Source: Roseibacillus sp. (GTDB lineage Bacteria; Verrucomicrobiota; Verrucomicrobiia; Verrucomicrobiales; Akkermansiaceae). Taken from it: a DNA stretch of 64,000 bases. Of this stretch, positions 1-64,000 are shown one piece after another. Numbering within the stretch: position 1 is the first letter of the stretch; each line of letters begins with the position of its first letter. The translations under genes and the position numbers were made by a program. Location of the stretch: the NCBI GenBank assembly GCA_051251855.1, contig JBPOGI010000007.1, positions 192,001 to 256,000 of the forward strand, in the 5' to 3' direction. The notes beneath the pieces are model-generated. The model was given only the letters and a program-made list of their open reading frames with translations. It was not told the DNA's origin and did not search any database.

Positions 1-92
1 GTCTTAATAAATACTTTCGGCATAATAGCGGGACGGGAGGCTATAACCCTTCACCGAGAAAACTCAATCGCGAAGGAATAAGAAAACGACGC

Positions 93-127
93 AAAAAAAG
101 AGAGCAGAGGATCACTCCCCTGCTCTC
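93..127 (-). terminator. Intrinsic terminator of the OMP gene
   Basis: Minus strand reads GAGAGCAGGGG-AGTGAT-CCTCTGCTCTC followed by a T-run, just downstream of the stop at 154. Confidence 0.75.
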
Positions 128-153
128 AGTTAAATTAAACCAGGCGGTCTACT

Positions 154-765
154 TTAGAAGTAGAAGCGCATTCCGATCTCGACGTTGGTGAGGCTGTCAC
201 CAATCTCGTCTGCAACGCCGAAGACGTCAGAAGGAGACCAAGAATAGTTCACGCCAGCATAGACAGCCATGTGTGAACGGATGAAGTACTTAACGCCGAG
301 CTCTCCAGAGAAAGCGAAGCCGTCGTTGCCCAACACCTCTTCGGTACCGACAAAGCGGTCACCTGAAGCTGCGTATGAAGCACCGAAACCAACGTAAGGA
401 ACCCACTTGGAGCCGGTTGCGAAGTTGTACTCAGTGAAAAGACCGAAGCGGCTATCGCGAAGGATGTCACCGTCTTCACCTGCCCAGTCGACAGAGAAAC
501 CGAACTCCCAGTTGTCCTGGATGAACCAACCGTAAGTCATGTTGAGATCCCAAGCGACACCGTCGTTGAGGTCAACGCTTCCGCCGATACCGAGTTCTTG
601 AGTTCCCGCTGCAAGCATTGGGAGAGAGTTGTCACTGACGTTCATGAAGCCAGAGTTTCCGCCAGCCTGCTGGAGACCGACACCGTCATCAACGACACCA
701 CCTGCAAAAGCAGTGGTAGCGGTCGCGATTGTTCCTGCGACGAGGAGTGTTGCGTATTTTTTCAT
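154..765 (-). CDS. Outer-membrane beta-barrel protein (small, porin/OmpA-TM-like)
   Basis: Signal peptide MKKYATLLVAG..AFA; amphipathic strands; WVPYVGFGASY; C-terminal aromatic signature GMRFYF. Confidence 0.85.
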   Translation of the reverse strand: MKKYATLLVAGTIATATTAFAGGVVDDGVGLQQAGGNSGFMNVSDNSLPMLAAGTQELGIGGSVDLNDGVAWDLNMTYGWFIQDNWEFGFSVDWAGEDGDILRDSRFGLFTEYNFATGSKWVPYVGFGASYAASGDRFVGTEEVLGNDGFAFSGELGVKYFIRSHMAVYAGVNYSWSPSDVFGVADEIGDSLTNVEIGMRFYF

Positions 766-946
766 TATTGTTTTTGGGATGGGTTAAGCGATTCAATGAT
801 TTTCAAGGAATCTCAATGACCGCTGCCGAGGAGACAGAGCCACAAACTTCTGTCTTTGGCCACATGAAATTTATTCATATTTACTGAAAAAAAACTTAGT
901 TTTCCCCGACCTATAAGATACCCTGATTATCAGAAAACCAACCAAT

Positions 947-1837
947 TTGCCCCCGCTCATCGACAGTTTCATTATGTATCTCGCTACCGAGAGGGGCCTT
1001 TCTGCGGCCTATCAACTCTCGGTTCGTCAATCACTGGACGCCCTTAACCTTTGGTCAGAAAAAAAAGGGCTCTGTCATCCATCCCAAATATCAACCGATA
1101 AACTGTCAGGATTTTTGACCGCACGTCGCAAAAGTGGTCTTAGCGCTTCCTCTCAGCGCATTCTCGTAGTGCATCTTAAGATCTTCTTTCGCTTTCTCGT
1201 CTCTCGGCACGGTATGACCCACGATCCGGCGGAAGCCCTTCTCGCTCCCAAGCAACCTTCTAAACTCCCAGAAACCCTTTCCGCCGAGCACCTCAGAGCC
1301 CTTCTCAGCTCCATCGACCCAGCCAAACCACTGGGCAAGAGAGACCTCGCCATGATGGAACTTTTCTACTCTTCCGGCCTACGACTCTCTGAGCTTTGTA
1401 ATGCTCGCTTTGAGCACTTAGACGAAGATGACGCCATCCTTCGGGTCACCGGAAAGGGAAACAAAACTCGTCTTGTACCCGTGGGTGATCGCGCCCTGCA
1501 AGCTATCGCTCACTACCTCGTCAGCGAGCGGCCCGAACTTGTCAAATCAGGGAAGACCTCCTCCCATCTCTTTCTTTCCATCCGAGGCGGACCTCTCTCC
1601 CCCGACCGAGTCCGTCAAATCGTAAAGAGCCGAGCCGAACAAGCCGGACTCCCTCACAAAATCTATCCCCATCTGCTCCGACATTCCTTTGCCACCCACC
1701 TCCTCGAAGGAGGCGCTGACCTCCGCGTGATCCAAGAGCTCCTCGGACATGCCGACATCTCCACCACCCAGATCTACACCCACCTCGATCAGAAGCACCT
1801 CGTTCAGACCCACAAGAACCACCACCCTAGGGCCTGA
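947..1837 (+). CDS. xerD: Site-specific tyrosine recombinase XerD
   Basis: SGLRLSEL, GKGNKTRLVP, HLLRHSFATHLLEGGADLRVIQELLGHADISTTQIYTH; start may be TTG 947 or ATG 974. Confidence 0.88.
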   Translation: MPPLIDSFIMYLATERGLSAAYQLSVRQSLDALNLWSEKKGLCHPSQISTDKLSGFLTARRKSGLSASSQRILVVHLKIFFRFLVSRHGMTHDPAEALLAPKQPSKLPETLSAEHLRALLSSIDPAKPLGKRDLAMMELFYSSGLRLSELCNARFEHLDEDDAILRVTGKGNKTRLVPVGDRALQAIAHYLVSERPELVKSGKTSSHLFLSIRGGPLSPDRVRQIVKSRAEQAGLPHKIYPHLLRHSFATHLLEGGADLRVIQELLGHADISTTQIYTHLDQKHLVQTHKNHHPRA

Positions 1838-1852
1838 CCTCCTCCCTCCAAG

Positions 1853-1889
1853 AAAAAAGGACGCCTTCCCTCGCGGGAAGACGTCCTTC
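1853..1889 (-). terminator. Terminator hairpin between convergent xerD and lipoprotein gene
   Basis: AAGGACG-C-CTTCCC-TCGC-GGGAAG-A-CGTCCTT, with an A-run on the left (U-tail on the minus strand). Confidence 0.7.
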
Positions 1890-1913
1890 AAAAATTCGAT
1901 TTGGAAAAAGCTC

Positions 1914-2681
1914 TTACTTGAGCTTCACCGTCACCTTCTCTTTCGACTCCATCTCGATACCGTCCAACTCCTTCACCGCAGCGGTAAAGGCTTCGCGAGA
2001 CTCTACATCAAGCTTCTTCATCGCGGCAAAGCCACCCTCATTCTTCATCATCTCATCAAAGTTCATCGACATCAAGTTGATGGTATTCCCTTCGTGGTAA
2101 GTCGCGTTTGTGGAATCAATTCCTCCCTCAAAGACCATCTTCGCAGACATCTTGAACCCCGCGAACATCGGTGCTGCCATTGCCATTTCCTCTTCGCTCA
2201 TATCATCATCACCTAATCCAAGGCCCTCCTCAGAAGGATCCGGCGTCGTAATGGTGAGCACCCCATCGTTGAACGAAAACATCTTCAGATCCTCCTCTTC
2301 ATCGTCCAAGTCCTCTTCGTCCGCCATCATCGCTCCAGGAGTAAACTTCAAGGTCGAGATATCCGCGAACTTGAAGACTGTGGTAAAGCTCACGCCACCG
2401 TCTTTCTCCTCCTTCGTCACCTCGACAAACTCTACCCCTTCGCCATACTTTGCCGCTTTGGCTTTCAGACTCTTCTCGCTAAACTTCGCCAACGGATCTT
2501 CTCCCCCCTCCGTCGCACCCATTCCCATCATGGCCACCATTTGCGCGCCCATCACCACTTTTTCGGTCAAGAGACCCGAGCCATCCTTGTTGACCGAAAT
2601 CGTCGATTCCATCTCCAAACATCCGCTGAGGCCAATCAGCGCCATCATCGCCCCAACGAGGGCCAGTACTTTTTTAAACAT
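1914..2681 (-). CDS. Putative lipoprotein (LppM/DUF3153-like N-terminus)
   Basis: Likely start MFKKVLALVG at 2681 with GGAGG upstream; lipobox LSGC; followed by LEMESTISVNKDGSG. The upstream part of the 711-aa ORF is antisense shadow. Confidence 0.75.
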   Translation of the reverse strand: MFKKVLALVGAMMALIGLSGCLEMESTISVNKDGSGLLTEKVVMGAQMVAMMGMGATEGGEDPLAKFSEKSLKAKAAKYGEGVEFVEVTKEEKDGGVSFTTVFKFADISTLKFTPGAMMADEEDLDDEEEDLKMFSFNDGVLTITTPDPSEEGLGLGDDDMSEEEMAMAAPMFAGFKMSAKMVFEGGIDSTNATYHEGNTINLMSMNFDEMMKNEGGFAAMKKLDVESREAFTAAVKELDGIEMESKEKVTVKLK

Positions 2682-2744
2682 TGCCCCTCCATGAAACCTT
2701 TTTCCCCGCTTTCCACAATTCAGAAACATCGCTAACATCCCCTC

Positions 2745-3587
2745 GTGAGCGACCTCGCTGTTGATATCAAAGACCTCGTCAAAGAGTTCCCCGCCGCGAT
2801 CAAGCGAACCAAGCATCGCGCCGTCGATAACGTCTCCCTCACCATCGGTCGCGGCCAAGTCTACGGCCTCATTGGCCCCAATGGCTCCGGAAAATCCACC
2901 ACAATGAAGGCCCTCCTCGGCCTCCTCGCCCCCACCAGCGGCACCTGCGAAATTTTCGGCAAAAACTCCCTCAAAACCGACTCGCGCAAAGACGTCGGCT
3001 ATCTTCCCGAAAACCCCTATTTCTACAAACACCTCACCGGCAAAGAAACCCTCAAATTCTACGGCAAGCTCTGCGGAATGAAGGGCAAAACGTTGAACGC
3101 ACGCATCGAGGAACTCCTCGAACTCGCCTCCCTCACCGAAGCTGGAGACCGCCGTCTCGCCGGCTATTCCAAGGGCATGCTGCAACGCATCGGCCTCGCC
3201 CAAGCCCTCATTCAATCGCCCCGCCTCCTCATCCTCGACGAACCCACCGCCGGCGTCGACCCCTTGGGCTCCCGACAGATCCGCGACCTTATTCTCGACC
3301 TCAAGTCCAACGGCATCACCGTTTTCCTCTGCTCCCACCTCCTCGAGCAAGTGCAAGAAATCTGCGATACCATCGGCATTATTCATCAAGGAAAAATGCT
3401 CAGGCAGGGCCCTCTCGACGAACTCGTCGCCCTCGAAGACCAGACCGAAGTGATGCTTCAAAACGCCTCCCCCGAGCTCATCGCCCAAATCAAGAACCTC
3501 GTCGCCTCCGATCCCAACGGCGAACTCCTCTCCGCTTCTCACCCTCGCACCTCTCTCGAAAAGCTCTTCCTTGAAGAAACCAAGTGA
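2745..3587 (+). CDS. ABC transporter ATP-binding protein
   Basis: Walker A GPNGSGKST, signature YSKGMLQR, Walker B LLILDEPT, H-loop CSH. Confidence 0.92.
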   Translation: MSDLAVDIKDLVKEFPAAIKRTKHRAVDNVSLTIGRGQVYGLIGPNGSGKSTTMKALLGLLAPTSGTCEIFGKNSLKTDSRKDVGYLPENPYFYKHLTGKETLKFYGKLCGMKGKTLNARIEELLELASLTEAGDRRLAGYSKGMLQRIGLAQALIQSPRLLILDEPTAGVDPLGSRQIRDLILDLKSNGITVFLCSHLLEQVQEICDTIGIIHQGKMLRQGPLDELVALEDQTEVMLQNASPELIAQIKNLVASDPNGELLSASHPRTSLEKLFLEETK

Positions 3588-3641
3588 ACACGCCTCGGAA
3601 AATTCTTTAACCTTTCCTAAATAACCGTAAACTCCCCACCC

Positions 3642-4688
3642 ATGGCCCGCGGGAGAACGACCAGAACCTCCAAAAAACGAATCGACCTCAAAGCTCCTCG
3701 CAAACGGAGTAAAAAGGCTCGCAAGACCCCGCTGAGCAGGCGCCCCACCCTCCGCGAAGCCTTTCGCACCGCCGACCAAGTCGCCCGTGCCCGCTCCAAT
3801 CGTCGCGTTGCCGGTCGCAAAGGCCTCCGCACCATCCAGGCCTCCCTCGACATCCCCCTCCCCGAAATCGGTACCATCGACTTCGACGAACCCGAAGAGC
3901 ACGCCCTCTCCCTCCCCGACCGCGTGATTCGCTTCATCATTGGCCTTCTCCTCTTCATTCCCTGCGCCGTCACCACCATCACTCTCTTTCAACGAGTTTC
4001 GGAAACTCAGGAAAACTCCGAGACCCCGTTCATCAGCGAATTCTGGCATACCTCTGAATTTTTCTACTTCGCCATCGGCTGCGGCATCTGCGCCACTTGG
4101 CTCCTGAGCGGAGTTCTACGTAAAATTTGGCTCTATCTCTACGTGCTTGGCCATGAGCTCACCCACGTCCTCTTCATCTATCTCTCCTTTGGTAAGGTCT
4201 CCGGCTTCTCAGTTGGCCTTGATGGCGGATACGTCGTCACCAATAAGTCCAACGTACTCATCGCACTTTCGCCCTACTTTGTCCCCTTCTGGTCGCTCGT
4301 CGCCCTGCTCATTTTAGCACCGCTCAACCACTTCCTCCCCCTGATCCCAGGCTTTCCCGAGAGCCTCTTAAGCTATGATCAGTCCAGCCTCACCCCTGAG
4401 ACTCCCGACCTCCTCTATTACAACGAAGTTCTCTTCGCCGTCATCGGTGCCACCTGGCTCTTCCACCTCCTCTTCACCTGCTGGATGATTCCCCGCGACC
4501 AACCCGACCTCAAGGAGAACGAAACCTTCTTCTCCCTCATGCTCATCATCCTCGCCAACATTGTTCTTCTCTCCGGACTCCTCTGCTTCGCCTCCCCCGA
4601 CCTCGGCTGGCGCGACTTCGTCTACAATTGGTATAACAACTTCCTCGACCTCTTCTGGGAACCCATCAGCGTCCGGTTCTTGGATTGA
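3642..4688 (+). CDS. Membrane protein, M50/M50B-like Zn metallopeptidase
   Basis: HELTH (HExxH) inside a TM segment, LSPYF motif, several TM helices, basic N-terminal tail. Confidence 0.65.
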   Translation: MARGRTTRTSKKRIDLKAPRKRSKKARKTPLSRRPTLREAFRTADQVARARSNRRVAGRKGLRTIQASLDIPLPEIGTIDFDEPEEHALSLPDRVIRFIIGLLLFIPCAVTTITLFQRVSETQENSETPFISEFWHTSEFFYFAIGCGICATWLLSGVLRKIWLYLYVLGHELTHVLFIYLSFGKVSGFSVGLDGGYVVTNKSNVLIALSPYFVPFWSLVALLILAPLNHFLPLIPGFPESLLSYDQSSLTPETPDLLYYNEVLFAVIGATWLFHLLFTCWMIPRDQPDLKENETFFSLMLIILANIVLLSGLLCFASPDLGWRDFVYNWYNNFLDLFWEPISVRFLD

Positions 4689-4887
4689 AGAACAAACCAG
4701 TTGCGCCAATCTAGAAAACTGCAGGTTAAGACTGCCCCAACAGCGTCTCTTTGCACGCGATTCATCAATCAACGCAGTCCTTATGGTTATCGCACCCTGC
4801 GGAAACACCATAAGGACTATTTTGGGTTCAGTATTGAAAAGGCCCTTGATGCCTAAGTCGAAATCAACACACTGTTCGGCTGAAAAC

Positions 4888-5355
4888 ATGAAGAGATTAG
4901 CGTTGGTTCTAGGGGTCGGGTGTTTGGCCGTGTCCCTTGTTTTTGTTGCTGGTAGGTCTTGCACCGCTGGCGATGCAGCAGATTCATACAGGCACTCTCC
5001 AAGCGAGGCTGCAGCCCGTTCCAACGAGGATCCATTGCTATCGAGGCTTATGGACATCGACTCGGAAACTAGAAGTGCGATGAGGAACTACAACCCTACT
5101 TTTACAGAATCTAGCCCCGATTTCCGCGCAGAATTCCATCGGAAACGAGATGAGATCGTTAACGCGTTCTGGGAAAATTGTGGTGAACTATACCAAGAGG
5201 GGTTTGACGCCCTCCAAGCGAACGAAGATCCCAAGGGCCAAGCCACTTTTATCCCAGAGTTCGAGAAGAAGTATCACAAGCTACTCAAGCTCCTAAAAGA
5301 GGCTTTGCAGGTCCTTCATGCAGAATTACTCGCTGAGTGGAAGAAGATTACTTAG
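4888..5355 (+). CDS. Hypothetical exported protein (candidate gene cassette)
   Basis: ATG 4888 lies 8 nt after GTTCGGC; signal/TM-like MKRLALVLGVGCLAVSLV; ends just before the attC-like site. Confidence 0.6.
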   Translation: MKRLALVLGVGCLAVSLVFVAGRSCTAGDAADSYRHSPSEAAARSNEDPLLSRLMDIDSETRSAMRNYNPTFTESSPDFRAEFHRKRDEIVNAFWENCGELYQEGFDALQANEDPKGQATFIPEFEKKYHKLLKLLKEALQVLHAELLAEWKKIT

Positions 5356-5369
5356 AAACCCTCAGAACG

Positions 5370-5487
5370 GCCTAACAATACGAAGCGCCATATATCCGAC
5401 CGCGCTGGTGGATCGGAGAATTGACTAGAGGAGGAAACTTGTTAGAAGCGCTAAGACGGTCGGACTCGATATACTTAAGCGTTCTGC
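5370..5487 (+). mobile_element. Integron attC-like recombination site
   Basis: GCCTAAC (RYYYAAC) ... GTTCTGC, 118 bp; internal pairings AAG/CTT, TATATC/GATATA, CGACCG/CGGTCG with bulges. Confidence 0.65.
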
Positions 5488-5590
5488 TGAAAATAGTCCG
5501 CCCTAACAATCGAACGCGCGTTTCTCCTAGCTGTGATTGCGAATTGTTTTTTATTTTACGAGTGGCGTCACGTGATACAAATATTGCAAG

Positions 5591-5953
5591 ATGACTCGAC
5601 GCGGATCAAAGCAAAACATCTACCGAGAATCTCGCGACCGAAGAGGCCGTATCGAGAAGTTGATGGCCGAGGGATGGATTAAGGATCCTAGCGAGATTCC
5701 AGATTCTGCGGTGCCCGTGAATCCTCATCGTCTTAATTTGGGTGGTTCGTGGTCACGACCTACATTTTTCCAGAATGTTGATTTTACCTGTCGGGATTGT
5801 GGCGTGATTCAGATCTGGTTGGCGGAGGACCAAGCTTGGTATTACGAATCATTTGGAGCGCCATATTATTCCTCTGCTATTCGCTGCAGGTCTTGTCGTC
5901 TTGCTGAACGAGAAAGGAAAGCGAAAGCAAGGCAAAACGCTGGCCACGAATAG
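5591..5953 (+). CDS. Zinc-ribbon domain protein (candidate gene cassette)
   Basis: FTCRDCG ... W..EDQAWYYE ... RCRSCR (two CxxC); flanked by GTTCTGC and GCAGAAC. Confidence 0.7.
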   Translation: MTRRGSKQNIYRESRDRRGRIEKLMAEGWIKDPSEIPDSAVPVNPHRLNLGGSWSRPTFFQNVDFTCRDCGVIQIWLAEDQAWYYESFGAPYYSSAIRCRSCRLAERERKAKARQNAGHE

Positions 5954-6095
5954 AAAATAACAAGACGCAGAACTAAAATTCAGCCCTTTCTAGAAAATCA
6001 GAAGTTGACCGGACAAATGTAGAGGGTAGAAACTGCGCCAGTGCTACTTCTTCCGGAACGAGCGCTTTAAAATACTCGACTAAAATTGAAAACCT

Positions 6096-6566
6096 ATGGA
6101 AGCCAAATTTGAACTCGCTAAGGAAATGATCATCATTCTGCTGGGGATGATTGGATTCTCGGAACCTAGTTCAAGGATCTCGATCCAAGAAGAACTGACG
6201 AGTCTTCCTGGTTACCGAGTGACTAGAACATATACCGCGGACGTAACAAAGGATGGCTACTTCGTCTTTTTCGGAGAAGGAGACAGCCGCATTTCAATGA
6301 TGGCAGTGACCCGAGGCGATTCTGATTACTCGTTCATAGTTTCTGAATTCGCAGAATCGGAAAATAAAAAGGACCAAGCATCAATTCGTGCTGAAATAGA
6401 CCTAACAAAGCTCTTTCCAACCGTTGAATTTGAAAAATTCATCGCGGGAGGAGAAGTGAGTATAGACGATGAAGAAGAGACGTTTAAGATCACTAAAAAT
6501 GAGGGCAACCTAGTTCTCACAAGTCCCGACGCTGAAGTGTTCACGTTTTCGATTGAGCAGGAATAG
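6096..6566 (+). CDS. Hypothetical protein
   Basis: 156-aa ORF co-oriented with neighbours in the AT-richer islet. Confidence 0.55.
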   Translation: MEAKFELAKEMIIILLGMIGFSEPSSRISIQEELTSLPGYRVTRTYTADVTKDGYFVFFGEGDSRISMMAVTRGDSDYSFIVSEFAESENKKDQASIRAEIDLTKLFPTVEFEKFIAGGEVSIDDEEETFKITKNEGNLVLTSPDAEVFTFSIEQE

Positions 6567-6598
6567 TTCGAACTGAATGTAGCACTGTGGAAAGAGCC

Positions 6599-7180
6599 AT
6601 GGAACCCAAATCCGAATCCGAATCCGAGCTTACTCTCGAAAGAAAGAGCCGAAAGCGGCTGATTGCGGATGTCCTTGGATGCTGTCTTTTTCTCTACGGA
6701 GTTCTAGCGTTTACAATACGCACCAATATCAGCACAGAACACACCACGACCTTCTACCCTGAACACTATTTAGAAAGCCCTAGACTCAAACCCGGTCTAA
6801 AGAGCGAGTTCATTTCACAGGGTCTCCCCTACCAATCAGAGACCACCAAAAGAATGGTGTTTCCAATCGATGGTGCTCTCGCCATCGGCGTGGGGATCTT
6901 GCTCATAATGTTCTATGGCCGCAATAAACCAAGGCCAGCACTTGATGGGATTGAGAATGAAGAGGACGGCTCTTCTCTTGTTAGAGTTGATAGCCCTCCG
7001 CCAGAGACACTCCCTCATTCCGAGGAGAAGCAGGAAGCAGTTCGAGAAGAATACATCAGTCTCGAGGAGCAAATTCAGAGAGAACCCGGATTTCAAAGTT
7101 GGCTCGAATCTCATCCCGATCTTGTTCACCGGGATGTCGTTGACCAAATCGCTTTATTCCGCGACTTCCAGTCCTGCTAA
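6599..7180 (+). CDS. Hypothetical membrane protein (2 TM)
   Basis: Two hydrophobic segments (VLGCCLFLYGVLAFTI; ALAIGVGILLIMFYG); ATG at 6599. Confidence 0.55.
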   Translation: MEPKSESESELTLERKSRKRLIADVLGCCLFLYGVLAFTIRTNISTEHTTTFYPEHYLESPRLKPGLKSEFISQGLPYQSETTKRMVFPIDGALAIGVGILLIMFYGRNKPRPALDGIENEEDGSSLVRVDSPPPETLPHSEEKQEAVREEYISLEEQIQREPGFQSWLESHPDLVHRDVVDQIALFRDFQSC

Positions 7181-7217
7181 TAGGACAAGTGCCGCGAAGT
7201 ATCTGCTTCCATAGCAC

Positions 7218-9086
7218 TTAGGGCAACGCGACCACCACAATGCCATTCATGAGAGGATTGTTCGCTGAAGCGGCAACATCGATGTTGAGAATCCCGTCGC
7301 TCACCGAAATGGTGGCACTGTTTGTGTAGGCAACCCACTTCCCCCCTTCCTCAACAAGATCAAGGTCGTCGATCACAAGAGCACCTTCCACCGAGACATC
7401 AAAGACCCGAGCCCCCGAGGTCTCCCAGAAAGTTTCCGCGAATTGCAGTTGCACGAGGTAGCTGCCATTGGGCACGGGAACGGAATACCCCGTGAAGGTA
7501 TTATCTGCCGAGCGAGCCGAATTGTAGAGCAGATCATCGTTCGTTCGGGCAACAGGATTGCCGGGAAAGTTATCCACGCCCCCGCCGTTGAAAGATTGGT
7601 CCGCAAAATAGGAAATCCCCGTATCAGCTGCATAGACACCCCCTCCACAATTGATCGCGATTGAGACCGCAGCCGAATCAACAACCTCCACCGTGTGTAG
7701 GGCAGTCGCCGAACTCCCCCCACCCGTTGCGGTAAGCTGAAGCTGATAGGTCCCCGTCGCGGAAAAGGTCGCGGTCGTCTGGGCCGAAGAAGCTGAATCA
7801 AACATGACGGCCCCGGGACCACTCAGTTGAGTCCAAGTTTGACCAGTCGCATCGGTAACGACCCCTTCCAGCCACGCACTCCCCGCTAAAGTAACCAATG
7901 CATCACCAGATGCCAGAGCAGTGGGAACCGCTGGAGGAAGACCAGACGACACCTCTAAGCGGGTAAACCATCGCGAAGAATTTCCATCAGGAAGCACGCG
8001 GAGAGTCACTCTTTCACTCTCGTTGTCGCCAAAGGGTACAGAGCCAATCATTTCCACGAGAGAGGCTTCAGTTCTCCAATCACCTCCCTTCAAACCATCC
8101 TGCTGCTGAAGAGCAAAGCGATTATTACGCGCCACATAATCGAAGCCTGCCTGTCCTACTCCCCCTGACCATTGTCGATAGGAAATCTGAAAGTCTGCCT
8201 CCACTGAGAGACACTCAAATTGAAACCACTCCGGCGAGTTCCCATAGTCACGAGCGAGATAGCGCACAATCCGGCGCAGAATCTCTTCATTATCCCTCTT
8301 TGTGATGTCGGAACCATCTCCACCATTCCAAATCGGCTGTCGGTCAAAGAGAGCCATCACATTTCCCTCCTCTACCTCTGCCAACCCAATCGCCGCCCAA
8401 ATCGGATTAACTATCGTGACGCCCACGGGATCGATGGCGAGGTTTCCATTAGAAACACGATTAGCCGCCCCCAGAGAAATGAGCGCCATCGCTGGGCCAT
8501 TCGGCTCAATCGCGACAGGTGAAACGCCTTCGCCCTCAAAAACCGGTTGATCCCAGATTATGGGGTTCGACGAATCCGCGTCCGGCTCATAGGCCCGCGT
8601 TCCTCCCGCCTGATCAACGGCAACCTCCATGCCATAGTTTGCCAAAATCGAATTCACCGCTGCTTGTCCCGTCTGGTTCTTAATTCCCACTCCCGGACTA
8701 CCGAAAAACCCACCCGCTGCCGAATCTGAATACATCAGAATCCCCCCGCCCGCTTTAATCCAATCATCGAGGGCAGCTTGCTCCCCCACCGACCAAATCT
8801 TCTGATGAAGTCCAAAAATCACGACATCAAACGAGGCCAGAAAACCCGCGTTTAAAGTCGTAGCCTGATCATAATGCTGCGAAATCGAATAGCCCTGCGC
8901 CTCCACCAGAGACTTGAACTGCGAAAGTCCGGTATCACCCGTATCGGTGAGCAACATCTGGTCATAAGGAGCATTTTGGCCCGAAGGAACATCTCCATTC
9001 CCAGCAACATCACCATAGATGTAAGCGACAGATTTAGCCCCCTGAAGAGTGGAGAGGCCTAGAAGGAGGAGAAATAGGATTTTCAT
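7218..9086 (-). CDS. Secreted protein: GATase-like/DUF4350-like domain, PKD-like domain and C-terminal malectin domain
   Basis: Signal MKILFLLLLGLS; ALDDWIKAGGGILM; WTQLSGPG..ATFSATGTYQLQLTAT; malectin AINCGG..VQLQFAET..RVFDVSVEG. Confidence 0.75.
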   Translation of the reverse strand: MKILFLLLLGLSTLQGAKSVAYIYGDVAGNGDVPSGQNAPYDQMLLTDTGDTGLSQFKSLVEAQGYSISQHYDQATTLNAGFLASFDVVIFGLHQKIWSVGEQAALDDWIKAGGGILMYSDSAAGGFFGSPGVGIKNQTGQAAVNSILANYGMEVAVDQAGGTRAYEPDADSSNPIIWDQPVFEGEGVSPVAIEPNGPAMALISLGAANRVSNGNLAIDPVGVTIVNPIWAAIGLAEVEEGNVMALFDRQPIWNGGDGSDITKRDNEEILRRIVRYLARDYGNSPEWFQFECLSVEADFQISYRQWSGGVGQAGFDYVARNNRFALQQQDGLKGGDWRTEASLVEMIGSVPFGDNESERVTLRVLPDGNSSRWFTRLEVSSGLPPAVPTALASGDALVTLAGSAWLEGVVTDATGQTWTQLSGPGAVMFDSASSAQTTATFSATGTYQLQLTATGGGSSATALHTVEVVDSAAVSIAINCGGGVYAADTGISYFADQSFNGGGVDNFPGNPVARTNDDLLYNSARSADNTFTGYSVPVPNGSYLVQLQFAETFWETSGARVFDVSVEGALVIDDLDLVEEGGKWVAYTNSATISVSDGILNIDVAASANNPLMNGIVVVALP

Positions 9087-9288
9087 AAGACGAAAGGACA
9101 CTGAATGAGACAGAAGGAGAGCGCTACCTGTGAATTCTACTAGCTCCCGCCAAATAGGCTCATTTGCGGCCCTAAAATCCCGAATCCAGCCTCTAAAAAC
9201 TTCCCCATCAATCTTGACTCCCACGTTCTCTCATGATTAATCCTCTCCCCCGCGGCGTCGGTAACGTCGCAATCCACCTCGGACTCCC

Positions 9289-9600
9289 ATGAAAAAAGAA
9301 ATTCATCCCGATTATCATCCGGTCGTCTTCCACGATATGACCACCGGCAAGCGCTTCTTTACCCGTTCGACTGTCAAGACGGACAAAACCGAAGAAATCG
9401 ACGGCGTCGAGTACTTCGTCGTTTCTATGGGTATCACCTCTGACTCCCACCCGTTCTTCACTGGCAAAGCCCAGTTTGTCGACACCGAGGGTCGTATCGA
9501 CAAGTTTCAAAAGCGCTTTGGAACCACTCGCCGTGCGTCCAAGCCCAAGCTTGCCGCCAAGGTCGAGGAAGCTGCACCCGCAGCCACCGAGGAAGCCTAA
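9289..9600 (+). CDS. rpmE2: 50S ribosomal protein L31 type B
   Basis: MKKEIHPDYHPVVFHD..SDSHPFFTGK..VDTEGRIDKFQKRF; no Zn-binding cysteines. Confidence 0.93.
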   Translation: MKKEIHPDYHPVVFHDMTTGKRFFTRSTVKTDKTEEIDGVEYFVVSMGITSDSHPFFTGKAQFVDTEGRIDKFQKRFGTTRRASKPKLAAKVEEAAPAATEEA

Positions 9601-9625
9601 GCTCCCTCCCCCTTATTCTTTTTCT

Positions 9626-9657
9626 AAAAAGCAGAGCCTCAACGCTCTGCTTTTTTT
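9626..9657 (+). terminator. Intrinsic terminator after rpmE
   Basis: AAAAA-GCAGAGC-CTCAAC-GCTCTGC-TTTTTTT. Confidence 0.85.
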
Positions 9658-9717
9658 GTGCCCAAAATAGAACAGTTCATCCACCGCGGCCTCATTTTCA
9701 GAGGTTTCCATTGATCC

Positions 9718-9767
9718 AAAAAAGGGAGAACTTTTCCACGGATCTGAAACCCGTGTTAAGTTCTCCC
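9718..9767 (-). terminator. Hairpin/terminator after the autotransporter gene
   Basis: GGGAGAACTT..CACGG..CCGTG..AAGTTCTCCC, with A6 on the left (U-tail on the minus strand). Confidence 0.6.
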
Positions 9768-9823
9768 CTCAGGAATAGAACGGTCCGTTCGTTGAGCCCC
9801 CTTAGACAGAGCTCACGAAAGAA

Positions 9824-11581
9824 CTAGAACGAAAACCCACCAGTAACACCAACATAGTGGCTTTGAGCAAGGTCACCGAGACGGGCTTCGTAGTCCACCC
9901 CGACACGGAATCCATTGTCGCCATAGAAGAAGACTCCGGCACCGAGCACAGCCAAATCTTCATCAACAGTTCCTAGATTGAGACCCGCAATGTCCGAGCC
10001 ATCGGCCTCGAACTCATGTTCCCAAGCCGCACGCAATTGAGGGACAACCACTCCACCTGCCACTGGCATAGGGTAGGAAGCTTGGTAACCCAATTGAGTC
10101 GCCACTGACTTGTAATCAACATCAGGGAAAGCAGTTCCCCCATTTTCAGTATAGGCATCAATCTCGCCGTCGAGATAGCGGAACTGAACTACCGGGCCAT
10201 GGACGAGTTGTCCGCTCTGGTAATTGAGGCCGCTGTTCAGCTCCAGCAGATAAGAATTTCCCTCTGTGTCCCCATTAATTCCACCTGCTCGGGAGGTTTC
10301 GTAGTCGTGGAATCCGAAACTGAAGAGCGCATCGGCGTATAAATCAGCAGCACCCAGCGCATTGCGCTTATAGTAGGAGAGATACGGAGTGAGAGAAAAA
10401 CCATCGATATCGATATCACTTACTCCAGACGCATCTGCCTCTGATGTAGCAGCTCCAAAGGCCAATCCAATGTTGAACTCAGGACTGAGATCATAGTCGA
10501 TTCCGATACTTCCACCGAAAGTCTGTAGGTTTGTGCCAGGATTAAAGACCACTGGAGTTGTTCCCACGACGCCCTCCTGCCGATCCTGCTCTTCAGAGAA
10601 ATAGTAAACCTGACCCCATACTTCCCAAGGACGGGTGTATTCTGTCGTTACAGGAGTAAAGGCCTGCTTAGCGAGACCTCCTTTGGCTCCAGCAGAATGA
10701 GTCGATGGACCCTGCACAACTCGGGTAATAGTCTCGTTGAGCCTGCTAGAACGCATTCTATAGAGACGAGCGCCCACATCGTTGGTCATGGAACGCGAGA
10801 GAGCGATGGAACTCGAGCGCAAAGAAGTCAGGAGCGCGCGCCGATTTACATCCTCCATGATCACCGTCAAAATCACCTCGTCAAAGAGTTCGGCCAGAAT
10901 GGCCGGAATCTCGTCCTCGATACTGGAAAGGTCACTGATGTCTTCAAGAACACCGCCAGGCACACTGGTAATGCTTCCTCCCTCTTCGCCGCAACTCAGG
11001 GTCGCGGACGTAATGGCAGTCGCCTGTCCTGTGGAATCGAGACTACTCAAATCAAGCGCAACCACTTGAACACAATTATCATTTAAAGCCTGGAGAGTAG
11101 CGTCGAGGGTTGTTCCGTCGCTGGCAGGATCGAGACCGGGAGCATCTCCAAACCAGAAAATAAAGCGGCGAGAATCACTACGCCAAGGGGTGTTTTCTGC
11201 AACCTCCCTGAGACCAAAAAGGTTATCCTCGGGAAAGTCTCCTCCTCCGTTTGCGGACCAAAGATCAATCCCGCTACTCACGACACTAGTATCCGAAGTC
11301 AAGATAGGACTTCCGGCATCAGTCACGTTATAACGAAAGCCGAAAGCGTCAGAATTACCATCGCGATACTCCCCAACCCCGAATTCCACTGCACCGCGTT
11401 CGGAGAGAGATGAGAGAATAGCATTACTTGAACTCTGAACGCCGCTGATGAGGCCACCCATACTTCCCGTAGTATCGGAAAGAAAGACGACATCTAAAGG
11501 TTGTTGGCCCATCAATTGACAAACTGAGAGACTGAGACTGCAGAGAGAGGCTGCTTTGAAGCCTGGAATGGTACTTTTCAT
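9824..11581 (-). CDS. Autotransporter beta-domain protein with vWA passenger
   Basis: MIDAS DVVFLSDTTGSM; barrel motifs WEVWGQVY, DGEIDAYTENG, PQLRAAWEHEF; terminal F. Confidence 0.8.
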   Translation of the reverse strand: MKSTIPGFKAASLCSLSLSVCQLMGQQPLDVVFLSDTTGSMGGLISGVQSSSNAILSSLSERGAVEFGVGEYRDGNSDAFGFRYNVTDAGSPILTSDTSVVSSGIDLWSANGGGDFPEDNLFGLREVAENTPWRSDSRRFIFWFGDAPGLDPASDGTTLDATLQALNDNCVQVVALDLSSLDSTGQATAITSATLSCGEEGGSITSVPGGVLEDISDLSSIEDEIPAILAELFDEVILTVIMEDVNRRALLTSLRSSSIALSRSMTNDVGARLYRMRSSRLNETITRVVQGPSTHSAGAKGGLAKQAFTPVTTEYTRPWEVWGQVYYFSEEQDRQEGVVGTTPVVFNPGTNLQTFGGSIGIDYDLSPEFNIGLAFGAATSEADASGVSDIDIDGFSLTPYLSYYKRNALGAADLYADALFSFGFHDYETSRAGGINGDTEGNSYLLELNSGLNYQSGQLVHGPVVQFRYLDGEIDAYTENGGTAFPDVDYKSVATQLGYQASYPMPVAGGVVVPQLRAAWEHEFEADGSDIAGLNLGTVDEDLAVLGAGVFFYGDNGFRVGVDYEARLGDLAQSHYVGVTGGFSF

Positions 11582-12191
11582 AAGTTGTTGTTGTTGTGTG
11601 TTCTTTCTCTCCTTATGGAAAAATCGAGCTCAAGAATGAAACGTATTACACAACCAAAAGTCAATATATAAACAGATCCCAAAGAACACAAAGCGTCTGC
11701 TGTGAACAGGAACCCTCAAAATAAATTAGATGAAATTAACCATCATACTCTTAAAAGTATATTTTGAGAACATCGCCCTACCCGATTGAGACTATAAAAT
11801 AGAAACTCATCACTAAAAGAGAAGGAGCCATCAGGAACTCCAACAAAGATTCCTAACATCCCCACGACACTTCATCGGTTCAGATGACAGAGAGAGTCAT
11901 CCCTTCTGTCAGTTCATGCACACTTTAAACTTTCCCTAACAAAATCACGCCCCCAGCTTTGGCTCCCTTGGAAAGGGAACTTCCAGTCTCAAACATTTGC
12001 GAACTCGTCGTCCAACTCATGAGCGATGCCGAGGTAGAGCTGGCTATCCGACACGCGAGCTTCCCTGACAACCTCGTCACGATCGCCAACACCAACGAGG
12101 CAACAGGACTCCCCATCGACCATCCTCCTCGCTAGCCTTTTGGCTAGAACATTTCTCTTTCACAGACGGGTAAAGCAACTCAACGTTTGGC

Positions 12192-14732
12192 ATGCGCGCG
12201 CTCTTTCTTTGCCTTCTCACCGCCATTCCTGCAGTAGCGGAAAAGACTATCGACCTCGTCGAATACGGTCGCGAAGTCTTTCACACCGTCGGATGCGCCG
12301 AATGCCACTCCGAGACCAAAGACGACACCTCCATCAAAACCGGGCCAGGCCTCTACGCACTCTTACAAAAAGACGCACGTAAGCGAGACGTCCTCGCTGG
12401 AGGCGAACAACATCGCCAGACCATCAAAGCAGACCTCAAATACCTACAGCAGTCTCTTCGCAATCCTAATGCCGACCTCGCCATCGCCGAACAAGGACCC
12501 AGAAAAGGAGAAGCCTACCTTCCCGTCATGCCTCCTTATAACAAAGACTTCCTCTCCGACTTTAAGGTCAATGCTATCTACCAATACCTCCTCACACTCA
12601 ACGACGAAGAAAACCGAGGACCAGCCAAGCTCATCACCGAAGACAAATCAGGATCGGCCCTCACCAACGTCCTCGACGACCCCAACGAAATCCTCGTCAC
12701 CGACCGCACCCGCATTTATCGCACCCGCATCAAAGGTCAATCTGCCCGCGCCGTCTACGTCGGCACCCCCAGCGGATTCAACTACGCCTTCGACCCCGTA
12801 TCCCTCTCCATCGAGCGCATCTGGTGGGGCGGCTTCCTCAACATCGCCGGCAGCCTCGACGGACGCGGCCAAAAGCCCTCCCGACTTGGCCACAACGCCC
12901 TAGAAATCGAACTCCAAGCTCCCCTCATCGCCCCCATAGATCCTCAGACAGGCAAAGCTCTCGACCTCTCCTTCAAGTCACCACGCATGGACGACTTCGC
13001 CACCATTGGCAAGACCCTCAACAGTAACAAAGACTTTGCCGATCAACTCGCCCAAGCTGGAGGCTCTTTCCTCGGCTACGAACAAGCCGAAATCCCCACC
13101 TTCTTCTTCCGAGTGGGCAAGAACACCTTCCAGCTCCAATTCACCGTCGATGAAAGCGGGCAAGCCAAATTCAGCCTCAAGGGCAAACTCACCACTCCCC
13201 AAACCTTCCGGCTCGCGCCCCTCATTAAGGGAAAAAACCAAGACTGGACCATCTCCTCCCTGCCAGCCGAGCTCACTTTTCAAGTGCCGGTCAAACCCGC
13301 TTGGCAACCCACCGAAGCCCAACAAGCGCCCGCAGAACAACCTGTGCGCCTGACTCCCGCCAAATCTGTTAATCTCCCCTCAGGCTACCTCGCCGAACAA
13401 ATTGCCGCCCCCACAGACGTCAACGGGCGCGACCAAATGTTCGAACCCCTCGGAATGGTCAACGGAAAAGACGGCTCCCTCATCATCGCCACTCGTACCG
13501 CCGGCATCTGGAAACTTCACAACCAAAAGTGGACCCAAATCGCGGAAGGCTTTCAGGACTGCCTCGGAATTCTCGAAGAAGAAGACGGCTCCCTCATCAT
13601 CACTCAAAAACCCGAACTCACCCGCCTACGTGACCTTGACGGCGACGGGTGGTTTGACCGCTACGAAACCCTCAGCGAAGCCTTCCTCACCAGCTCCAAC
13701 TACCACGTATACCTCCACGGACCCGCAAAAGGCTCCGACGGCAACTACTACGTGGCCCTCAACCTCGCTCATCACAATAAAAAGGAAGCCATCTACAAAG
13801 CAGGTGGCAAATACATGGGCGCCGAAGGCGGCTATCGAGGCTGGGCCTTGCAAGTCACTCCAGATGGAAAGACCAACCCCTTCGCCAGCGGACTGCGTAG
13901 CCCCGCCGGACTCGCTACCGGTCCTGACGGCCAACTCTACTACACCGAAAACCAAGGCGAATACGTCGGAACCTCCAAACTCTTCTTGTTAGAGAAGGAC
14001 AAATTCTACGGCCACCCTTCCGGCCTCGTCGATCTCCCCAGCATGAACCCCGACTCCCGAAAAATCCGATGGGATCGAGTCAAAGACACCAAAGAAAAAG
14101 CCCTCGCCCTCATGCCTCATTCTCGGCTCGCAAACGCCCCCGGCAGCCCTGCTTGGAAGCCCGAAGCGCCGGCCAACGCAATGTGGGTCGGCGACCAAAC
14201 CCTCTCCACCCTTTTTCAAATCAAGATTAAACCCAATCACGAGGCAGTCCTTATCCCCTTCGCCGACGGCTTCCCCTCCGGAGTAATGCGCCTCGCATTC
14301 GCCGACGGCAATCAACTCTATGTCGGCCAAACTGGACGCGGCTGGCGCGCCAAAGGAGGAAGCGAACACGCCCTCGTTATCATCAAACGCACCTCCGACC
14401 CTCTTCCCAACGAATTGCAAGACATCACCCGCAAGGGAAGCCAATTCACCCTTCACTTCACCCAAGCTCTATACAAACAACCCACCCCAGAGCAAATCAC
14501 CCTCGAATCCTGGACCTACCTCGACTCACCCAACTACGGCTCCCCCGAGAACGACAAGACGACTCACAAAGTCACCTCCATTGAGCAAGGCTCAGACACC
14601 AAGACTCTCACCCTCACTATCGAGTCCATCCCCGAAGACGACAAAAACCGCGCCTTCCACTTCCTATCCAAAGACCTTCCCCCCACCAAAGGCGACCTTT
14701 GCGAAGCCTTCTTCTCCATCGTAGGTCAATAG
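12192..14732 (+). CDS. PVC-type cytochrome c / beta-propeller dehydrogenase-like secreted protein
   Basis: Signal peptide; heme motif CAECH; RLRDLDGDG..D; FASGLRSPAG; YTENQGEY. Confidence 0.75.
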   Translation: MRALFLCLLTAIPAVAEKTIDLVEYGREVFHTVGCAECHSETKDDTSIKTGPGLYALLQKDARKRDVLAGGEQHRQTIKADLKYLQQSLRNPNADLAIAEQGPRKGEAYLPVMPPYNKDFLSDFKVNAIYQYLLTLNDEENRGPAKLITEDKSGSALTNVLDDPNEILVTDRTRIYRTRIKGQSARAVYVGTPSGFNYAFDPVSLSIERIWWGGFLNIAGSLDGRGQKPSRLGHNALEIELQAPLIAPIDPQTGKALDLSFKSPRMDDFATIGKTLNSNKDFADQLAQAGGSFLGYEQAEIPTFFFRVGKNTFQLQFTVDESGQAKFSLKGKLTTPQTFRLAPLIKGKNQDWTISSLPAELTFQVPVKPAWQPTEAQQAPAEQPVRLTPAKSVNLPSGYLAEQIAAPTDVNGRDQMFEPLGMVNGKDGSLIIATRTAGIWKLHNQKWTQIAEGFQDCLGILEEEDGSLIITQKPELTRLRDLDGDGWFDRYETLSEAFLTSSNYHVYLHGPAKGSDGNYYVALNLAHHNKKEAIYKAGGKYMGAEGGYRGWALQVTPDGKTNPFASGLRSPAGLATGPDGQLYYTENQGEYVGTSKLFLLEKDKFYGHPSGLVDLPSMNPDSRKIRWDRVKDTKEKALALMPHSRLANAPGSPAWKPEAPANAMWVGDQTLSTLFQIKIKPNHEAVLIPFADGFPSGVMRLAFADGNQLYVGQTGRGWRAKGGSEHALVIIKRTSDPLPNELQDITRKGSQFTLHFTQALYKQPTPEQITLESWTYLDSPNYGSPENDKTTHKVTSIEQGSDTKTLTLTIESIPEDDKNRAFHFLSKDLPPTKGDLCEAFFSIVGQ

Positions 14733-14778
14733 CAGCCCATCTAGCACACCAACCTCCCTTCTTATTCAGCTAGGCAGA

Positions 14779-14935
14779 GAAATGGGTGAGCGGTCTTTTC
14801 AAGCCGCCACCCTATCACCCAGAAAGTTAAGGGTAGGCCTGCTCTCCTCAAAATCAGCTATTTCTGTGGTGATTCGTTCATTTTCCTCGAAACAGAATCC
14901 TCACTCTGCGGCTTAAAAAGCCACGCTCCTATTTC
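14779..14935. repeat. Inverted pair of REP-like palindromes
   Basis: GAAATGGGTGAGCGGTCTTTTCAAGCCGC ... GCGGCTTAAAAAGCCACGCTCCTATTTC, imperfectly inverted and each self-complementary. Confidence 0.5.
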
Positions 14936-15006
14936 AAGGCCCAAGTCTAACGGCTCCTTATCATTCTAGCTCTGGCGAACGACACTCACAGTTCGGGACA
15001 TATCAG

Positions 15007-17424
15007 CTACCAAACCTTCTCGTCCCGCTCGTCGAAGGGCAACCAGATCAATGAGACCGAGATGACCTCAATGTCTTTTTTATAAGGCTTCACCGACTCC
15101 TTCTCGAACTTCATGTGTAGTGGGTCAAAGTCTTTCTCCAGCTCCTTAACTTCTTCCTTCAGCTCCGCTTCCAGAAGCTCAACCTCCTCTTCGAGGCCGT
15201 CCACTTTACGCTCCGCCACCTTCACATCGGCACGCTGCTGATAGGCCCGAGACGCTGAAGTCACCGTACTGCTCCTCGACTTCCTCCCACCAAGCAAGGC
15301 TCCTAAAATACCTCCCACAATCTTGGCACCCGTCTGCATGGTCGCGGAGTGCGCTTGCGCTTTCTCCTTATCCAATGCCAACTCCGCCCGCTCAAGCTGT
15401 CCCTCTTTCGTCTTCAACTTCTTCTCATACTTATCACGTAGCTTTTCGACCGCTTCGTCACGCGCTTCCCGAGCCTTTAGCTGAAGCCGTGCTCGAAAGT
15501 CCCCTTCCCCCTCGCCCATCTGGGAATACTCATCGAGCTCATCACAGAAAAACAGCTCCACCCGCTCATTGCGATAGAGCCAATCCTCGAACTCGTCCTC
15601 CACCGGTTTGTAATTATCCGCGTTCATCGCAAAACCAGGGAGATTAGCAAATCCAGCTCCCTTGCGAGGCTCAGACTTCAAACTCTTCAAGGGCACCGTG
15701 CAGCCGCAGTCTTCCTCCCAATCAATTCCCTGCTCCTCGATCGGATTCACAAAGCGAATCAAGCGCGAGCCCTCCATCTTCGCCTTGCTCGATGAAAAGT
15801 GAACCTCCGCCTCCCGCAACAAAGCCGGGCGATACTCCACCCCATCTCCCTCACCGGCAAAGGGCACAAAGTGCTCCTTCACTCCCTTGCCCACGAGAGG
15901 ACGCTCGCCCTTGGGAGCTTCTGGTGCCGCCGCTTGACTCATCGCCATCGGATTGGCGCTCGCAACGACCTTCTGGGTCTTGGCGCCCTCAAAGAGACTT
16001 CGCTTGGGGTCCATCAAAGTCTTAATCTGACGGCGCGTGAGCGGCCCTCGCAGATAACTCATCACCCAACGCACATGAAACACCGTCGGCGCTCCGTCGT
16101 GGACATTGTTCATCAAAAAGACCCTCCCCTTCAGCCCCGAAAGCAACTCACTCACCCTCGAACGGTCAAAGTTCCCTCCCCCCTCATTCATAGCCCCCTC
16201 CAAACCATCCAATACACGCATCTTATCGCGCTCGGTTTGCAACCGACCCAACCACCATGTTCCGATGTTAGACAACGCTTTGTAATCGAGGTCCACCGGG
16301 TTCTGGGTCGCCACCAAGACTCCCAGACCAAAAGCACGCGCCTGCTTCAGCATGGTCATCAAAGGCTTCTTACTGGGTGGATTAGAGACCGGCGGCAAGT
16401 AGCCATAAATCTCATCAATATAAAGCATCGCCCGCAAGCTCGTCGTTCCACTCTGCGCCCGCATCCAACCCAACATCTGATTGAGCAACAACGAGACAAA
16501 GAACATCCGCTCTGTATCACTCAAATGTGCAATCGAGAAAATCGAGACCCGCGCCTTGCCCTCCGGAGTATACATCATGCGCTGAATATCCAACGGAGGC
16601 CCCTCCAACCAAGTCGAGAACCCAGGGCTTGCTAACAAGTTATTAAACTTAAGAGCCAACTTCTGTCGGTCCTTTTCCCCATAAAAACTCTCCACATCAA
16701 TGACTCCAACTTTCCCAAATTGCGGCCGCTGAATATTCCGAATCAACCCCTCTAACGAGAGGCTCTCCTCATTCCTCCAACAATGCTGAAAAATCGCGCC
16801 CAACAAAACCGCTTCCGGACTCTGAATCGGATCCGCATCCACTCCCACCAGGGACAACAATGAAGACACCGTGCTCTCGATGCGCTCCCCTAACAACTCA
16901 CCATCATCCATGACCTCAAAAGGAGGCACGTCCAACGAGCTCAAAATTGAAACAGGAATGCCCGCCTTACTCCCCGGCGTAAAGACATTGATATCCACCT
17001 TATCCCGCATCTGCTGCACCCGCTCCCCGCTCTGCCCCCATTCCGCGATGCCATTCTTCCACATCTCCGCAACCCCGGAAGCAAACTCCGGAACGGTCTT
17101 CCCCTTCTTGCGTGCATCATCCTCATTCACCCAAGGCTCGTAGTCCGAACCCTGAAAATTCGGGAAAGTCAGCATCAAGTTCGGAATATCACCCTTTGGA
17201 TCAATCACGATGGCCGGAATATTATCCATCGCCGCCTCTTCCAGCAACCCGATGCAAAGCCCGGTCTTACCCGACCCCGTCATTCCCAGGACCGCCCCGT
17301 GAGTCACCAAGTCCTTGGAGTCATAGAGAGTGAGATTGTCCTCCAACTCTCCCTTCGCGAGGTCATATCCTCGTCCAAGGTAAAACTTCCCCAACTTCTC
17401 GTAATCCGAAACAGCAATATCCAT
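15007..17424 (-). CDS. HerA/FtsK-like P-loop ATPase (DUF87/DUF853-like) with C-terminal coiled coil
   Basis: THGAVLGMTGSGKT, IVIDPKGD, LYIDEIYG, KQARAFGLG..ATQNPVDLD. Confidence 0.85.
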   Translation of the reverse strand: MDIAVSDYEKLGKFYLGRGYDLAKGELEDNLTLYDSKDLVTHGAVLGMTGSGKTGLCIGLLEEAAMDNIPAIVIDPKGDIPNLMLTFPNFQGSDYEPWVNEDDARKKGKTVPEFASGVAEMWKNGIAEWGQSGERVQQMRDKVDINVFTPGSKAGIPVSILSSLDVPPFEVMDDGELLGERIESTVSSLLSLVGVDADPIQSPEAVLLGAIFQHCWRNEESLSLEGLIRNIQRPQFGKVGVIDVESFYGEKDRQKLALKFNNLLASPGFSTWLEGPPLDIQRMMYTPEGKARVSIFSIAHLSDTERMFFVSLLLNQMLGWMRAQSGTTSLRAMLYIDEIYGYLPPVSNPPSKKPLMTMLKQARAFGLGVLVATQNPVDLDYKALSNIGTWWLGRLQTERDKMRVLDGLEGAMNEGGGNFDRSRVSELLSGLKGRVFLMNNVHDGAPTVFHVRWVMSYLRGPLTRRQIKTLMDPKRSLFEGAKTQKVVASANPMAMSQAAAPEAPKGERPLVGKGVKEHFVPFAGEGDGVEYRPALLREAEVHFSSSKAKMEGSRLIRFVNPIEEQGIDWEEDCGCTVPLKSLKSEPRKGAGFANLPGFAMNADNYKPVEDEFEDWLYRNERVELFFCDELDEYSQMGEGEGDFRARLQLKAREARDEAVEKLRDKYEKKLKTKEGQLERAELALDKEKAQAHSATMQTGAKIVGGILGALLGGRKSRSSTVTSASRAYQQRADVKVAERKVDGLEEEVELLEAELKEEVKELEKDFDPLHMKFEKESVKPYKKDIEVISVSLIWLPFDERDEKVW

Positions 17425-17584
17425 TCCCTAGGCTGTCGCGAAATCGCCAAAAGAGAAACCAAAAATCGTGAATGCTTCTGCCCCCCGCCTCCCAGAATTT
17501 CGAATAGCCCTTCACTAATCCGAAATACCGCAGCCTTTCAAAAGGACCCTTTTTCTGTTAGTTTCATTGGAACAACAATCACCT

Positions 17585-20329
17585 ATGAAAGCGCTCTTCT
17601 CTCTTCTCGTTGGCCTTTCCAGCCTTCCGCTCATTGCCCAAGAATGCCTCGACTTTGAGGACTTCTCTCTAGGGAGCGCCTTAAGCGGCAGCTCAGAAAC
17701 CATTTCCTTCAGCACCACCTTTCTAGCTCAGCCCGTCTCCCTACCGGGCGGAGGAACGACCAGCGGAGGAAGTGTTTCGGTCGGCAACGCCATTGCGGCT
17801 CTCGGTTCCGGCCAGGCGCTTAATGTGAACAATGCCGCGATCGAAATCTGTCTTCCTGGTCTCAAGGAGGTTTCCTTCCGCTTCAGCAATCAGGGGGGAT
17901 ACTTCAACTTCTCAATCGATGGCTCTCCCGTTGCGATTCCCGCCAACGAGACTGGCTCCCTCTCGCTCAATGGCGTCGACATTACCATCACAGGTTCGAA
18001 ACCTAACAACCGACTCACTGGGGAAATTACCCTCGTCGCACAAAGCGGAACCTTTGGTTGTTTTTCAGTCGGAGGCCAAGAACTCCAGATCGATGACATC
18101 TGCTTCCTCACGTGCGAGAATCCACAAAGTCCCGACAGTGCGGTCCCCGGCATCAGTTGCGTCGAATTCGAAAGCCTCGACAAACAAGGACCATACCCCT
18201 TCGGCAGTAGCTATCTCGAAAACGGAATCCTCTTCAAGGTCAAGGACCACGACGGTCAATTCAACAGCGCCAAATCCTCCACCCAACACCTCGCCGGTCA
18301 CCTCGGGTTAGAATGGCAATTTGACCATGCTGGCTTCACGGTCGATTCCGATTGTTGGAGCGGTATCAAATTCAATTTCTACACCAAGGATCCCGTGATT
18401 ATGGTCGTGAACGGGGTCATGGTCACCGGAGCTAATCTCACCAGCTTGCACAACACCTTATTCGGCGACGTTCTCCTCACTATCATTGACGATCCCGATA
18501 TCTCGGGGGGCGGTATCGCTTGCCTCACTGGCCGCATCGAGTCTCTTGAACTCACCGGTGAAGACCTCTATCTCGATCACTTTTGTGCCGCCGATTGTTT
18601 GCGCGATTGCATCGACTTTGAGGGCGAGAGCAGCGGCCAAAAATACCTCAAAGATGATACCATCACCGAAGATGGTTTCGTCCTCGAAATTCTCGATCCC
18701 CTCGGCAACGGTGAACCTGCTCAAATCTCTACTCAAAATCTGGCTGGTGGCGGAGGAAAAGAATTGGTCCTCGTCGAAGGCGAAATTTCCTTCGGCAAAT
18801 ACTGTTTCCAAGGTCTCACTTTTCAATACGGCCAGTTCGACGACGGCATCCGTCTCATCGTGGACGAGAGCGAAGTCGAAGTGACCGACATCAGTGATTT
18901 GGACGGCCTCACCGTAGGCGGCATGACCATCGAAGTCTTTGTAGTGCAAAGCAATGGAGGCAACGAACGTGGCGTCGTTCGGATGACCGGAGCCGCCTCC
19001 AAGATTTTCCTACTCGCCAACGGAGTCGCCATTGACCGCGTTTGCATCGACGAGTGCCCTGACCCGCTGGTCGTTGCGTTCGACGAAGAGCCTCTCGATG
19101 AAGTCTTTGAAGAAGGCGACACTTTCGGAGAGGACGTTCTTGAATTCGAAGTTTGCCCCCTTCGCATCAATGACGTCGGAACCGCGACCATCACAGGCGA
19201 CAACCAAACCGGCGGCACAGGCCAAGCAGTGGCCCTCAGTTTTGCCACCCTCAAGTTCGACCTCCTCTGCGCCTCTCAGCTCAGTTTTCAATTCGCCAAC
19301 TTTGGAGCCAACGGTGGACCGCAAGGCTTTGGGGTCGACGTCCGCCTCAATATCAACGGCGACAGCTCCGGTCTTGTGCAGGGGTTCCCTGAACTTCATG
19401 GTGACACCATCGGTGGTGCCTCCATCATTGTGACTGGAACCGCGAGCTCCGGTCGCGTCACCATTACCGGAAACATCGAGAGCATTATCGTCGGCGGCTT
19501 CAATATCCAGCTCGACAACATTATCCAGACTCCCTTCCAGGGTGGCCCGCAGTGCCACGACTTTAACACTTGGAACCCGTCTCTCACCTACGGCCTTTTC
19601 GAAGAAAACTTCGTCACTTTAACCGATGGCACGGGTGCGTTTTTCAACTCGTTCATCGACTTGAACAGCAACTTTATAGATGGAACCGCGACCATCACCA
19701 ATACTCAGACTGCCGGAGGAAGTGGCCGCGAATTGACTCTCAACGGCGCGGTGATGTCAATTGCCCCCCTCCTCGGCGACTGGGCTGATGTCTCCTTCCG
19801 CTTCCGTGAAGCTGGTTCGGCAGCCACCCGCGAAGTCTCGCTCTACGTCAACGGAGAGGAAGAGATTTTCGCTCGCATTGACGACCTTGATGGACACGTC
19901 TTCCGAGCCGGCACCAGCCTCGAGGTCACCGCGCGCGTCTTGAGTGTAGAAGAAAACGGACGCCTCCTGGGCATCGTCAAACTTGAGGGAATTCTCGACA
20001 GCATCTACATCGGTGGCGAAGCCCTCACCATCGACGACCTCTGCGGAACGCAACAACCCGCCCCCGTTTATATCGATAGCTGGGTGGTCAGTGTGGAAGA
20101 AACTTCTCCTAACATCATCACTTATGTCTGGGACATCGAAGCCCTCAATGTTCAGACATCAGACTTTCTCATCCGAAGGAACGACGACCTTGGCACCTTT
20201 GGCCCCTTTTCCGGTAGCCAGCGAACGGTGACCAGCCACGGTGCCGGAACAAATCTTTACCGCATCACTGAGACCCAACCCATCGATACCGCGAAGCGAT
20301 TTTACCGCGTTGCGTTGAGAGCCTTTTAA
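17585..20329 (+). CDS. Secreted protein with five tandem ~150-aa repeats
   Basis: Signal MKALFSLLVG; repeats bounded by C-x-D/E-F and I/L-D-D-x-C; C-terminal RFYRVAL. Confidence 0.75.
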   Translation: MKALFSLLVGLSSLPLIAQECLDFEDFSLGSALSGSSETISFSTTFLAQPVSLPGGGTTSGGSVSVGNAIAALGSGQALNVNNAAIEICLPGLKEVSFRFSNQGGYFNFSIDGSPVAIPANETGSLSLNGVDITITGSKPNNRLTGEITLVAQSGTFGCFSVGGQELQIDDICFLTCENPQSPDSAVPGISCVEFESLDKQGPYPFGSSYLENGILFKVKDHDGQFNSAKSSTQHLAGHLGLEWQFDHAGFTVDSDCWSGIKFNFYTKDPVIMVVNGVMVTGANLTSLHNTLFGDVLLTIIDDPDISGGGIACLTGRIESLELTGEDLYLDHFCAADCLRDCIDFEGESSGQKYLKDDTITEDGFVLEILDPLGNGEPAQISTQNLAGGGGKELVLVEGEISFGKYCFQGLTFQYGQFDDGIRLIVDESEVEVTDISDLDGLTVGGMTIEVFVVQSNGGNERGVVRMTGAASKIFLLANGVAIDRVCIDECPDPLVVAFDEEPLDEVFEEGDTFGEDVLEFEVCPLRINDVGTATITGDNQTGGTGQAVALSFATLKFDLLCASQLSFQFANFGANGGPQGFGVDVRLNINGDSSGLVQGFPELHGDTIGGASIIVTGTASSGRVTITGNIESIIVGGFNIQLDNIIQTPFQGGPQCHDFNTWNPSLTYGLFEENFVTLTDGTGAFFNSFIDLNSNFIDGTATITNTQTAGGSGRELTLNGAVMSIAPLLGDWADVSFRFREAGSAATREVSLYVNGEEEIFARIDDLDGHVFRAGTSLEVTARVLSVEENGRLLGIVKLEGILDSIYIGGEALTIDDLCGTQQPAPVYIDSWVVSVEETSPNIITYVWDIEALNVQTSDFLIRRNDDLGTFGPFSGSQRTVTSHGAGTNLYRITETQPIDTAKRFYRVALRAF

Positions 20330-20355
20330 GGAAAAACACTCCTCCAGCCCTGAAT

Positions 20356-21030
20356 TCAATCAGCCTCCGAGGCCTCGCCCTCACCCATGAGTGAACCCGC
20401 TTTGTCTTGGAGGCGTTGGAACAGATCGCTCGATTTCTGAGCCGCCTTTTCCTTCAGTTCCTCCTTCATCTTCTCTAGGCGACGAGATTTGAGAGCAATC
20501 TTCTGATCCTTTTTCGTCAACTCAACCTGTATGGGCTCATACCGTTCGTCAGTCACGACCAATTCGTCCCATCGATAGGTCAGGTAATTCTCCGGGCCCA
20601 CCATGGCTTTACTACGGCCAGAGTCCGACCGGAGCTCATACTTAACCGACCATGCTGGAATCAACGAATCCGAGAGAAAACGGAGACGAGCCTTGAAGAA
20701 GGTTTCATGAACAATGAACCCTCCAACAACCACAGCCATCAGTCCATAACCTATCAACCGCGCTGCAAAGTTTTCACGATGAAACTTCTTATGAGCTGCC
20801 CTTAAAGTTGGGCGCTCCCTTTTCTTACCGAACAAGGTCAAAAGCCCCCAGACCAACATCTCTACTAAAAGAACAACGAACTCTATCGCTACAATCAGGA
20901 GTTCCAAAATGACCGCAACAAAGTCGACTAAGAGAATAGGGAGCGCTTCGATTCCGTCCACGGTCTGAATTTGCTTCTCCAAACGACTCAAGTGAAGTCT
21001 CAAATTCGCATCAGACGAGGAAGGAAACAA
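20356..21030 (-). CDS. Hypothetical membrane protein
   Basis: Long hydrophobic helix plus a second TM segment; start uncertain. Confidence 0.55.
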   Translation of the reverse strand: MFPSSSDANLRLHLSRLEKQIQTVDGIEALPILLVDFVAVILELLIVAIEFVVLLVEMLVWGLLTLFGKKRERPTLRAAHKKFHRENFAARLIGYGLMAVVVGGFIVHETFFKARLRFLSDSLIPAWSVKYELRSDSGRSKAMVGPENYLTYRWDELVVTDERYEPIQVELTKKDQKIALKSRRLEKMKEELKEKAAQKSSDLFQRLQDKAGSLMGEGEASEAD

Positions 21031-21095
21031 AGCTCATGGCTAAGGAAGCGCTCACATCAGGACCGTCAACCTTCACGTGAGTGCACCACCAGCTT

Positions 21096-22580
21096 CTAGA
21101 GACCCAACTGCAGCTGATAGAAGAGTCGAGGCTCGCTGGGGTCAAAGGCACCCAACTCTCTCCGAGTGATCCCGTATCGAGGATAACTATACGGTCCATA
21201 TTCGTTATCCGAGGAAGTCATCGGTAAGGAAGCCTTCTCGCGCACTCGGAACTGAGTCACGCTTCCTTTCAGGGCATAAAGCACCACCATACCGTCCTCA
21301 ATGCGCAGCTCAGGAATATCAGGAAGCGAGGGAATCACGGTCAATTCGGCATCCTCATCCCATATCGCCACATCATTCGAAATCCCCTTAGATAGCTCCC
21401 ATCCTCGCGAAAACCCACCGCCGACGAAAACTCGATCATTACCATCGATTCCGATACAATTGACGATTTGCGAACCAGTGGAGCCCAGTCCCGATCCCAT
21501 CGACTTCCAAGAACCGCTATCATTCCAATACGCAACATGATTCGCATCGCCCACTGCTCCGCCAACGGTCGTCTGAATATCGCCCCCGACATAAACCTTC
21601 CCCGTAGAATCAATTTCTAAATCATAGACGCCATCCGCCACGAAAGTGAGACCATTCGATTGCTCGTAGTCTGGTCCAAAACCGCCGTCCAACCCATCCC
21701 ATGTCCCTGTCAAAGGGTCGTAAGCCGCCACATCCCCAGCAGCCAGATTCGATGCTCCCACGGTGCTGAAACTGCCTCCCACAAAAATCCGTCCATCAGG
21801 ATGTCTTGCCATCGTGCGAATGACTCCCGATCCCCCGATATCCACCCCTCCCGCATAGGTGCTCCAAGCTGAACCATCCCAACGCTTAAAGCCATCCGCA
21901 GTCCGAGTCGCTGCCAATAAGTCCCCGTTGGGAAGAATCAACAAGTCATCCACAATCCCGCCAGTGCCAGTTCCGATGGCCTCCCAGGTCCCGGTGCTCA
22001 CACTATTCCCCGCCCCCAATTCGTAGCGCAAAATGTAGCGCTCATTCGTGGGGTTCGCTCCATTGGTGAAATTGCCTCCGACATAAATGTAATTGGCATC
22101 GCTCGCGATAGCCAACACTCGGCCATCCACAGGACCATTGTCCCAATCGTCATTCGCTAGATTCGAGCTCGGATCAAAGAGAGCTTCCCAAGTATTGTTC
22201 GTGGGATTGAATCTTACAATTCGCCGCGCCTCCGTTTCAGCAGGGAAAGCAAAGTTCCCCCCAAAGAAAATGAAGCCATTCGCATCTTCATAAATCTCAT
22301 CAACCCGACCACCAATATCCTGAAAGACATTGGGCACATCGAGTCCCGGCACATTCTCCCACTGCTCGGTCGCATAATTGTAGCGAGTCAAATCCTCTTC
22401 ATTCGCATTTCCCCCGGCCGAAATCAAAAGCCCTCCCATATAGAGATGAGTATCGGTGCTCAGCATCGCAAAAGGCTCTCCTCGATGATCGGTTTCATCA
22501 TAGAACCAATGCTGGTCATCAGCAACTTGGGCAGACAGAGAAGTCACAAGCGAGGCCGTGAAGATAAGAGACAATTTCAT
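21096..22580 (-). CDS. Secreted beta-propeller repeat protein (delta-60/Rax2-like blades)
   Basis: Signal MKLSLIFTASL..SAQ; repeated Y/FVGG.F..A.YD...W blades; C-terminal RLFYQLQL. Confidence 0.72.
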   Translation of the reverse strand: MKLSLIFTASLVTSLSAQVADDQHWFYDETDHRGEPFAMLSTDTHLYMGGLLISAGGNANEEDLTRYNYATEQWENVPGLDVPNVFQDIGGRVDEIYEDANGFIFFGGNFAFPAETEARRIVRFNPTNNTWEALFDPSSNLANDDWDNGPVDGRVLAIASDANYIYVGGNFTNGANPTNERYILRYELGAGNSVSTGTWEAIGTGTGGIVDDLLILPNGDLLAATRTADGFKRWDGSAWSTYAGGVDIGGSGVIRTMARHPDGRIFVGGSFSTVGASNLAAGDVAAYDPLTGTWDGLDGGFGPDYEQSNGLTFVADGVYDLEIDSTGKVYVGGDIQTTVGGAVGDANHVAYWNDSGSWKSMGSGLGSTGSQIVNCIGIDGNDRVFVGGGFSRGWELSKGISNDVAIWDEDAELTVIPSLPDIPELRIEDGMVVLYALKGSVTQFRVREKASLPMTSSDNEYGPYSYPRYGITRRELGAFDPSEPRLFYQLQLGL

Positions 22581-22764
22581 AAAATAGAGCGGTTGTTGTA
22601 AAAAGAAGCTGCAAAAGACAGCTTCCTCATCCTCTACTAGCGAAGTTTCCACCCTAAAATTACAGAAAAAGTTCGGATTTTTTCCTAACCATCCGCGAAC
22701 GAAGTCGAAATGAACAAACAAAACCTTTGCGCTCGTCGCACTCTTTGAGGTGAATAAACACTCG

Positions 22765-23865
22765 ATGCCCTCCCCGCCACGCGCTTGCGCCGAGATTGAC
22801 CTCTCAGCCCTCGACCATAATCTCGCCTTCGCTCGTCGTCATTCCGGCCAGCAAGTCATGGCTGTATTGAAGGCTGGAGCCTACGGACACGGCCTCTCCA
22901 AACTCGCCAAACACCTCGACAACCAAAGCCTCCCCTACTTTGGCGTCGCCAATGTTCATGAAGCCCGCCTCCTGGCTGACGACGGAATTCAGACTCCCAT
23001 CTACCTCCTTGGAGCCTCCTTCCCGGAAGAACGCGAAGAGATCGTGCAACGTGGCTGGACCCCTTGCCTCTCCTCCCTCGCAGAAATTGACGACTTCTCA
23101 CAGCTCTGCACCAAACAGGAAAAAGTCCTCTCAGCACACCTCGCTATCGATACTGGCATGGGTCGCGGTGGTTTCCTCCCCGGAAAAGTCGCCAGCGCCC
23201 TCGACCACCTCGCCCTTCCTCAAAACAAGTCAATCCAGCTAAAAGGAGTCGGCTCTCACCTTCCCTCCGCTGACGAAGACGAAACCTTCACCAAAGCACA
23301 ATTCGACACCTTCGACCAACTCGTCACCGAACACTTTTCCCAAGAGCGGAACTTTCACATCCACCTCTCTAACAGCGCCGGACTCCTCGACTACCAATCT
23401 AGGACTACCAATCTCATACGCCCCGGCCTCATGCTCTACGGAGTCTCCCCGCTACCCGATTGGCAAAAGGAGTTACGCCCCGTCATGTCGCTGAAGTCCC
23501 GCGTCTCCCTCGTCCGTAGTCTCCCCGCTGGCCACGGCGTCAGCTACGGTCGCACCAGCATTCTCGAAAGAGACACCGCTGTCGCCACCATCGGCGTTGG
23601 CTATGGCGACGGCTATCCCCGCAACGTCTCCGGTCAAGGAGCCCACATCCTCATCAACGGCCAAAAAGCCCCCCTCCTCGGTCGCGTCACTATGGACCAA
23701 ATCATGGCCGACGTCTCCCACCTCCCCAGCTGCCAGCCAGGTGACGAAGTCGAGCTCTTCGGCCCCAACCTCCCCGTTGCCCAAGTGGCCGACTGGGCCA
23801 ACACCATCCCCTGGGAAGTCCTCACCCGCATCACCCCTAGGGTCTCACGCCAGTATTCGTCCTAA
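22765..23865 (+). CDS. alr: Alanine racemase
   Basis: AVLKAGAYGHG (PLP lysine), IDTGMGRGG, GVSYG, GYGDGYPR, GRVTMDQ. Confidence 0.95.
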   Translation: MPSPPRACAEIDLSALDHNLAFARRHSGQQVMAVLKAGAYGHGLSKLAKHLDNQSLPYFGVANVHEARLLADDGIQTPIYLLGASFPEEREEIVQRGWTPCLSSLAEIDDFSQLCTKQEKVLSAHLAIDTGMGRGGFLPGKVASALDHLALPQNKSIQLKGVGSHLPSADEDETFTKAQFDTFDQLVTEHFSQERNFHIHLSNSAGLLDYQSRTTNLIRPGLMLYGVSPLPDWQKELRPVMSLKSRVSLVRSLPAGHGVSYGRTSILERDTAVATIGVGYGDGYPRNVSGQGAHILINGQKAPLLGRVTMDQIMADVSHLPSCQPGDEVELFGPNLPVAQVADWANTIPWEVLTRITPRVSRQYSS

Positions 23866-23943
23866 GCAACCCTGCTCCAATTTCCTCCATAGATTTTTCG
23901 TTTTTCGTTTTTCGTTCTCCCGTTCCCAGCCTAGAACCCCCTC

Positions 23944-24678
23944 ATGAATTTAACAGTCACCGGACGCACCGGACGCATGGGCCAATCCGTTATCGCCGCC
24001 ATCGAGGCCGAGCCCAACGCCAGCCTTCACTCCACTCACGACAAAGGCGAAGACCTTCCTGCCGCCCTCGCAGGCTCCCAAGGGGTCATCGACTTCACCC
24101 TACCCAGCCTCACCGACGACCTTCTCGAAAAAGCCCTCGCCGCCGGCACCCCACTCATCATCGGCACCACAGGCCACACCGACGAGCAACGCGCCGCAAT
24201 TGCCAAGGCCGCCGAAACCCTCCCCATCGTCTTCGCCTCCAACTACTCAGTCGGCGTCAACACCCTCTTCTGGCTCACCCGCCATGCCGCCCGTATTCTC
24301 GGCAACGAGACCTTCGACATCGAGGTCACCGAGATGCATCACCGCCACAAAGTGGATGCCCCCTCCGGCACCGCTCGCACTCTGCTGGAAGTCCTCAACG
24401 AAGAGACCAACACTTCCTACAAAGACGACATCGACCACGGCCGCTTCGGCGACACCGGTCCTCGTCCCCAAGGCCGTATCGGCATGCACACCCTTCGCGG
24501 TGGCGACGTGGTCGGCGACCACACCGTCATGTTTGCTGCCGACGGCGAGCGCGTAGAACTCACCCACAAAGCCTCCTCGCGCATGACCTTCGCCAGCGGA
24601 GCCGTCCGCGCCGCCCTCTGGCTCGAAGGCAAGCCTCCCGGCCTCTACTCCATGCAGGACGTTCTCGGTTTGGCTTAA
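23944..24678 (+). CDS. dapB: 4-hydroxy-tetrahydrodipicolinate reductase
   Basis: GRTGRMG, IIGTTG, EMHHRHKVDAPSGTA, RGGDVVGDH. Confidence 0.95.
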   Translation: MNLTVTGRTGRMGQSVIAAIEAEPNASLHSTHDKGEDLPAALAGSQGVIDFTLPSLTDDLLEKALAAGTPLIIGTTGHTDEQRAAIAKAAETLPIVFASNYSVGVNTLFWLTRHAARILGNETFDIEVTEMHHRHKVDAPSGTARTLLEVLNEETNTSYKDDIDHGRFGDTGPRPQGRIGMHTLRGGDVVGDHTVMFAADGERVELTHKASSRMTFASGAVRAALWLEGKPPGLYSMQDVLGLA

Positions 24679-24690
24679 AGAACTCTCCTC

Positions 24691-25194
24691 ATGAAAGTGT
24701 TCCTGGCGCTCGGCTCGAATCTCGGTAATCGCCTTGGTAACCTTCAACGTGCGCGCCAGCTTCTGTCAGCCCTGTCTGTTGGCGACATGCAATCGGCCGC
24801 TCTCTACGAAACCGATCCCCTCGACTGCCCACCAGATTCGCCCGCCTTTCTTAATAGCGCGATCTCCTTCCAAACTGAACTCTCCCCCGAAGAACTCCTC
24901 GCCAAAACCCAAGCCATCGAGAGCCACCTCGGTCGGGAAGCCAAAGAGACTCGCGCTACCAACGCCCCCCGCCCCGTCGATATCGATCTTCTCTGCTGTG
25001 GCGAAGAGGTACGTCTGACGGACGACCTAACCCTCCCCCACCCACGCCTCCACGAACGCCTCTTTGTTCTCTACCCCTTACGCGACTTGGCCCCGACCCT
25101 CATTCCTCCCACCCACGCCAACCCCATCTCCATTCTGCTAGAACTTTGCGAATCAACCGAACTCCCGCCGCTCCTGCTTCAGGCCGCGTGGTAG
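24691..25194 (+). CDS. folK: 2-amino-4-hydroxy-6-hydroxymethyldihydropteridine diphosphokinase
   Basis: LALGSNLG, FLNSA, PRPVDIDLL, LPHPRLHERLFVL. Confidence 0.93.
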   Translation: MKVFLALGSNLGNRLGNLQRARQLLSALSVGDMQSAALYETDPLDCPPDSPAFLNSAISFQTELSPEELLAKTQAIESHLGREAKETRATNAPRPVDIDLLCCGEEVRLTDDLTLPHPRLHERLFVLYPLRDLAPTLIPPTHANPISILLELCESTELPPLLLQAAW

Positions 25195-25230
25195 TCTTTG
25201 CATTTCTCTCTATCTGGAGGACACTCCGCC

Positions 25231-25713
25231 ATGGAGCACATCATCCAAGAGCAATTCCTCCCCATCTCTCGCGAAGAAGCATGGGAATTCTTCTCACACC
25301 CCCTTAATCTCGATAAAATCACCCCCGACGACCTCGGCTTCTCGACCACAAGCTGCCCCGAGGGCCCCGTCTATCCAGGTGCCATCATCATTCACAAAAT
25401 CAAGCTCGCTCCAGGCCTCTCCATCCCTTGGGTCACCGAGATCAAAGCAGTCGAGAAAGGCTACTCTTTCGTTGACGAACAACGCTTCGGACCCTACCGC
25501 TTCTGGCATCACCGCCACTCTTTCGAAGACGCGGAGGGGGGCGTCCTCATCCGAGACGAAGTTCATTGGAAAGTTCCCTTTGAGCCCTTCAGCGCTCCCA
25601 TCAAAGCCCTTTTCGTAAAGCCCAAAACCTTGGGCATCTTTGAGCATCGCAAAAAAATCCTCGCCGATTACTTCGCTAAAAACGCTAGCGAGAATGAACC
25701 GGAGTCGGTTTGA
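25231..25713 (+). CDS. SRPBCC family protein
   Basis: WEFFSHPLNL..ITP; FVDEQRFGPYRFWHHRHSF. Confidence 0.85.
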   Translation: MEHIIQEQFLPISREEAWEFFSHPLNLDKITPDDLGFSTTSCPEGPVYPGAIIIHKIKLAPGLSIPWVTEIKAVEKGYSFVDEQRFGPYRFWHHRHSFEDAEGGVLIRDEVHWKVPFEPFSAPIKALFVKPKTLGIFEHRKKILADYFAKNASENEPESV

Positions 25714-26026
25714 GCTGCTCCTTCTGTTGTCGAGCAGCAACCATAAACAACCCGAGCGTCAGAAAGACAAATCCAAGCGTCAACGACATCGTCGGCGTCA
25801 TCGTCAACAGCGTAATCACTTCACGGCTAAAGGTGAGATGAATGGGATTCACAAGCATTGCCGCGATATAGGCCGGGTAAATCATCGAAAAGGCCACCAA
25901 GATTGCGCCCGAAGACAAGAGCCATCCGCCACGATGACCAGAGCGGACAAGACGAATGCCAACCCACACAAGAAGAGTGAGCCCGATGTAACCTACAAAA
26001 TTCCCTGAATGTAAAAGTGAGGCCAT
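25685..26026 (-). CDS. Small membrane protein
   Basis: Three hydrophobic segments; start abuts the stop of the upstream gene. Confidence 0.55.
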   Translation of the reverse strand: MASLLHSGNFVGYIGLTLLVWVGIRLVRSGHRGGWLLSSGAILVAFSMIYPAYIAAMLVNPIHLTFSREVITLLTMTPTMSLTLGFVFLTLGLFMVAARQQKEQLKPTPVHSR

Positions 26027-26370
26027 TAGTCTTCTTTGTTGATGATTTTAGCTTTTTTCCCCGAAGGGAGATTGCGAAACTTTAAGAACATCCCCGCTCC
26101 CAACGCGAGGAATCCAAAGTTGAAATTGAGAGATACCGGATTAACGCTCGCCGTGGGCGTCACCTCGGAAATTGCGGTCAGGGGAGCCAGCACCACAAAT
26201 GAGAACACCATTAAGAATGCCGCGCTTAATAGAAGCATCCGAGTGGTACGCCCTGCACCGGAAAGGAAGAACATCACTGCCACCGCAAGAACGATTGAGG
26301 ATGAAGCAAAAACAAGAAAGCGCTCGTCAGAGGCAAAGACATCCAGATAATCTGCAAAATCAGGTAACAT
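26026..26370 (-). CDS. Small membrane protein
   Basis: Three hydrophobic segments, layout similar to its neighbour. Confidence 0.5.
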   Translation of the reverse strand: MLPDFADYLDVFASDERFLVFASSSIVLAVAVMFFLSGAGRTTRMLLLSAAFLMVFSFVVLAPLTAISEVTPTASVNPVSLNFNFGFLALGAGMFLKFRNLPSGKKAKIINKED

Positions 26371-26534
26371 TGCATGACACTAAATCGGGAAAGGTCGGTC
26401 ATCACAATAAGATTGAACCACGGATGTTCAGACCATGAAGCCACTAAAACTATAAGCTTTTCCTTAAGTTTTAGCGGCAGCGTAACTCAGTGCACTCTTG
26501 ACAGCCACGCGCTCGTGAGGCGATACCGCGCGTG

Positions 26535-27734
26535 ATGAACAAGCTCTCGATTCGCGATTTAGACGCAGCAGGAAAGGAAGTTTTGATGCGTGCGGACTTC
26601 AACGTCCCCCTCAATGATGCCGGCGAAATCACCGACGACACCCGTATTCAGGCAGCCCTCCCCTCTATCGAACACCTCAAAAAAGCAGGCGCAAAGCTTG
26701 TTCTTTGCTCACACATGGGTCGCCCGAAAGGCGAGCGGAACAGCAAGTATTCTCTTCAACCTGTCGCTACCCGCCTCAGCGAACTCCTCGGTTGCGAGGT
26801 CACATTTGCCAATGACTGTATCGGCGAAGAAGCCGCAGCAGCGCGCGCAGCCCTCACCGACGGCTCAATTCTTCTTCTCGAAAACACCCGCTTCCACGCC
26901 GCCGAAACTGCCAACGAAGCACCCTTTGCTGAAGCACTCGCTGGCACCGCCGAAATCTTCGTCAACGACGCCTTTGGCACTGCCCACCGCGCCCACGGCT
27001 CCACCGAAGGAGTCACTCACCACGTCACCCAAAGTGCCATGGGACTCCTCATGGAGCGCGAACTGGAATACCTCGTCGGCAAGGTCGGCAACCCAGACCG
27101 CCCTCTTCTCGTCATCATGGGTGGAGCTAAAGTAAGCGACAAAATTCAAGTCATCACCGCCCTTCTCGACAAAGCCGACACCATCCTCATCGGTGGCGCA
27201 ATGGCCTACACTTTCCGCAAAGCCCAAGGCTACAAGGTTGGCATGAGCCTCGTAGAGAACGATAAGCTCGACCTCGCCCTCGAAATCCTCAAAAAGGCCG
27301 AGGAAAAGGGCGTTAAATTCCTTCTTCCTGCCGACACTCTTATTACTCAGGAATTCAAGGACGGAGCTGAGACCCAAAACACCGCCCCTTACGCTGATGG
27401 AGGAACCATCCCAGACGATTGGGAAGGTATCGACATCGGCTCAGTTGCTATCGGCGAATTCAAAAGTGTCGTTGCCGAGGCCAAGACCATTCTCTGGAAC
27501 GGTCCCATGGGCGTCTTCGAAATCGACACCTTCGCTACCGGCACTAAGGAACTCGCTGAAGCTGTCGCCGCTAGCGACGCCGTCAGCATCGTGGGTGGAG
27601 GCGACTCCGTCACCGCTGCCAACAAGTTCGGTGTCGCTGACCGCATGACATTCATCTCCACTGGAGGAGGAGCCAGCCTCGAGCTTCTCGAAGGCAAGGA
27701 CCTCCCTGGAGTCGCCGCCCTTAGCGAAGCCTAA
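26535..27734 (+). CDS. pgk: Phosphoglycerate kinase
   Basis: RADFNVP, SHMGRPKG, LLENTRF, NDAFGTAHRAH, GGAKVSDK, GGGDS, STGGGASLE. Confidence 0.97.
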   Translation: MNKLSIRDLDAAGKEVLMRADFNVPLNDAGEITDDTRIQAALPSIEHLKKAGAKLVLCSHMGRPKGERNSKYSLQPVATRLSELLGCEVTFANDCIGEEAAAARAALTDGSILLLENTRFHAAETANEAPFAEALAGTAEIFVNDAFGTAHRAHGSTEGVTHHVTQSAMGLLMERELEYLVGKVGNPDRPLLVIMGGAKVSDKIQVITALLDKADTILIGGAMAYTFRKAQGYKVGMSLVENDKLDLALEILKKAEEKGVKFLLPADTLITQEFKDGAETQNTAPYADGGTIPDDWEGIDIGSVAIGEFKSVVAEAKTILWNGPMGVFEIDTFATGTKELAEAVAASDAVSIVGGGDSVTAANKFGVADRMTFISTGGGASLELLEGKDLPGVAALSEA

Positions 27735-27750
27735 AAAGCGCTCTCTTTTT

Positions 27751-27790
27751 AAAAAGCCGCCCTTCGAACCATTCGTCGGGCGGCTTTTTT
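27751..27790 (+). terminator. Intrinsic terminator after pgk
   Basis: AAAAAGCCGCCC ... GGGCGGCTTTTTT. Confidence 0.85.
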
Positions 27791-27849
27791 GTATAACATG
27801 GCAAAGAACGAACTACCCCACACCGCTCAATCCCAATAGAATCCGCCCT

Positions 27850-28218
27850 GTGAGCAGTCTCAATGTAGCCGTCGTGCTAACCCTCATCACCGGATTCGGT
27901 GGAGCCGTCGCTGGTGGCTACGTCTTCCGCGCCCCTTGGTGGTCTTGGCCGCTCATGGGAATCGCTGGTCTTTTTATCGGACTGATCGGAGCCATCATTC
28001 AGAACCAGATACGCATTCGCTTTCTGGAAAAAGGCGATGAAAACGAAAAAGGATTCCTCGGAGGCCTCCGCTTCGCAGCCAAGCTTGTCCTTCCCTTCGT
28101 TGCGGTAATTCTTGTTACCATTGTCACCGTCACAGGTTCCGTCTTTCTCACCAAAGCGATCTGGCCCGAACTCGCAGCGAATCCCCGCGACCTCGGTCGT
28201 CTCGAAGGTTCCCTCTAA
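27850..28218 (+). CDS. Hypothetical membrane protein
   Basis: Three TM-like segments, GTG start. Confidence 0.55.
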   Translation: MSSLNVAVVLTLITGFGGAVAGGYVFRAPWWSWPLMGIAGLFIGLIGAIIQNQIRIRFLEKGDENEKGFLGGLRFAAKLVLPFVAVILVTIVTVTGSVFLTKAIWPELAANPRDLGRLEGSL

Positions 28219-28232
28219 GGAGAGAGGAGAGG

Positions 28233-28979
28233 CTAACGCCCTACCTCATACCAAAACTGATTCGCTGCCTCTCGATCTGTCCCTCGAAAGACGCGCCAGA
28301 CGAAGCGTGGGTTGAGAAACAGATACCAATCCCCAAACTGGTCGAACTTACGACACGACGTCGTTAAAGGAGCCTGCACATTCGTCCCAAAACGCCGTCT
28401 CGTCGCTTTGCCGTGAGCCTTAAGCCTCTTCGCAAAATCCAAGTCCTCAATAGATACCAGCTCTTCATTGAAGCCTCCGATCGCTCGAAAGTCCCTCGTC
28501 TGGCACCAGAAAAGCCCGAATGAAACCCCGTGCCAAATCAGATACGGCATCACCGACCCCACACTAAAGAAGATGCCCAACGACCAGCGCTCCGGAAGGG
28601 TGAAGCTTCCCCCTCCTACAAACTTCCCTGTCGCTAGCTTCTCCTGAATCACTTCAAAAGTCCATTTATGCGGAACACTATCGGCATCGCAGGTCACCAG
28701 AATCGGTGCCGTCGCCACTGCAGCGCCTGCATTGCGAATCTTCGAAAGGTTGGCCTCATCTTCCCTCACGATTTTCGCGCCCGCCTCGCATGCAATCGCC
28801 TCCGTGCCATCAGAACATCGATTCAGCACCACAATCACCTCCACCTCAATCTTCGAAAAAGCCTCTGCCTGCTTCACCCCTACGAGACACTTGGGCAAAA
28901 ACTGTTCCTCATTATGAGCAGGAATAACGATGGAGATGTCAGCGATGGCGGAAGCTACTCCATCAACGGAGCTGGTCAA
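28233..28979 (-). CDS. Glycosyltransferase family 2
   Basis: ISIVIPAHNEE, RNAGA, DAD, GGFNE..EDLDF; start uncertain. Confidence 0.88.
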   Translation of the reverse strand: MTSSVDGVASAIADISIVIPAHNEEQFLPKCLVGVKQAEAFSKIEVEVIVVLNRCSDGTEAIACEAGAKIVREDEANLSKIRNAGAAVATAPILVTCDADSVPHKWTFEVIQEKLATGKFVGGGSFTLPERWSLGIFFSVGSVMPYLIWHGVSFGLFWCQTRDFRAIGGFNEELVSIEDLDFAKRLKAHGKATRRRFGTNVQAPLTTSCRKFDQFGDWYLFLNPRFVWRVFRGTDREAANQFWYEVGR

Positions 28980-29021
28980 TCGTCGGTCAATGAGAAAGAG
29001 GAGACCTCTTTTCTCTGCAAC

Positions 29022-31841
29022 TTATTTCCAATTCACCCTGACCCGTTGCTTCTCTGCCGAGAACTCAAGAGACCTCCCCCTTGAACCGTTTGATCTCAGC
29101 CGAGTCTCTCTAATTCTTCTCCAATTGCCTCCCTGTTTTTCCTCAACTATAAAGTCCAGAAAAGCTTCAGGTTCATTTTGCGGCTCCCCGTCCAAGGCCA
29201 CAAAAACCTGAGAGTGGGGGTCCAGAATGACCTTCATCGAACCTAGTAAGAATCGAATGGGGTTGTCCGTTTGATTATGAGCAAAAAATCCTCCCTCTAC
29301 ATCCCCGACAACTTCTGCCACCAATTTCCGTAATTCAACCCGCTCTTCATTCTTGCTCTCCTTCTGTCCCAATAGCCGAAGCACCAGCTGAGAATCTTCA
29401 CCCAAGGCTCCACGCAGTCCCATCCCCCAAAGAGCCACCCCACTCGCGAACTGAAAGTCCCCATCCGCCTTCGTCCAAGACTTCGCGTCCCCCTGCAAAA
29501 CAAACTGCTGCAACTTACTGACCTCCCCATCCGGCGCTTTGTGCCGCAACTTCACAGTCATCCAGTCCGGAGAATCATCCTTAGGGCGCACCTCTACTTG
29601 CTCTTGATATTTCAAATCATCCACTTCAGGCCGAACCGTATCCTTCACTTCCACCGGAACAACCTCATAGAAAGCCGTCACCTGATGGCCTGAGCCAACA
29701 TCCCCCGCATCCACCATATCATTATTGAAGTCCTCTTTCTTTAAAACCCGGTTGGCATATCCAATCAAACGATACTGGCCCACCTTGGCAGGATTGAACT
29801 CTACTTGAATTTTCACATCCTTCGCAATCGTCACCAGAGTTCCCGTCAACTTCTCCAAGAATACTCGACGCCCCTCGGCCAAACTATCGACGTAGTAGTA
29901 GACTCCATTACCGTCGTTGGTAATCGCCTCCAACATCGAATCATTCAGATTCCCGCGACCAAAGCCACACACGCTCAAGAAAACACCATCCTGCGCCTCC
30001 TTCTTCACCAACTCTACCAAAGCCTCGCGACTGGTCGTTCCTACATTAAAGTCCCCATCCGTGGCTAAAATCACGCGATTGATTCCCCCCGTCACAAAGT
30101 TCTCCTTCGCCAAGCGATAGGCCAACTCAATCCCTGCTCCGCCATTCGTCGAACCTCCAGCGGAAAGTCTCCCGAGCGCTGCCGCCACCTTCTCACGACC
30201 ACCCTGGCCCATTTTCGTTGGCTCCAACGCCACCCCTTCACTGCCAGCGTAGACCACAATCGCCACCCGGTCCTCTTCTTGCAACTCTTCTACTAACAAT
30301 CCTAAAGACTCAACAAGAAGAGGGAGCTTGTCCGAATCCTGCATCGAACCCGAGACATCAATCAAAAAAACGAGATTAGCCGCTCCCCGCTCATCCTTCT
30401 TGATATCCTTTCCCTGCAAAGCCACCCGCACCAGATTGTGCTTTGGCTCCCAAGGACAAGTCGCCATCTCCAATCCCACGCCGAAGGCCTCACCGTTGTC
30501 AGGCTGGGGATAATTGTAATCAAAATAGTTCACCAACTCCTCGATCCGCACCGCATCTTTGGGCACCGCCACACCATCTCTCAACATGCGACGAATGTTG
30601 GTGTAGCTCGCGGTATCAACATCGACTGAGAAAGTCGAGAGAGCCTCCTTCAAAGGATTCTTCCACGGCTGGTCGGTCAACTCCGCATATTTCGAGCCAG
30701 GCTCGCTATCTAGAATCATTGCTCGGTTTGCATAAGCTTGACCTCGTATGTTCAAGTTGCGCATCTTCGCTCTCTCCTCTGCACCTCGCCCCCAACCATC
30801 CCCAAAGTCAGACGGCTTTCCAAAGCTTGGCAACTTTGCCAGAACCTTTGGCGCGGGAGAGCTTGGTTGAGCGGGACGCCTACTCGCATTCATAGCTATC
30901 GCCTCCATCTTTTCCGCTGGTGCTGCCTCAGCAATCGCTCCAAATCTCCTCAAAGCCACTTTCTCCGAGGAATGCTTCAACTTGGCCTCCTGGAGCTGCG
31001 CAAGCGCCGACTCATACTCTCTTTCCGCTTCCTTATAGTCGTGCATCTCTGTGGCCAATTCAACCAACTCCGCATCCTTCTCTTCCCTCGTTCCTTCCAT
31101 CACAAGCAACTGCTCCGAAATCATTTCATAGTTAGTACGAAGACCTTCCCTCAACGTTCCAACCGAACTCTCCAGCTCTTCTTTCAAACCATTGAGCCTA
31201 TTCTCTTGAACCACTATCGACGGGTGCCTTTCACCAAGCCCTGAAGCCTTCAACTGCTCCAATTCACCTTCCGTCTTCTCATACTTCTGGTGCAAACCTC
31301 GAACCGAATTATTATCCACTGGCAACTCCGCCGCGTAACGAAGGACTTGTTCGTCATCAAGCGTCTCCATTCTGTTGAGGTAAATTCCATACTGATCGCG
31401 ATTCTTCTTCATCTCGAAGGCGTTCTTCTCAGCCATCATCTTTAACTGAGTCTTAGTTAACTGGGAACTATTGCTGGAACTATGAAAATGGGGCCTCCCC
31501 GTGATTCTCACGATGGTATCGAGCACCTTCCTCTTCGCCTCCACCTTTTCCTCCTGCGCCCTAATCAGCGCGTCCAACTCTGCAAGGCGCGCCTCTGCTT
31601 CTGCCATCGACTCCACAGCCAGAGTGGGTGGCTCGCTCGGCACATCCTGTCCTTTCTTGGAATACAAAACCGCTATTGCGGCAAACAAGACCATCGCCGC
31701 AACGGCGAGCACAGTCCTCACAAAATTACCCCTTCTGACTTTGGATTTGGCATTCGTGTCAACTCCCTCAGCCAAGTTTACATCACTCTCCCCGCGCAGC
31801 AGCGCATCCATCAAACGGTCATCGATCTCTTCTTTTTTCAT
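29022..31841 (-). CDS. Putative anti-sigma membrane protein with coiled coil and YfbK-like vWA domain
   Basis: Short cytoplasmic N-terminus plus TM; STFSVDVDTASY, VRIEELVNYF, LVFLIDVSGSM, NRVILATDGDFNVG, YRLIGYANR. Confidence 0.82.
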   Translation of the reverse strand: MKKEEIDDRLMDALLRGESDVNLAEGVDTNAKSKVRRGNFVRTVLAVAAMVLFAAIAVLYSKKGQDVPSEPPTLAVESMAEAEARLAELDALIRAQEEKVEAKRKVLDTIVRITGRPHFHSSSNSSQLTKTQLKMMAEKNAFEMKKNRDQYGIYLNRMETLDDEQVLRYAAELPVDNNSVRGLHQKYEKTEGELEQLKASGLGERHPSIVVQENRLNGLKEELESSVGTLREGLRTNYEMISEQLLVMEGTREEKDAELVELATEMHDYKEAEREYESALAQLQEAKLKHSSEKVALRRFGAIAEAAPAEKMEAIAMNASRRPAQPSSPAPKVLAKLPSFGKPSDFGDGWGRGAEERAKMRNLNIRGQAYANRAMILDSEPGSKYAELTDQPWKNPLKEALSTFSVDVDTASYTNIRRMLRDGVAVPKDAVRIEELVNYFDYNYPQPDNGEAFGVGLEMATCPWEPKHNLVRVALQGKDIKKDERGAANLVFLIDVSGSMQDSDKLPLLVESLGLLVEELQEEDRVAIVVYAGSEGVALEPTKMGQGGREKVAAALGRLSAGGSTNGGAGIELAYRLAKENFVTGGINRVILATDGDFNVGTTSREALVELVKKEAQDGVFLSVCGFGRGNLNDSMLEAITNDGNGVYYYVDSLAEGRRVFLEKLTGTLVTIAKDVKIQVEFNPAKVGQYRLIGYANRVLKKEDFNNDMVDAGDVGSGHQVTAFYEVVPVEVKDTVRPEVDDLKYQEQVEVRPKDDSPDWMTVKLRHKAPDGEVSKLQQFVLQGDAKSWTKADGDFQFASGVALWGMGLRGALGEDSQLVLRLLGQKESKNEERVELRKLVAEVVGDVEGGFFAHNQTDNPIRFLLGSMKVILDPHSQVFVALDGEPQNEPEAFLDFIVEEKQGGNWRRIRETRLRSNGSRGRSLEFSAEKQRVRVNWK

Positions 31842-31889
31842 CGTCTTCTCCTCTTAAAAATTACTTTGCGTCCTTGCGGTTCAAAAATT

Positions 31890-32399
31890 CTATCTCGCTA
31901 ACTGCAAACACTCCTTCAAAAGCGCCCTCGCCCTCTCCAGCCTCTTTCTCACTGTCGCCGCCGCTATCCCCAGCCTGTCCCCCACCGCCTCACTCTTCAT
32001 CCCCTCGTCATAACTCAGATTGATCACCTCCCCCATTTCCTCGGGTAACTTCTCGCGGCACTCTGCCAATTCATCAAAGACCGCAGGTCGCTCCACCAAA
32101 GCTTCCATCTTCGCTTCCAAGTATTCCAAATCCTCGTTCGCAAACTCCAGCTTCCGCCCCTGCTTGCGGCAAACGTCCTTCCACTTATTCCGAACAATCC
32201 CCCGTAACCAAGAACCGACATCACGAGTAACATCGAACCTCTCCATCCCTTTCCAAGCCGCCACCAACGACTCCTGCACGACTTCCCGCGCCACTGACTC
32301 GTCCCGCAAGAGCGTGCGGGCATACACCAGCATCATATCCTGGTGCTCACGTGCCACTTGCCCAAATACCGGGCGACTCAATGCTACCTCTTCTTTCAT
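31890..32399 (-). CDS. ECF RNA polymerase sigma-70 factor
   Basis: Region 2 EVVQESLVAAW..WLRGIVRN; region 4 VGDRLGIAAATVRKRLERAR; start at 32399 or 32417. Confidence 0.88.
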   Translation of the reverse strand: MKEEVALSRPVFGQVAREHQDMMLVYARTLLRDESVAREVVQESLVAAWKGMERFDVTRDVGSWLRGIVRNKWKDVCRKQGRKLEFANEDLEYLEAKMEALVERPAVFDELAECREKLPEEMGEVINLSYDEGMKSEAVGDRLGIAAATVRKRLERARALLKECLQLAR

Positions 32400-32429
32400 T
32401 ACTACTACGCCACTCATAACGTCACCCCC

Positions 32430-32458
32430 TATTCGCCGCAGCCTCACAAACTGTGACA
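32430..32458 (-). promoter_or_regulatory. Candidate ECF-type promoter of the sigma/anti-sigma pair
   Basis: Minus strand TGTCACA-N16-CGAATA immediately upstream of the sigma gene. Confidence 0.4.
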
Positions 32459-32636
32459 AAAGAATGAGAAAAATCTCCGAAAACGACAAACCAAGGCCCA
32501 CCAATGAAAAAAAACTTAAGAAATCATGACTTCTTAAAAACTCGAACGATGTCAAAAAGAAGACAAGACTACCCTTGTTCCTTTGTTAATCCCAGTTGTA
32601 ACGCCTATCGACTAACTAACGACTTCTATACCCACC

Positions 32637-33656
32637 GTGCCCCTCGAGAACACTCTCCCGGCCCTATCAGCGCTCGACAACCCCTCGAGCGACTCCTTTG
32701 CGTCCCCCAGCAACAGCCCACTCGAGCCTCAAGCTCCCGAGAATTGGGATGGTAATATTCTATCTGCAATTTCAGAAGTCACCACTCGATACCGCCCTCT
32801 CAACAAAATTGGCACTGGAGCTTCCGCCGAAGTCTTCCGGGCCCTCGACAGCCGCTTCGATCGCCACGTCGCCCTCAAGCGCTTCAATCAAGCCACCCTC
32901 GACAGCTCTCCAGCCGAGTCTGACTACCTCTCAGAAGTCGCTGCTGTATCTAAAATCTGTCATCCCAATGTCGTCCGTGCCTATGACCTCGACGACGATG
33001 AAGACGGTACCTTTATCATCTTCGAACTCATTGAGGGCATTGACCTTGAGGAAAAACTCAAAGAGCGCCCGCTCAACGCAGACGAAGTACGCCACTTCCT
33101 CGTCCAAGCCCTCGAAGCTCTCGTCGCGGTTCACCAGCAAGGCATCGCTCACCTCGATCTGAAGCCAGCTAACTTCATGGAGACCTCCTCTGCCAACGGT
33201 ATTCCTCACTTCACCCTCATCGACTTTGGCCGCGCCTGCGATGCGGCCCGCGAAAAAGAACGCCGTGAGAATAAGGACAAAAAGAGTTTACGTGGCTCCA
33301 TTCACTACATGGCCCCCGAGCAGTTCACCAATGGCGTCCTCGATGCACGCACGGACCTCTACGCCCTCGGTGCCATGGCTTACGAATTTCTCACCGGAGA
33401 AAAGCCTTTCGACGGCGACAACACCATTCAGGTCATGTCCGCCCACCTCACCAGCCGCGTCAAGCCCATTGGAGAAATTCTGCCCGACCTCCCGGCCGGC
33501 ATGGCCCCTTGGATCATGGCTCTCATCGCGAACACTCCCGAGGCCCGCCCCCAGACCGCCAAAGAAGCCCTCCGCAGCTTCCTCAGCCTTTCCACCCTTC
33601 AGTTCAGCTCCCTCGAAGTCACCGAGCCCTTCCCCGTTTTAGACAAGACCGCGTAA
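32637..33656 (+). CDS. Hanks-type Ser/Thr protein kinase (soluble)
   Basis: IGTGASAEVF, VALK, HLDLKPAN, DFG, GSIHYMAPE, DLYALG. Confidence 0.92.
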   Translation: MPLENTLPALSALDNPSSDSFASPSNSPLEPQAPENWDGNILSAISEVTTRYRPLNKIGTGASAEVFRALDSRFDRHVALKRFNQATLDSSPAESDYLSEVAAVSKICHPNVVRAYDLDDDEDGTFIIFELIEGIDLEEKLKERPLNADEVRHFLVQALEALVAVHQQGIAHLDLKPANFMETSSANGIPHFTLIDFGRACDAAREKERRENKDKKSLRGSIHYMAPEQFTNGVLDARTDLYALGAMAYEFLTGEKPFDGDNTIQVMSAHLTSRVKPIGEILPDLPAGMAPWIMALIANTPEARPQTAKEALRSFLSLSTLQFSSLEVTEPFPVLDKTA

Positions 33657-33712
33657 CGAACGCAGACAAATCTCCTTTCCCGACTCAAGGAAAGCGACTA
33701 ACACTCGGGGCT

Positions 33713-34903
33713 GTGAAAACGGCCTATTTCGACCTCGTCTCCGGAGCCTCGGGAGACATGATTCTTGGCGCTCTTGTTGATGCGGGACTCCCTGCCGAAA
33801 CACTCTCCTCCGAACTCGCCAAACTCCATCTCGACGACTTTCAACTCGCAACTAAGAAGGTCCTCAAGAACTGCTTCTCCGCCACCAAGGTCGACGTCAA
33901 TGTTTCCGATCACGCGCCAGAGCGACACCTCGCCGACTTACAGAAAGTAGTCAATGACTCTCATCTCTCCAACGCCGTCAAAGAAAAAGCCAATCGCATC
34001 TTCTATCGTATCTGTGAAGCCGAAGCCGCCATCCACAACTCCGAAGTTGATAAGGTGCACCTCCACGAAGTCGGCGGCGTCGATGCCATCGTCGACGTCT
34101 GCGGAGCCCTCGCAGGCATGGAAGCCCTCGGCATCGAGCGCGTTATCGTCTCGCCCTTCCCTCTCGGGCGCGGATTTGTCTTTGGTGCTCATGGCCAAAT
34201 CCCCCTCCCTGCTCCCGCCGCACTCTCACTCCTCAAAGGCTGTCCTGTTACGGGAAGCCCCATTGAAAAAGAATTAGTCACCCCCACCGGCGCCGCCATC
34301 CTCTCCGAAGTCGCCGATGGCTACGGCCCCATCCCTCCCATGACCCTCGACTCCATTGGCTACGGGGCCGGCACTGCTGACTTCAAATACCCTAACGTAA
34401 TGCGCCTTATCCTTGGCGACTCCGAACAAACCGGAGGACTCATCACCGAAACCCTTGTCCAACTCGAAAGTAATCTCGACGATGAATCCCCCGAAGTGAT
34501 GGGCCACGTCTCTCGCCTCCTCATGGACCAAGGCGCCCTCGACGTCGCTCTCATACCCGCTCAAATGAAAAAGGACCGGCCCGGCGTCCTCATTCAAGTT
34601 CTCGCCAAACCTTCTCACGCCGACAGCCTTCAAAACACCCTGCTCGCTCAAACGTCTACCTTAGGCGTCCGACGCAGCGAAGTTCGGCGCGACTCCCTCC
34701 CCCGCCGTATTGAAACCATCGAGACTGAAAACGGTCCCATCCGCGTGAAAATCGCCGAAGTCCCAGGGTTCGCCGCCAAAGTCATCCCCGAATACGAAGA
34801 CTGTCGCCTCGCCGCCGAAGAATCAGGGCTCCCGCTCAGCGAAATCTTCCAAACCGTCAGGCACGACGCCGCCCACAAGCTCAATCTGCCTCACGACCAC
34901 TAG
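33713..34903 (+). CDS. larC: Nickel pincer cofactor biosynthesis protein LarC
   Basis: YFDLVSGASGDMILGAL, HLHEVGGVDAIVD, ELVTPTGAA, MKKDRPG, TSTLGVR, PEYEDC; GTG start at 33713. Confidence 0.92.
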   Translation: MKTAYFDLVSGASGDMILGALVDAGLPAETLSSELAKLHLDDFQLATKKVLKNCFSATKVDVNVSDHAPERHLADLQKVVNDSHLSNAVKEKANRIFYRICEAEAAIHNSEVDKVHLHEVGGVDAIVDVCGALAGMEALGIERVIVSPFPLGRGFVFGAHGQIPLPAPAALSLLKGCPVTGSPIEKELVTPTGAAILSEVADGYGPIPPMTLDSIGYGAGTADFKYPNVMRLILGDSEQTGGLITETLVQLESNLDDESPEVMGHVSRLLMDQGALDVALIPAQMKKDRPGVLIQVLAKPSHADSLQNTLLAQTSTLGVRRSEVRRDSLPRRIETIETENGPIRVKIAEVPGFAAKVIPEYEDCRLAAEESGLPLSEIFQTVRHDAAHKLNLPHDH

Positions 34904-34929
34904 AGGGAGCAAGAGCCACTCGGACGTGA

Positions 34930-35005
34930 TGTTGGATATTGGATGTTGGATGTTAGGGATAACTTTCGAACACACGACCCAACACCCAAAATCCAAAACC
35001 TAACA
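34930..35005. repeat. Inverted heptamer-repeat hairpin between convergent genes
   Basis: TGTTGGA TATTGGA TGTTGGA TGTTAGG - 20 nt - CCCAACA CCCAAAA TCCAAAA CCTAACA. Confidence 0.65.
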
Positions 35006-35021
35006 CCGCCTTCCCCAAACC

Positions 35022-35900
35022 CTACTGCCGCCCTTTGAAGGTCAACTCCGCGATTCCACTCTTATCAAGGTCACCCAGCCCTTTCGCCACCATGGCATCA
35101 TACTGAGCGCGTGTCGCCTCGTTCACCGGCAAAGACAACCCAGCCGCCGCCGCTAGATCAGCCGCAATGCCCGAATCCTTTGCTGCGTGTTCCGAGGAAA
35201 ACCAACAATCATGATCCCGATCCACCATATCTTCGGCATCGGTCTCTAGAACCCTCGAGTTCGCCCCCGTCTGCGAGAACACCTCCCGCACCATTCCGAG
35301 GTCGAGTCCCAACGCATCAGCCAAGCCCAGCCCCTCAGCGAGGGCAGCGGTGTTAATATTCATCACCATGTTCACGAGAGCTTTCACCTCGGCCGCCTTT
35401 CCGATCTCGCCGCAGTAGCGAAGGTTCACCGAAAGGTCCTCCAGCAGCTTCTTGTGAGTCTCAAAAACGGACTCCTCTCCCCCAATCATCAAGTAGAGAC
35501 TTCCCTCCCGCGCCTGACTGATACTCGAAGCCATCGCTGCCTCCAGCACCTCAGCGCCAGCCGCTTTCCCGGCCTCAGAAACCTCCCGATGAATTCCAGG
35601 CGAAAGGGTGGCACAGTTCACGAAAGCCTTCCCCCTTGCTCCTTCTAACAACCCTTCCGCTCCCAAAAAGATGCCTCGCATCGCTTCGTCATTAGTGACC
35701 ACCGTAAAGATCACATCGGCCAATGCGGTCACCTCACTAAGTCTCTCCACGACCTTGGCTCCCAACTCCTCCGCCAATTCTGAGGCAGCATCTCGGTTCA
35801 AATCGAAAACTGCAGTCACCTCGTAACCGCAATCCAACTTCAAATGCCGCGCCATATTCGCGCCCATTCGACCCACTCCTACAAATCCTACTTTCTTCAT
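35022..35900 (-). CDS. NAD(P)-dependent oxidoreductase, 3-hydroxyisobutyrate dehydrogenase family
   Basis: VGFVGVGRMGANMA, AAEVKALVN, KD motif. Confidence 0.88.
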   Translation of the reverse strand: MKKVGFVGVGRMGANMARHLKLDCGYEVTAVFDLNRDAASELAEELGAKVVERLSEVTALADVIFTVVTNDEAMRGIFLGAEGLLEGARGKAFVNCATLSPGIHREVSEAGKAAGAEVLEAAMASSISQAREGSLYLMIGGEESVFETHKKLLEDLSVNLRYCGEIGKAAEVKALVNMVMNINTAALAEGLGLADALGLDLGMVREVFSQTGANSRVLETDAEDMVDRDHDCWFSSEHAAKDSGIAADLAAAAGLSLPVNEATRAQYDAMVAKGLGDLDKSGIAELTFKGRQ

Positions 35901-35912
35901 CTTATTCTAACT

Positions 35913-36734
35913 CTACTTGAACTCTGGGAAAAAAGGATTGTGCTTCTTCTCCTCGATCACCGACGTCATCGGTCCATGTCCCGGGCAGAGAATTGTCTCA
36001 TCCGCGAGGGTGAAAATCTCCTTCCGATTCGTTTCGAGAGCGGCCTGATAGGAGATCACTCCTCCGCCCATCGACTGCGCAAAGACCGCATCACCCACAA
36101 TAGCTACAGGGCGATCCAGCCCCTCAATCGCATAAGTGACCCCACCGGGCGAATGCCCCCAGGTCAGGCGAGTCGAAACCTTCAAACGACCAATGCGAAA
36201 TTCTTGCCCTTCAGGAAACTGCTCCGCTTTCGGAGCCGGCTCTTTGTCTAAGGTGTGTGCGGTCACTCCACCCCACCGCCTGACCTTTGACATCGCAGCG
36301 ATATGATCAGGATGAGTATGAGTTAAAAACAGCTGAGTCACATTGAGCCCGAGAGCCTGCACCAGCGAATAGGCATCATCAACATTGGTGCCGGTGTCGA
36401 ACATCGCCGCTTCCATCGAGTCTGGGTCCCAGACCAAAAAGGAATTCACCGTGTAATCCTCAAAGGGAGTCACGAACTGGCGCAAGCCCTCCATCTCGAT
36501 CGACTCAGGCTGCCAACTCCCATTCGCCTGCTCCACGAGACTATTGCCATCGAGTCCCAACGGAACCGCCACTCGACGCAAGGGAGCTTCCAAAAACTCG
36601 CCTCCTGCTAACTTCGAAATCTCTTCAACGGCCACTTCAGATTGCGCAGAAAGAGCCTCCCGAGACATTCCCGTGCCTCTCATTGCCTTACCAAGCACAT
36701 CCTCAAAATTATCTTCCAATGGTATTGTTGCCAT
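35913..36734 (-). CDS. MBL-fold metallo-hydrolase with N-terminal HTH-like segment
   Basis: THTHPDH, GHSPGG, GD, PGHGP. Confidence 0.88.
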   Translation of the reverse strand: MATIPLEDNFEDVLGKAMRGTGMSREALSAQSEVAVEEISKLAGGEFLEAPLRRVAVPLGLDGNSLVEQANGSWQPESIEMEGLRQFVTPFEDYTVNSFLVWDPDSMEAAMFDTGTNVDDAYSLVQALGLNVTQLFLTHTHPDHIAAMSKVRRWGGVTAHTLDKEPAPKAEQFPEGQEFRIGRLKVSTRLTWGHSPGGVTYAIEGLDRPVAIVGDAVFAQSMGGGVISYQAALETNRKEIFTLADETILCPGHGPMTSVIEEKKHNPFFPEFK

Positions 36735-36862
36735 AAGCAGGGAAAGGCTAGCGCGCAGGTGACATTTGTCTAGAAGGAGCTTATTTTGCGACCCTCTCGG
36801 TTAGATTCCTTTCATAAGCTTGGCGGGGCAATACCGACGCCAGCTCCACTCTTGCAAGGATA

Positions 36863-37234
36863 TCATTCCTGCGATGGTAAGGGAGTTCTTGGAGCGCGAG
36901 GCGCTTGAACCATCTTCTTAAAGAAGAAAGCATTGTTCTGCATAAACATGAGCTCCCAGCCTTCTTTGTGCTTACGATTAATAAAGTATTCGATCGCCAG
37001 CACTTCGAATTGGCCACTTTTCTCCAACCCATCTTTTCCACCGATTTGAGCCCACCTCTCAGGATCCACTTTCTGAAACCAAGCCAGCACTTTGCCTTTT
37101 GCCTCCTCTTCACCTAGTCTCTCCATCACATCCGGACCGGAGTATACCTGATAAGCCCTCTCATCCTCAGCAGCGGAAGGCGTTATCATCGTGAGGAAAG
37201 GAAGAACGGCAGCTAGAAATGTCGGTATTCTCAT
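36863..37234 (-). CDS. Hypothetical secreted protein
   Basis: Signal MRIPTFLAAVLPFL..SAA; EGWELM motif. Confidence 0.55.
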   Translation of the reverse strand: MRIPTFLAAVLPFLTMITPSAAEDERAYQVYSGPDVMERLGEEEAKGKVLAWFQKVDPERWAQIGGKDGLEKSGQFEVLAIEYFINRKHKEGWELMFMQNNAFFFKKMVQAPRAPRTPLPSQE

Positions 37235-37515
37235 ATCAGAATTCGTTAGCAAACAAGACATCCACTGAGAAGAAAAATGGGGCTATCTGTGATTCAGATA
37301 GCAAAAACGGAATCAGGTGCGTTCTGGTTTATCCTTGCAAATCTCCTCATCCCCCCTATCAGCCCCATGCGCCTCGTGCGCATTTTGACTCGTTTTGTTG
37401 AGTCAACCGCAGCCCTTCGTCTTCGATGATAGTTGGTTTTCGGATTTCACCCAACCCATCATCGAACCTCGCCCACCTCTGCCATGCAGAGAGAAGACCG
37501 GGCCAAATCGATACT

Positions 37516-38826
37516 ATGTCTACCTTTAAAGAGCTGCCCTTGGCCGCGCCTATTCAACAAGCCCTCACCGAACGCGAGTACACCGTCCCCTCGCCCATTC
37601 AAGCCCAGTCCATCCCCATCCTTTTGGAAGGCCGCGACCTCTTGGGTTGCGCGCAAACAGGCACTGGCAAAACTGCTGCATTCTCCCTACCCATCCTTCA
37701 CTTGCTCCATAGCAAACCCAAGCCCCTTCGTCGTAAGGCGCCACGCGTATTAGTTCTCACCCCCACCCGCGAGTTGGCTACCCAAGTCGGCAAAAGCATG
37801 GAGACCTATGGTCAGCACCTCAACTTTAAGCACACCCTCATCTACGGCGGAGTGGGCCAAAATCCGCAGGTCCGCGCCATGCGCGACGGCGTCGATATTC
37901 TCGTCGCTTGTCCAGGACGCCTGTTAGACCTCATCAACCAGAACTATATTGACCTTTCCCACGTGGAATTTTTCGTCCTGGATGAAGTCGACCGCATGCT
38001 CGATATGGGCTTCCTACGCGATGTCCAAAAGATTATCGATGAACTCCCCCGCAAGCGACAGTCCCTCTTTTTCTCCGCGACCTTGGCACCGAACATCGTC
38101 AAACTCGCTCACAAGATTCTACACAATCCCGCCACCGTCAGCATTGAGGCCAAGACCGCTACTGCCGAGACCGTAGACCATTCCGTCTGCTTCCTCTCCA
38201 GCGAAAACAAGCGCAAGCTGTTGCTCTCTCTCCTTGAGGAGCAGGGCGAAGGAGACCTCACCATTGTTTTCTCCAAAACCAAGCATGGTGCCAACAAACT
38301 CGCCAAGATGATCGCCCAAACAGGTATCGATGCCGAAGCCATTCACGGTAACCGCTCCCAAGCACAACGGGATCGAACTTTGGACAAATTTCGTGCTGGC
38401 AAACTTCCCGTGCTCGTGGCGACCGACGTGGCCGCCCGAGGGGTCGACGTCAAGGCCGTCACCCTCGTCATCAACTTCGACATCCCTCAGGAACCCGAAG
38501 CTTATGTCCATCGTATTGGAAGAACAGGACGTGCGGAAGCCACCGGGCGCGCCGTCACATTTTGCGCCGAGGACGACTGCGCTCTCCTCACCGACGTCGA
38601 GAAACTCATCAAACAACGCATCCCCGTCGACAAGGACCATGAGTGGCACTGGGATAGCCTCGCTGGCAAGCATGCCATCGGCAAAGGCGGCGGCACCCGC
38701 GCCAATGGAGGAGGCGGCGGCGGTGGAGGTGGTCGCGGCCGTGGTCGCCAAGGTGGTGGTGGTGGTGGTGGCGGCGGACGGCGTAACACCCGATCGACCT
38801 CTTCGAGCAACCGTCGTCGACGGTAG
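37516..38826 (+). CDS. rhlE: DEAD-box RNA helicase, RhlE-like
   Basis: AQTGTGKT, PTRELA, DEVD, SAT, ARGVD, HRIGRTGR; Gly/Arg-rich tail. Confidence 0.88.
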   Translation: MSTFKELPLAAPIQQALTEREYTVPSPIQAQSIPILLEGRDLLGCAQTGTGKTAAFSLPILHLLHSKPKPLRRKAPRVLVLTPTRELATQVGKSMETYGQHLNFKHTLIYGGVGQNPQVRAMRDGVDILVACPGRLLDLINQNYIDLSHVEFFVLDEVDRMLDMGFLRDVQKIIDELPRKRQSLFFSATLAPNIVKLAHKILHNPATVSIEAKTATAETVDHSVCFLSSENKRKLLLSLLEEQGEGDLTIVFSKTKHGANKLAKMIAQTGIDAEAIHGNRSQAQRDRTLDKFRAGKLPVLVATDVAARGVDVKAVTLVINFDIPQEPEAYVHRIGRTGRAEATGRAVTFCAEDDCALLTDVEKLIKQRIPVDKDHEWHWDSLAGKHAIGKGGGTRANGGGGGGGGGRGRGRQGGGGGGGGGRRNTRSTSSSNRRRR

Positions 38827-38878
38827 AATACTCGGAAACGAGACACAAACCACCGAACGTCCCGCTACCTGAGTTCAA

Positions 38879-39817
38879 TCACTCAACCGTGGGCTCCTCT
38901 TCGGCATCAGCTTCTATAGTAGCTTCGGGGTCGAGCACCTCCAAGAAATCCTTGGTCCACTTTACCTCACTTTGGTGACCTGCAAACTGCTCCAAATGCT
39001 TGAGCATGGAAAGAGCCGCACCCTTCTGGTCTCCCATCTCGAAGATCTTTTTCTCCAGGTCCCAGAGCATTTGAGGCCGCTTTTCCACGAGGAATCGCTC
39101 GAAGGCTGCCGAGCGCTCTCCTTTGTCGGGAGCCTTTGATTTGGCCTCTTGCAAATTCGCCTCTTGCAGGATCCACTTGCCCCAAGCGGTGCGGAAGGAA
39201 GCGACATCCTTCTTTTTTGCGAGTGGTGGTAAAATATGCTTCTTGTAGACATCATCCAGCTTCACCGGAGAAACAGGCCACTTTTCGTCCGAGCTGATTC
39301 CGTAGGCCAGCGCAAAGACGGTCTTGGTGACATCTTCCTCCAAGGCCTTGAACTGTTTGGCCTCCAGAGCCTCATCACCAATAATGGCATCTAAGCACGA
39401 AATCGCTCGCGCAGAAAGCTCACCCTCACTGCCTGCTCCCATCGCATTGGCTTCAACAGTCAAAAGAAGCCAATTAAGCTGATGCCGGAGAACCCGCCGA
39501 AACCCCTCACCGTCCTCCTTCTCCTTGTGACGACGTTTCCATTCCCGAAAGTCCTGAGCACTCTTCTTCTCATCTTCGAAGCGCACTTTCTCGACGCATT
39601 TAAGATAGAGCTCATGAGCACGGTCATCACTGCCGATGGCAGCACGGAAGGCTGACAAAGCACTCCCCGCCCTTTTTTCGGCGCGCCCCCCTGCTCCTTC
39701 TTGCACTTCCTTCAACTTCTCTAGCAGAGCCTGTCGATCCGCTTCCGATAAGAAATCGTCCTGCCCCAAAACACCACTCATCATTGCTGCAGATAAAAGA
39801 AGAACTCGTAATCTCAT
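38879..39817 (-). CDS. Hypothetical secreted alpha-helical protein
   Basis: Signal MRLRVLLLSAAMMSGVLG; native codon style. Confidence 0.65.
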   Translation of the reverse strand: MRLRVLLLSAAMMSGVLGQDDFLSEADRQALLEKLKEVQEGAGGRAEKRAGSALSAFRAAIGSDDRAHELYLKCVEKVRFEDEKKSAQDFREWKRRHKEKEDGEGFRRVLRHQLNWLLLTVEANAMGAGSEGELSARAISCLDAIIGDEALEAKQFKALEEDVTKTVFALAYGISSDEKWPVSPVKLDDVYKKHILPPLAKKKDVASFRTAWGKWILQEANLQEAKSKAPDKGERSAAFERFLVEKRPQMLWDLEKKIFEMGDQKGAALSMLKHLEQFAGHQSEVKWTKDFLEVLDPEATIEADAEEEPTVE

Positions 39818-39946
39818 AAGAGAGAGAACGTGCCAGCTCTTTGCTTTCTTTGCCAGAAAGGAAAAAATATCCGCTGCTCGAAAAATCAACGTCTACCACC
39901 ACTCTTGAGGCTTGGCTCGAACCCGACATGTGGCAAAGCTGGCCCC

Positions 39947-40984
39947 ATGCCTCGCCTATCTATTACCGAACTCAGCCAACAAGCTTCGGAAACACCCTTG
40001 AGCGCAACCTTTCACGCCCAATTAGCCAACCTTAGTGAAAAGGAGACCAAATCTGGCAAACCGTATTTGGAAGCAGGGATGGCGGATTCCACCGGGGCCT
40101 TCACCCTGAAGGCTTGGGCAGACCATCCTCTTTTTAAAGAACTTCAGACCCTCCCAATCGGCACTGGTCTTGAAATCAGCGGTAAATTCACCCGCAACCA
40201 GTGGGGCATGGACGGATCCCCTTGGAAATTCAGTCTCTTGGACGAGTCCGCCAACCAAGAACTCCTCGCCGGAGATCCCGCAACCTTGGAGCGACAGAAC
40301 AAGGACTATGCAGATATCGACTCATTCGTGTCTTCCCTCAAAGACCCCCGTCTCGCCGCCCTCTCTCGCCGCTTTCTCAACGTCTTTGGAGAACGATTTC
40401 GCCGCACCGCAGCCGCTCGCCGCAACCACCATGCGCGTCGAGGTGGTCTAGTCGAACACGTGGCACAGATGATGCGGTCAGCCAATGCTATTGTGGGAGT
40501 TTACCCAGCACTCAATCGAGACCTCATACTCACAGGCGTTCTTTTCCACGATTGCGGAAAGCTCTGGGAAAACTCATACCCCGAAAGCGGCTTTACTCAA
40601 CTTCACCAACTTTCCGGCGAGATGATGGGCCACATTCCTCTCGGGATTGAGCTCGCTAACAAGCTCTGGCGCGACCTGCTGCTCTCTCCTGAGGCCGAAG
40701 CTTGGACCGATCTTTCTCCCAGTTCCGAAACCGTGCGCATTCACCTCCTTCATCTCATCGCCTCCCACCACGGCACTCACGAATTCGGCTCCCCCACGCT
40801 GCCACGCACACCCGAGGCCTTCGCGTTGCACTATATCGACAACCTTGATGCAAAATACGAAATGCTCAAAGACGCCTACGCGGAAGCCAATGAAGTAGTC
40901 CCAGGAATCCTCGAACGCCGCTTTCCCCTTCCCTCGAATCTGGTCGTTCCTCTGCCTTCTTTTAAAGGCCAAGACTCGACCTAA
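39947..40984 (+). CDS. OB-fold + HD-domain protein, YhaM/Cbf1-like 3'-5' exoribonuclease
   Basis: TKSGKPYL..DSTG (OB fold); AA..NHHA..GGLVEH; FHDCGK; GHI; HLIASHHG..EFGSP..P.TPEA..LHYIDNLDA. Confidence 0.85.
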   Translation: MPRLSITELSQQASETPLSATFHAQLANLSEKETKSGKPYLEAGMADSTGAFTLKAWADHPLFKELQTLPIGTGLEISGKFTRNQWGMDGSPWKFSLLDESANQELLAGDPATLERQNKDYADIDSFVSSLKDPRLAALSRRFLNVFGERFRRTAAARRNHHARRGGLVEHVAQMMRSANAIVGVYPALNRDLILTGVLFHDCGKLWENSYPESGFTQLHQLSGEMMGHIPLGIELANKLWRDLLLSPEAEAWTDLSPSSETVRIHLLHLIASHHGTHEFGSPTLPRTPEAFALHYIDNLDAKYEMLKDAYAEANEVVPGILERRFPLPSNLVVPLPSFKGQDST

Positions 40985-41158
40985 TACGGAAACCTCAGAA
41001 TTTGAACTGCAATTTCTGCTCCTTTTTATAATGGAGCCACCCCAAAATTCGACACATTGTAAATACAAAGGATATTTAATCAAGGTCTTGCAAACGGCTC
41101 GTAGATAGTTATAAGCTCCCGCAAATTCCTTTCTCTCACTCAAAAAGCCCCCTCTGAC

Positions 41159-41800
41159 GTGGTAAAACTCAAAATAGCTCCAGAATTCGCACCAGAAACT
41201 TCAGATTTATCTGAGCTTGATGACGCGACCCTCGTAGCTCAGTGCCAAGCTGAACTGCCCGATAACCTTACCGCTTATCGGGAGCTCGTAAAACGGTATG
41301 AGGGACTGATATTCAATACGTGCCGACGAGTGATCGGCTCTCAGGAAGACGCCGAAGAAGTTACTCAGGACACCCTTCTTCAGATCTTTCACAAGATACA
41401 TCAGTTCCAAGGACGCTCATCTTTTAAGACATGGCTGTATAAAATTGTGCACAATTACTGCCGTAACCGCATCTCTAAACTTGCAAGGAAACGTGAGGGC
41501 CAAAATTCTTACGAAGAACATGCCGCAAATGATGAGGACGATCGCGAGGCTAACAACCGACGCGCTGCGCTCTCTCAAGCCGTCGAGGAAGCCCTCGGCA
41601 AACTAAAAAAATCAGAGCGTGAGGTCATTGTGCTGAAGTTTATGTCCGGACTCACTCTGCAGGAAACTGCAGATGTTTTAGGCGTGAAGCTCAGTGCGGC
41701 CAAAATGCGACTTTATCGGTCTCTCGAGTCCTTTAAAGAAGCCTACTCACGAATTGATAACGCCCCCCCCGTCCCCAACTTCCATACCACAGATGACTGA
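41159..41800 (+). CDS. sigX: ECF sigma factor, SigX-like
   Basis: LDDATLVA..AYRELVKRY..FNTC.R..G...DAEEVTQ..FQGRSSFKTWLY.I..N.C; region 4 LSAAKMRLYR. Resembles Pseudomonas SigX as recalled, and has a cmpX-like neighbour. Confidence 0.75.
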   Translation: MVKLKIAPEFAPETSDLSELDDATLVAQCQAELPDNLTAYRELVKRYEGLIFNTCRRVIGSQEDAEEVTQDTLLQIFHKIHQFQGRSSFKTWLYKIVHNYCRNRISKLARKREGQNSYEEHAANDEDDREANNRRAALSQAVEEALGKLKKSEREVIVLKFMSGLTLQETADVLGVKLSAAKMRLYRSLESFKEAYSRIDNAPPVPNFHTTDD

Positions 41801-42044
41801 AGAAACATTCAACCCCGACGACTCCGTCTTCAACGACCTCTTTGCTGAGGCCGGCTGGAATGACGTTGCTAAGGCTCCCCCCAATGAGCGCAGAGTCGAA
41901 GAGATCACTCAACGTGCCATCTCCGAGACAATCGTCAAAGAGTCGAGCTCTTTCCTATTCCTAGGCTTCAGTTCTGCCCTTTCAGGGATTTTTGCAGCCT
42001 TCTTTGGCTGTATCAGCGACAACGACGAAGACTACAAACCTTGA
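41793..42044 (+). CDS. Small protein, CfrX/CrfX-like candidate anti-sigma partner
   Basis: 83 aa; start overlaps the sigma stop; acidic N-terminus and hydrophobic C-terminal helix; lies between sigma and cmpX-like genes. Confidence 0.6.
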   Translation: MTEETFNPDDSVFNDLFAEAGWNDVAKAPPNERRVEEITQRAISETIVKESSSFLFLGFSSALSGIFAAFFGCISDNDEDYKP

Positions 42045-42083
42045 TTTTCGCTGGCGACTCTCTCATTGTCGCCACGGAATATC

Positions 42084-43031
42084 ATGATCTTCGCGCAAAC
42101 TCCTCCGCCAACGAACCCTGCTGCCACTGAGTTGGTAGCGAAAACTGCCCAGACAATCCAAGGATCGGGTGAGCAAATCACCGACCCCCCCCCTGGATTT
42201 TCACTGAACTACATCTTTGAAAAACTCCGAGAAGCCTTTATTGAAATGGCTGACGGAGCGATCAGCGCCCTGCCCAATCTTGTCATTGCAGGCGTTCTCT
42301 TATTCGTCGGTCTCATTGCCGCCAAGGTCATCCGCGCCGTCCTCACCAGCACCTTCAAGAAAATCAATCTAGATAGTGCATTCGATAAGATGGGGCTCAC
42401 CGAGATTTTCTCCAAAATCGGTCTCAAGGCCGGCCCCAGCTCAGCAATCCCCAAGCTTCTCTACTGGCTCATCCTCCTCGCTTTCATTAAGGTAGCCGCC
42501 GACAAGGCCGGAATCGAAGACATCTCCACTCTCCTTGATCAAATCATGGCCTTCTTGCCCAAGGTGCTGACCGCCTCGATCATTCTTTTGGTAGGCTTCA
42601 TTGTTGCCGACTTGATTCAGAATGCAGCCTTCCGCTCGCTCGATAATATTGGGCTCGAATACGCAGGCAGCCTCTCTCGCATCCTTTTTGGCTTCATCTT
42701 CATTCTCGTTCTCACCGTTGCCTTTGCCCAATTAGGCATTGAGACCGAACTTCTCAACTCCTCTGTAAAGATCGTTCTAGCAGGTTTGGCCCTCGCACTT
42801 GCGATTGCGCTCGGCTTGGGATTGAAGACCCTTGCCGGTCACATCGTCGCAGGGGTCTATGCACGCGACCTCTACAAAATTGGAACCGAGATTCACTACG
42901 ACGACCTTCCGGCCAAGGTCTCTGGGGTAGGCCCCCTCACAACCAAGCTGACTCGGGACGATGGCACATTCGTGATTATTCCTAACACCATTATGGTCAA
43001 CGAAGTCATCCGCGGTCGCACCGAAAACTAA
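42084..43031 (+). CDS. cmpX: CmpX-like small-conductance mechanosensitive channel (TM_helix repeats + MscS domain)
   Basis: LPNLVIA..G..AK..R and FLPKVLTA..G repeats; QLGIET; ALAIALGLG; IVAGVYARDLYKIG. Confidence 0.8.
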   Translation: MIFAQTPPPTNPAATELVAKTAQTIQGSGEQITDPPPGFSLNYIFEKLREAFIEMADGAISALPNLVIAGVLLFVGLIAAKVIRAVLTSTFKKINLDSAFDKMGLTEIFSKIGLKAGPSSAIPKLLYWLILLAFIKVAADKAGIEDISTLLDQIMAFLPKVLTASIILLVGFIVADLIQNAAFRSLDNIGLEYAGSLSRILFGFIFILVLTVAFAQLGIETELLNSSVKIVLAGLALALAIALGLGLKTLAGHIVAGVYARDLYKIGTEIHYDDLPAKVSGVGPLTTKLTRDDGTFVIIPNTIMVNEVIRGRTEN

Positions 43032-43050
43032 CGTTTTCAGACAAAGAAAA

Positions 43051-43084
43051 AAACCGTGTGACTTATTCGCAGATCTGCGCGTCT
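43051..43084 (+). promoter_or_regulatory. ECF-type promoter, copy 1
   Basis: AAACCG-TGTGACTT(43057-64)-N16-GTCT(43081-84). Confidence 0.75.
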
Positions 43085-43090
43085 GTATGA

Positions 43091-43166
43091 GTGTCCCAGC
43101 AATGGGACGTGCGTTGTTGTTCCCACGAGCGGGGGTTGGTTTCGACCAGCCCTCGCTCACTTTTTT
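43091..43166 (+). ncRNA. Putative sibling sRNA, copy 1
   Basis: GTCCCA-GCAA-TGGGAC hairpin; GCGTTGTTGTTCCCAC; 14-bp TTCG-capped stem at 43127-43158; T6. Confidence 0.75.
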
Positions 43167-43197
43167 AAGACACGTGCTCTAGACGAAAGTTTCTTAG

Positions 43198-43231
43198 AAA
43201 CGCTGTGACTTTTTACCAGGGCCGTGTGTCT
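43198..43231 (+). promoter_or_regulatory. ECF-type promoter, copy 2
   Basis: AAACGC-TGTGACTT(43204-11)-N16-GTCT(43228-31). Confidence 0.75.
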
Positions 43232-43237
43232 ACATTC

Positions 43238-43336
43238 ACGTCCCAGAGATGGGGCATGTTATATCCCAGCAATGGGATGTGCGTTGTTGTTCCCACGAGC
43301 GGGGGTTGGTTTCGACCAGCCCTCGCTCACTTTTTT
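43238..43336 (+). ncRNA. Putative sibling sRNA, copy 2 (two GNRA hairpins)
   Basis: GTCCCA-GAGA-TGGGGC, then ATCCCA-GCAA-TGGGAT, the same 16-nt linker, stem at 43297-43328, T6. Confidence 0.75.
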
Positions 43337-43368
43337 CAAGATGCTTCCTTTTTACGCCGGCTGTCTAA

Positions 43369-43402
43369 AAACGGTGTGACTTATCCCAAGGTCTTCGTGT
43401 CT
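43369..43402 (+). promoter_or_regulatory. ECF-type promoter, copy 3
   Basis: AAACGG-TGTGACTT(43375-82)-N16-GTCT(43399-402). Confidence 0.75.
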
Positions 43403-43408
43403 CTAGTT

Positions 43409-43484
43409 ATGTCCCAGCAATGGGATGTGCGTTGTTGTTCCCACGAGCGGGAGTTGGTTTCGACCAGCTCTCGCTCATTTTTTT
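43409..43484 (+). ncRNA. Putative sibling sRNA, copy 3
   Basis: GTCCCA-GCAA-TGGGAT; same linker; stem at 43445-43476 with a G-C to A-U compensatory change; T7. Confidence 0.75.
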
Positions 43485-43783
43485 CAAGGGAGAGAGATAA
43501 ATTGAAGGACTTCCAGTGGACGGATGCTCCTGCTTCTTATCCTTACTAAAGCAATCAGAACGAGGCATGACGAGGTCAATGCCCTCCGCCCCTCGCTATT
43601 AGACCTTTGACGACTAGACCTTTAAGGACTGGAACTGGTCGGTGCATTCCTGAGGCTCACCCCTTGCTTCGTCACTCGGATTTACCGTTCTTCTCCACTC
43701 TTGCTGGACGGCTAGAATGGAGAAGATGGAACGAGTTTATCGATTGAAAAGAGGCCGGCTTTGAACGCACTTCTTTTCCCCCA

Positions 43784-46700
43784 CTAGAATTGCGGCAAGG
43801 GATAGATGTGAGACCTCTTGTCATCTCCCGGCAAGACTTTCACCATCACTGCTCGATGTGATTCAATCAAGAGGTCCGCGTCACGGTTCAAGAGTTGCGA
43901 GTCGTTCAAATCCAACCAGTAGTTGTAGGGTCCAGCGTCGGCCAACATGTATCCTAAATACCCCGTCTTATATTCGGTGACACCCACCTCATCAACAACA
44001 CGGTCGCCTTTCCAGAACAGAAGCTCGGAACTCTTCGTTGGAGAAGCTCCGCCATCAAAACCAGCAGCCAAGGTAAGATCCCGGCCATTAGCTCCCGCCG
44101 GCGATTGGTCCAAAGGCCACATCGCCCCTGTGAGGTTGAAGCCTTCGTTCATGGGAGCCGCTTGGTCATAATCAGCAACCATTCCGAAAGTGAACTGCTC
44201 CACTGGAGGAATCGTCGCGGGAGCAAGCGCATCCCCAGAGCTCTTGGGATGAATCCAATTTCCCATCGAAGGATCCAGACGGAGGCCTCCCTGGTCAACT
44301 TGAGCGAAAGGATCAGTCACCCGAATCCATTTTGTATCGGGAGCCGTGCCAACCAACATCAAGGTTTCGAATCCAGGATCACTCTTTCGAACATCATAGA
44401 AGAGCAGTCGGGTCGCATCCGCTGGATTTGAGTCCTCTTCGCCGGCAAATGTCGTCGTCTTATCGAACACTTCATCGATGGTGCGATAGCGAATCACTTC
44501 GTAGCTTGCTCCATTAAGTCCACTATCGGTGGGCAAACCATCGAGAGTATTCAGGGAGGCCACTGCGGTGTCAAAAATATCACTATCGTTGAGAAGAGAG
44601 ATCGTTCCAATACCACCGCCCAGAATATCGAAGCGGTGTCCTTCAAAAAGACCGCTCGTAATCTGGAGATACTTTTCACCATTGCTTCCGACAACGGATG
44701 ACAAGTCCACGTTCCCTACTGAGTCGCTAACATCTAAGATGATGTCTCCGGTTTCAGAGTCTGTCGCAAGGGTGAGAACCCCACTACCGAAGGTACCACT
44801 CAACTCAGGCTTCTCTTTAAAGGGAGAACTAAAGCTGAGGCACTGATAGTCGCCAAACAGATTGCACTGCCAACCAAAGGTCCTACTGTAGAAGACTTCA
44901 TCTGGAGTAATGGTCTCACTGCCGTCGACATCGATCTCCACCTTCATTCGAACAACTCCATTCTGAGGAGTCACCGGTCCGGTGGAATTTTGAATATCGC
45001 TATAGATAACTTTCTCGGCCTCCACTGGAACATCAGCGTCCGTGATGTTCACAGTAGGCGTGATGTCAGACAAGTCACTCCACACAGTCGGGGTATCCAA
45101 GGTCGCAGCCCCTTGCAGGGTGTAAGTCACATCATTGAGACCACCACGACGACGCATGAACTGGGCAGTGACGCTTCCATCAGGAGCCTTGGTGAGACAG
45201 AACTCGCCGTGTCCGGGAAGTCCATCACCAGGGTTTAGGCAGAAGGCATACTCCAGAGCATTCGGATAGATATCTCCATCAGGATTGTCAGCCAAGCCAT
45301 CGTTGGTTCCGGGGTTTGAGGTGTGGTCCAGCGCACTATCGTTCGTGTCTTGGAACTCGGTATAAGTGCCGGACTTTGGAGAAGTGAAGCCAAAGTCATA
45401 ACTCGCGTTGGCTCCTTCTCCTGATGGATCGGCCTGCTGGTCGGTGGCGGTTTGACCCTGGATGGCAATAGCCGGCGCTCCCGCAGGGTCGTTGCTATCG
45501 GTCAAACTGGTGGCCGTTCCACTTTCGATCACAGTAGGCTCGGTTCCTGTCGGAGTTTGCACGGAGAGAACATAAGTCGGCTCTGCGCCTGCCCCGTCTC
45601 CATTGTAGTCCTCGTCCATGAGCAGATTGCCAAAGTCATAGTGACCTGTTGTGTCTGTTACATCAGTGAGAGAGACAACCGTTCCGTCCGGATAAGTGAT
45701 GGTCAAGGTGACCACCGCACCTTCGATGGCAGGTTCGCCACTCTCTTGCACACCATCATTGTTGCTGTCGAACCAGACGTAGTTTCCAATCGCAGCAGGA
45801 TCCTTGTAGTAGCCAAAGTCGGCGGTGTCATCGTCGGGATTTCCTGAGTCGATGGTCACAGGATAGCCGCCGTCCTCCTGACTGTTGCCATCGGTGCCAG
45901 GATTCGGTCCCACGCTATGCCAGTAACCGTCGAGTTCATTGCCGTCGTCCGTCACCACCACGATGTAGTCATCGAATGGAAGGCCATCGAAGAGATACTC
46001 CCCATTCGCGTCCGTAGTGGTTGTTCCAACCGCCGGATCACCTGAGTCCACAATCCCGTCGCCATCGATATCGCGATAGAGCACCACGGTGACGCCTTCG
46101 ATTCCAGCTTCGCCACCGTCGAGAACTCCGTCACCATCGACATCATTCCAAATGGTCGTTCCAATGCTTCCTCCGTCAGTCGAAACATAACCGAAGTCTT
46201 GGTCCACATTATCCGGTGCTCCACTGGTCAAAGTGACCTCGCTCTCTGAATCAAGTCCCCCATCGTTGTCGAAGGTATTATCAAGGGCTTCCAAGACGCC
46301 ACCCGGGTCAAAGTTGCTGTCAGCAATCTTCACCGTGTAGTCGGCGCCGGCAGCACCGCTGCCATCATCAAGAGGTAAACCTCCGAAGTAGTAGCTACCG
46401 TCAGGACCGGTCTCGGTCACTGCGATGAGCTCACCTTGTTCATCGTAGAGTTCGACCAACACCCCGGGGAGACCCGTATCGGACTCGTTCTGGTCAGCGC
46501 CCCCATCGGCATCCAGCCAGACGTAGTTGCCAATCGAACCGGTCTCGGCCGCAGGCTGGAATCCGAAGTCTTGAGCATCGTCATTCCGCGTCGTGGCATC
46601 GGTGGTGTCTAAGCTCAAGGTTGAGGAGTCATCCGTTCCACCATCGCTTCCGCTCTCAGTTGGAACCGGACTAAACTCTGGAGGCAAGGTCGAGGTATCG

Positions 46701-49700
46701 ACCTGCACCGTGTAGGAGATGCCCGAGTCAGGATCGAGGTTCGGGAAATTGTAGTTTCCATTCTCGTCCGTAACGGTGGTCCAAGTCTCGGTTCCATCGG
46801 TCAAAGTAACCGTCACTCCAGCCAAGCCAGGCTCATTCGCATCTTGGGTGCCGTCACCATCAAGATCAGCATAGATGGTGTCGCCAATGCTACCGACAGG
46901 TTCACCAACAGTCGCGGGAGGATAGCCGAAGTCTTGGTCGAGGTCGACCGGTGTTCCGCTGCTCACAGTCACCGAGCTGCTACTGTCTCCATCATTCTCT
47001 GGGTCTCCAGTTGGAGCCGCATCATAGCCATCTGGCAAGGTCGTGGTATCGACTTCTACGGTGTAATCTCCTAGAGGTAACTCTGGGAAGAGGTAGTTTC
47101 CGTTCGAATCCGTAACCGTGGTCGCAATCAGAATCGTGCCAGTCACATCGTAGAGATTGACCGTGATACCGGGAAGCCCCTGCTCGCCGGCGTTCTGGCT
47201 ACCATTGGAATCGTCGTCCGCCCAAATGGTATCGCCAATCGCGCCCAAGGTTCCATCAGCTGGGTAGCTAAAGTCTTGCGCTCGGTTATCCGGAGCGACA
47301 TCCGTGAGAAGCACCGGACTCGAGGAGTCGTTATTGCCATCACTATCGTGTGTCGCAGCGGTCTGATAACCAGCGGGAAGAGTCGCGGTATCGACTTCGA
47401 CTACGTAACCACCGAGTGGCAGCCCGTCAAAGAGGTAGTTCCCGTTCGAGTCGGTCACTGTAGTTGCGATGATGTCGTTAGCATCGACAGAACCGTCGCC
47501 ATTCACATCATCCGCGAGGCCATCACCATCGTCATCGGCATAAAGATTGACCACCACATCGGCGAGCCCAGGCTCGTTCCCTTGAGTGGACTGGTCGCCT
47601 CCGCTGCTATCGAGGTCTCCCCAAACGGTATCGCCAATGGAACCGAGGGCTTCACCTGAAGTGTAGCCAAAGTCCTGATCGTCTACGTCGGGAGTTCCCG
47701 CATCAATCGTAGTCGCGCTCAAGTTCGGAGTGCCTGCGACGCCATCGGCATCATAGGTTTGCTCAAGGCCACTTAAGACTCCATCAGTATCGTTCACCCA
47801 GACGATGTAGTCATCATAAGGCAAGTTATCGAAGATGTAGCTTCCATCGCTGGCAGTAGTGGTCGTGTTGATGATGGGCTCTCCCACATCCCAAACTCCG
47901 TCTCCATCGAGGTCATCGATCAAGCTCACCGTCACTCCGCCGATCCCTGGCTCACCCGCATCTTCTACCCCGTCTCCATTGAGGTCATTCCAAACGGTGT
48001 CGCCAATGCTTCCGAGAGGAGCAGTCACTTCCGGCTGATAGCCAAAGTCCCCATTGAGGAAGACATCTCCTGGAGCCAGCACGATAGGCTCGCTCTTACC
48101 ATCATTGGCAGAGAAAGCGGTATCCGTTTCTGCAAAGTGATCCGGATCTCCCGTCTGAAGGTAGTCGCTTCCCAGAATATCATGACTCGCAGTCGCGCTA
48201 TCGGTCACCTCAACGACATAGGCATCAGGAACCAAACCATCGAAGTAGTAGCGACCATTGCTATCGGTCGTCGTCGTGCCAACAAGGTTATCATAGACGC
48301 CATCACCATCATGATCATTGTAGAGGCTCACCTCAACACCCGCGACGGGCGCTTCGCCATCATCTTGAATGCCATCACCATCGGCATCGATCCAGATGAA
48401 GTCTCCCAGAGCCGCGACCTCCGCACCGGCAGTCGCCGTCGGGTCATTCACCTCACCCGCAGGATTGATGTTGTAACCAAAGTCCGCCGTAGAGTTGTCC
48501 ATCGGCTCAGTTCCACCCAGAAGCACTGGGTAGCCATAATCACCTGCACCGGGGTCATCGGAATCATCCTGATTGCCAAAGTCGCCACCCGAATTGGTGA
48601 AAGGGCTTTGGGTAAAGCCAGTGGGTAAGGTCGTCTCATCGACGTTCACATAATACTCCCCCGCAGGAAGGTCAGTGAAGAGGTATCCCCCATCGGCATC
48701 CGTGTAGGTAGTAGCCACCACGTTGCCGTCGCCGTCATAGAGGTCGACTTTCACATTCGCGAGACCCGGCTCACCATCATCCTGATAGCCGTTGCTGTCC
48801 TCATCATGCCAAATGTAGTTACCAATCGTTCCAACCGGAGGACCAATGAGTCCAAGGTCAAGGTCGGTATCGCTATCACCCGCTGCCAAAGTGACCGTCT
48901 GGGTACGACCCGTCATCACATCCGCATCACTGTCGGTGTTGGTATCGGCAACCGTATCATCGCCATCGGCGTTCTGCTCGGTAGGCCCGTATCCGTAAGG
49001 CAAGGTGCTGTAGTCAAATTCCACATAGTAGTCACCGGCCAAGAGGTCATCGAAGAGGTAGTTTCCTTGGGCATCGGTCGAAGTCACGCCAACCACCGTG
49101 TCGGTGGCCGCATCATAGACCCGCACAGTGACACCCGGAACTCCGGACTCGCCGGGATCCTGAAGGCCATTGCCGTTGCCATCAATCCAGACAAAGTCAC
49201 CTAGGGAGGCCAAGTCTTCACCAAAGTTGAAGTCCACTCCGCGCTCACCACCCGCAAGGGTGATTCCGGTAATGGTATCCGAACCTGCCGTCCCTTGGTC
49301 AGCAGTAGTGCTGCTGGGAGAAGCAGTGGTATCAACAAGGTCCCCTGCGTCCGTCGTGGTCGAGAACCATCCTTCAGGTTGCGTCTCGGTGACATCGTAA
49401 GTTCCAGGATTGATTCCCGCGAAGCTGTAGTTGCCATCGTCATCGGTGACGGTGGTCAGCTCAACAGCGTTCCCGAAGATATCGGTTCCAGTCAAAGTGA
49501 TGGTCACGCCAGGAATACCCGCCTCGGTGAGGTCGAGGTTTCCAAGATTGTCCGCACCGGCGTCGCCATCGGCACGGTCGTCATCGTGATAGACCGTTCC
49601 GCTCAAGCTCGCGAGTTGCTCTAGAATCACATCAACCTCTGCTGGGTCGCTGTTGTCGCCTAAGTCGGTCTCCGCACTAGTCGTTGCAATGTTCGCAATA

Positions 49701-52700
49701 TTGACCTGAGTCTTCTGCCAATTGGAAGTCATGTAGGCCTGGTCAACCGTGAAGGTCACGGTGACGGAACCAGTAGCTCCCGGCGTTAAGATTCCTGCGT
49801 TGTAACTAAAGTCATTGGCTGAGCCAAGTGTGCCCGGCGTTGCCGACTGAATCACCAGACCATCGGGCAAGGTATCCGAGATGACCACGTCCGCGGCATC
49901 GCCGTTACCATTGTTGCCATAAGTGATGGTGAAGGACCCACCTCCGTATAAGTCGACCACGGCGGTATCAGCCACCTTCTCAATCCAGACGTTAGCCAAG
50001 CCATTGGCATCGGTAATAACGGTCAGCGCGCTGTCATCGTTATTATCGTAATCGCTCTCCTGTCGATCGTTCGCAATCGTAACCACGTTGTTGAGGCTGT
50101 CGCCGGCCACGCCACCAGTTTCGGTGACCTGCACAGTAAAGCTTCCACTCGCTCCGGTCGCTTGGTCGCCGAGATTCCAAATCAAGGCCGTCAAACCACT
50201 GCCCTCGTAATCCGCATCTACAGTTGGTGAGCCACTCGAGCTCACGTAAGTCGTATTAGCGGGTAGAATATCGGTCACCACTGCGTTTAGCGCTCCCTGT
50301 GGTCCGAGGACCTCCCAAGCAATATCATAGTTGATGGTCTCGCTTGCTCCCTCTTTAACCGCTCCGGTGTCTACCAGCTTGCTCACAGCCAAGTCTGTTA
50401 GGCGCAGGTTGATGGAATCTTCCGCCGTATTATTGGCGGTGTTGTCATCGATCTCTGGGGTGCTCGTCGCAATTGAAATGGTGTTATCAATAGTGCTCTG
50501 ACCAACGGGCGCAGGATCGTCCACCATCACCTGGAAGGTGAAGCTAGGCACTTCTTCCACCACATAAGTCGCACGCCAAGAATTGAAGCAAGCCATCGCT
50601 GACTCATCGGTGCTGGTCATGGTCACCCGCAAAATCATTTCCGAATTTGCAATATCGATAGATGAGATATCAGCAAAACCGTCTTCGAGTTCGGCCGGAC
50701 CAAAGAGAGTCGTGGTGTCGGCTGCGTTTCTCAACTCAAACGTCGTCGTTACCGCATCGTCTGCTTCGACGCTGACAAGAAGTCGGTCCCATTTCGTCAA
50801 CGTTCCTGCGGCAACGACCGGATAGTCTTCAGTGACAATCGTCTCGTATGCTTCGAAACCTGAACGCAATTTCGCAACAATGACTCCTGGGCGAGTGGCA
50901 TCACTTCCTTGGCTCACTATTCCGAAAGTGGCAGTCGCGCCCCCCATACCATCGTAGACATAAGTTGGATTTGTGATTCCAGGTGAATAGTTCACCCCTG
51001 CGTTGAGCTGACTTCCGTAGAAGAGCTCCAGAATGCCGTCTCCATCGATGTCGTAGCTATTCATTCGCTGCCCACCATTTTGACCTTGGCGGAAGATGTA
51101 TCCATTTCCTTCGATGGGACTCAGCTTACAATACTCCCTCAGAGTGCCATCGGCATTGGGGTAGAAAATGTAGGTGGCTCCACGGTTGCTGGCATTTCCT
51201 GATGTGTTGACTGAAGAGGTAATATCATCATCGTTCGCCGCCGAGACCGCAAACTCACTCAGTCCATCGCCATCCAAATCGCCGACAGCCGCAACTCCGT
51301 ATCCGAAGTTATCATTGGCATCCAAAGCCAGAGCGGGAGTGGTTAGATTCGAAATCTTACTCACCTTTTTAAGTTCACCCGTAGTCTCGAGAAGAACGAT
51401 ATATGCCGCCCCTGTCGCAGTATATCCATCATCGTCACTCGAAGCTCCAACCACCAGGTCCTCCGCTCCGTTGCCATCCAAATCTCCAACAAAACTCAAA
51501 TCGAATCCGAACAAGTCGCCGGAATCCAAATAACCACTCAGTTCCGCACTACGAGCCGTCTGCATCTTGATAAAACTCGTAACATCTCCTGTCATGTGGC
51601 CATTGATGTCTCTTTCCAGCCAGAAGAAGTAGTATCCTCCCCGCGAAGAATCCAGGCTCACATCTCCTGCAACCAAGACGGAATCACCGCTACCGGCAAA
51701 GTCCTCAATGTAAGTGAGTCCTCGTCCAATTCCCACGGAACCCTGATCGTCAGCTCCGGTCACACCACTGGCGGTAACGAAGCCACCAGTTCCAGAAACT
51801 ATCTTCTTCAAGTCCTTCAACGATCCATCCGTATCTAGGAACAAGAGATAGACCGCGCCACGGCCCACGTTTCCAACATTCGTTCCATAGGCTCCAACCG
51901 CGAGATCAGGGATTCCATCGCCGTTCACATCGCCGATTGGCTCCAAGGAATATCCAAAATAGTCAAAGGCTGAGAGACCGGCCAAAAGACCACTCGCGGC
52001 AGCCGTTCCCTCCGCAATTTCAACGCTAGATTTCACGGAGCCATCAGCATTCATGAAGTTGATCAGAACGGCTCCTTGATTCACATTGACCAAGTCCATC
52101 TCATTGGATTCATCCAAATCACGGAACGGAGAACCGACTGCGTAATCAATCACGCCATCATTGTCGATATCACCCACGGCATGATAGGTGACTTGATGGG
52201 AGCGTGTGTGCGCTCGATCATCGGTAACATTGGGGATATCATTATCAACGTTTGTGTCAAAGGCGACGTGTTGATCGTAACCAGCATCGAGTGCGCTCAC
52301 TTCAGACAAAAATGACTCAACCTCCACTTTAGGCAGTGGTTCGAGACAAAGAACAGCGCCAGGGCTTCCTGCCGGCTCTTTTCTAACAAAGACCCGATGG
52401 ATGGTGTCCGCAGAATCATCACCCAATACATTGTCCAGTTCCCAGTCATCACCATTGGCACGAATGGCCCAGTTGGCTACACCATCCTGATAGAAAGGAA
52501 GTTCGGTGAGCGCATAGTCCCCCTCATCATCATTCTCCTCTGTCGCAAGGGCCGGAATATTCGCGGTATGGCCAGGCACACCAACCCAGTTTCCATCGTA
52601 ATGAAAGTGATTGAAGTCGCCTGTGCCAGTCTTCACATAATCATTGCCCCTCATGAAGTCATCGGTCGTCCGAATGTTTACCACTCGCTCATGATCGGAA

Positions 52701-55700
52701 GTCCGTCCTTGGAACAGCATCGTGTCAAAACCAAGGGCGGCAGCCAACCCATTGCCAGCATGACCCCAGTTCTCTGACGCGCTCTCGTCATCACCCAAGG
52801 CGTTGGAAGCAAAGAGCGGCAAGTCGTTCGTGCGCACTGCGAGTTCGGGATTGGTTCCTCCCGCATGCACGTAGTTGAGAATCATCAACCATCCACCACC
52901 ATCGGTATCACCATCGACGTATCCCTGGAAGGACTTACCATCAATATTGAACCAATAGACTCCGGTAGCCACCCCTCCGAGACCAGCAATGTCAGTGAAG
53001 GGATCATACTCAGTGCCCGTGCCAAATCCATTGCTACCAGCAAAGGTCGCGGGAGCGGGAAGATTGTCGAAGAGGATTTCGAACCCAGTGGGGTCAGAAG
53101 GATTGGGGCTCCAAATAGCAGTAGCACCATCAGGAACCATAAGAGAACCCGGAACGTAGCTGGTGCCCGCTGGAATGACTTCTGAAATCACCACATCGTC
53201 AGCGGCCGCTTTACCGGTGTTATTATACTCAATGGAGTAAGTGAGAACTTCTCCCGCTTCGGTCCAAGTCTCGTCTTGATCGGACTCATTGACCACGCTC
53301 TTGCCAATACTGATCTCAGGGCGATAGATGCGGGTGGAGACTTCGTCGGCATTGTTCGCAAGGAAATCTTCGGCGGGGTCGGCATCGGTTTGGTTATCGA
53401 CAACCAATGTCGTATTGTTCGTCACGGTATCACCATCAGCAGCAGCGTCAGAGACATAGCCCTGGAGGGTGAAGGTGACAATCGCTCCTACCGGCACTCC
53501 GATATTGCGATAGTAATCAGTATCAACGGCGTTAGCAGTGGTGCCGAGATACCAGGTCACGGTATCTCCTCCAGCGGGAGAGAGATTGTCCAAGGTCGCA
53601 CTAATCGGGAAAGTCACGGGAGATCCGGTTCCATCTTCCAGAGTCACACTCGCGCCATCATCATCGGTCGCCTCAACTGTTGCGAAACCATTGAAGGCAG
53701 TCGGATGCGGAACAAAATTGGCCGGCAGAACATCTTCCACCTTCACCCCGTAGGCAGTCTGAGTTCCAGTATTGGTCAGCTCAATGGTGTAGGTAATCGG
53801 GTCGCCAGGACGCAAACCGGGAACACTCCCCTCGGCACTAGCTGACTTCGCAATCGCCATATCCACTCCGGGAATTTGGGTCATCGCGGTGGCTGCATTG
53901 TTGTTTGGTCCATCGGTTGGATCCTCAGGGTCGTCACTCTCTTGAGCACTGGTGGAAATCGTAGCGGTATTGGTGTAAGCCGTTCCAGGAGCGGTGCCCC
54001 CCGGAATCGAAGTGCTCACCAGAATATCAGAATCACCGGCATTGGCAGGAACAGTTCCCACCTCAAAGGCAATGAAAGTGACAGTCGCTGTCGGGGTAGA
54101 ACTCCAACCGAGGCCAGAAGTCCCGGGCGTGAAGACCGGCGCGGCGGGGGCATCGGAATAGTAGGCTACCACTCCAGAAGGAAGAAGCACGCTATTGAAA
54201 GTCAGACCCGACGGAATGGCATCAATGATGTAAACATCAGGAGCTTCGTTATTCGTTCCATTGCTGTAAGAGATCGTCCAAACGACAGTCTCTCCAGCTT
54301 GGGCAACGCTCACTGCAGACTTGGTGATTTTAGGATCGGGGAATGGAAGCACCACTTCTTGCTCATCGGTGTTTCCATACTCGTTATCCTCCACATCAGA
54401 GGTTGTCACCTCTGCCACGTTCGTCAGAGTATCGCCTGCGGCACCTGAGACATCGACCTGATAACTGATGAAAACATCGGCAGACTGCCCAGGGAGAACT
54501 CCCATGGCACCGCCATCTTGGGTCAAAGAGGTCCAATTGAGAACACTATCACCCCCAGTAGGGTCATCTAAAATAGCATAGCCCGGTGTGAGCATCTGGG
54601 TGCTCCCTTCCACGAAGGTCATTCCCGCAGGCAAAGTGTCGGTGATGACCACGTCGTTGGCCTCATTCAGACCACGGTTAGCCACCAACAGAGTAAAGGT
54701 GATGCGATCTCCATTCTTGGGCTCGGTCGTGCTGGCAATTTTACTGAGGGTCAGGTCCGGGTTGGCCACGGTAACCGGATCACTATCGCTCACAACGACA
54801 GCAGAGCGTGCGTTCGAAGCAAATCCCTGCACGGTATTGAGAACCTCAGTGCCTGAAGCGGTGGTGGAAAGCGGAACCACAACGAAGCTAACACGCCCTC
54901 CCTCACCGGTGAGCAAATCGCTCTTCAGCCCAGGAGAACCAGCAATAAGAACTTCAACGATCGATGAGCCATCTGCGTTCGTAGTGATGGTAACATTAGG
55001 ATCAGCCTTGATATCAAGCTCACCGGCGGTCTGACCATTCGCAATCGCAACGTCATTCCACTCATGCCGAACTCGGCGAAGAGTAACATCCTTAGGAAGA
55101 TAGTCGGTAATGGTGACAATATCATCGGTGAAGCCCGAGTTGTTAATATAGTCCACATTCCAAATGAAGCGCTCACCCGCAGTAACGAGTTCCTTGTTGC
55201 TAGACTTGGAAATTTGAAGACCAGGGAAAGATTCAACCGTGGTGCGCACCTCATTGCCGACAGCCTGCAAGTTGGTGTCGGAGAAGATGACGAGCTCGTT
55301 GAAAATCACGGTGCCCTCAGGAGAGCCATCGGTTCCCACCGTTGTGCCGTTGTCATCATTGACCACGGTGAAAGTCACGGTCTTGTAGGCAGCCGAGACA
55401 TCAAGCTGAGGAGGCGAAAGAGTCGGGTCGTCTACCTTATAGGCAATCCAAGTTGTTTGGTCGCCGAAGGGACTTGTCCAAGTATCGTCAGATGGATCAC
55501 TTGGCGTGCCATTGTCATCCTGAACACCAGGAGTGAAGTTTGCACTAATCACGCTGAAATCGACCGGATTGAGAACACTGATTTGGTTAGCCGGCATCGA
55601 AGGTGGCAACTTATCAGTGAACCAGATTTCCTCGCCATTAGGCGCAGTCGCTTCTGAGAAAGTCGTGCGGAAGGGAATGCGATCCACCACCCAAGAATTG

Positions 55701-58474
55701 ACAGAAGTCGCGGTGCCAACGTTGCGGTAGTTGACCTCGTAGGTCACTTCGTCACCAGTGCCAATGACGTTCAGGACATCGTCCTTGTTCGCTTGGAGGA
55801 GTGGAGTTCCCGAAACAATACCACTGGTCTGAATACTTGCTTCAAAGGGAGAACAAAGGTCATCGAAGCCAGTCAGGTTCGCAGCCACAGAGTAAACCGA
55901 AAGGTTTTCAGTTCCGTTCGGGAAACCAAGCTCCATCGTAATGGTCGCTTCCTCACCCGGTGACAACTGACGACCCAACTGAAGAGTCACGTTTCCGTTG
56001 ATGGGATTGAAGTTCGTAATCGTTCCCCCGTCCACCCCTTGAATAGAGGGATATGTGGCAACTCCATTCACGCTCACAGTCGTGAGCTGGAGGTCGACGT
56101 TCACATCACTGAACGCCTCCAAACCAACCAATCCCGAATCCACTGACTCGTTTCTAACAGTCAAAGAATACTCCGCGACCCCTGGAATCACAGTGACTGG
56201 AGTCACGCTCGCCGCTTCAGAGTCGATGTAGAATTCACCCTGAGGAGGCTTCACCCGGGTAAGGTCATCATTCTTGTAAGTAAAAGGATTAGTGAGAACC
56301 TGCAGGGTTCCGTCCGTCTTCCGGTAGACGTCAACCAAGCCCCAGTTCTCGATCCAATACTCCGAACAAGGATCGGTCGGAGCGGTCACGATGGTGTTGA
56401 AAGCTGCGTAAACACGCGAACCCGGGTCGCTTGCAAAATCAATAAAGGAAGGCATCGAAGGATGATGCACTGCCACCCAAGTTACTGTTGCGGGCTGAGT
56501 TTGGCTCCAATCGGCAGGTGTGCCGCTTGGCAGAGCCGAATAATCGAAGACAGGGTGAATCTCAGGGTCGTCATAGGTCGGATCAGTGCCCACATAGAAC
56601 CAAACCGTCGCCCCTTCCGCAGCTGTAATGTCTTCCTTACTACGGCGATTATGAAGAGAGGCCGAGACGAACTCGACTTCAGCGGGAATGCGGTCGAAAT
56701 AGACGACATCATTGAGCTCAATGACTCCGCAGTTCGTATTATAAAGACGATACTCAACCGGGTCCCCTGCGACAACGGGAACCACACCATCAATGTCCAA
56801 ACCACAGGGAACGTCCTGCTCCTTGGGCAAATAGTGTGGGAAATAACCAAACTTACAAAAACAACCACCGATAGGCACATCGACAATCATGGGGAGTTCG
56901 TCGGTCAGCAGCTCAGTCTGATCGGAATCAAGTCCCGCGGTATTGGTGAACTCAGTGAGCTGGGGAATATCAGAAGCCAGGTCGACCTTGAATTCAATTT
57001 GGTAACCATCCCCCACTTCCAAGGTCCCAAAGTCCCAGTAAACACTCTGCGCCGGAACTTCTGTGGTATGAACCGTCGTGGCTGTCGAGGTGAAGACCGC
57101 AGGGATGACCGTTGTGGTGCCATCAGCATTGAACTTAGTCGCGGAGAACGTGTGACCAGGGTTGGTTGGATTGAGCAAATACGAATCGCTCGTGTCGCCA
57201 TCTCCATTAGGATCGATGAGACCGGAGAGGTCATCGTAAATGACGGTGTTATACATGCGGGAGCGGTTTTGCTCATCGTAGTCGTTGCCATCAACAGGGC
57301 CAAAGGGATCGCGGATGCGGAAGGTCAAAGTGTCACTCACACCCGGGCTATCCCGAGCAATCACGTAGTTTTCACCATTGAGTCCAAAGACGCGGGTAAC
57401 CCCGGGAGCCGCAAGCGTCGCGCCTGCCTTGGTCATGTTCGGAGCAGGCTCAGAAGTAATGATCGTCTCGACGGGAGCCGCCACTTTATCATCACCATTG
57501 TCCACATGGACGTTGGCATTGTTCTCATAAACGGTGCCATTCAAGGTTCCGTTAGGAGCCTCGACAAACAACTGAAGAACGAGAGAATTTCCAGCCTCAA
57601 CCTCATCAAAATACCAAACCACCGAATTGTCCGGGAACTCGGTCATTCCATCTGGGTAAGAAGGAAGCGGATCACCCGTGGCGGCATCAGTTGTTCCATC
57701 CGCGGTAAAGATTCCCCCATCTGAAATCTGGCCAATGATGGGCTCGTCCGCTTGACCGTAGTCGGTGGGATAATCAATCCCCCGTCCATTCATAGGCAGC
57801 GTGTCCCAAACGATCACATTCTGTGCATCGACAAAGTTAGCCGAAAGGCGAACCTGATAAGGAAACTGAACCCCAGCCGGAATGGTCTCCACCGTCTTCT
57901 TATCGAAGAGAAGCACCGTCTGAGGGTTCCAAGTCACCATCATCTCACGCACCACTGGCGCCGTCGCCCCCCGCGTGTGGTCTACTCGCACCTGAATCTC
58001 TGGATAAGCCACTGCATCCAAACCACTGATATCCAAACACCCCTCGGAGTCAAAGTTAGACATATCAAGGTCAATGAACCCCGTGATGGGAGAACCCGTG
58101 CTCACGTCCAGGAGAGTGACGTCCAAGGCATCATTTGTGCCATAGCTCGCATCCAGACAAAGCTTGTCCCAAGCATCGAAACTCGGCGGCGTGATAATTA
58201 CCGAAGTCTGCGAACCTGCCGCCTGACCGGAAACCAAACTCGCGGTGCCCGCAAAGACATCCACGGCCACATTACTCAGCACATTCGTGCCGAGCTCATC
58301 ATTAAAGGTATTCGTCCAAGTTCCTTCGTTGTTGTCAACGGTTGGAGCAGCCTGCAACTGTAATGCGGAGGTCCCCAAGCACATCACCAGCGAAAGGGCA
58401 CTGAGAAACTTTTTTTTGAAGGGGGCTATTGGGGACAGATTGGGTGAGCTCAAGATCGGTTTCGTAAAGGGCAT
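43784..58474 (-). CDS. Giant (4896 aa) surface adhesin-like protein: DUF11 repeats, fibrinogen-like and FG-GAP modules, SdrD B-like repeats, conserved C-terminal region
   Basis: Signal-like N-terminus; DUF11 (ITFTLLVANRG..DVVITDTLP); YVDGDTDGGGWLMILNY; GD.NGDGIPDLAVGA repeats; about ten SIGD.VW.D.DGDG...DFG repeats. Confidence 0.88.
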   Translation of the reverse strand: MPFTKPILSSPNLSPIAPFKKKFLSALSLVMCLGTSALQLQAAPTVDNNEGTWTNTFNDELGTNVLSNVAVDVFAGTASLVSGQAAGSQTSVIITPPSFDAWDKLCLDASYGTNDALDVTLLDVSTGSPITGFIDLDMSNFDSEGCLDISGLDAVAYPEIQVRVDHTRGATAPVVREMMVTWNPQTVLLFDKKTVETIPAGVQFPYQVRLSANFVDAQNVIVWDTLPMNGRGIDYPTDYGQADEPIIGQISDGGIFTADGTTDAATGDPLPSYPDGMTEFPDNSVVWYFDEVEAGNSLVLQLFVEAPNGTLNGTVYENNANVHVDNGDDKVAAPVETIITSEPAPNMTKAGATLAAPGVTRVFGLNGENYVIARDSPGVSDTLTFRIRDPFGPVDGNDYDEQNRSRMYNTVIYDDLSGLIDPNGDGDTSDSYLLNPTNPGHTFSATKFNADGTTTVIPAVFTSTATTVHTTEVPAQSVYWDFGTLEVGDGYQIEFKVDLASDIPQLTEFTNTAGLDSDQTELLTDELPMIVDVPIGGCFCKFGYFPHYLPKEQDVPCGLDIDGVVPVVAGDPVEYRLYNTNCGVIELNDVVYFDRIPAEVEFVSASLHNRRSKEDITAAEGATVWFYVGTDPTYDDPEIHPVFDYSALPSGTPADWSQTQPATVTWVAVHHPSMPSFIDFASDPGSRVYAAFNTIVTAPTDPCSEYWIENWGLVDVYRKTDGTLQVLTNPFTYKNDDLTRVKPPQGEFYIDSEAASVTPVTVIPGVAEYSLTVRNESVDSGLVGLEAFSDVNVDLQLTTVSVNGVATYPSIQGVDGGTITNFNPINGNVTLQLGRQLSPGEEATITMELGFPNGTENLSVYSVAANLTGFDDLCSPFEASIQTSGIVSGTPLLQANKDDVLNVIGTGDEVTYEVNYRNVGTATSVNSWVVDRIPFRTTFSEATAPNGEEIWFTDKLPPSMPANQISVLNPVDFSVISANFTPGVQDDNGTPSDPSDDTWTSPFGDQTTWIAYKVDDPTLSPPQLDVSAAYKTVTFTVVNDDNGTTVGTDGSPEGTVIFNELVIFSDTNLQAVGNEVRTTVESFPGLQISKSSNKELVTAGERFIWNVDYINNSGFTDDIVTITDYLPKDVTLRRVRHEWNDVAIANGQTAGELDIKADPNVTITTNADGSSIVEVLIAGSPGLKSDLLTGEGGRVSFVVVPLSTTASGTEVLNTVQGFASNARSAVVVSDSDPVTVANPDLTLSKIASTTEPKNGDRITFTLLVANRGLNEANDVVITDTLPAGMTFVEGSTQMLTPGYAILDDPTGGDSVLNWTSLTQDGGAMGVLPGQSADVFISYQVDVSGAAGDTLTNVAEVTTSDVEDNEYGNTDEQEVVLPFPDPKITKSAVSVAQAGETVVWTISYSNGTNNEAPDVYIIDAIPSGLTFNSVLLPSGVVAYYSDAPAAPVFTPGTSGLGWSSTPTATVTFIAFEVGTVPANAGDSDILVSTSIPGGTAPGTAYTNTATISTSAQESDDPEDPTDGPNNNAATAMTQIPGVDMAIAKSASAEGSVPGLRPGDPITYTIELTNTGTQTAYGVKVEDVLPANFVPHPTAFNGFATVEATDDDGASVTLEDGTGSPVTFPISATLDNLSPAGGDTVTWYLGTTANAVDTDYYRNIGVPVGAIVTFTLQGYVSDAAADGDTVTNNTTLVVDNQTDADPAEDFLANNADEVSTRIYRPEISIGKSVVNESDQDETWTEAGEVLTYSIEYNNTGKAAADDVVISEVIPAGTSYVPGSLMVPDGATAIWSPNPSDPTGFEILFDNLPAPATFAGSNGFGTGTEYDPFTDIAGLGGVATGVYWFNIDGKSFQGYVDGDTDGGGWLMILNYVHAGGTNPELAVRTNDLPLFASNALGDDESASENWGHAGNGLAAALGFDTMLFQGRTSDHERVVNIRTTDDFMRGNDYVKTGTGDFNHFHYDGNWVGVPGHTANIPALATEENDDEGDYALTELPFYQDGVANWAIRANGDDWELDNVLGDDSADTIHRVFVRKEPAGSPGAVLCLEPLPKVEVESFLSEVSALDAGYDQHVAFDTNVDNDIPNVTDDRAHTRSHQVTYHAVGDIDNDGVIDYAVGSPFRDLDESNEMDLVNVNQGAVLINFMNADGSVKSSVEIAEGTAAASGLLAGLSAFDYFGYSLEPIGDVNGDGIPDLAVGAYGTNVGNVGRGAVYLLFLDTDGSLKDLKKIVSGTGGFVTASGVTGADDQGSVGIGRGLTYIEDFAGSGDSVLVAGDVSLDSSRGGYYFFWLERDINGHMTGDVTSFIKMQTARSAELSGYLDSGDLFGFDLSFVGDLDGNGAEDLVVGASSDDDGYTATGAAYIVLLETTGELKKVSKISNLTTPALALDANDNFGYGVAAVGDLDGDGLSEFAVSAANDDDITSSVNTSGNASNRGATYIFYPNADGTLREYCKLSPIEGNGYIFRQGQNGGQRMNSYDIDGDGILELFYGSQLNAGVNYSPGITNPTYVYDGMGGATATFGIVSQGSDATRPGVIVAKLRSGFEAYETIVTEDYPVVAAGTLTKWDRLLVSVEADDAVTTTFELRNAADTTTLFGPAELEDGFADISSIDIANSEMILRVTMTSTDESAMACFNSWRATYVVEEVPSFTFQVMVDDPAPVGQSTIDNTISIATSTPEIDDNTANNTAEDSINLRLTDLAVSKLVDTGAVKEGASETINYDIAWEVLGPQGALNAVVTDILPANTTYVSSSGSPTVDADYEGSGLTALIWNLGDQATGASGSFTVQVTETGGVAGDSLNNVVTIANDRQESDYDNNDDSALTVITDANGLANVWIEKVADTAVVDLYGGGSFTITYGNNGNGDAADVVISDTLPDGLVIQSATPGTLGSANDFSYNAGILTPGATGSVTVTFTVDQAYMTSNWQKTQVNIANIATTSAETDLGDNSDPAEVDVILEQLASLSGTVYHDDDRADGDAGADNLGNLDLTEAGIPGVTITLTGTDIFGNAVELTTVTDDDGNYSFAGINPGTYDVTETQPEGWFSTTTDAGDLVDTTASPSSTTADQGTAGSDTITGITLAGGERGVDFNFGEDLASLGDFVWIDGNGNGLQDPGESGVPGVTVRVYDAATDTVVGVTSTDAQGNYLFDDLLAGDYYVEFDYSTLPYGYGPTEQNADGDDTVADTNTDSDADVMTGRTQTVTLAAGDSDTDLDLGLIGPPVGTIGNYIWHDEDSNGYQDDGEPGLANVKVDLYDGDGNVVATTYTDADGGYLFTDLPAGEYYVNVDETTLPTGFTQSPFTNSGGDFGNQDDSDDPGAGDYGYPVLLGGTEPMDNSTADFGYNINPAGEVNDPTATAGAEVAALGDFIWIDADGDGIQDDGEAPVAGVEVSLYNDHDGDGVYDNLVGTTTTDSNGRYYFDGLVPDAYVVEVTDSATASHDILGSDYLQTGDPDHFAETDTAFSANDGKSEPIVLAPGDVFLNGDFGYQPEVTAPLGSIGDTVWNDLNGDGVEDAGEPGIGGVTVSLIDDLDGDGVWDVGEPIINTTTTASDGSYIFDNLPYDDYIVWVNDTDGVLSGLEQTYDADGVAGTPNLSATTIDAGTPDVDDQDFGYTSGEALGSIGDTVWGDLDSSGGDQSTQGNEPGLADVVVNLYADDDGDGLADDVNGDGSVDANDIIATTVTDSNGNYLFDGLPLGGYVVEVDTATLPAGYQTAATHDSDGNNDSSSPVLLTDVAPDNRAQDFSYPADGTLGAIGDTIWADDDSNGSQNAGEQGLPGITVNLYDVTGTILIATTVTDSNGNYLFPELPLGDYTVEVDTTTLPDGYDAAPTGDPENDGDSSSSVTVSSGTPVDLDQDFGYPPATVGEPVGSIGDTIYADLDGDGTQDANEPGLAGVTVTLTDGTETWTTVTDENGNYNFPNLDPDSGISYTVQVDTSTLPPEFSPVPTESGSDGGTDDSSTLSLDTTDATTRNDDAQDFGFQPAAETGSIGNYVWLDADGGADQNESDTGLPGVLVELYDEQGELIAVTETGPDGSYYFGGLPLDDGSGAAGADYTVKIADSNFDPGGVLEALDNTFDNDGGLDSESEVTLTSGAPDNVDQDFGYVSTDGGSIGTTIWNDVDGDGVLDGGEAGIEGVTVVLYRDIDGDGIVDSGDPAVGTTTTDANGEYLFDGLPFDDYIVVVTDDGNELDGYWHSVGPNPGTDGNSQEDGGYPVTIDSGNPDDDTADFGYYKDPAAIGNYVWFDSNNDGVQESGEPAIEGAVVTLTITYPDGTVVSLTDVTDTTGHYDFGNLLMDEDYNGDGAGAEPTYVLSVQTPTGTEPTVIESGTATSLTDSNDPAGAPAIAIQGQTATDQQADPSGEGANASYDFGFTSPKSGTYTEFQDTNDSALDHTSNPGTNDGLADNPDGDIYPNALEYAFCLNPGDGLPGHGEFCLTKAPDGSVTAQFMRRRGGLNDVTYTLQGAATLDTPTVWSDLSDITPTVNITDADVPVEAEKVIYSDIQNSTGPVTPQNGVVRMKVEIDVDGSETITPDEVFYSRTFGWQCNLFGDYQCLSFSSPFKEKPELSGTFGSGVLTLATDSETGDIILDVSDSVGNVDLSSVVGSNGEKYLQITSGLFEGHRFDILGGGIGTISLLNDSDIFDTAVASLNTLDGLPTDSGLNGASYEVIRYRTIDEVFDKTTTFAGEEDSNPADATRLLFYDVRKSDPGFETLMLVGTAPDTKWIRVTDPFAQVDQGGLRLDPSMGNWIHPKSSGDALAPATIPPVEQFTFGMVADYDQAAPMNEGFNLTGAMWPLDQSPAGANGRDLTLAAGFDGGASPTKSSELLFWKGDRVVDEVGVTEYKTGYLGYMLADAGPYNYWLDLNDSQLLNRDADLLIESHRAVMVKVLPGDDKRSHIYPLPQF

Positions 58475-58916
58475 ACTAAATCTTATATGATTACTTATTT
58501 ATCTTAACTAAAAGGAACCCCGCAATGAAGCCCAATCACCTCTCGAGCAACCCGATGACACAACTAACTCCAAACTGACGTAAAGTCTTAGCGACCAAGC
58601 CTTCCAGAAAAGGCAGCCCACATCCCTGTAAGGGCCTAGAAAACTCGTGCCTTGTTAGAGCAGAATGGCGAGGATTTGGTCACCCCCAGTATACCTACAC
58701 CTTTAAGTTAACTTTCAATCCTCTCTACTGAAGCGAGAGAAGGTTGAGCTCATCTTGAATGCCGGTTGAAGTCATCACTTTAAAGTGAGCGATCATCTCA
58801 CAACCAGCTCAAGCCAAACTCACAGGCCTCGTTAGAACCTGTTAGTCTTCTTTTGACTCCATAAGCAAAGACGGCCTAAACCACGCCTTCTGAAATGCAA
58901 CTGGGAACTCAAGGCC

Positions 58917-59654
58917 TCAGTAGCTACAACGCGAGAAACTTTTTCTCTTACGCCGAATGATGAGGAGGCTACCCACGGATACGAAGTATAGAACTGAACT
59001 GGGTTCAGGGACACTCTCAAAACTGTGAGTTTGAAGGTAAAACTCTTCTGCGCCACCGGTGGAGTTACCTCCACCAATCATATTGTTATTGATAGCTCCC
59101 CAAACAACCGTTTCCGCGTCTGGTAAATACCATTGTAACTCTTCCGCAAAACTCCCAGGGAATCCCCAATCAGGCACACTCTCGCTCGTGTAAAGTAGCC
59201 ACTCAGCATCACCTTCTGGTAAATCACCACTCCTCACGAAGACGTAGGCCTGCTCCCCAGCGGAAAAGGTATCGGTTGGGTCGGCATCTTCCGAATTGCT
59301 GGTTCGAGCACTAGATAAATCGGCCCGACCTCCAAAGATGGCCGTGCTCCCTTCCCCCGCGATAAAGGCATCATTGTCGGGAGTGTCGTCAACGGTGATT
59401 GCATCGAAAATTTTCCAGTGCATCAACCAATCATCAGTATTATCAGTCGTAGGGACAAAACCTCCGAAACTACCAAGTTCGAACTTGTATTCATCAAGCG
59501 TAATTGCCCCTCCATCACTCGTCAGAACATTTCCAAACTTCAATTCACTCCCCCAGACAATCACCTGAGTCGATTGACCTAAAACGGTAGGATGCACGAA
59601 TAGCGCCCAACAGACAGCCACTTTGAGTGAAGATAAACAAGTCTTAGGAACCAT
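58917..59654 (-). CDS. PEP-CTERM sorting domain protein
   Basis: VPEPSS + hydrophobic stretch + RRKRK; paralog of 60668..61411. Confidence 0.82.
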   Translation of the reverse strand: MVPKTCLSSLKVAVCWALFVHPTVLGQSTQVIVWGSELKFGNVLTSDGGAITLDEYKFELGSFGGFVPTTDNTDDWLMHWKIFDAITVDDTPDNDAFIAGEGSTAIFGGRADLSSARTSNSEDADPTDTFSAGEQAYVFVRSGDLPEGDAEWLLYTSESVPDWGFPGSFAEELQWYLPDAETVVWGAINNNMIGGGNSTGGAEEFYLQTHSFESVPEPSSVLYFVSVGSLLIIRRKRKSFSRCSY

Positions 59655-59734
59655 CTGAGAATCGTCACATAAGTTGACAATCAAAGCAAGTTTATCAATC
59701 GGGTGGCAGCTACCATTTTTGGCCTAAGCCAAGT

Positions 59735-60625
59735 CTATGGCATCAGTTCCACCCTGACTCGCCCAAAGCGGGTTGACCCTGCAGAAGACACCGAAGTGAG
59801 GTCCCGGTAGATGAGCTCCTCAGGATTGGAGCTCTGCAAAAAAACGAAAGCGTCCCCTTCATCCCAATCCAAGACATTCGAGCTGACCTGACCAAAGTAA
59901 AGGGCCTGAACTGCACGAGCCCTTTGGCAGCTAAACTGAAAGAATCCCGCAACTACCTTCCCTTCTAAACAGACTAGATTGGGTTGAGAAGGATTCCCTC
60001 CAAACGCAAATTCCTCAAGATTGGTCGAACCATCAGCATCCGGATCCGCATCCCATCCCGCAATCAGAGGATCCGATAGATCAGCATCGTCAAAGTTGAG
60101 TTGTAACCAGTGTTCACCAGTCAAAAGCGGTGGCTCACCGACAACAGCGGCCGTCTGTAACTCTGCCTCTTCGATGGCACCGACCACGATCAAATCAGCG
60201 TCGGAGGTGAACCAATTGACGTCAGGATTCAAGGGATTGTTGAACGGCACTACCCAGCTGTTAGCAGAAAAAAGAACCCACTCATTAGAAGGTAAGCTTC
60301 GGTTGAGTCCCCAGACGTAACCTTGCCGCCCCGTCGAAAGACCATCGTTGTCCCAGACCTTCCCAAAAAGTTGGGAGGAAGGTGAGTAGCCACTCACATC
60401 CAAAGTCGTCCATCGTCCTGACCACTCACTGCTATTGGAAGAGGTCGGAGTAAACCCATTATCGAAATATCCCAAGAAGAATGTCCATGACGAGTCCAAA
60501 CTCCCCCCCTGGCTATCAATTGCCGACGAGCCCAATTCGTTGCCCCATCGAACACCTCCAGCAAACAAAGGATTGACAAGAAGACAAACGACCAGAACGA
60601 GGATACGATGACTCCCTTGATTCAT
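59735..60625 (-). CDS. Secreted paralog with DPDxDG...FxRV C-terminal module
   Basis: Shares WG..IDS.G..LG.F..FTPTSSN..W..W with its neighbours; ends DADPDADGSTNLEEFAFGGNP...RFGRVRVE. Confidence 0.75.
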   Translation of the reverse strand: MNQGSHRILVLVVCLLVNPLFAGGVRWGNELGSSAIDSQGGSLDSSWTFFLGYFDNGFTPTSSNSSEWSGRWTTLDVSGYSPSSQLFGKVWDNDGLSTGRQGYVWGLNRSLPSNEWVLFSANSWVVPFNNPLNPDVNWFTSDADLIVVGAIEEAELQTAAVVGEPPLLTGEHWLQLNFDDADLSDPLIAGWDADPDADGSTNLEEFAFGGNPSQPNLVCLEGKVVAGFFQFSCQRARAVQALYFGQVSSNVLDWDEGDAFVFLQSSNPEELIYRDLTSVSSAGSTRFGRVRVELMP

Positions 60626-60667
60626 ACTGGGTTGTTAGCGAGAAGAACTCGTTAGCTTTACGGTTTA

Positions 60668-61411
60668 CTACTGCCCACGTTGACGGCGCAAGAGCATGAG
60701 AGAACTCAGGCTTACCAACAACGCGGTGGTAGGCTCGGGAACAAAAGTAAAAGTCTGCACCAGATAATCTTTCCCTGTGAAACTATGAACGCCGCCACCT
60801 TCGGTCGCACCTTGGTTAATCCCACCCCACACCACATTCTCGGCGTCTTGCACCCGCCAATCCAAGTCATCGGCTGGGTTATGGCTCTCTGGAGAGACGA
60901 AGGGAAATTGCCAACTGTCTCCGCCACCCGAACTGCGCGTGTATAGCAACCATTCTGATCCTGGAGCAGTAGCGTTACTATTTCGAATAAAGACGTAGGC
61001 TTGCTTCCCTTGCGCAAACTCATAGGACGAATTGACCATGGAGTCTCCTGAAAGAGAGTTGTTATCAGAAGTCAGAATATCACGTCCTCCAAATCGAGTA
61101 GGATCGCCAGGATTCAAAAAGTCAGCGCTATCTTCGTCGCTATCAACGATGGCATCAAAGACCCGCCATTCTCCAACCCAACTGGAAGTATTCGAGCTCG
61201 TTGGAGAGAAAGAGCCGTCGAAAGTACCCAACTCGATCGAGTATCCCCCATCGGTGAAGCTACCGTCACCCAAGGTTATGGGAGTACCATTGCTATCAAT
61301 GACCGAGCCCGGAGGAAAAATGTTAGAGCCCCAATCGATGGTCAACTCTTGACCAAGAGCAGAACCAGCTGAAAGCGCACTAATGAGACAAAAAATCTGA
61401 GGGAGTCGCAT
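60668..61411 (-). CDS. PEP-CTERM sorting domain protein
   Basis: Signal MRLPQIFCLISALSAGSALG; VPEPTT + hydrophobic stretch + RRQR. Confidence 0.85.
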   Translation of the reverse strand: MRLPQIFCLISALSAGSALGQELTIDWGSNIFPPGSVIDSNGTPITLGDGSFTDGGYSIELGTFDGSFSPTSSNTSSWVGEWRVFDAIVDSDEDSADFLNPGDPTRFGGRDILTSDNNSLSGDSMVNSSYEFAQGKQAYVFIRNSNATAPGSEWLLYTRSSGGGDSWQFPFVSPESHNPADDLDWRVQDAENVVWGGINQGATEGGGVHSFTGKDYLVQTFTFVPEPTTALLVSLSSLMLLRRQRGQ

Positions 61412-61525
61412 AATCTCCCCAAAGAATAGACAAGACTGATATTATGGGAAGGTTAATCTTTGTCCGTATTTCGCTCATTCTAACTCCCTGCAGGAGGAGG
61501 TCTTGAGCCCCTCCCCCCTTCCTAG

Positions 61526-64000
61526 TTAGAATTGGGGCAGTGGATAGATGTGAGACCTCTTTTCATCACCTTCCAAGACTTTGACCATCACTGCTCGATG
61601 AGACTCGATAGTCAAATCGGCATTGCGGTTCAACAGCTGCGAGTCATTCAAGTCCAACCAATAATCGAAGGGACCTGCATCCGCTAGCATGTAGCCAACA
61701 TATCCTGTTTTGTATTCAGTAACAGTAGCGTCATCAACAACGAGGTCCCCTTTCCAAAAGAGGAGTTCCGTGCTCTTGCTTGGGGAAGTGCCCCCATCGA
61801 AACCCGCTACCAGTGTCAAATCGCGCCCATTAGGTCCGGCAGGTGACTGGTCAATCGGCCACATCGCACCTGTAAAGTTGAACCCTTCATTCATCGGTGC
61901 CGCCTGAGCGTAATCAACAACCATTCCGAAGGTGAACTGCTCCACTGGAGGAGTCGTCGCAGGAGCGAGGGCATTGCCAGAGCTCTTAGGATGAATCCAA
62001 TTTCCCATCGAAGGATCAAGACGGCGGCCACCTTGGTCGACCTGGGCAAAGGGATCCGTGACGCGAATCCACTTTGTGTCAGGAGCGGTGCCAACCAACA
62101 TCAGGGTATCAAATCCAGGGGAACTCTTACGGGTATCATAGAAGAGCAAACGCGTCGCATCGGCAGGATTGGAGTCCTCTTCACCCAAAAAGGTGGTCGT
62201 CTTATCAAAGGCTTCATCCACCGTGCGATAGCGAATCACTTCGAAACTCGCTCCATTGAGCCCGCTATCTGTGGGCAATCCATCGAGCGTATTGAGAGAG
62301 GCTACCGCTTCGTCAAAGATGTCATCATCATTGAGCAAGGTGATAGACCCCATCCCACCGGCAAGAATATCGAAACGATGTCCTTCGAAAAGACCACTCG
62401 TCACTTGCAGGTAATATTCTCCATCAACGCCAACGAATGAGGACAAGTCGAGGTTACCCACTGAATCGCTGACATCCAAAGTGATATCTCCAGTCCCAGC
62501 GTCTTCAGCCAGAGTCAAAACTCCACTTCCAAAGGTTCCGCTCAAACTTGGCTTCTCCTTGAAGGGCGAACTAAAGCTCGCACACTCGTAGTCGTTATAG
62601 GCGTTGCACTGCCAACCAAAGATGCGGGTGTAGAAAACCTCACTGGCTTCGTAAGTGCCACTCGCATCCGCATCAACCTCAACTTTGACTCGCACCACAC
62701 CACTCACAGGAGAGGTCGGAGCTGCGCTCTGGATATTGAAGTAAGTCACCTTCTCTGCTTCGAGGGGCACATCGGCATCCGTGGTATTAACGGTCGGAGT
62801 CACGTTAAGAGTGCTCCAAGTGGTCGGAGTGCCAAGAGTCGACGCCCCTTCGAGGGTGTATCTCACATCACCAAGTCCTCCACGACGGCGCATGAATTGC
62901 GCGGCAACCGTGCCATCTGCCGCTTTTTCAAGACAGAATTCACCGTGCCCGGGAACTCCGTTGGCGGCATTCAGACAGAAGGCATACTCGAGGGCATTCG
63001 GATAGATGTCTCCGTCAGGGTTGTCCCCGAGTGCGGTCTCTCCATTGAGGGTCGAACCGTAACTTGCAAGATAGGCCCCATAAGTATCACTCTTTCGAAT
63101 CTCGACAAAGTCGTTACCGCTGTCGGTTTCACCCGCATCCAATGTAACGGGAATGAGGTCGTCAGTCGTCGAAGCATTCGACTGGTCTGCCGTGGTTCCA
63201 GTATCAGTTGTGCTGTCGAGGTCGGTGACCGTAACGAAGTTGTTTGGCTGAGTCTCTTTCACCGTATAGCTGCCAGGAGCGAGGCCTGTGAACGCATAAC
63301 TTCCATCAGTCGTGGTCACGACGTAATCCTGAGTGCCTGCAAGATTTGGATTATCCGCAGGACCTTCTCCGGCATCATCGCTGTCTCCGTCACCATTGAG
63401 GTCGGTGCAAAGGGTGAGGGTGACCACGTTAATCACAACATCGCCGCCACCATCTCCATCGGTGTCTTCGTAGATCGTTCCCGCAATCGCAGCGGCCTGA
63501 ACGAAGCCAAAGTCCACCGTGAGATTGGTGTTGTTATCATCAGCAGTGTTGACCGCATTGGCTGCGTCTTTTCCTGCTTCGCCCGTAGGCTCCGCATTGT
63601 TCGCAAGGTCAATCACGGTCGAAGTGACACCATCACTGGTGACGTCATCCCCGTTCTCATCGACGTTGTCATCACTTCCAATGTCGCCACCTTGACCAAT
63701 CACGGGAAGATAGCCCACGAGGTCTCCCCCAGTGGTGAATTCGCTCGCTGGAATCACGATGTAATATTTTCCGGAAGGTAAGTTACTAAAGAGGTAGCAA
63801 CCGCCGCTTGCGGTAACCATCCCTCCTGCCGCATCATCAGCACTGCCAAGAATTCCGTCGGGGCCAACGTTGATTTCGACATCATCGCCACCGCCAATTT
63901 GGTCGTCTCCTCCAGCGCTGAAAATCTGAACGCTGATGCCATCAAACCCTTCCCCAGCATCGTAGACACCGTTGTTGTTGAGGTCAGTAAAGACGAGGTT
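61526..64000 (-). CDS. Second large SdrD B-like repeat surface protein (5' end outside the window)
   Basis: Frame is open to the window edge (NLVFTDLNNNGVYDAGEG..); SdrD-B repeats; C-terminal ~520 aa closely similar to the 4896-aa protein, both ending RSHIYPLPQF. Confidence 0.88.
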   Translation of the reverse strand, partial: NLVFTDLNNNGVYDAGEGFDGISVQIFSAGGDDQIGGGDDVEINVGPDGILGSADDAAGGMVTASGGCYLFSNLPSGKYYIVIPASEFTTGGDLVGYLPVIGQGGDIGSDDNVDENGDDVTSDGVTSTVIDLANNAEPTGEAGKDAANAVNTADDNNTNLTVDFGFVQAAAIAGTIYEDTDGDGGGDVVINVVTLTLCTDLNGDGDSDDAGEGPADNPNLAGTQDYVVTTTDGSYAFTGLAPGSYTVKETQPNNFVTVTDLDSTTDTGTTADQSNASTTDDLIPVTLDAGETDSGNDFVEIRKSDTYGAYLASYGSTLNGETALGDNPDGDIYPNALEYAFCLNAANGVPGHGEFCLEKAADGTVAAQFMRRRGGLGDVRYTLEGASTLGTPTTWSTLNVTPTVNTTDADVPLEAEKVTYFNIQSAAPTSPVSGVVRVKVEVDADASGTYEASEVFYTRIFGWQCNAYNDYECASFSSPFKEKPSLSGTFGSGVLTLAEDAGTGDITLDVSDSVGNLDLSSFVGVDGEYYLQVTSGLFEGHRFDILAGGMGSITLLNDDDIFDEAVASLNTLDGLPTDSGLNGASFEVIRYRTVDEAFDKTTTFLGEEDSNPADATRLLFYDTRKSSPGFDTLMLVGTAPDTKWIRVTDPFAQVDQGGRRLDPSMGNWIHPKSSGNALAPATTPPVEQFTFGMVVDYAQAAPMNEGFNFTGAMWPIDQSPAGPNGRDLTLVAGFDGGTSPSKSTELLFWKGDLVVDDATVTEYKTGYVGYMLADAGPFDYWLDLNDSQLLNRNADLTIESHRAVMVKVLEGDEKRSHIYPLPQF

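Follow-up and report, generated by a model that had tools for sequence, protein, structure and literature searches.

A predicted family of ECF-driven sibling small RNAs next to a SigX-like sigma factor operon in Verrucomicrobia

The window (the whole 64,000-nucleotide stretch of Roseibacillus sp. DNA analysed here) contains a SigX/ECF102-like sigma factor operon and, behind its last gene, an array of three near-identical intergenic units. The relevant features are as follows, with RNA starts placed by their spacing from the -10 box.

39947..40984, plus strand: YhaM-like 3'-5' exoribonuclease gene (OB and HD domains; Pfam HD), a conserved upstream neighbour
41159..41800, plus strand: SigX/ECF102-like ECF sigma factor gene, the candidate cognate sigma
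41793..42044, plus strand: gene for an 83-aa protein with a hydrophobic C-terminal segment, conserved in syntenic loci
42066..43031, plus strand: CmpX-like mechanosensitive-channel-family membrane protein gene (PF05552 MS_channel_1st_1, two stretches)
43057-43064 and 43081-43084, plus strand: unit 1 promoter motif, -35 box TGTGACTT and -10 box GTCT
43091..43166, plus strand: predicted unit 1 RNA, ~76 nt (5' hairpin 43093-43108, core 43109-43126, terminator stem 43127-43158, U6)
43204..43231, plus strand: unit 2 promoter motif (-35 box 43204-43211, -10 box 43228-43231)
43238..43336, plus strand: predicted unit 2 RNA, ~99 nt (5' hairpins 43240-43255 and 43263-43278, core 43279-43296, terminator stem 43297-43328, U6)
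43375..43402, plus strand: unit 3 promoter motif (-35 box 43375-43382, -10 box 43399-43402)
43409..43484, plus strand: predicted unit 3 RNA, ~76 nt (5' hairpin 43411-43426, core 43427-43444, terminator stem 43445-43476, U7)

Among 102 NCBIfam families, the window sigma was best matched by PRK09640 SigX at 146 bits (below the cut-off of 194; the next family reached 108 bits), and it is the sole SigX-like gene in its genome (G000), where the other ECF sigma factors are 27-31% identical to it. It shares 86-90% identity with Roseibacillus proteins, and its next relatives are from Akkermansiaceae. The neighbourhood features of ECF102 are present, given that a cmpX mechanosensitive-channel gene and a small gene adjoin the sigma gene. 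The product of the small gene (83 aa) matched no Pfam or NCBIfam family and has unnamed Atlas neighbours; its CfrX-like position makes it a candidate anti-sigma factor. Upstream, the YhaM-like gene scored 130 bits against NCBIfam YhaM, under the cut-off of 460, and is syntenic in many loci. Some genomes of the genus have another SigX-like paralogue, 42-48% identical and lacking cmpX (L118 in G005, L180 in G001, and G008:C25), which is absent from the window genome. When 201 genomes of the phylum were searched for the SigX family, only the window genome matched, so that no outgroup loci were obtained, and a search for CmpX in plasmids came back empty. On the other side of the array, a gene for a 4,896-aa secreted repeat-rich protein (43784-58474, minus strand) is convergent toward it, with a GTGAC-N19-TCT site ~270 nt upstream of its called start.

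A sequence-only reading of this DNA had described three units of rigid layout, each with an ECF-type promoter and a terminator, and a single regular expression, AAAC-NN-TGTGACTT-N16-GTCT-N8-GTCCCA, indeed matched the window at exactly three positions (43051, 43198 and 43369), with GC, GT and GT where GY had been described before GTCT. The invariant core of all three units is GUGCGUUGUUGUU. The 16-mer reported as invariant lies at 43111, 43281 and 43429 and has no other exact site in the 4.96-Mb genome; tolerating up to two mismatches added two sites, both without hairpins or promoter, while strict TGTGACTT-N15..17-GTCT occurred four times in the genome, three of them in the array. All three terminators were present as described, each a 14-pair stem with a 4-nt UUCG loop, followed by U6, U6 and U7, as were the compensatory changes: G-C to A-U in the copy-3 terminator, and a G-C, A-U and G.U series at the base of the GCAA hairpin, in which the A-U pair of copy 2 sits in its second hairpin. 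Folding z-scores of units 1-3 were -5.6, -5.9 and -5.4, with none of 200 shuffles equally stable. The RNA bodies are identical at 64-66 of 68 positions. The 16-nt promoter spacers, said to have diverged at fixed spacing, are fixed in length but not random in sequence, with 8, 10 and 8 of 16 positions identical. Conserved RNA bodies next to diverged spacers point to duplication, followed by selection or conversion acting on the RNA and the two promoter boxes.

Searches by several routes recovered homologues within one family of Verrucomicrobia (40 units in 31 genomes of eight genera overall, plus two metagenome contigs). BLASTN found the unit in six of the eight genomes of the genus and in one other genus (60 relatives searched), and the core, at one mismatch or fewer, stood behind cmpX in 13 of the 29 scorable loci (out of 30), with one further variant recognised by eye. 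A promoter-plus-core pattern was matched in 23 of 401 family genomes, compared with two reversed-control matches. A covariance model of the promoter, hairpin and core, a check proposed in the sequence-only reading, found homologues of the same promoter-hairpin-core-stem layout in 25 of 150 family genomes (7 genera), and gave no matches in 113 genomes from seven other families of the order. The metagenome scan returned two true units among 16 matches. A looser GGG-N3..7-core pattern, run over 401 genomes of the order, was rejected, as its 11 matches outside the genus were chance hits without hairpins. The units had been called an unrecognised family, and neither the window nor any of 15 homologous loci had an Rfam match at the gathering threshold; the best in Rfam 15 was ctRNA_pGA1 at 24.5 bits (threshold 45), on the terminator only. 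In the parts of the literature available to us no Verrucomicrobia sRNA of this kind is described, and RNA-motif surveys that report only in supplements could still list one. Most carriers have one copy, and arrays are found in G000 (3), G008 (4), G417 (2) and G418 (2), spanning three genera. The arrays have separate origins in at least three genera, and the three-copy array of the window is a local expansion of a usually single gene.

The stems covary across homologues. In a two-hairpin alignment of 15 units, 94.3% of cells were paired and 10 of 20 pairs varied on both sides, while none of 500 shuffles reached this pairing level and slid registers gave 32-52%. Over 26 units, the 5' hairpin had 98.5% of cells paired, with one pair being U-A in 13 units and C-G in 11. 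Loops vary (GCAA, UUCG, GAAA and others), and the U tail is not invariant either: a stem of at least 11 bp was present in 38 of 38 units, directly followed by at least four consecutive U in 18 of 38, based on an automatic pick that overshoots in some. Some lineages have an additional hairpin before or after the core, and two 5' hairpins, as in unit 2, recur in the G418 and G422 homologues. Within the core, C-G-T-T-G-T-T-G-T-T was invariant in the 15 units found by BLAST and synteny; we relied on these units because alignment A3 and model R2 were built from a pattern requiring GTGAC and the core, which makes the invariance of those letters in A3 circular. Mean unpaired probability in 38 trimmed units was 0.67 for the core versus 0.26 for the rest (a core value of 0.48 with long downstream flanks is an underestimate). 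We regard it as very likely that the units are real, independent non-coding RNA genes.

Complements of the core were over-represented at translation starts of the window genome, for which gene starts came from a simple purpose-made gene caller and are approximate. Start regions have no AGGA/GGAG peak; AAC peaks at -20..-11, where AACAAC is also three-fold enriched. Perfect 10-mer matches to the core complement were found at -30..+3 in 7 of 3695 genes compared with 0.7 expected (0 of 319 dinucleotide shuffles), and in two genes in each of two control windows, nine combinations of length and window having been tried. Five of the seven genes have signal-peptide-like starts. The excess persisted under Markov backgrounds up to order 4, with 7 versus 1.2 expected at order 4 (0 of 40 simulations), and under an order-5 background the excess of 8- and 9-mers fades (reached by 8 and 6 of 40 simulations, respectively). 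Among the candidate targets are an RND efflux operon (with each of its three genes), a YqiJ/YqiK-like pair, a TAT substrate and large surface proteins. Candidate start regions lie at C1:456507 (RND), C7:266058 (YqiK-like), C10:187346 (lipoprotein) and C8:122794. G-U pairs dominated when all starts were ranked by duplex energy, and that ranking was not used.

Across genomes, the density of core complement followed by ATG was equal in RNA-lacking and RNA-bearing genomes (0.26 per Mb in 34 genomes vs 0.27 per Mb in 24), so the enrichment at starts may only reflect starts that are generally rich in AAC; real starts accounted for 2 of 10 inspected non-self sites in RNA-bearing and 2 of 18 in RNA-lacking genomes (28 sites in all). 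Conservation of individual sites was weak: those of the RND operon were mostly lost in four relatives, the lipoprotein site was not kept in two relatives, the top duplex candidate (an ADH-like gene) had no orthologue in 34 genomes, and the flotillin-like YqiK site retained at least 8 nt in four of six relatives. Given the negative cross-genome test and this weak conservation, pairing is plausible and the best bet, yet no target is established. We consider it likely that the RNA would act as a base-pairing repressor, and it probably dampens the translation of other genes during envelope stress.

A different role for the exposed core would be that of a protein decoy, bound by an RNA-binding protein or nuclease (a KhpA/B-type protein or the YhaM-like exonuclease, for example), with additional copies raising titration. 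A 13-nt core that is invariant across genera with differing mRNA start regions would suit such a role, as would the failure to find a conserved mRNA partner. So would the set of RNA-binding proteins in the window genome (95% complete), where Hfq (PF17209), CsrA (PF02599) and ProQ genes were not found, control families were detected, and a KhpA/B-type gene is present; in G005, moreover, the RNA directly follows the YhaM-like gene. Each RNA nevertheless bears a single motif, unlike the repeated motif-in-loop layout of CsrB/RsmZ, and it is precisely at translation starts that the core complement is over-represented, which leaves titration an unlikely explanation compared with base-pairing repression.

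The promoter of the units could be defined more closely from homologues. GTGAC is followed after 19 nt (20 in three units) by TCT(A/T), with ~8 nt to the hairpin, and the promoter is therefore better written as GTGAC-N19-TCT(A/T) than in the longer form seen in the window. In line with the ECF-type promoter originally claimed, units found by core and synteny alone, without use of the motif, carried strict GTGAC-N19/20-TCT at its fixed distance in 14 of 17 cases and GTGAC in place in 16 of 17; overall, the strict promoter was present in 33 of 40 units. Intergenic GTGAC-N19-TCT occurred 32 times in the window genome, versus 8-21 times for other spacers. Compared with a reversed control, the pattern was matched 56 vs 27 times in 29 cmpX-positive genomes and 25 vs 35 times in 34 cmpX-negative genomes.

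Presence of the RNA was also associated with that of the sigma operon. The RNA was present in 19 of 30 cmpX-positive and 6 of 120 cmpX-negative genomes, a comparison which assumes that both evenly drawn samples coincide, and whose Fisher values are overstated because kin are not independent. Among the 11 cmpX-positive genomes in which the model detected no RNA, synteny revealed diverged versions in two. In genus g15, the RNA and sigX-cmpX occur in the same 7 of 15 genomes, unlinked in two of them. In G459 (L223), a decayed module, the SigX-like gene carries a frameshift and the locus has neither cmpX nor the RNA. The promoter has drifted in four of the six cmpX-negative carriers (G423, G455, G034 and G339), to TTGAC without TCT in G423 and G455, where cmpX was lost.

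The motif also precedes other genes: it was upstream of a YeaQ/transglycosylase-associated gene in 5 of 12 scorable homologous loci and of a small lipoprotein gene in three of three. In the window genome, these two genes (C10:188423-188745 and C10:187128-187417, respectively; L125) flank tilS, each with the motif. The former would be nearly leaderless from its motif, and the latter is entericidin-like by eye with no Pfam match. At L041:5877-6000, in another Verrucomicrobiales lineage, a SigX-like gene and a small gene are immediately followed by the motif, after which comes intergenic sequence that is structured but unrelated and may be a second SigX-driven sRNA of a different kind. At L076:2449-2560 (G467), a strict motif behind cmpX precedes an A-rich non-coding stretch without the core. 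The motif is upstream of the SigX-like paralogue of G005 and absent from the paralogue locus of G001. No such promoter was found upstream of the window sigma itself, which fits the lack of autoregulatory motifs reported for ECF102 in the sources as far as these were available. On the evidence of motif and co-occurrence, we think it quite probable that the SigX-like protein would be the sigma factor reading the unit promoters.

Were the promoter instead read by another, more widespread ECF sigma factor, such as that at C10:179060 in the window genome, the position behind sigX-cmpX would be historical. The motif does lie ~350-450 nt upstream of that sigma gene (C10:178682-181013, L125, encodes this ECF sigma and a partner with a vWA/YfbK domain, with hairpin-rich sequence between motif and gene). 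In addition, the RNA persists in three g11 genomes where no SigX-like gene was found (best identity 24-29%), one of them, G018, with a strict promoter; at these loci (L111, L112 and L113) the RNA has argB on one side and a convergent TonB-dependent-receptor-like gene on the other. A TGTGAC -35 element is also predicted for an unrelated group, ECF118, in the available part of the ECF reclassification paper (PMC7826278). Recognition by another sigma factor is nonetheless rather improbable in our judgement, since the RNA co-occurs with sigX-cmpX even where the two are unlinked, promoters drift in most carriers without cmpX, and the motif is found directly behind SigX-like genes with different downstream sequence (L041 and L076) and upstream of the G005 paralogue, albeit not at the G001 paralogue locus.

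Unit 1 begins 26 nt past the cmpX stop with no terminator in between, so its terminator would end the sigX-cmpX mRNA too, and most homologues lie 80-300 nt behind cmpX. Both observations would be expected if the unit were a cis element, that is, a conserved 3' end of the sigX-cmpX mRNA (a terminator, stability or processing signal) duplicated by slippage. Yet every copy has its own promoter motif at fixed spacing, 15 of the 29 scorable cmpX loci end without a unit, and in 11 genomes the unit is located away from sigX-cmpX with its promoter retained (in three of these upstream of leuC), which argues for an independent gene and makes a cis-acting role very improbable. Least probable of all is a small-peptide gene, toxin-antitoxin repeat or mobile repeat: an ATG in the 5' hairpin opens a frame through the core in most Roseibacillus-type units, but in several units it stops after 2-8 codons or is shifted and others lack it, neither strand has a reading frame conserved across the units compared, the core has no synonymous variation, units of 18 genomes have no conserved ATG-started antisense frame, the three copies per 4.96 Mb sit at a single locus rather than being dispersed as a REP/MITE repeat would be, and none of 26 viral pattern matches is a true unit.

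Our proposed explanation, in which independent RNA genes, a SigX-like sigma factor and base-pairing repression are combined, starts from the conservation of sequence, structure and promoter, the co-occurrence and the complementarity observed here, and predicts transcription, a cognate sigma, pairing, repression and a stress signal. By analogy with P. aeruginosa SigX, membrane or mechanical stress sensed through the small protein and CmpX would release the SigX/ECF102-like sigma, which would recognise GTGAC-N19-TCT and start an RNA of 75-100 nt from each unit. The 5' hairpin and 3' terminator stem may shield the ends and present single-stranded GUGCGUUGUUGUU as a seed, able to pair with the AAC-rich elements just upstream of start codons that in this genome seem to replace a Shine-Dalgarno peak. 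Such pairing would lower the translation of mostly exported and membrane proteins without Hfq, tandem copies would provide higher dosage, and the SigX-like response would in this way possess a repressor arm made of non-coding RNA. On balance we favour this explanation as a whole, if by a modest degree, and interpret the units as a new, Hfq-independent, ECF-driven family of sibling sRNAs with predicted transcription and candidate targets. A broader version is put forward tentatively and with some doubt: in Verrucomicrobia, a mechanosensing-linked SigX/ECF102 pathway might possess a dedicated Hfq-independent sRNA arm that silences AAC-rich start elements, on which this Shine-Dalgarno-poor lineage would rely for exported proteins, with dosage set by tandem expansion and GTGAC-N19-TCT as the promoter of the sigma group in this lineage.

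Should this sigma group use GTGAC-N19-TCT as its promoter in the lineage, its regulon would become predictable and would include the YeaQ-type membrane protein, the small lipoprotein and the RNA. The motif would supply a promoter for SigX/ECF102-like sigma factors, for which the ECF reclassification paper, in the part available, found none conserved (PMC7826278). Charting of regulatory RNAs has barely begun in the PVC superphylum, and the window genome is without detectable Hfq, ProQ or CsrA. An sRNA family that is conserved, supported by its structure and equipped with a defined promoter offers a handle on base-pairing regulation in this superphylum.

Sibling sRNAs are known from PrrF1/F2, OmrA/B, LhrC1-5, CcsR and Qrr, where near-identical copies, in some cases arranged in tandem, have separate promoters and terminators. 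The units described here share this arrangement, each near-identical and with its own promoter and terminator, and differ from these systems in that we found no sequence relation and that most carriers have a single copy. Unlike decoys of the CsrB/RsmZ type, they have no GGA loops in the folds of the window units, with no CsrA (PF02599) found, and unlike the type I toxin-antitoxin arrays Sib/Ibs and Rdl/Ldr, no conserved small ORF on the opposite strand. GcvB is longer, Hfq-dependent and GcvA/sigma70-controlled, targets amino-acid transporters, and has a G/U-rich region R1. According to the part of the source available, R1 silences ACA/CA-rich translational enhancers (PMC3879156). The units resemble R1 in their G/U-rich single-stranded seed, complementary to A/C-rich elements before start codons, and differ from GcvB in having no Rfam match.

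The sigmaE-dependent sRNAs (RybB, MicA and MicL of enterobacteria, and FoxI and FoxJ of Fusobacterium nucleatum) similarly combine an ECF-type promoter, a short RNA, and a seed with a terminator, and the predicted repression of envelope-protein mRNAs is a further likeness. RybB and MicA, like GcvB, are of the Hfq-dependent type, for which the window genome gave no Hfq match. FoxI in particular is described, in the portion of the paper available, as an ECF-driven repressor of envelope mRNAs that works without Hfq, and the -10 box of its sigma factor, GTCWAA, resembles the GTCT(A/T) of the units (PMC9546586). Unlike the sigmaE-dependent sRNAs, with which there is no sequence match, the units have a -35 box of GTGAC rather than AAC, an internal seed behind a 5' hairpin, a copy number of 1-4, and an array linked to a SigX/ECF102-like sigma and cmpX.

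A genomic parallel is the sigX locus of P. aeruginosa (cfrX-cmpX-sigX-oprF), which likewise unites a SigX-like sigma, a small gene and cmpX; in the window the order is sigX, small gene, cmpX, and then the RNA in place of the oprF porin gene. As far as the sources were available, SigX defines ECF102, with cmpX and the small cfrX kept nearby and no conserved predicted promoter, and the group is listed for Bacteroidetes and Gammaproteobacteria only (PMC7826278); a precise definition of the SigX consensus is said to be lacking (PMC7641640), and SigX homologues are described as regulating nearby cmpX and oprF genes (bioRxiv 10.1101/2020.06.23.168245). The available parts of the SigX/ECF102 literature (PMC7826278, PMC7641640) make no mention of a SigX-driven sRNA. 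The class, an ECF sigma factor with repressor sRNAs in sibling copies, is known, while the RNA family, its lineage and the link to a SigX/ECF102-like sigma factor appear to be new.
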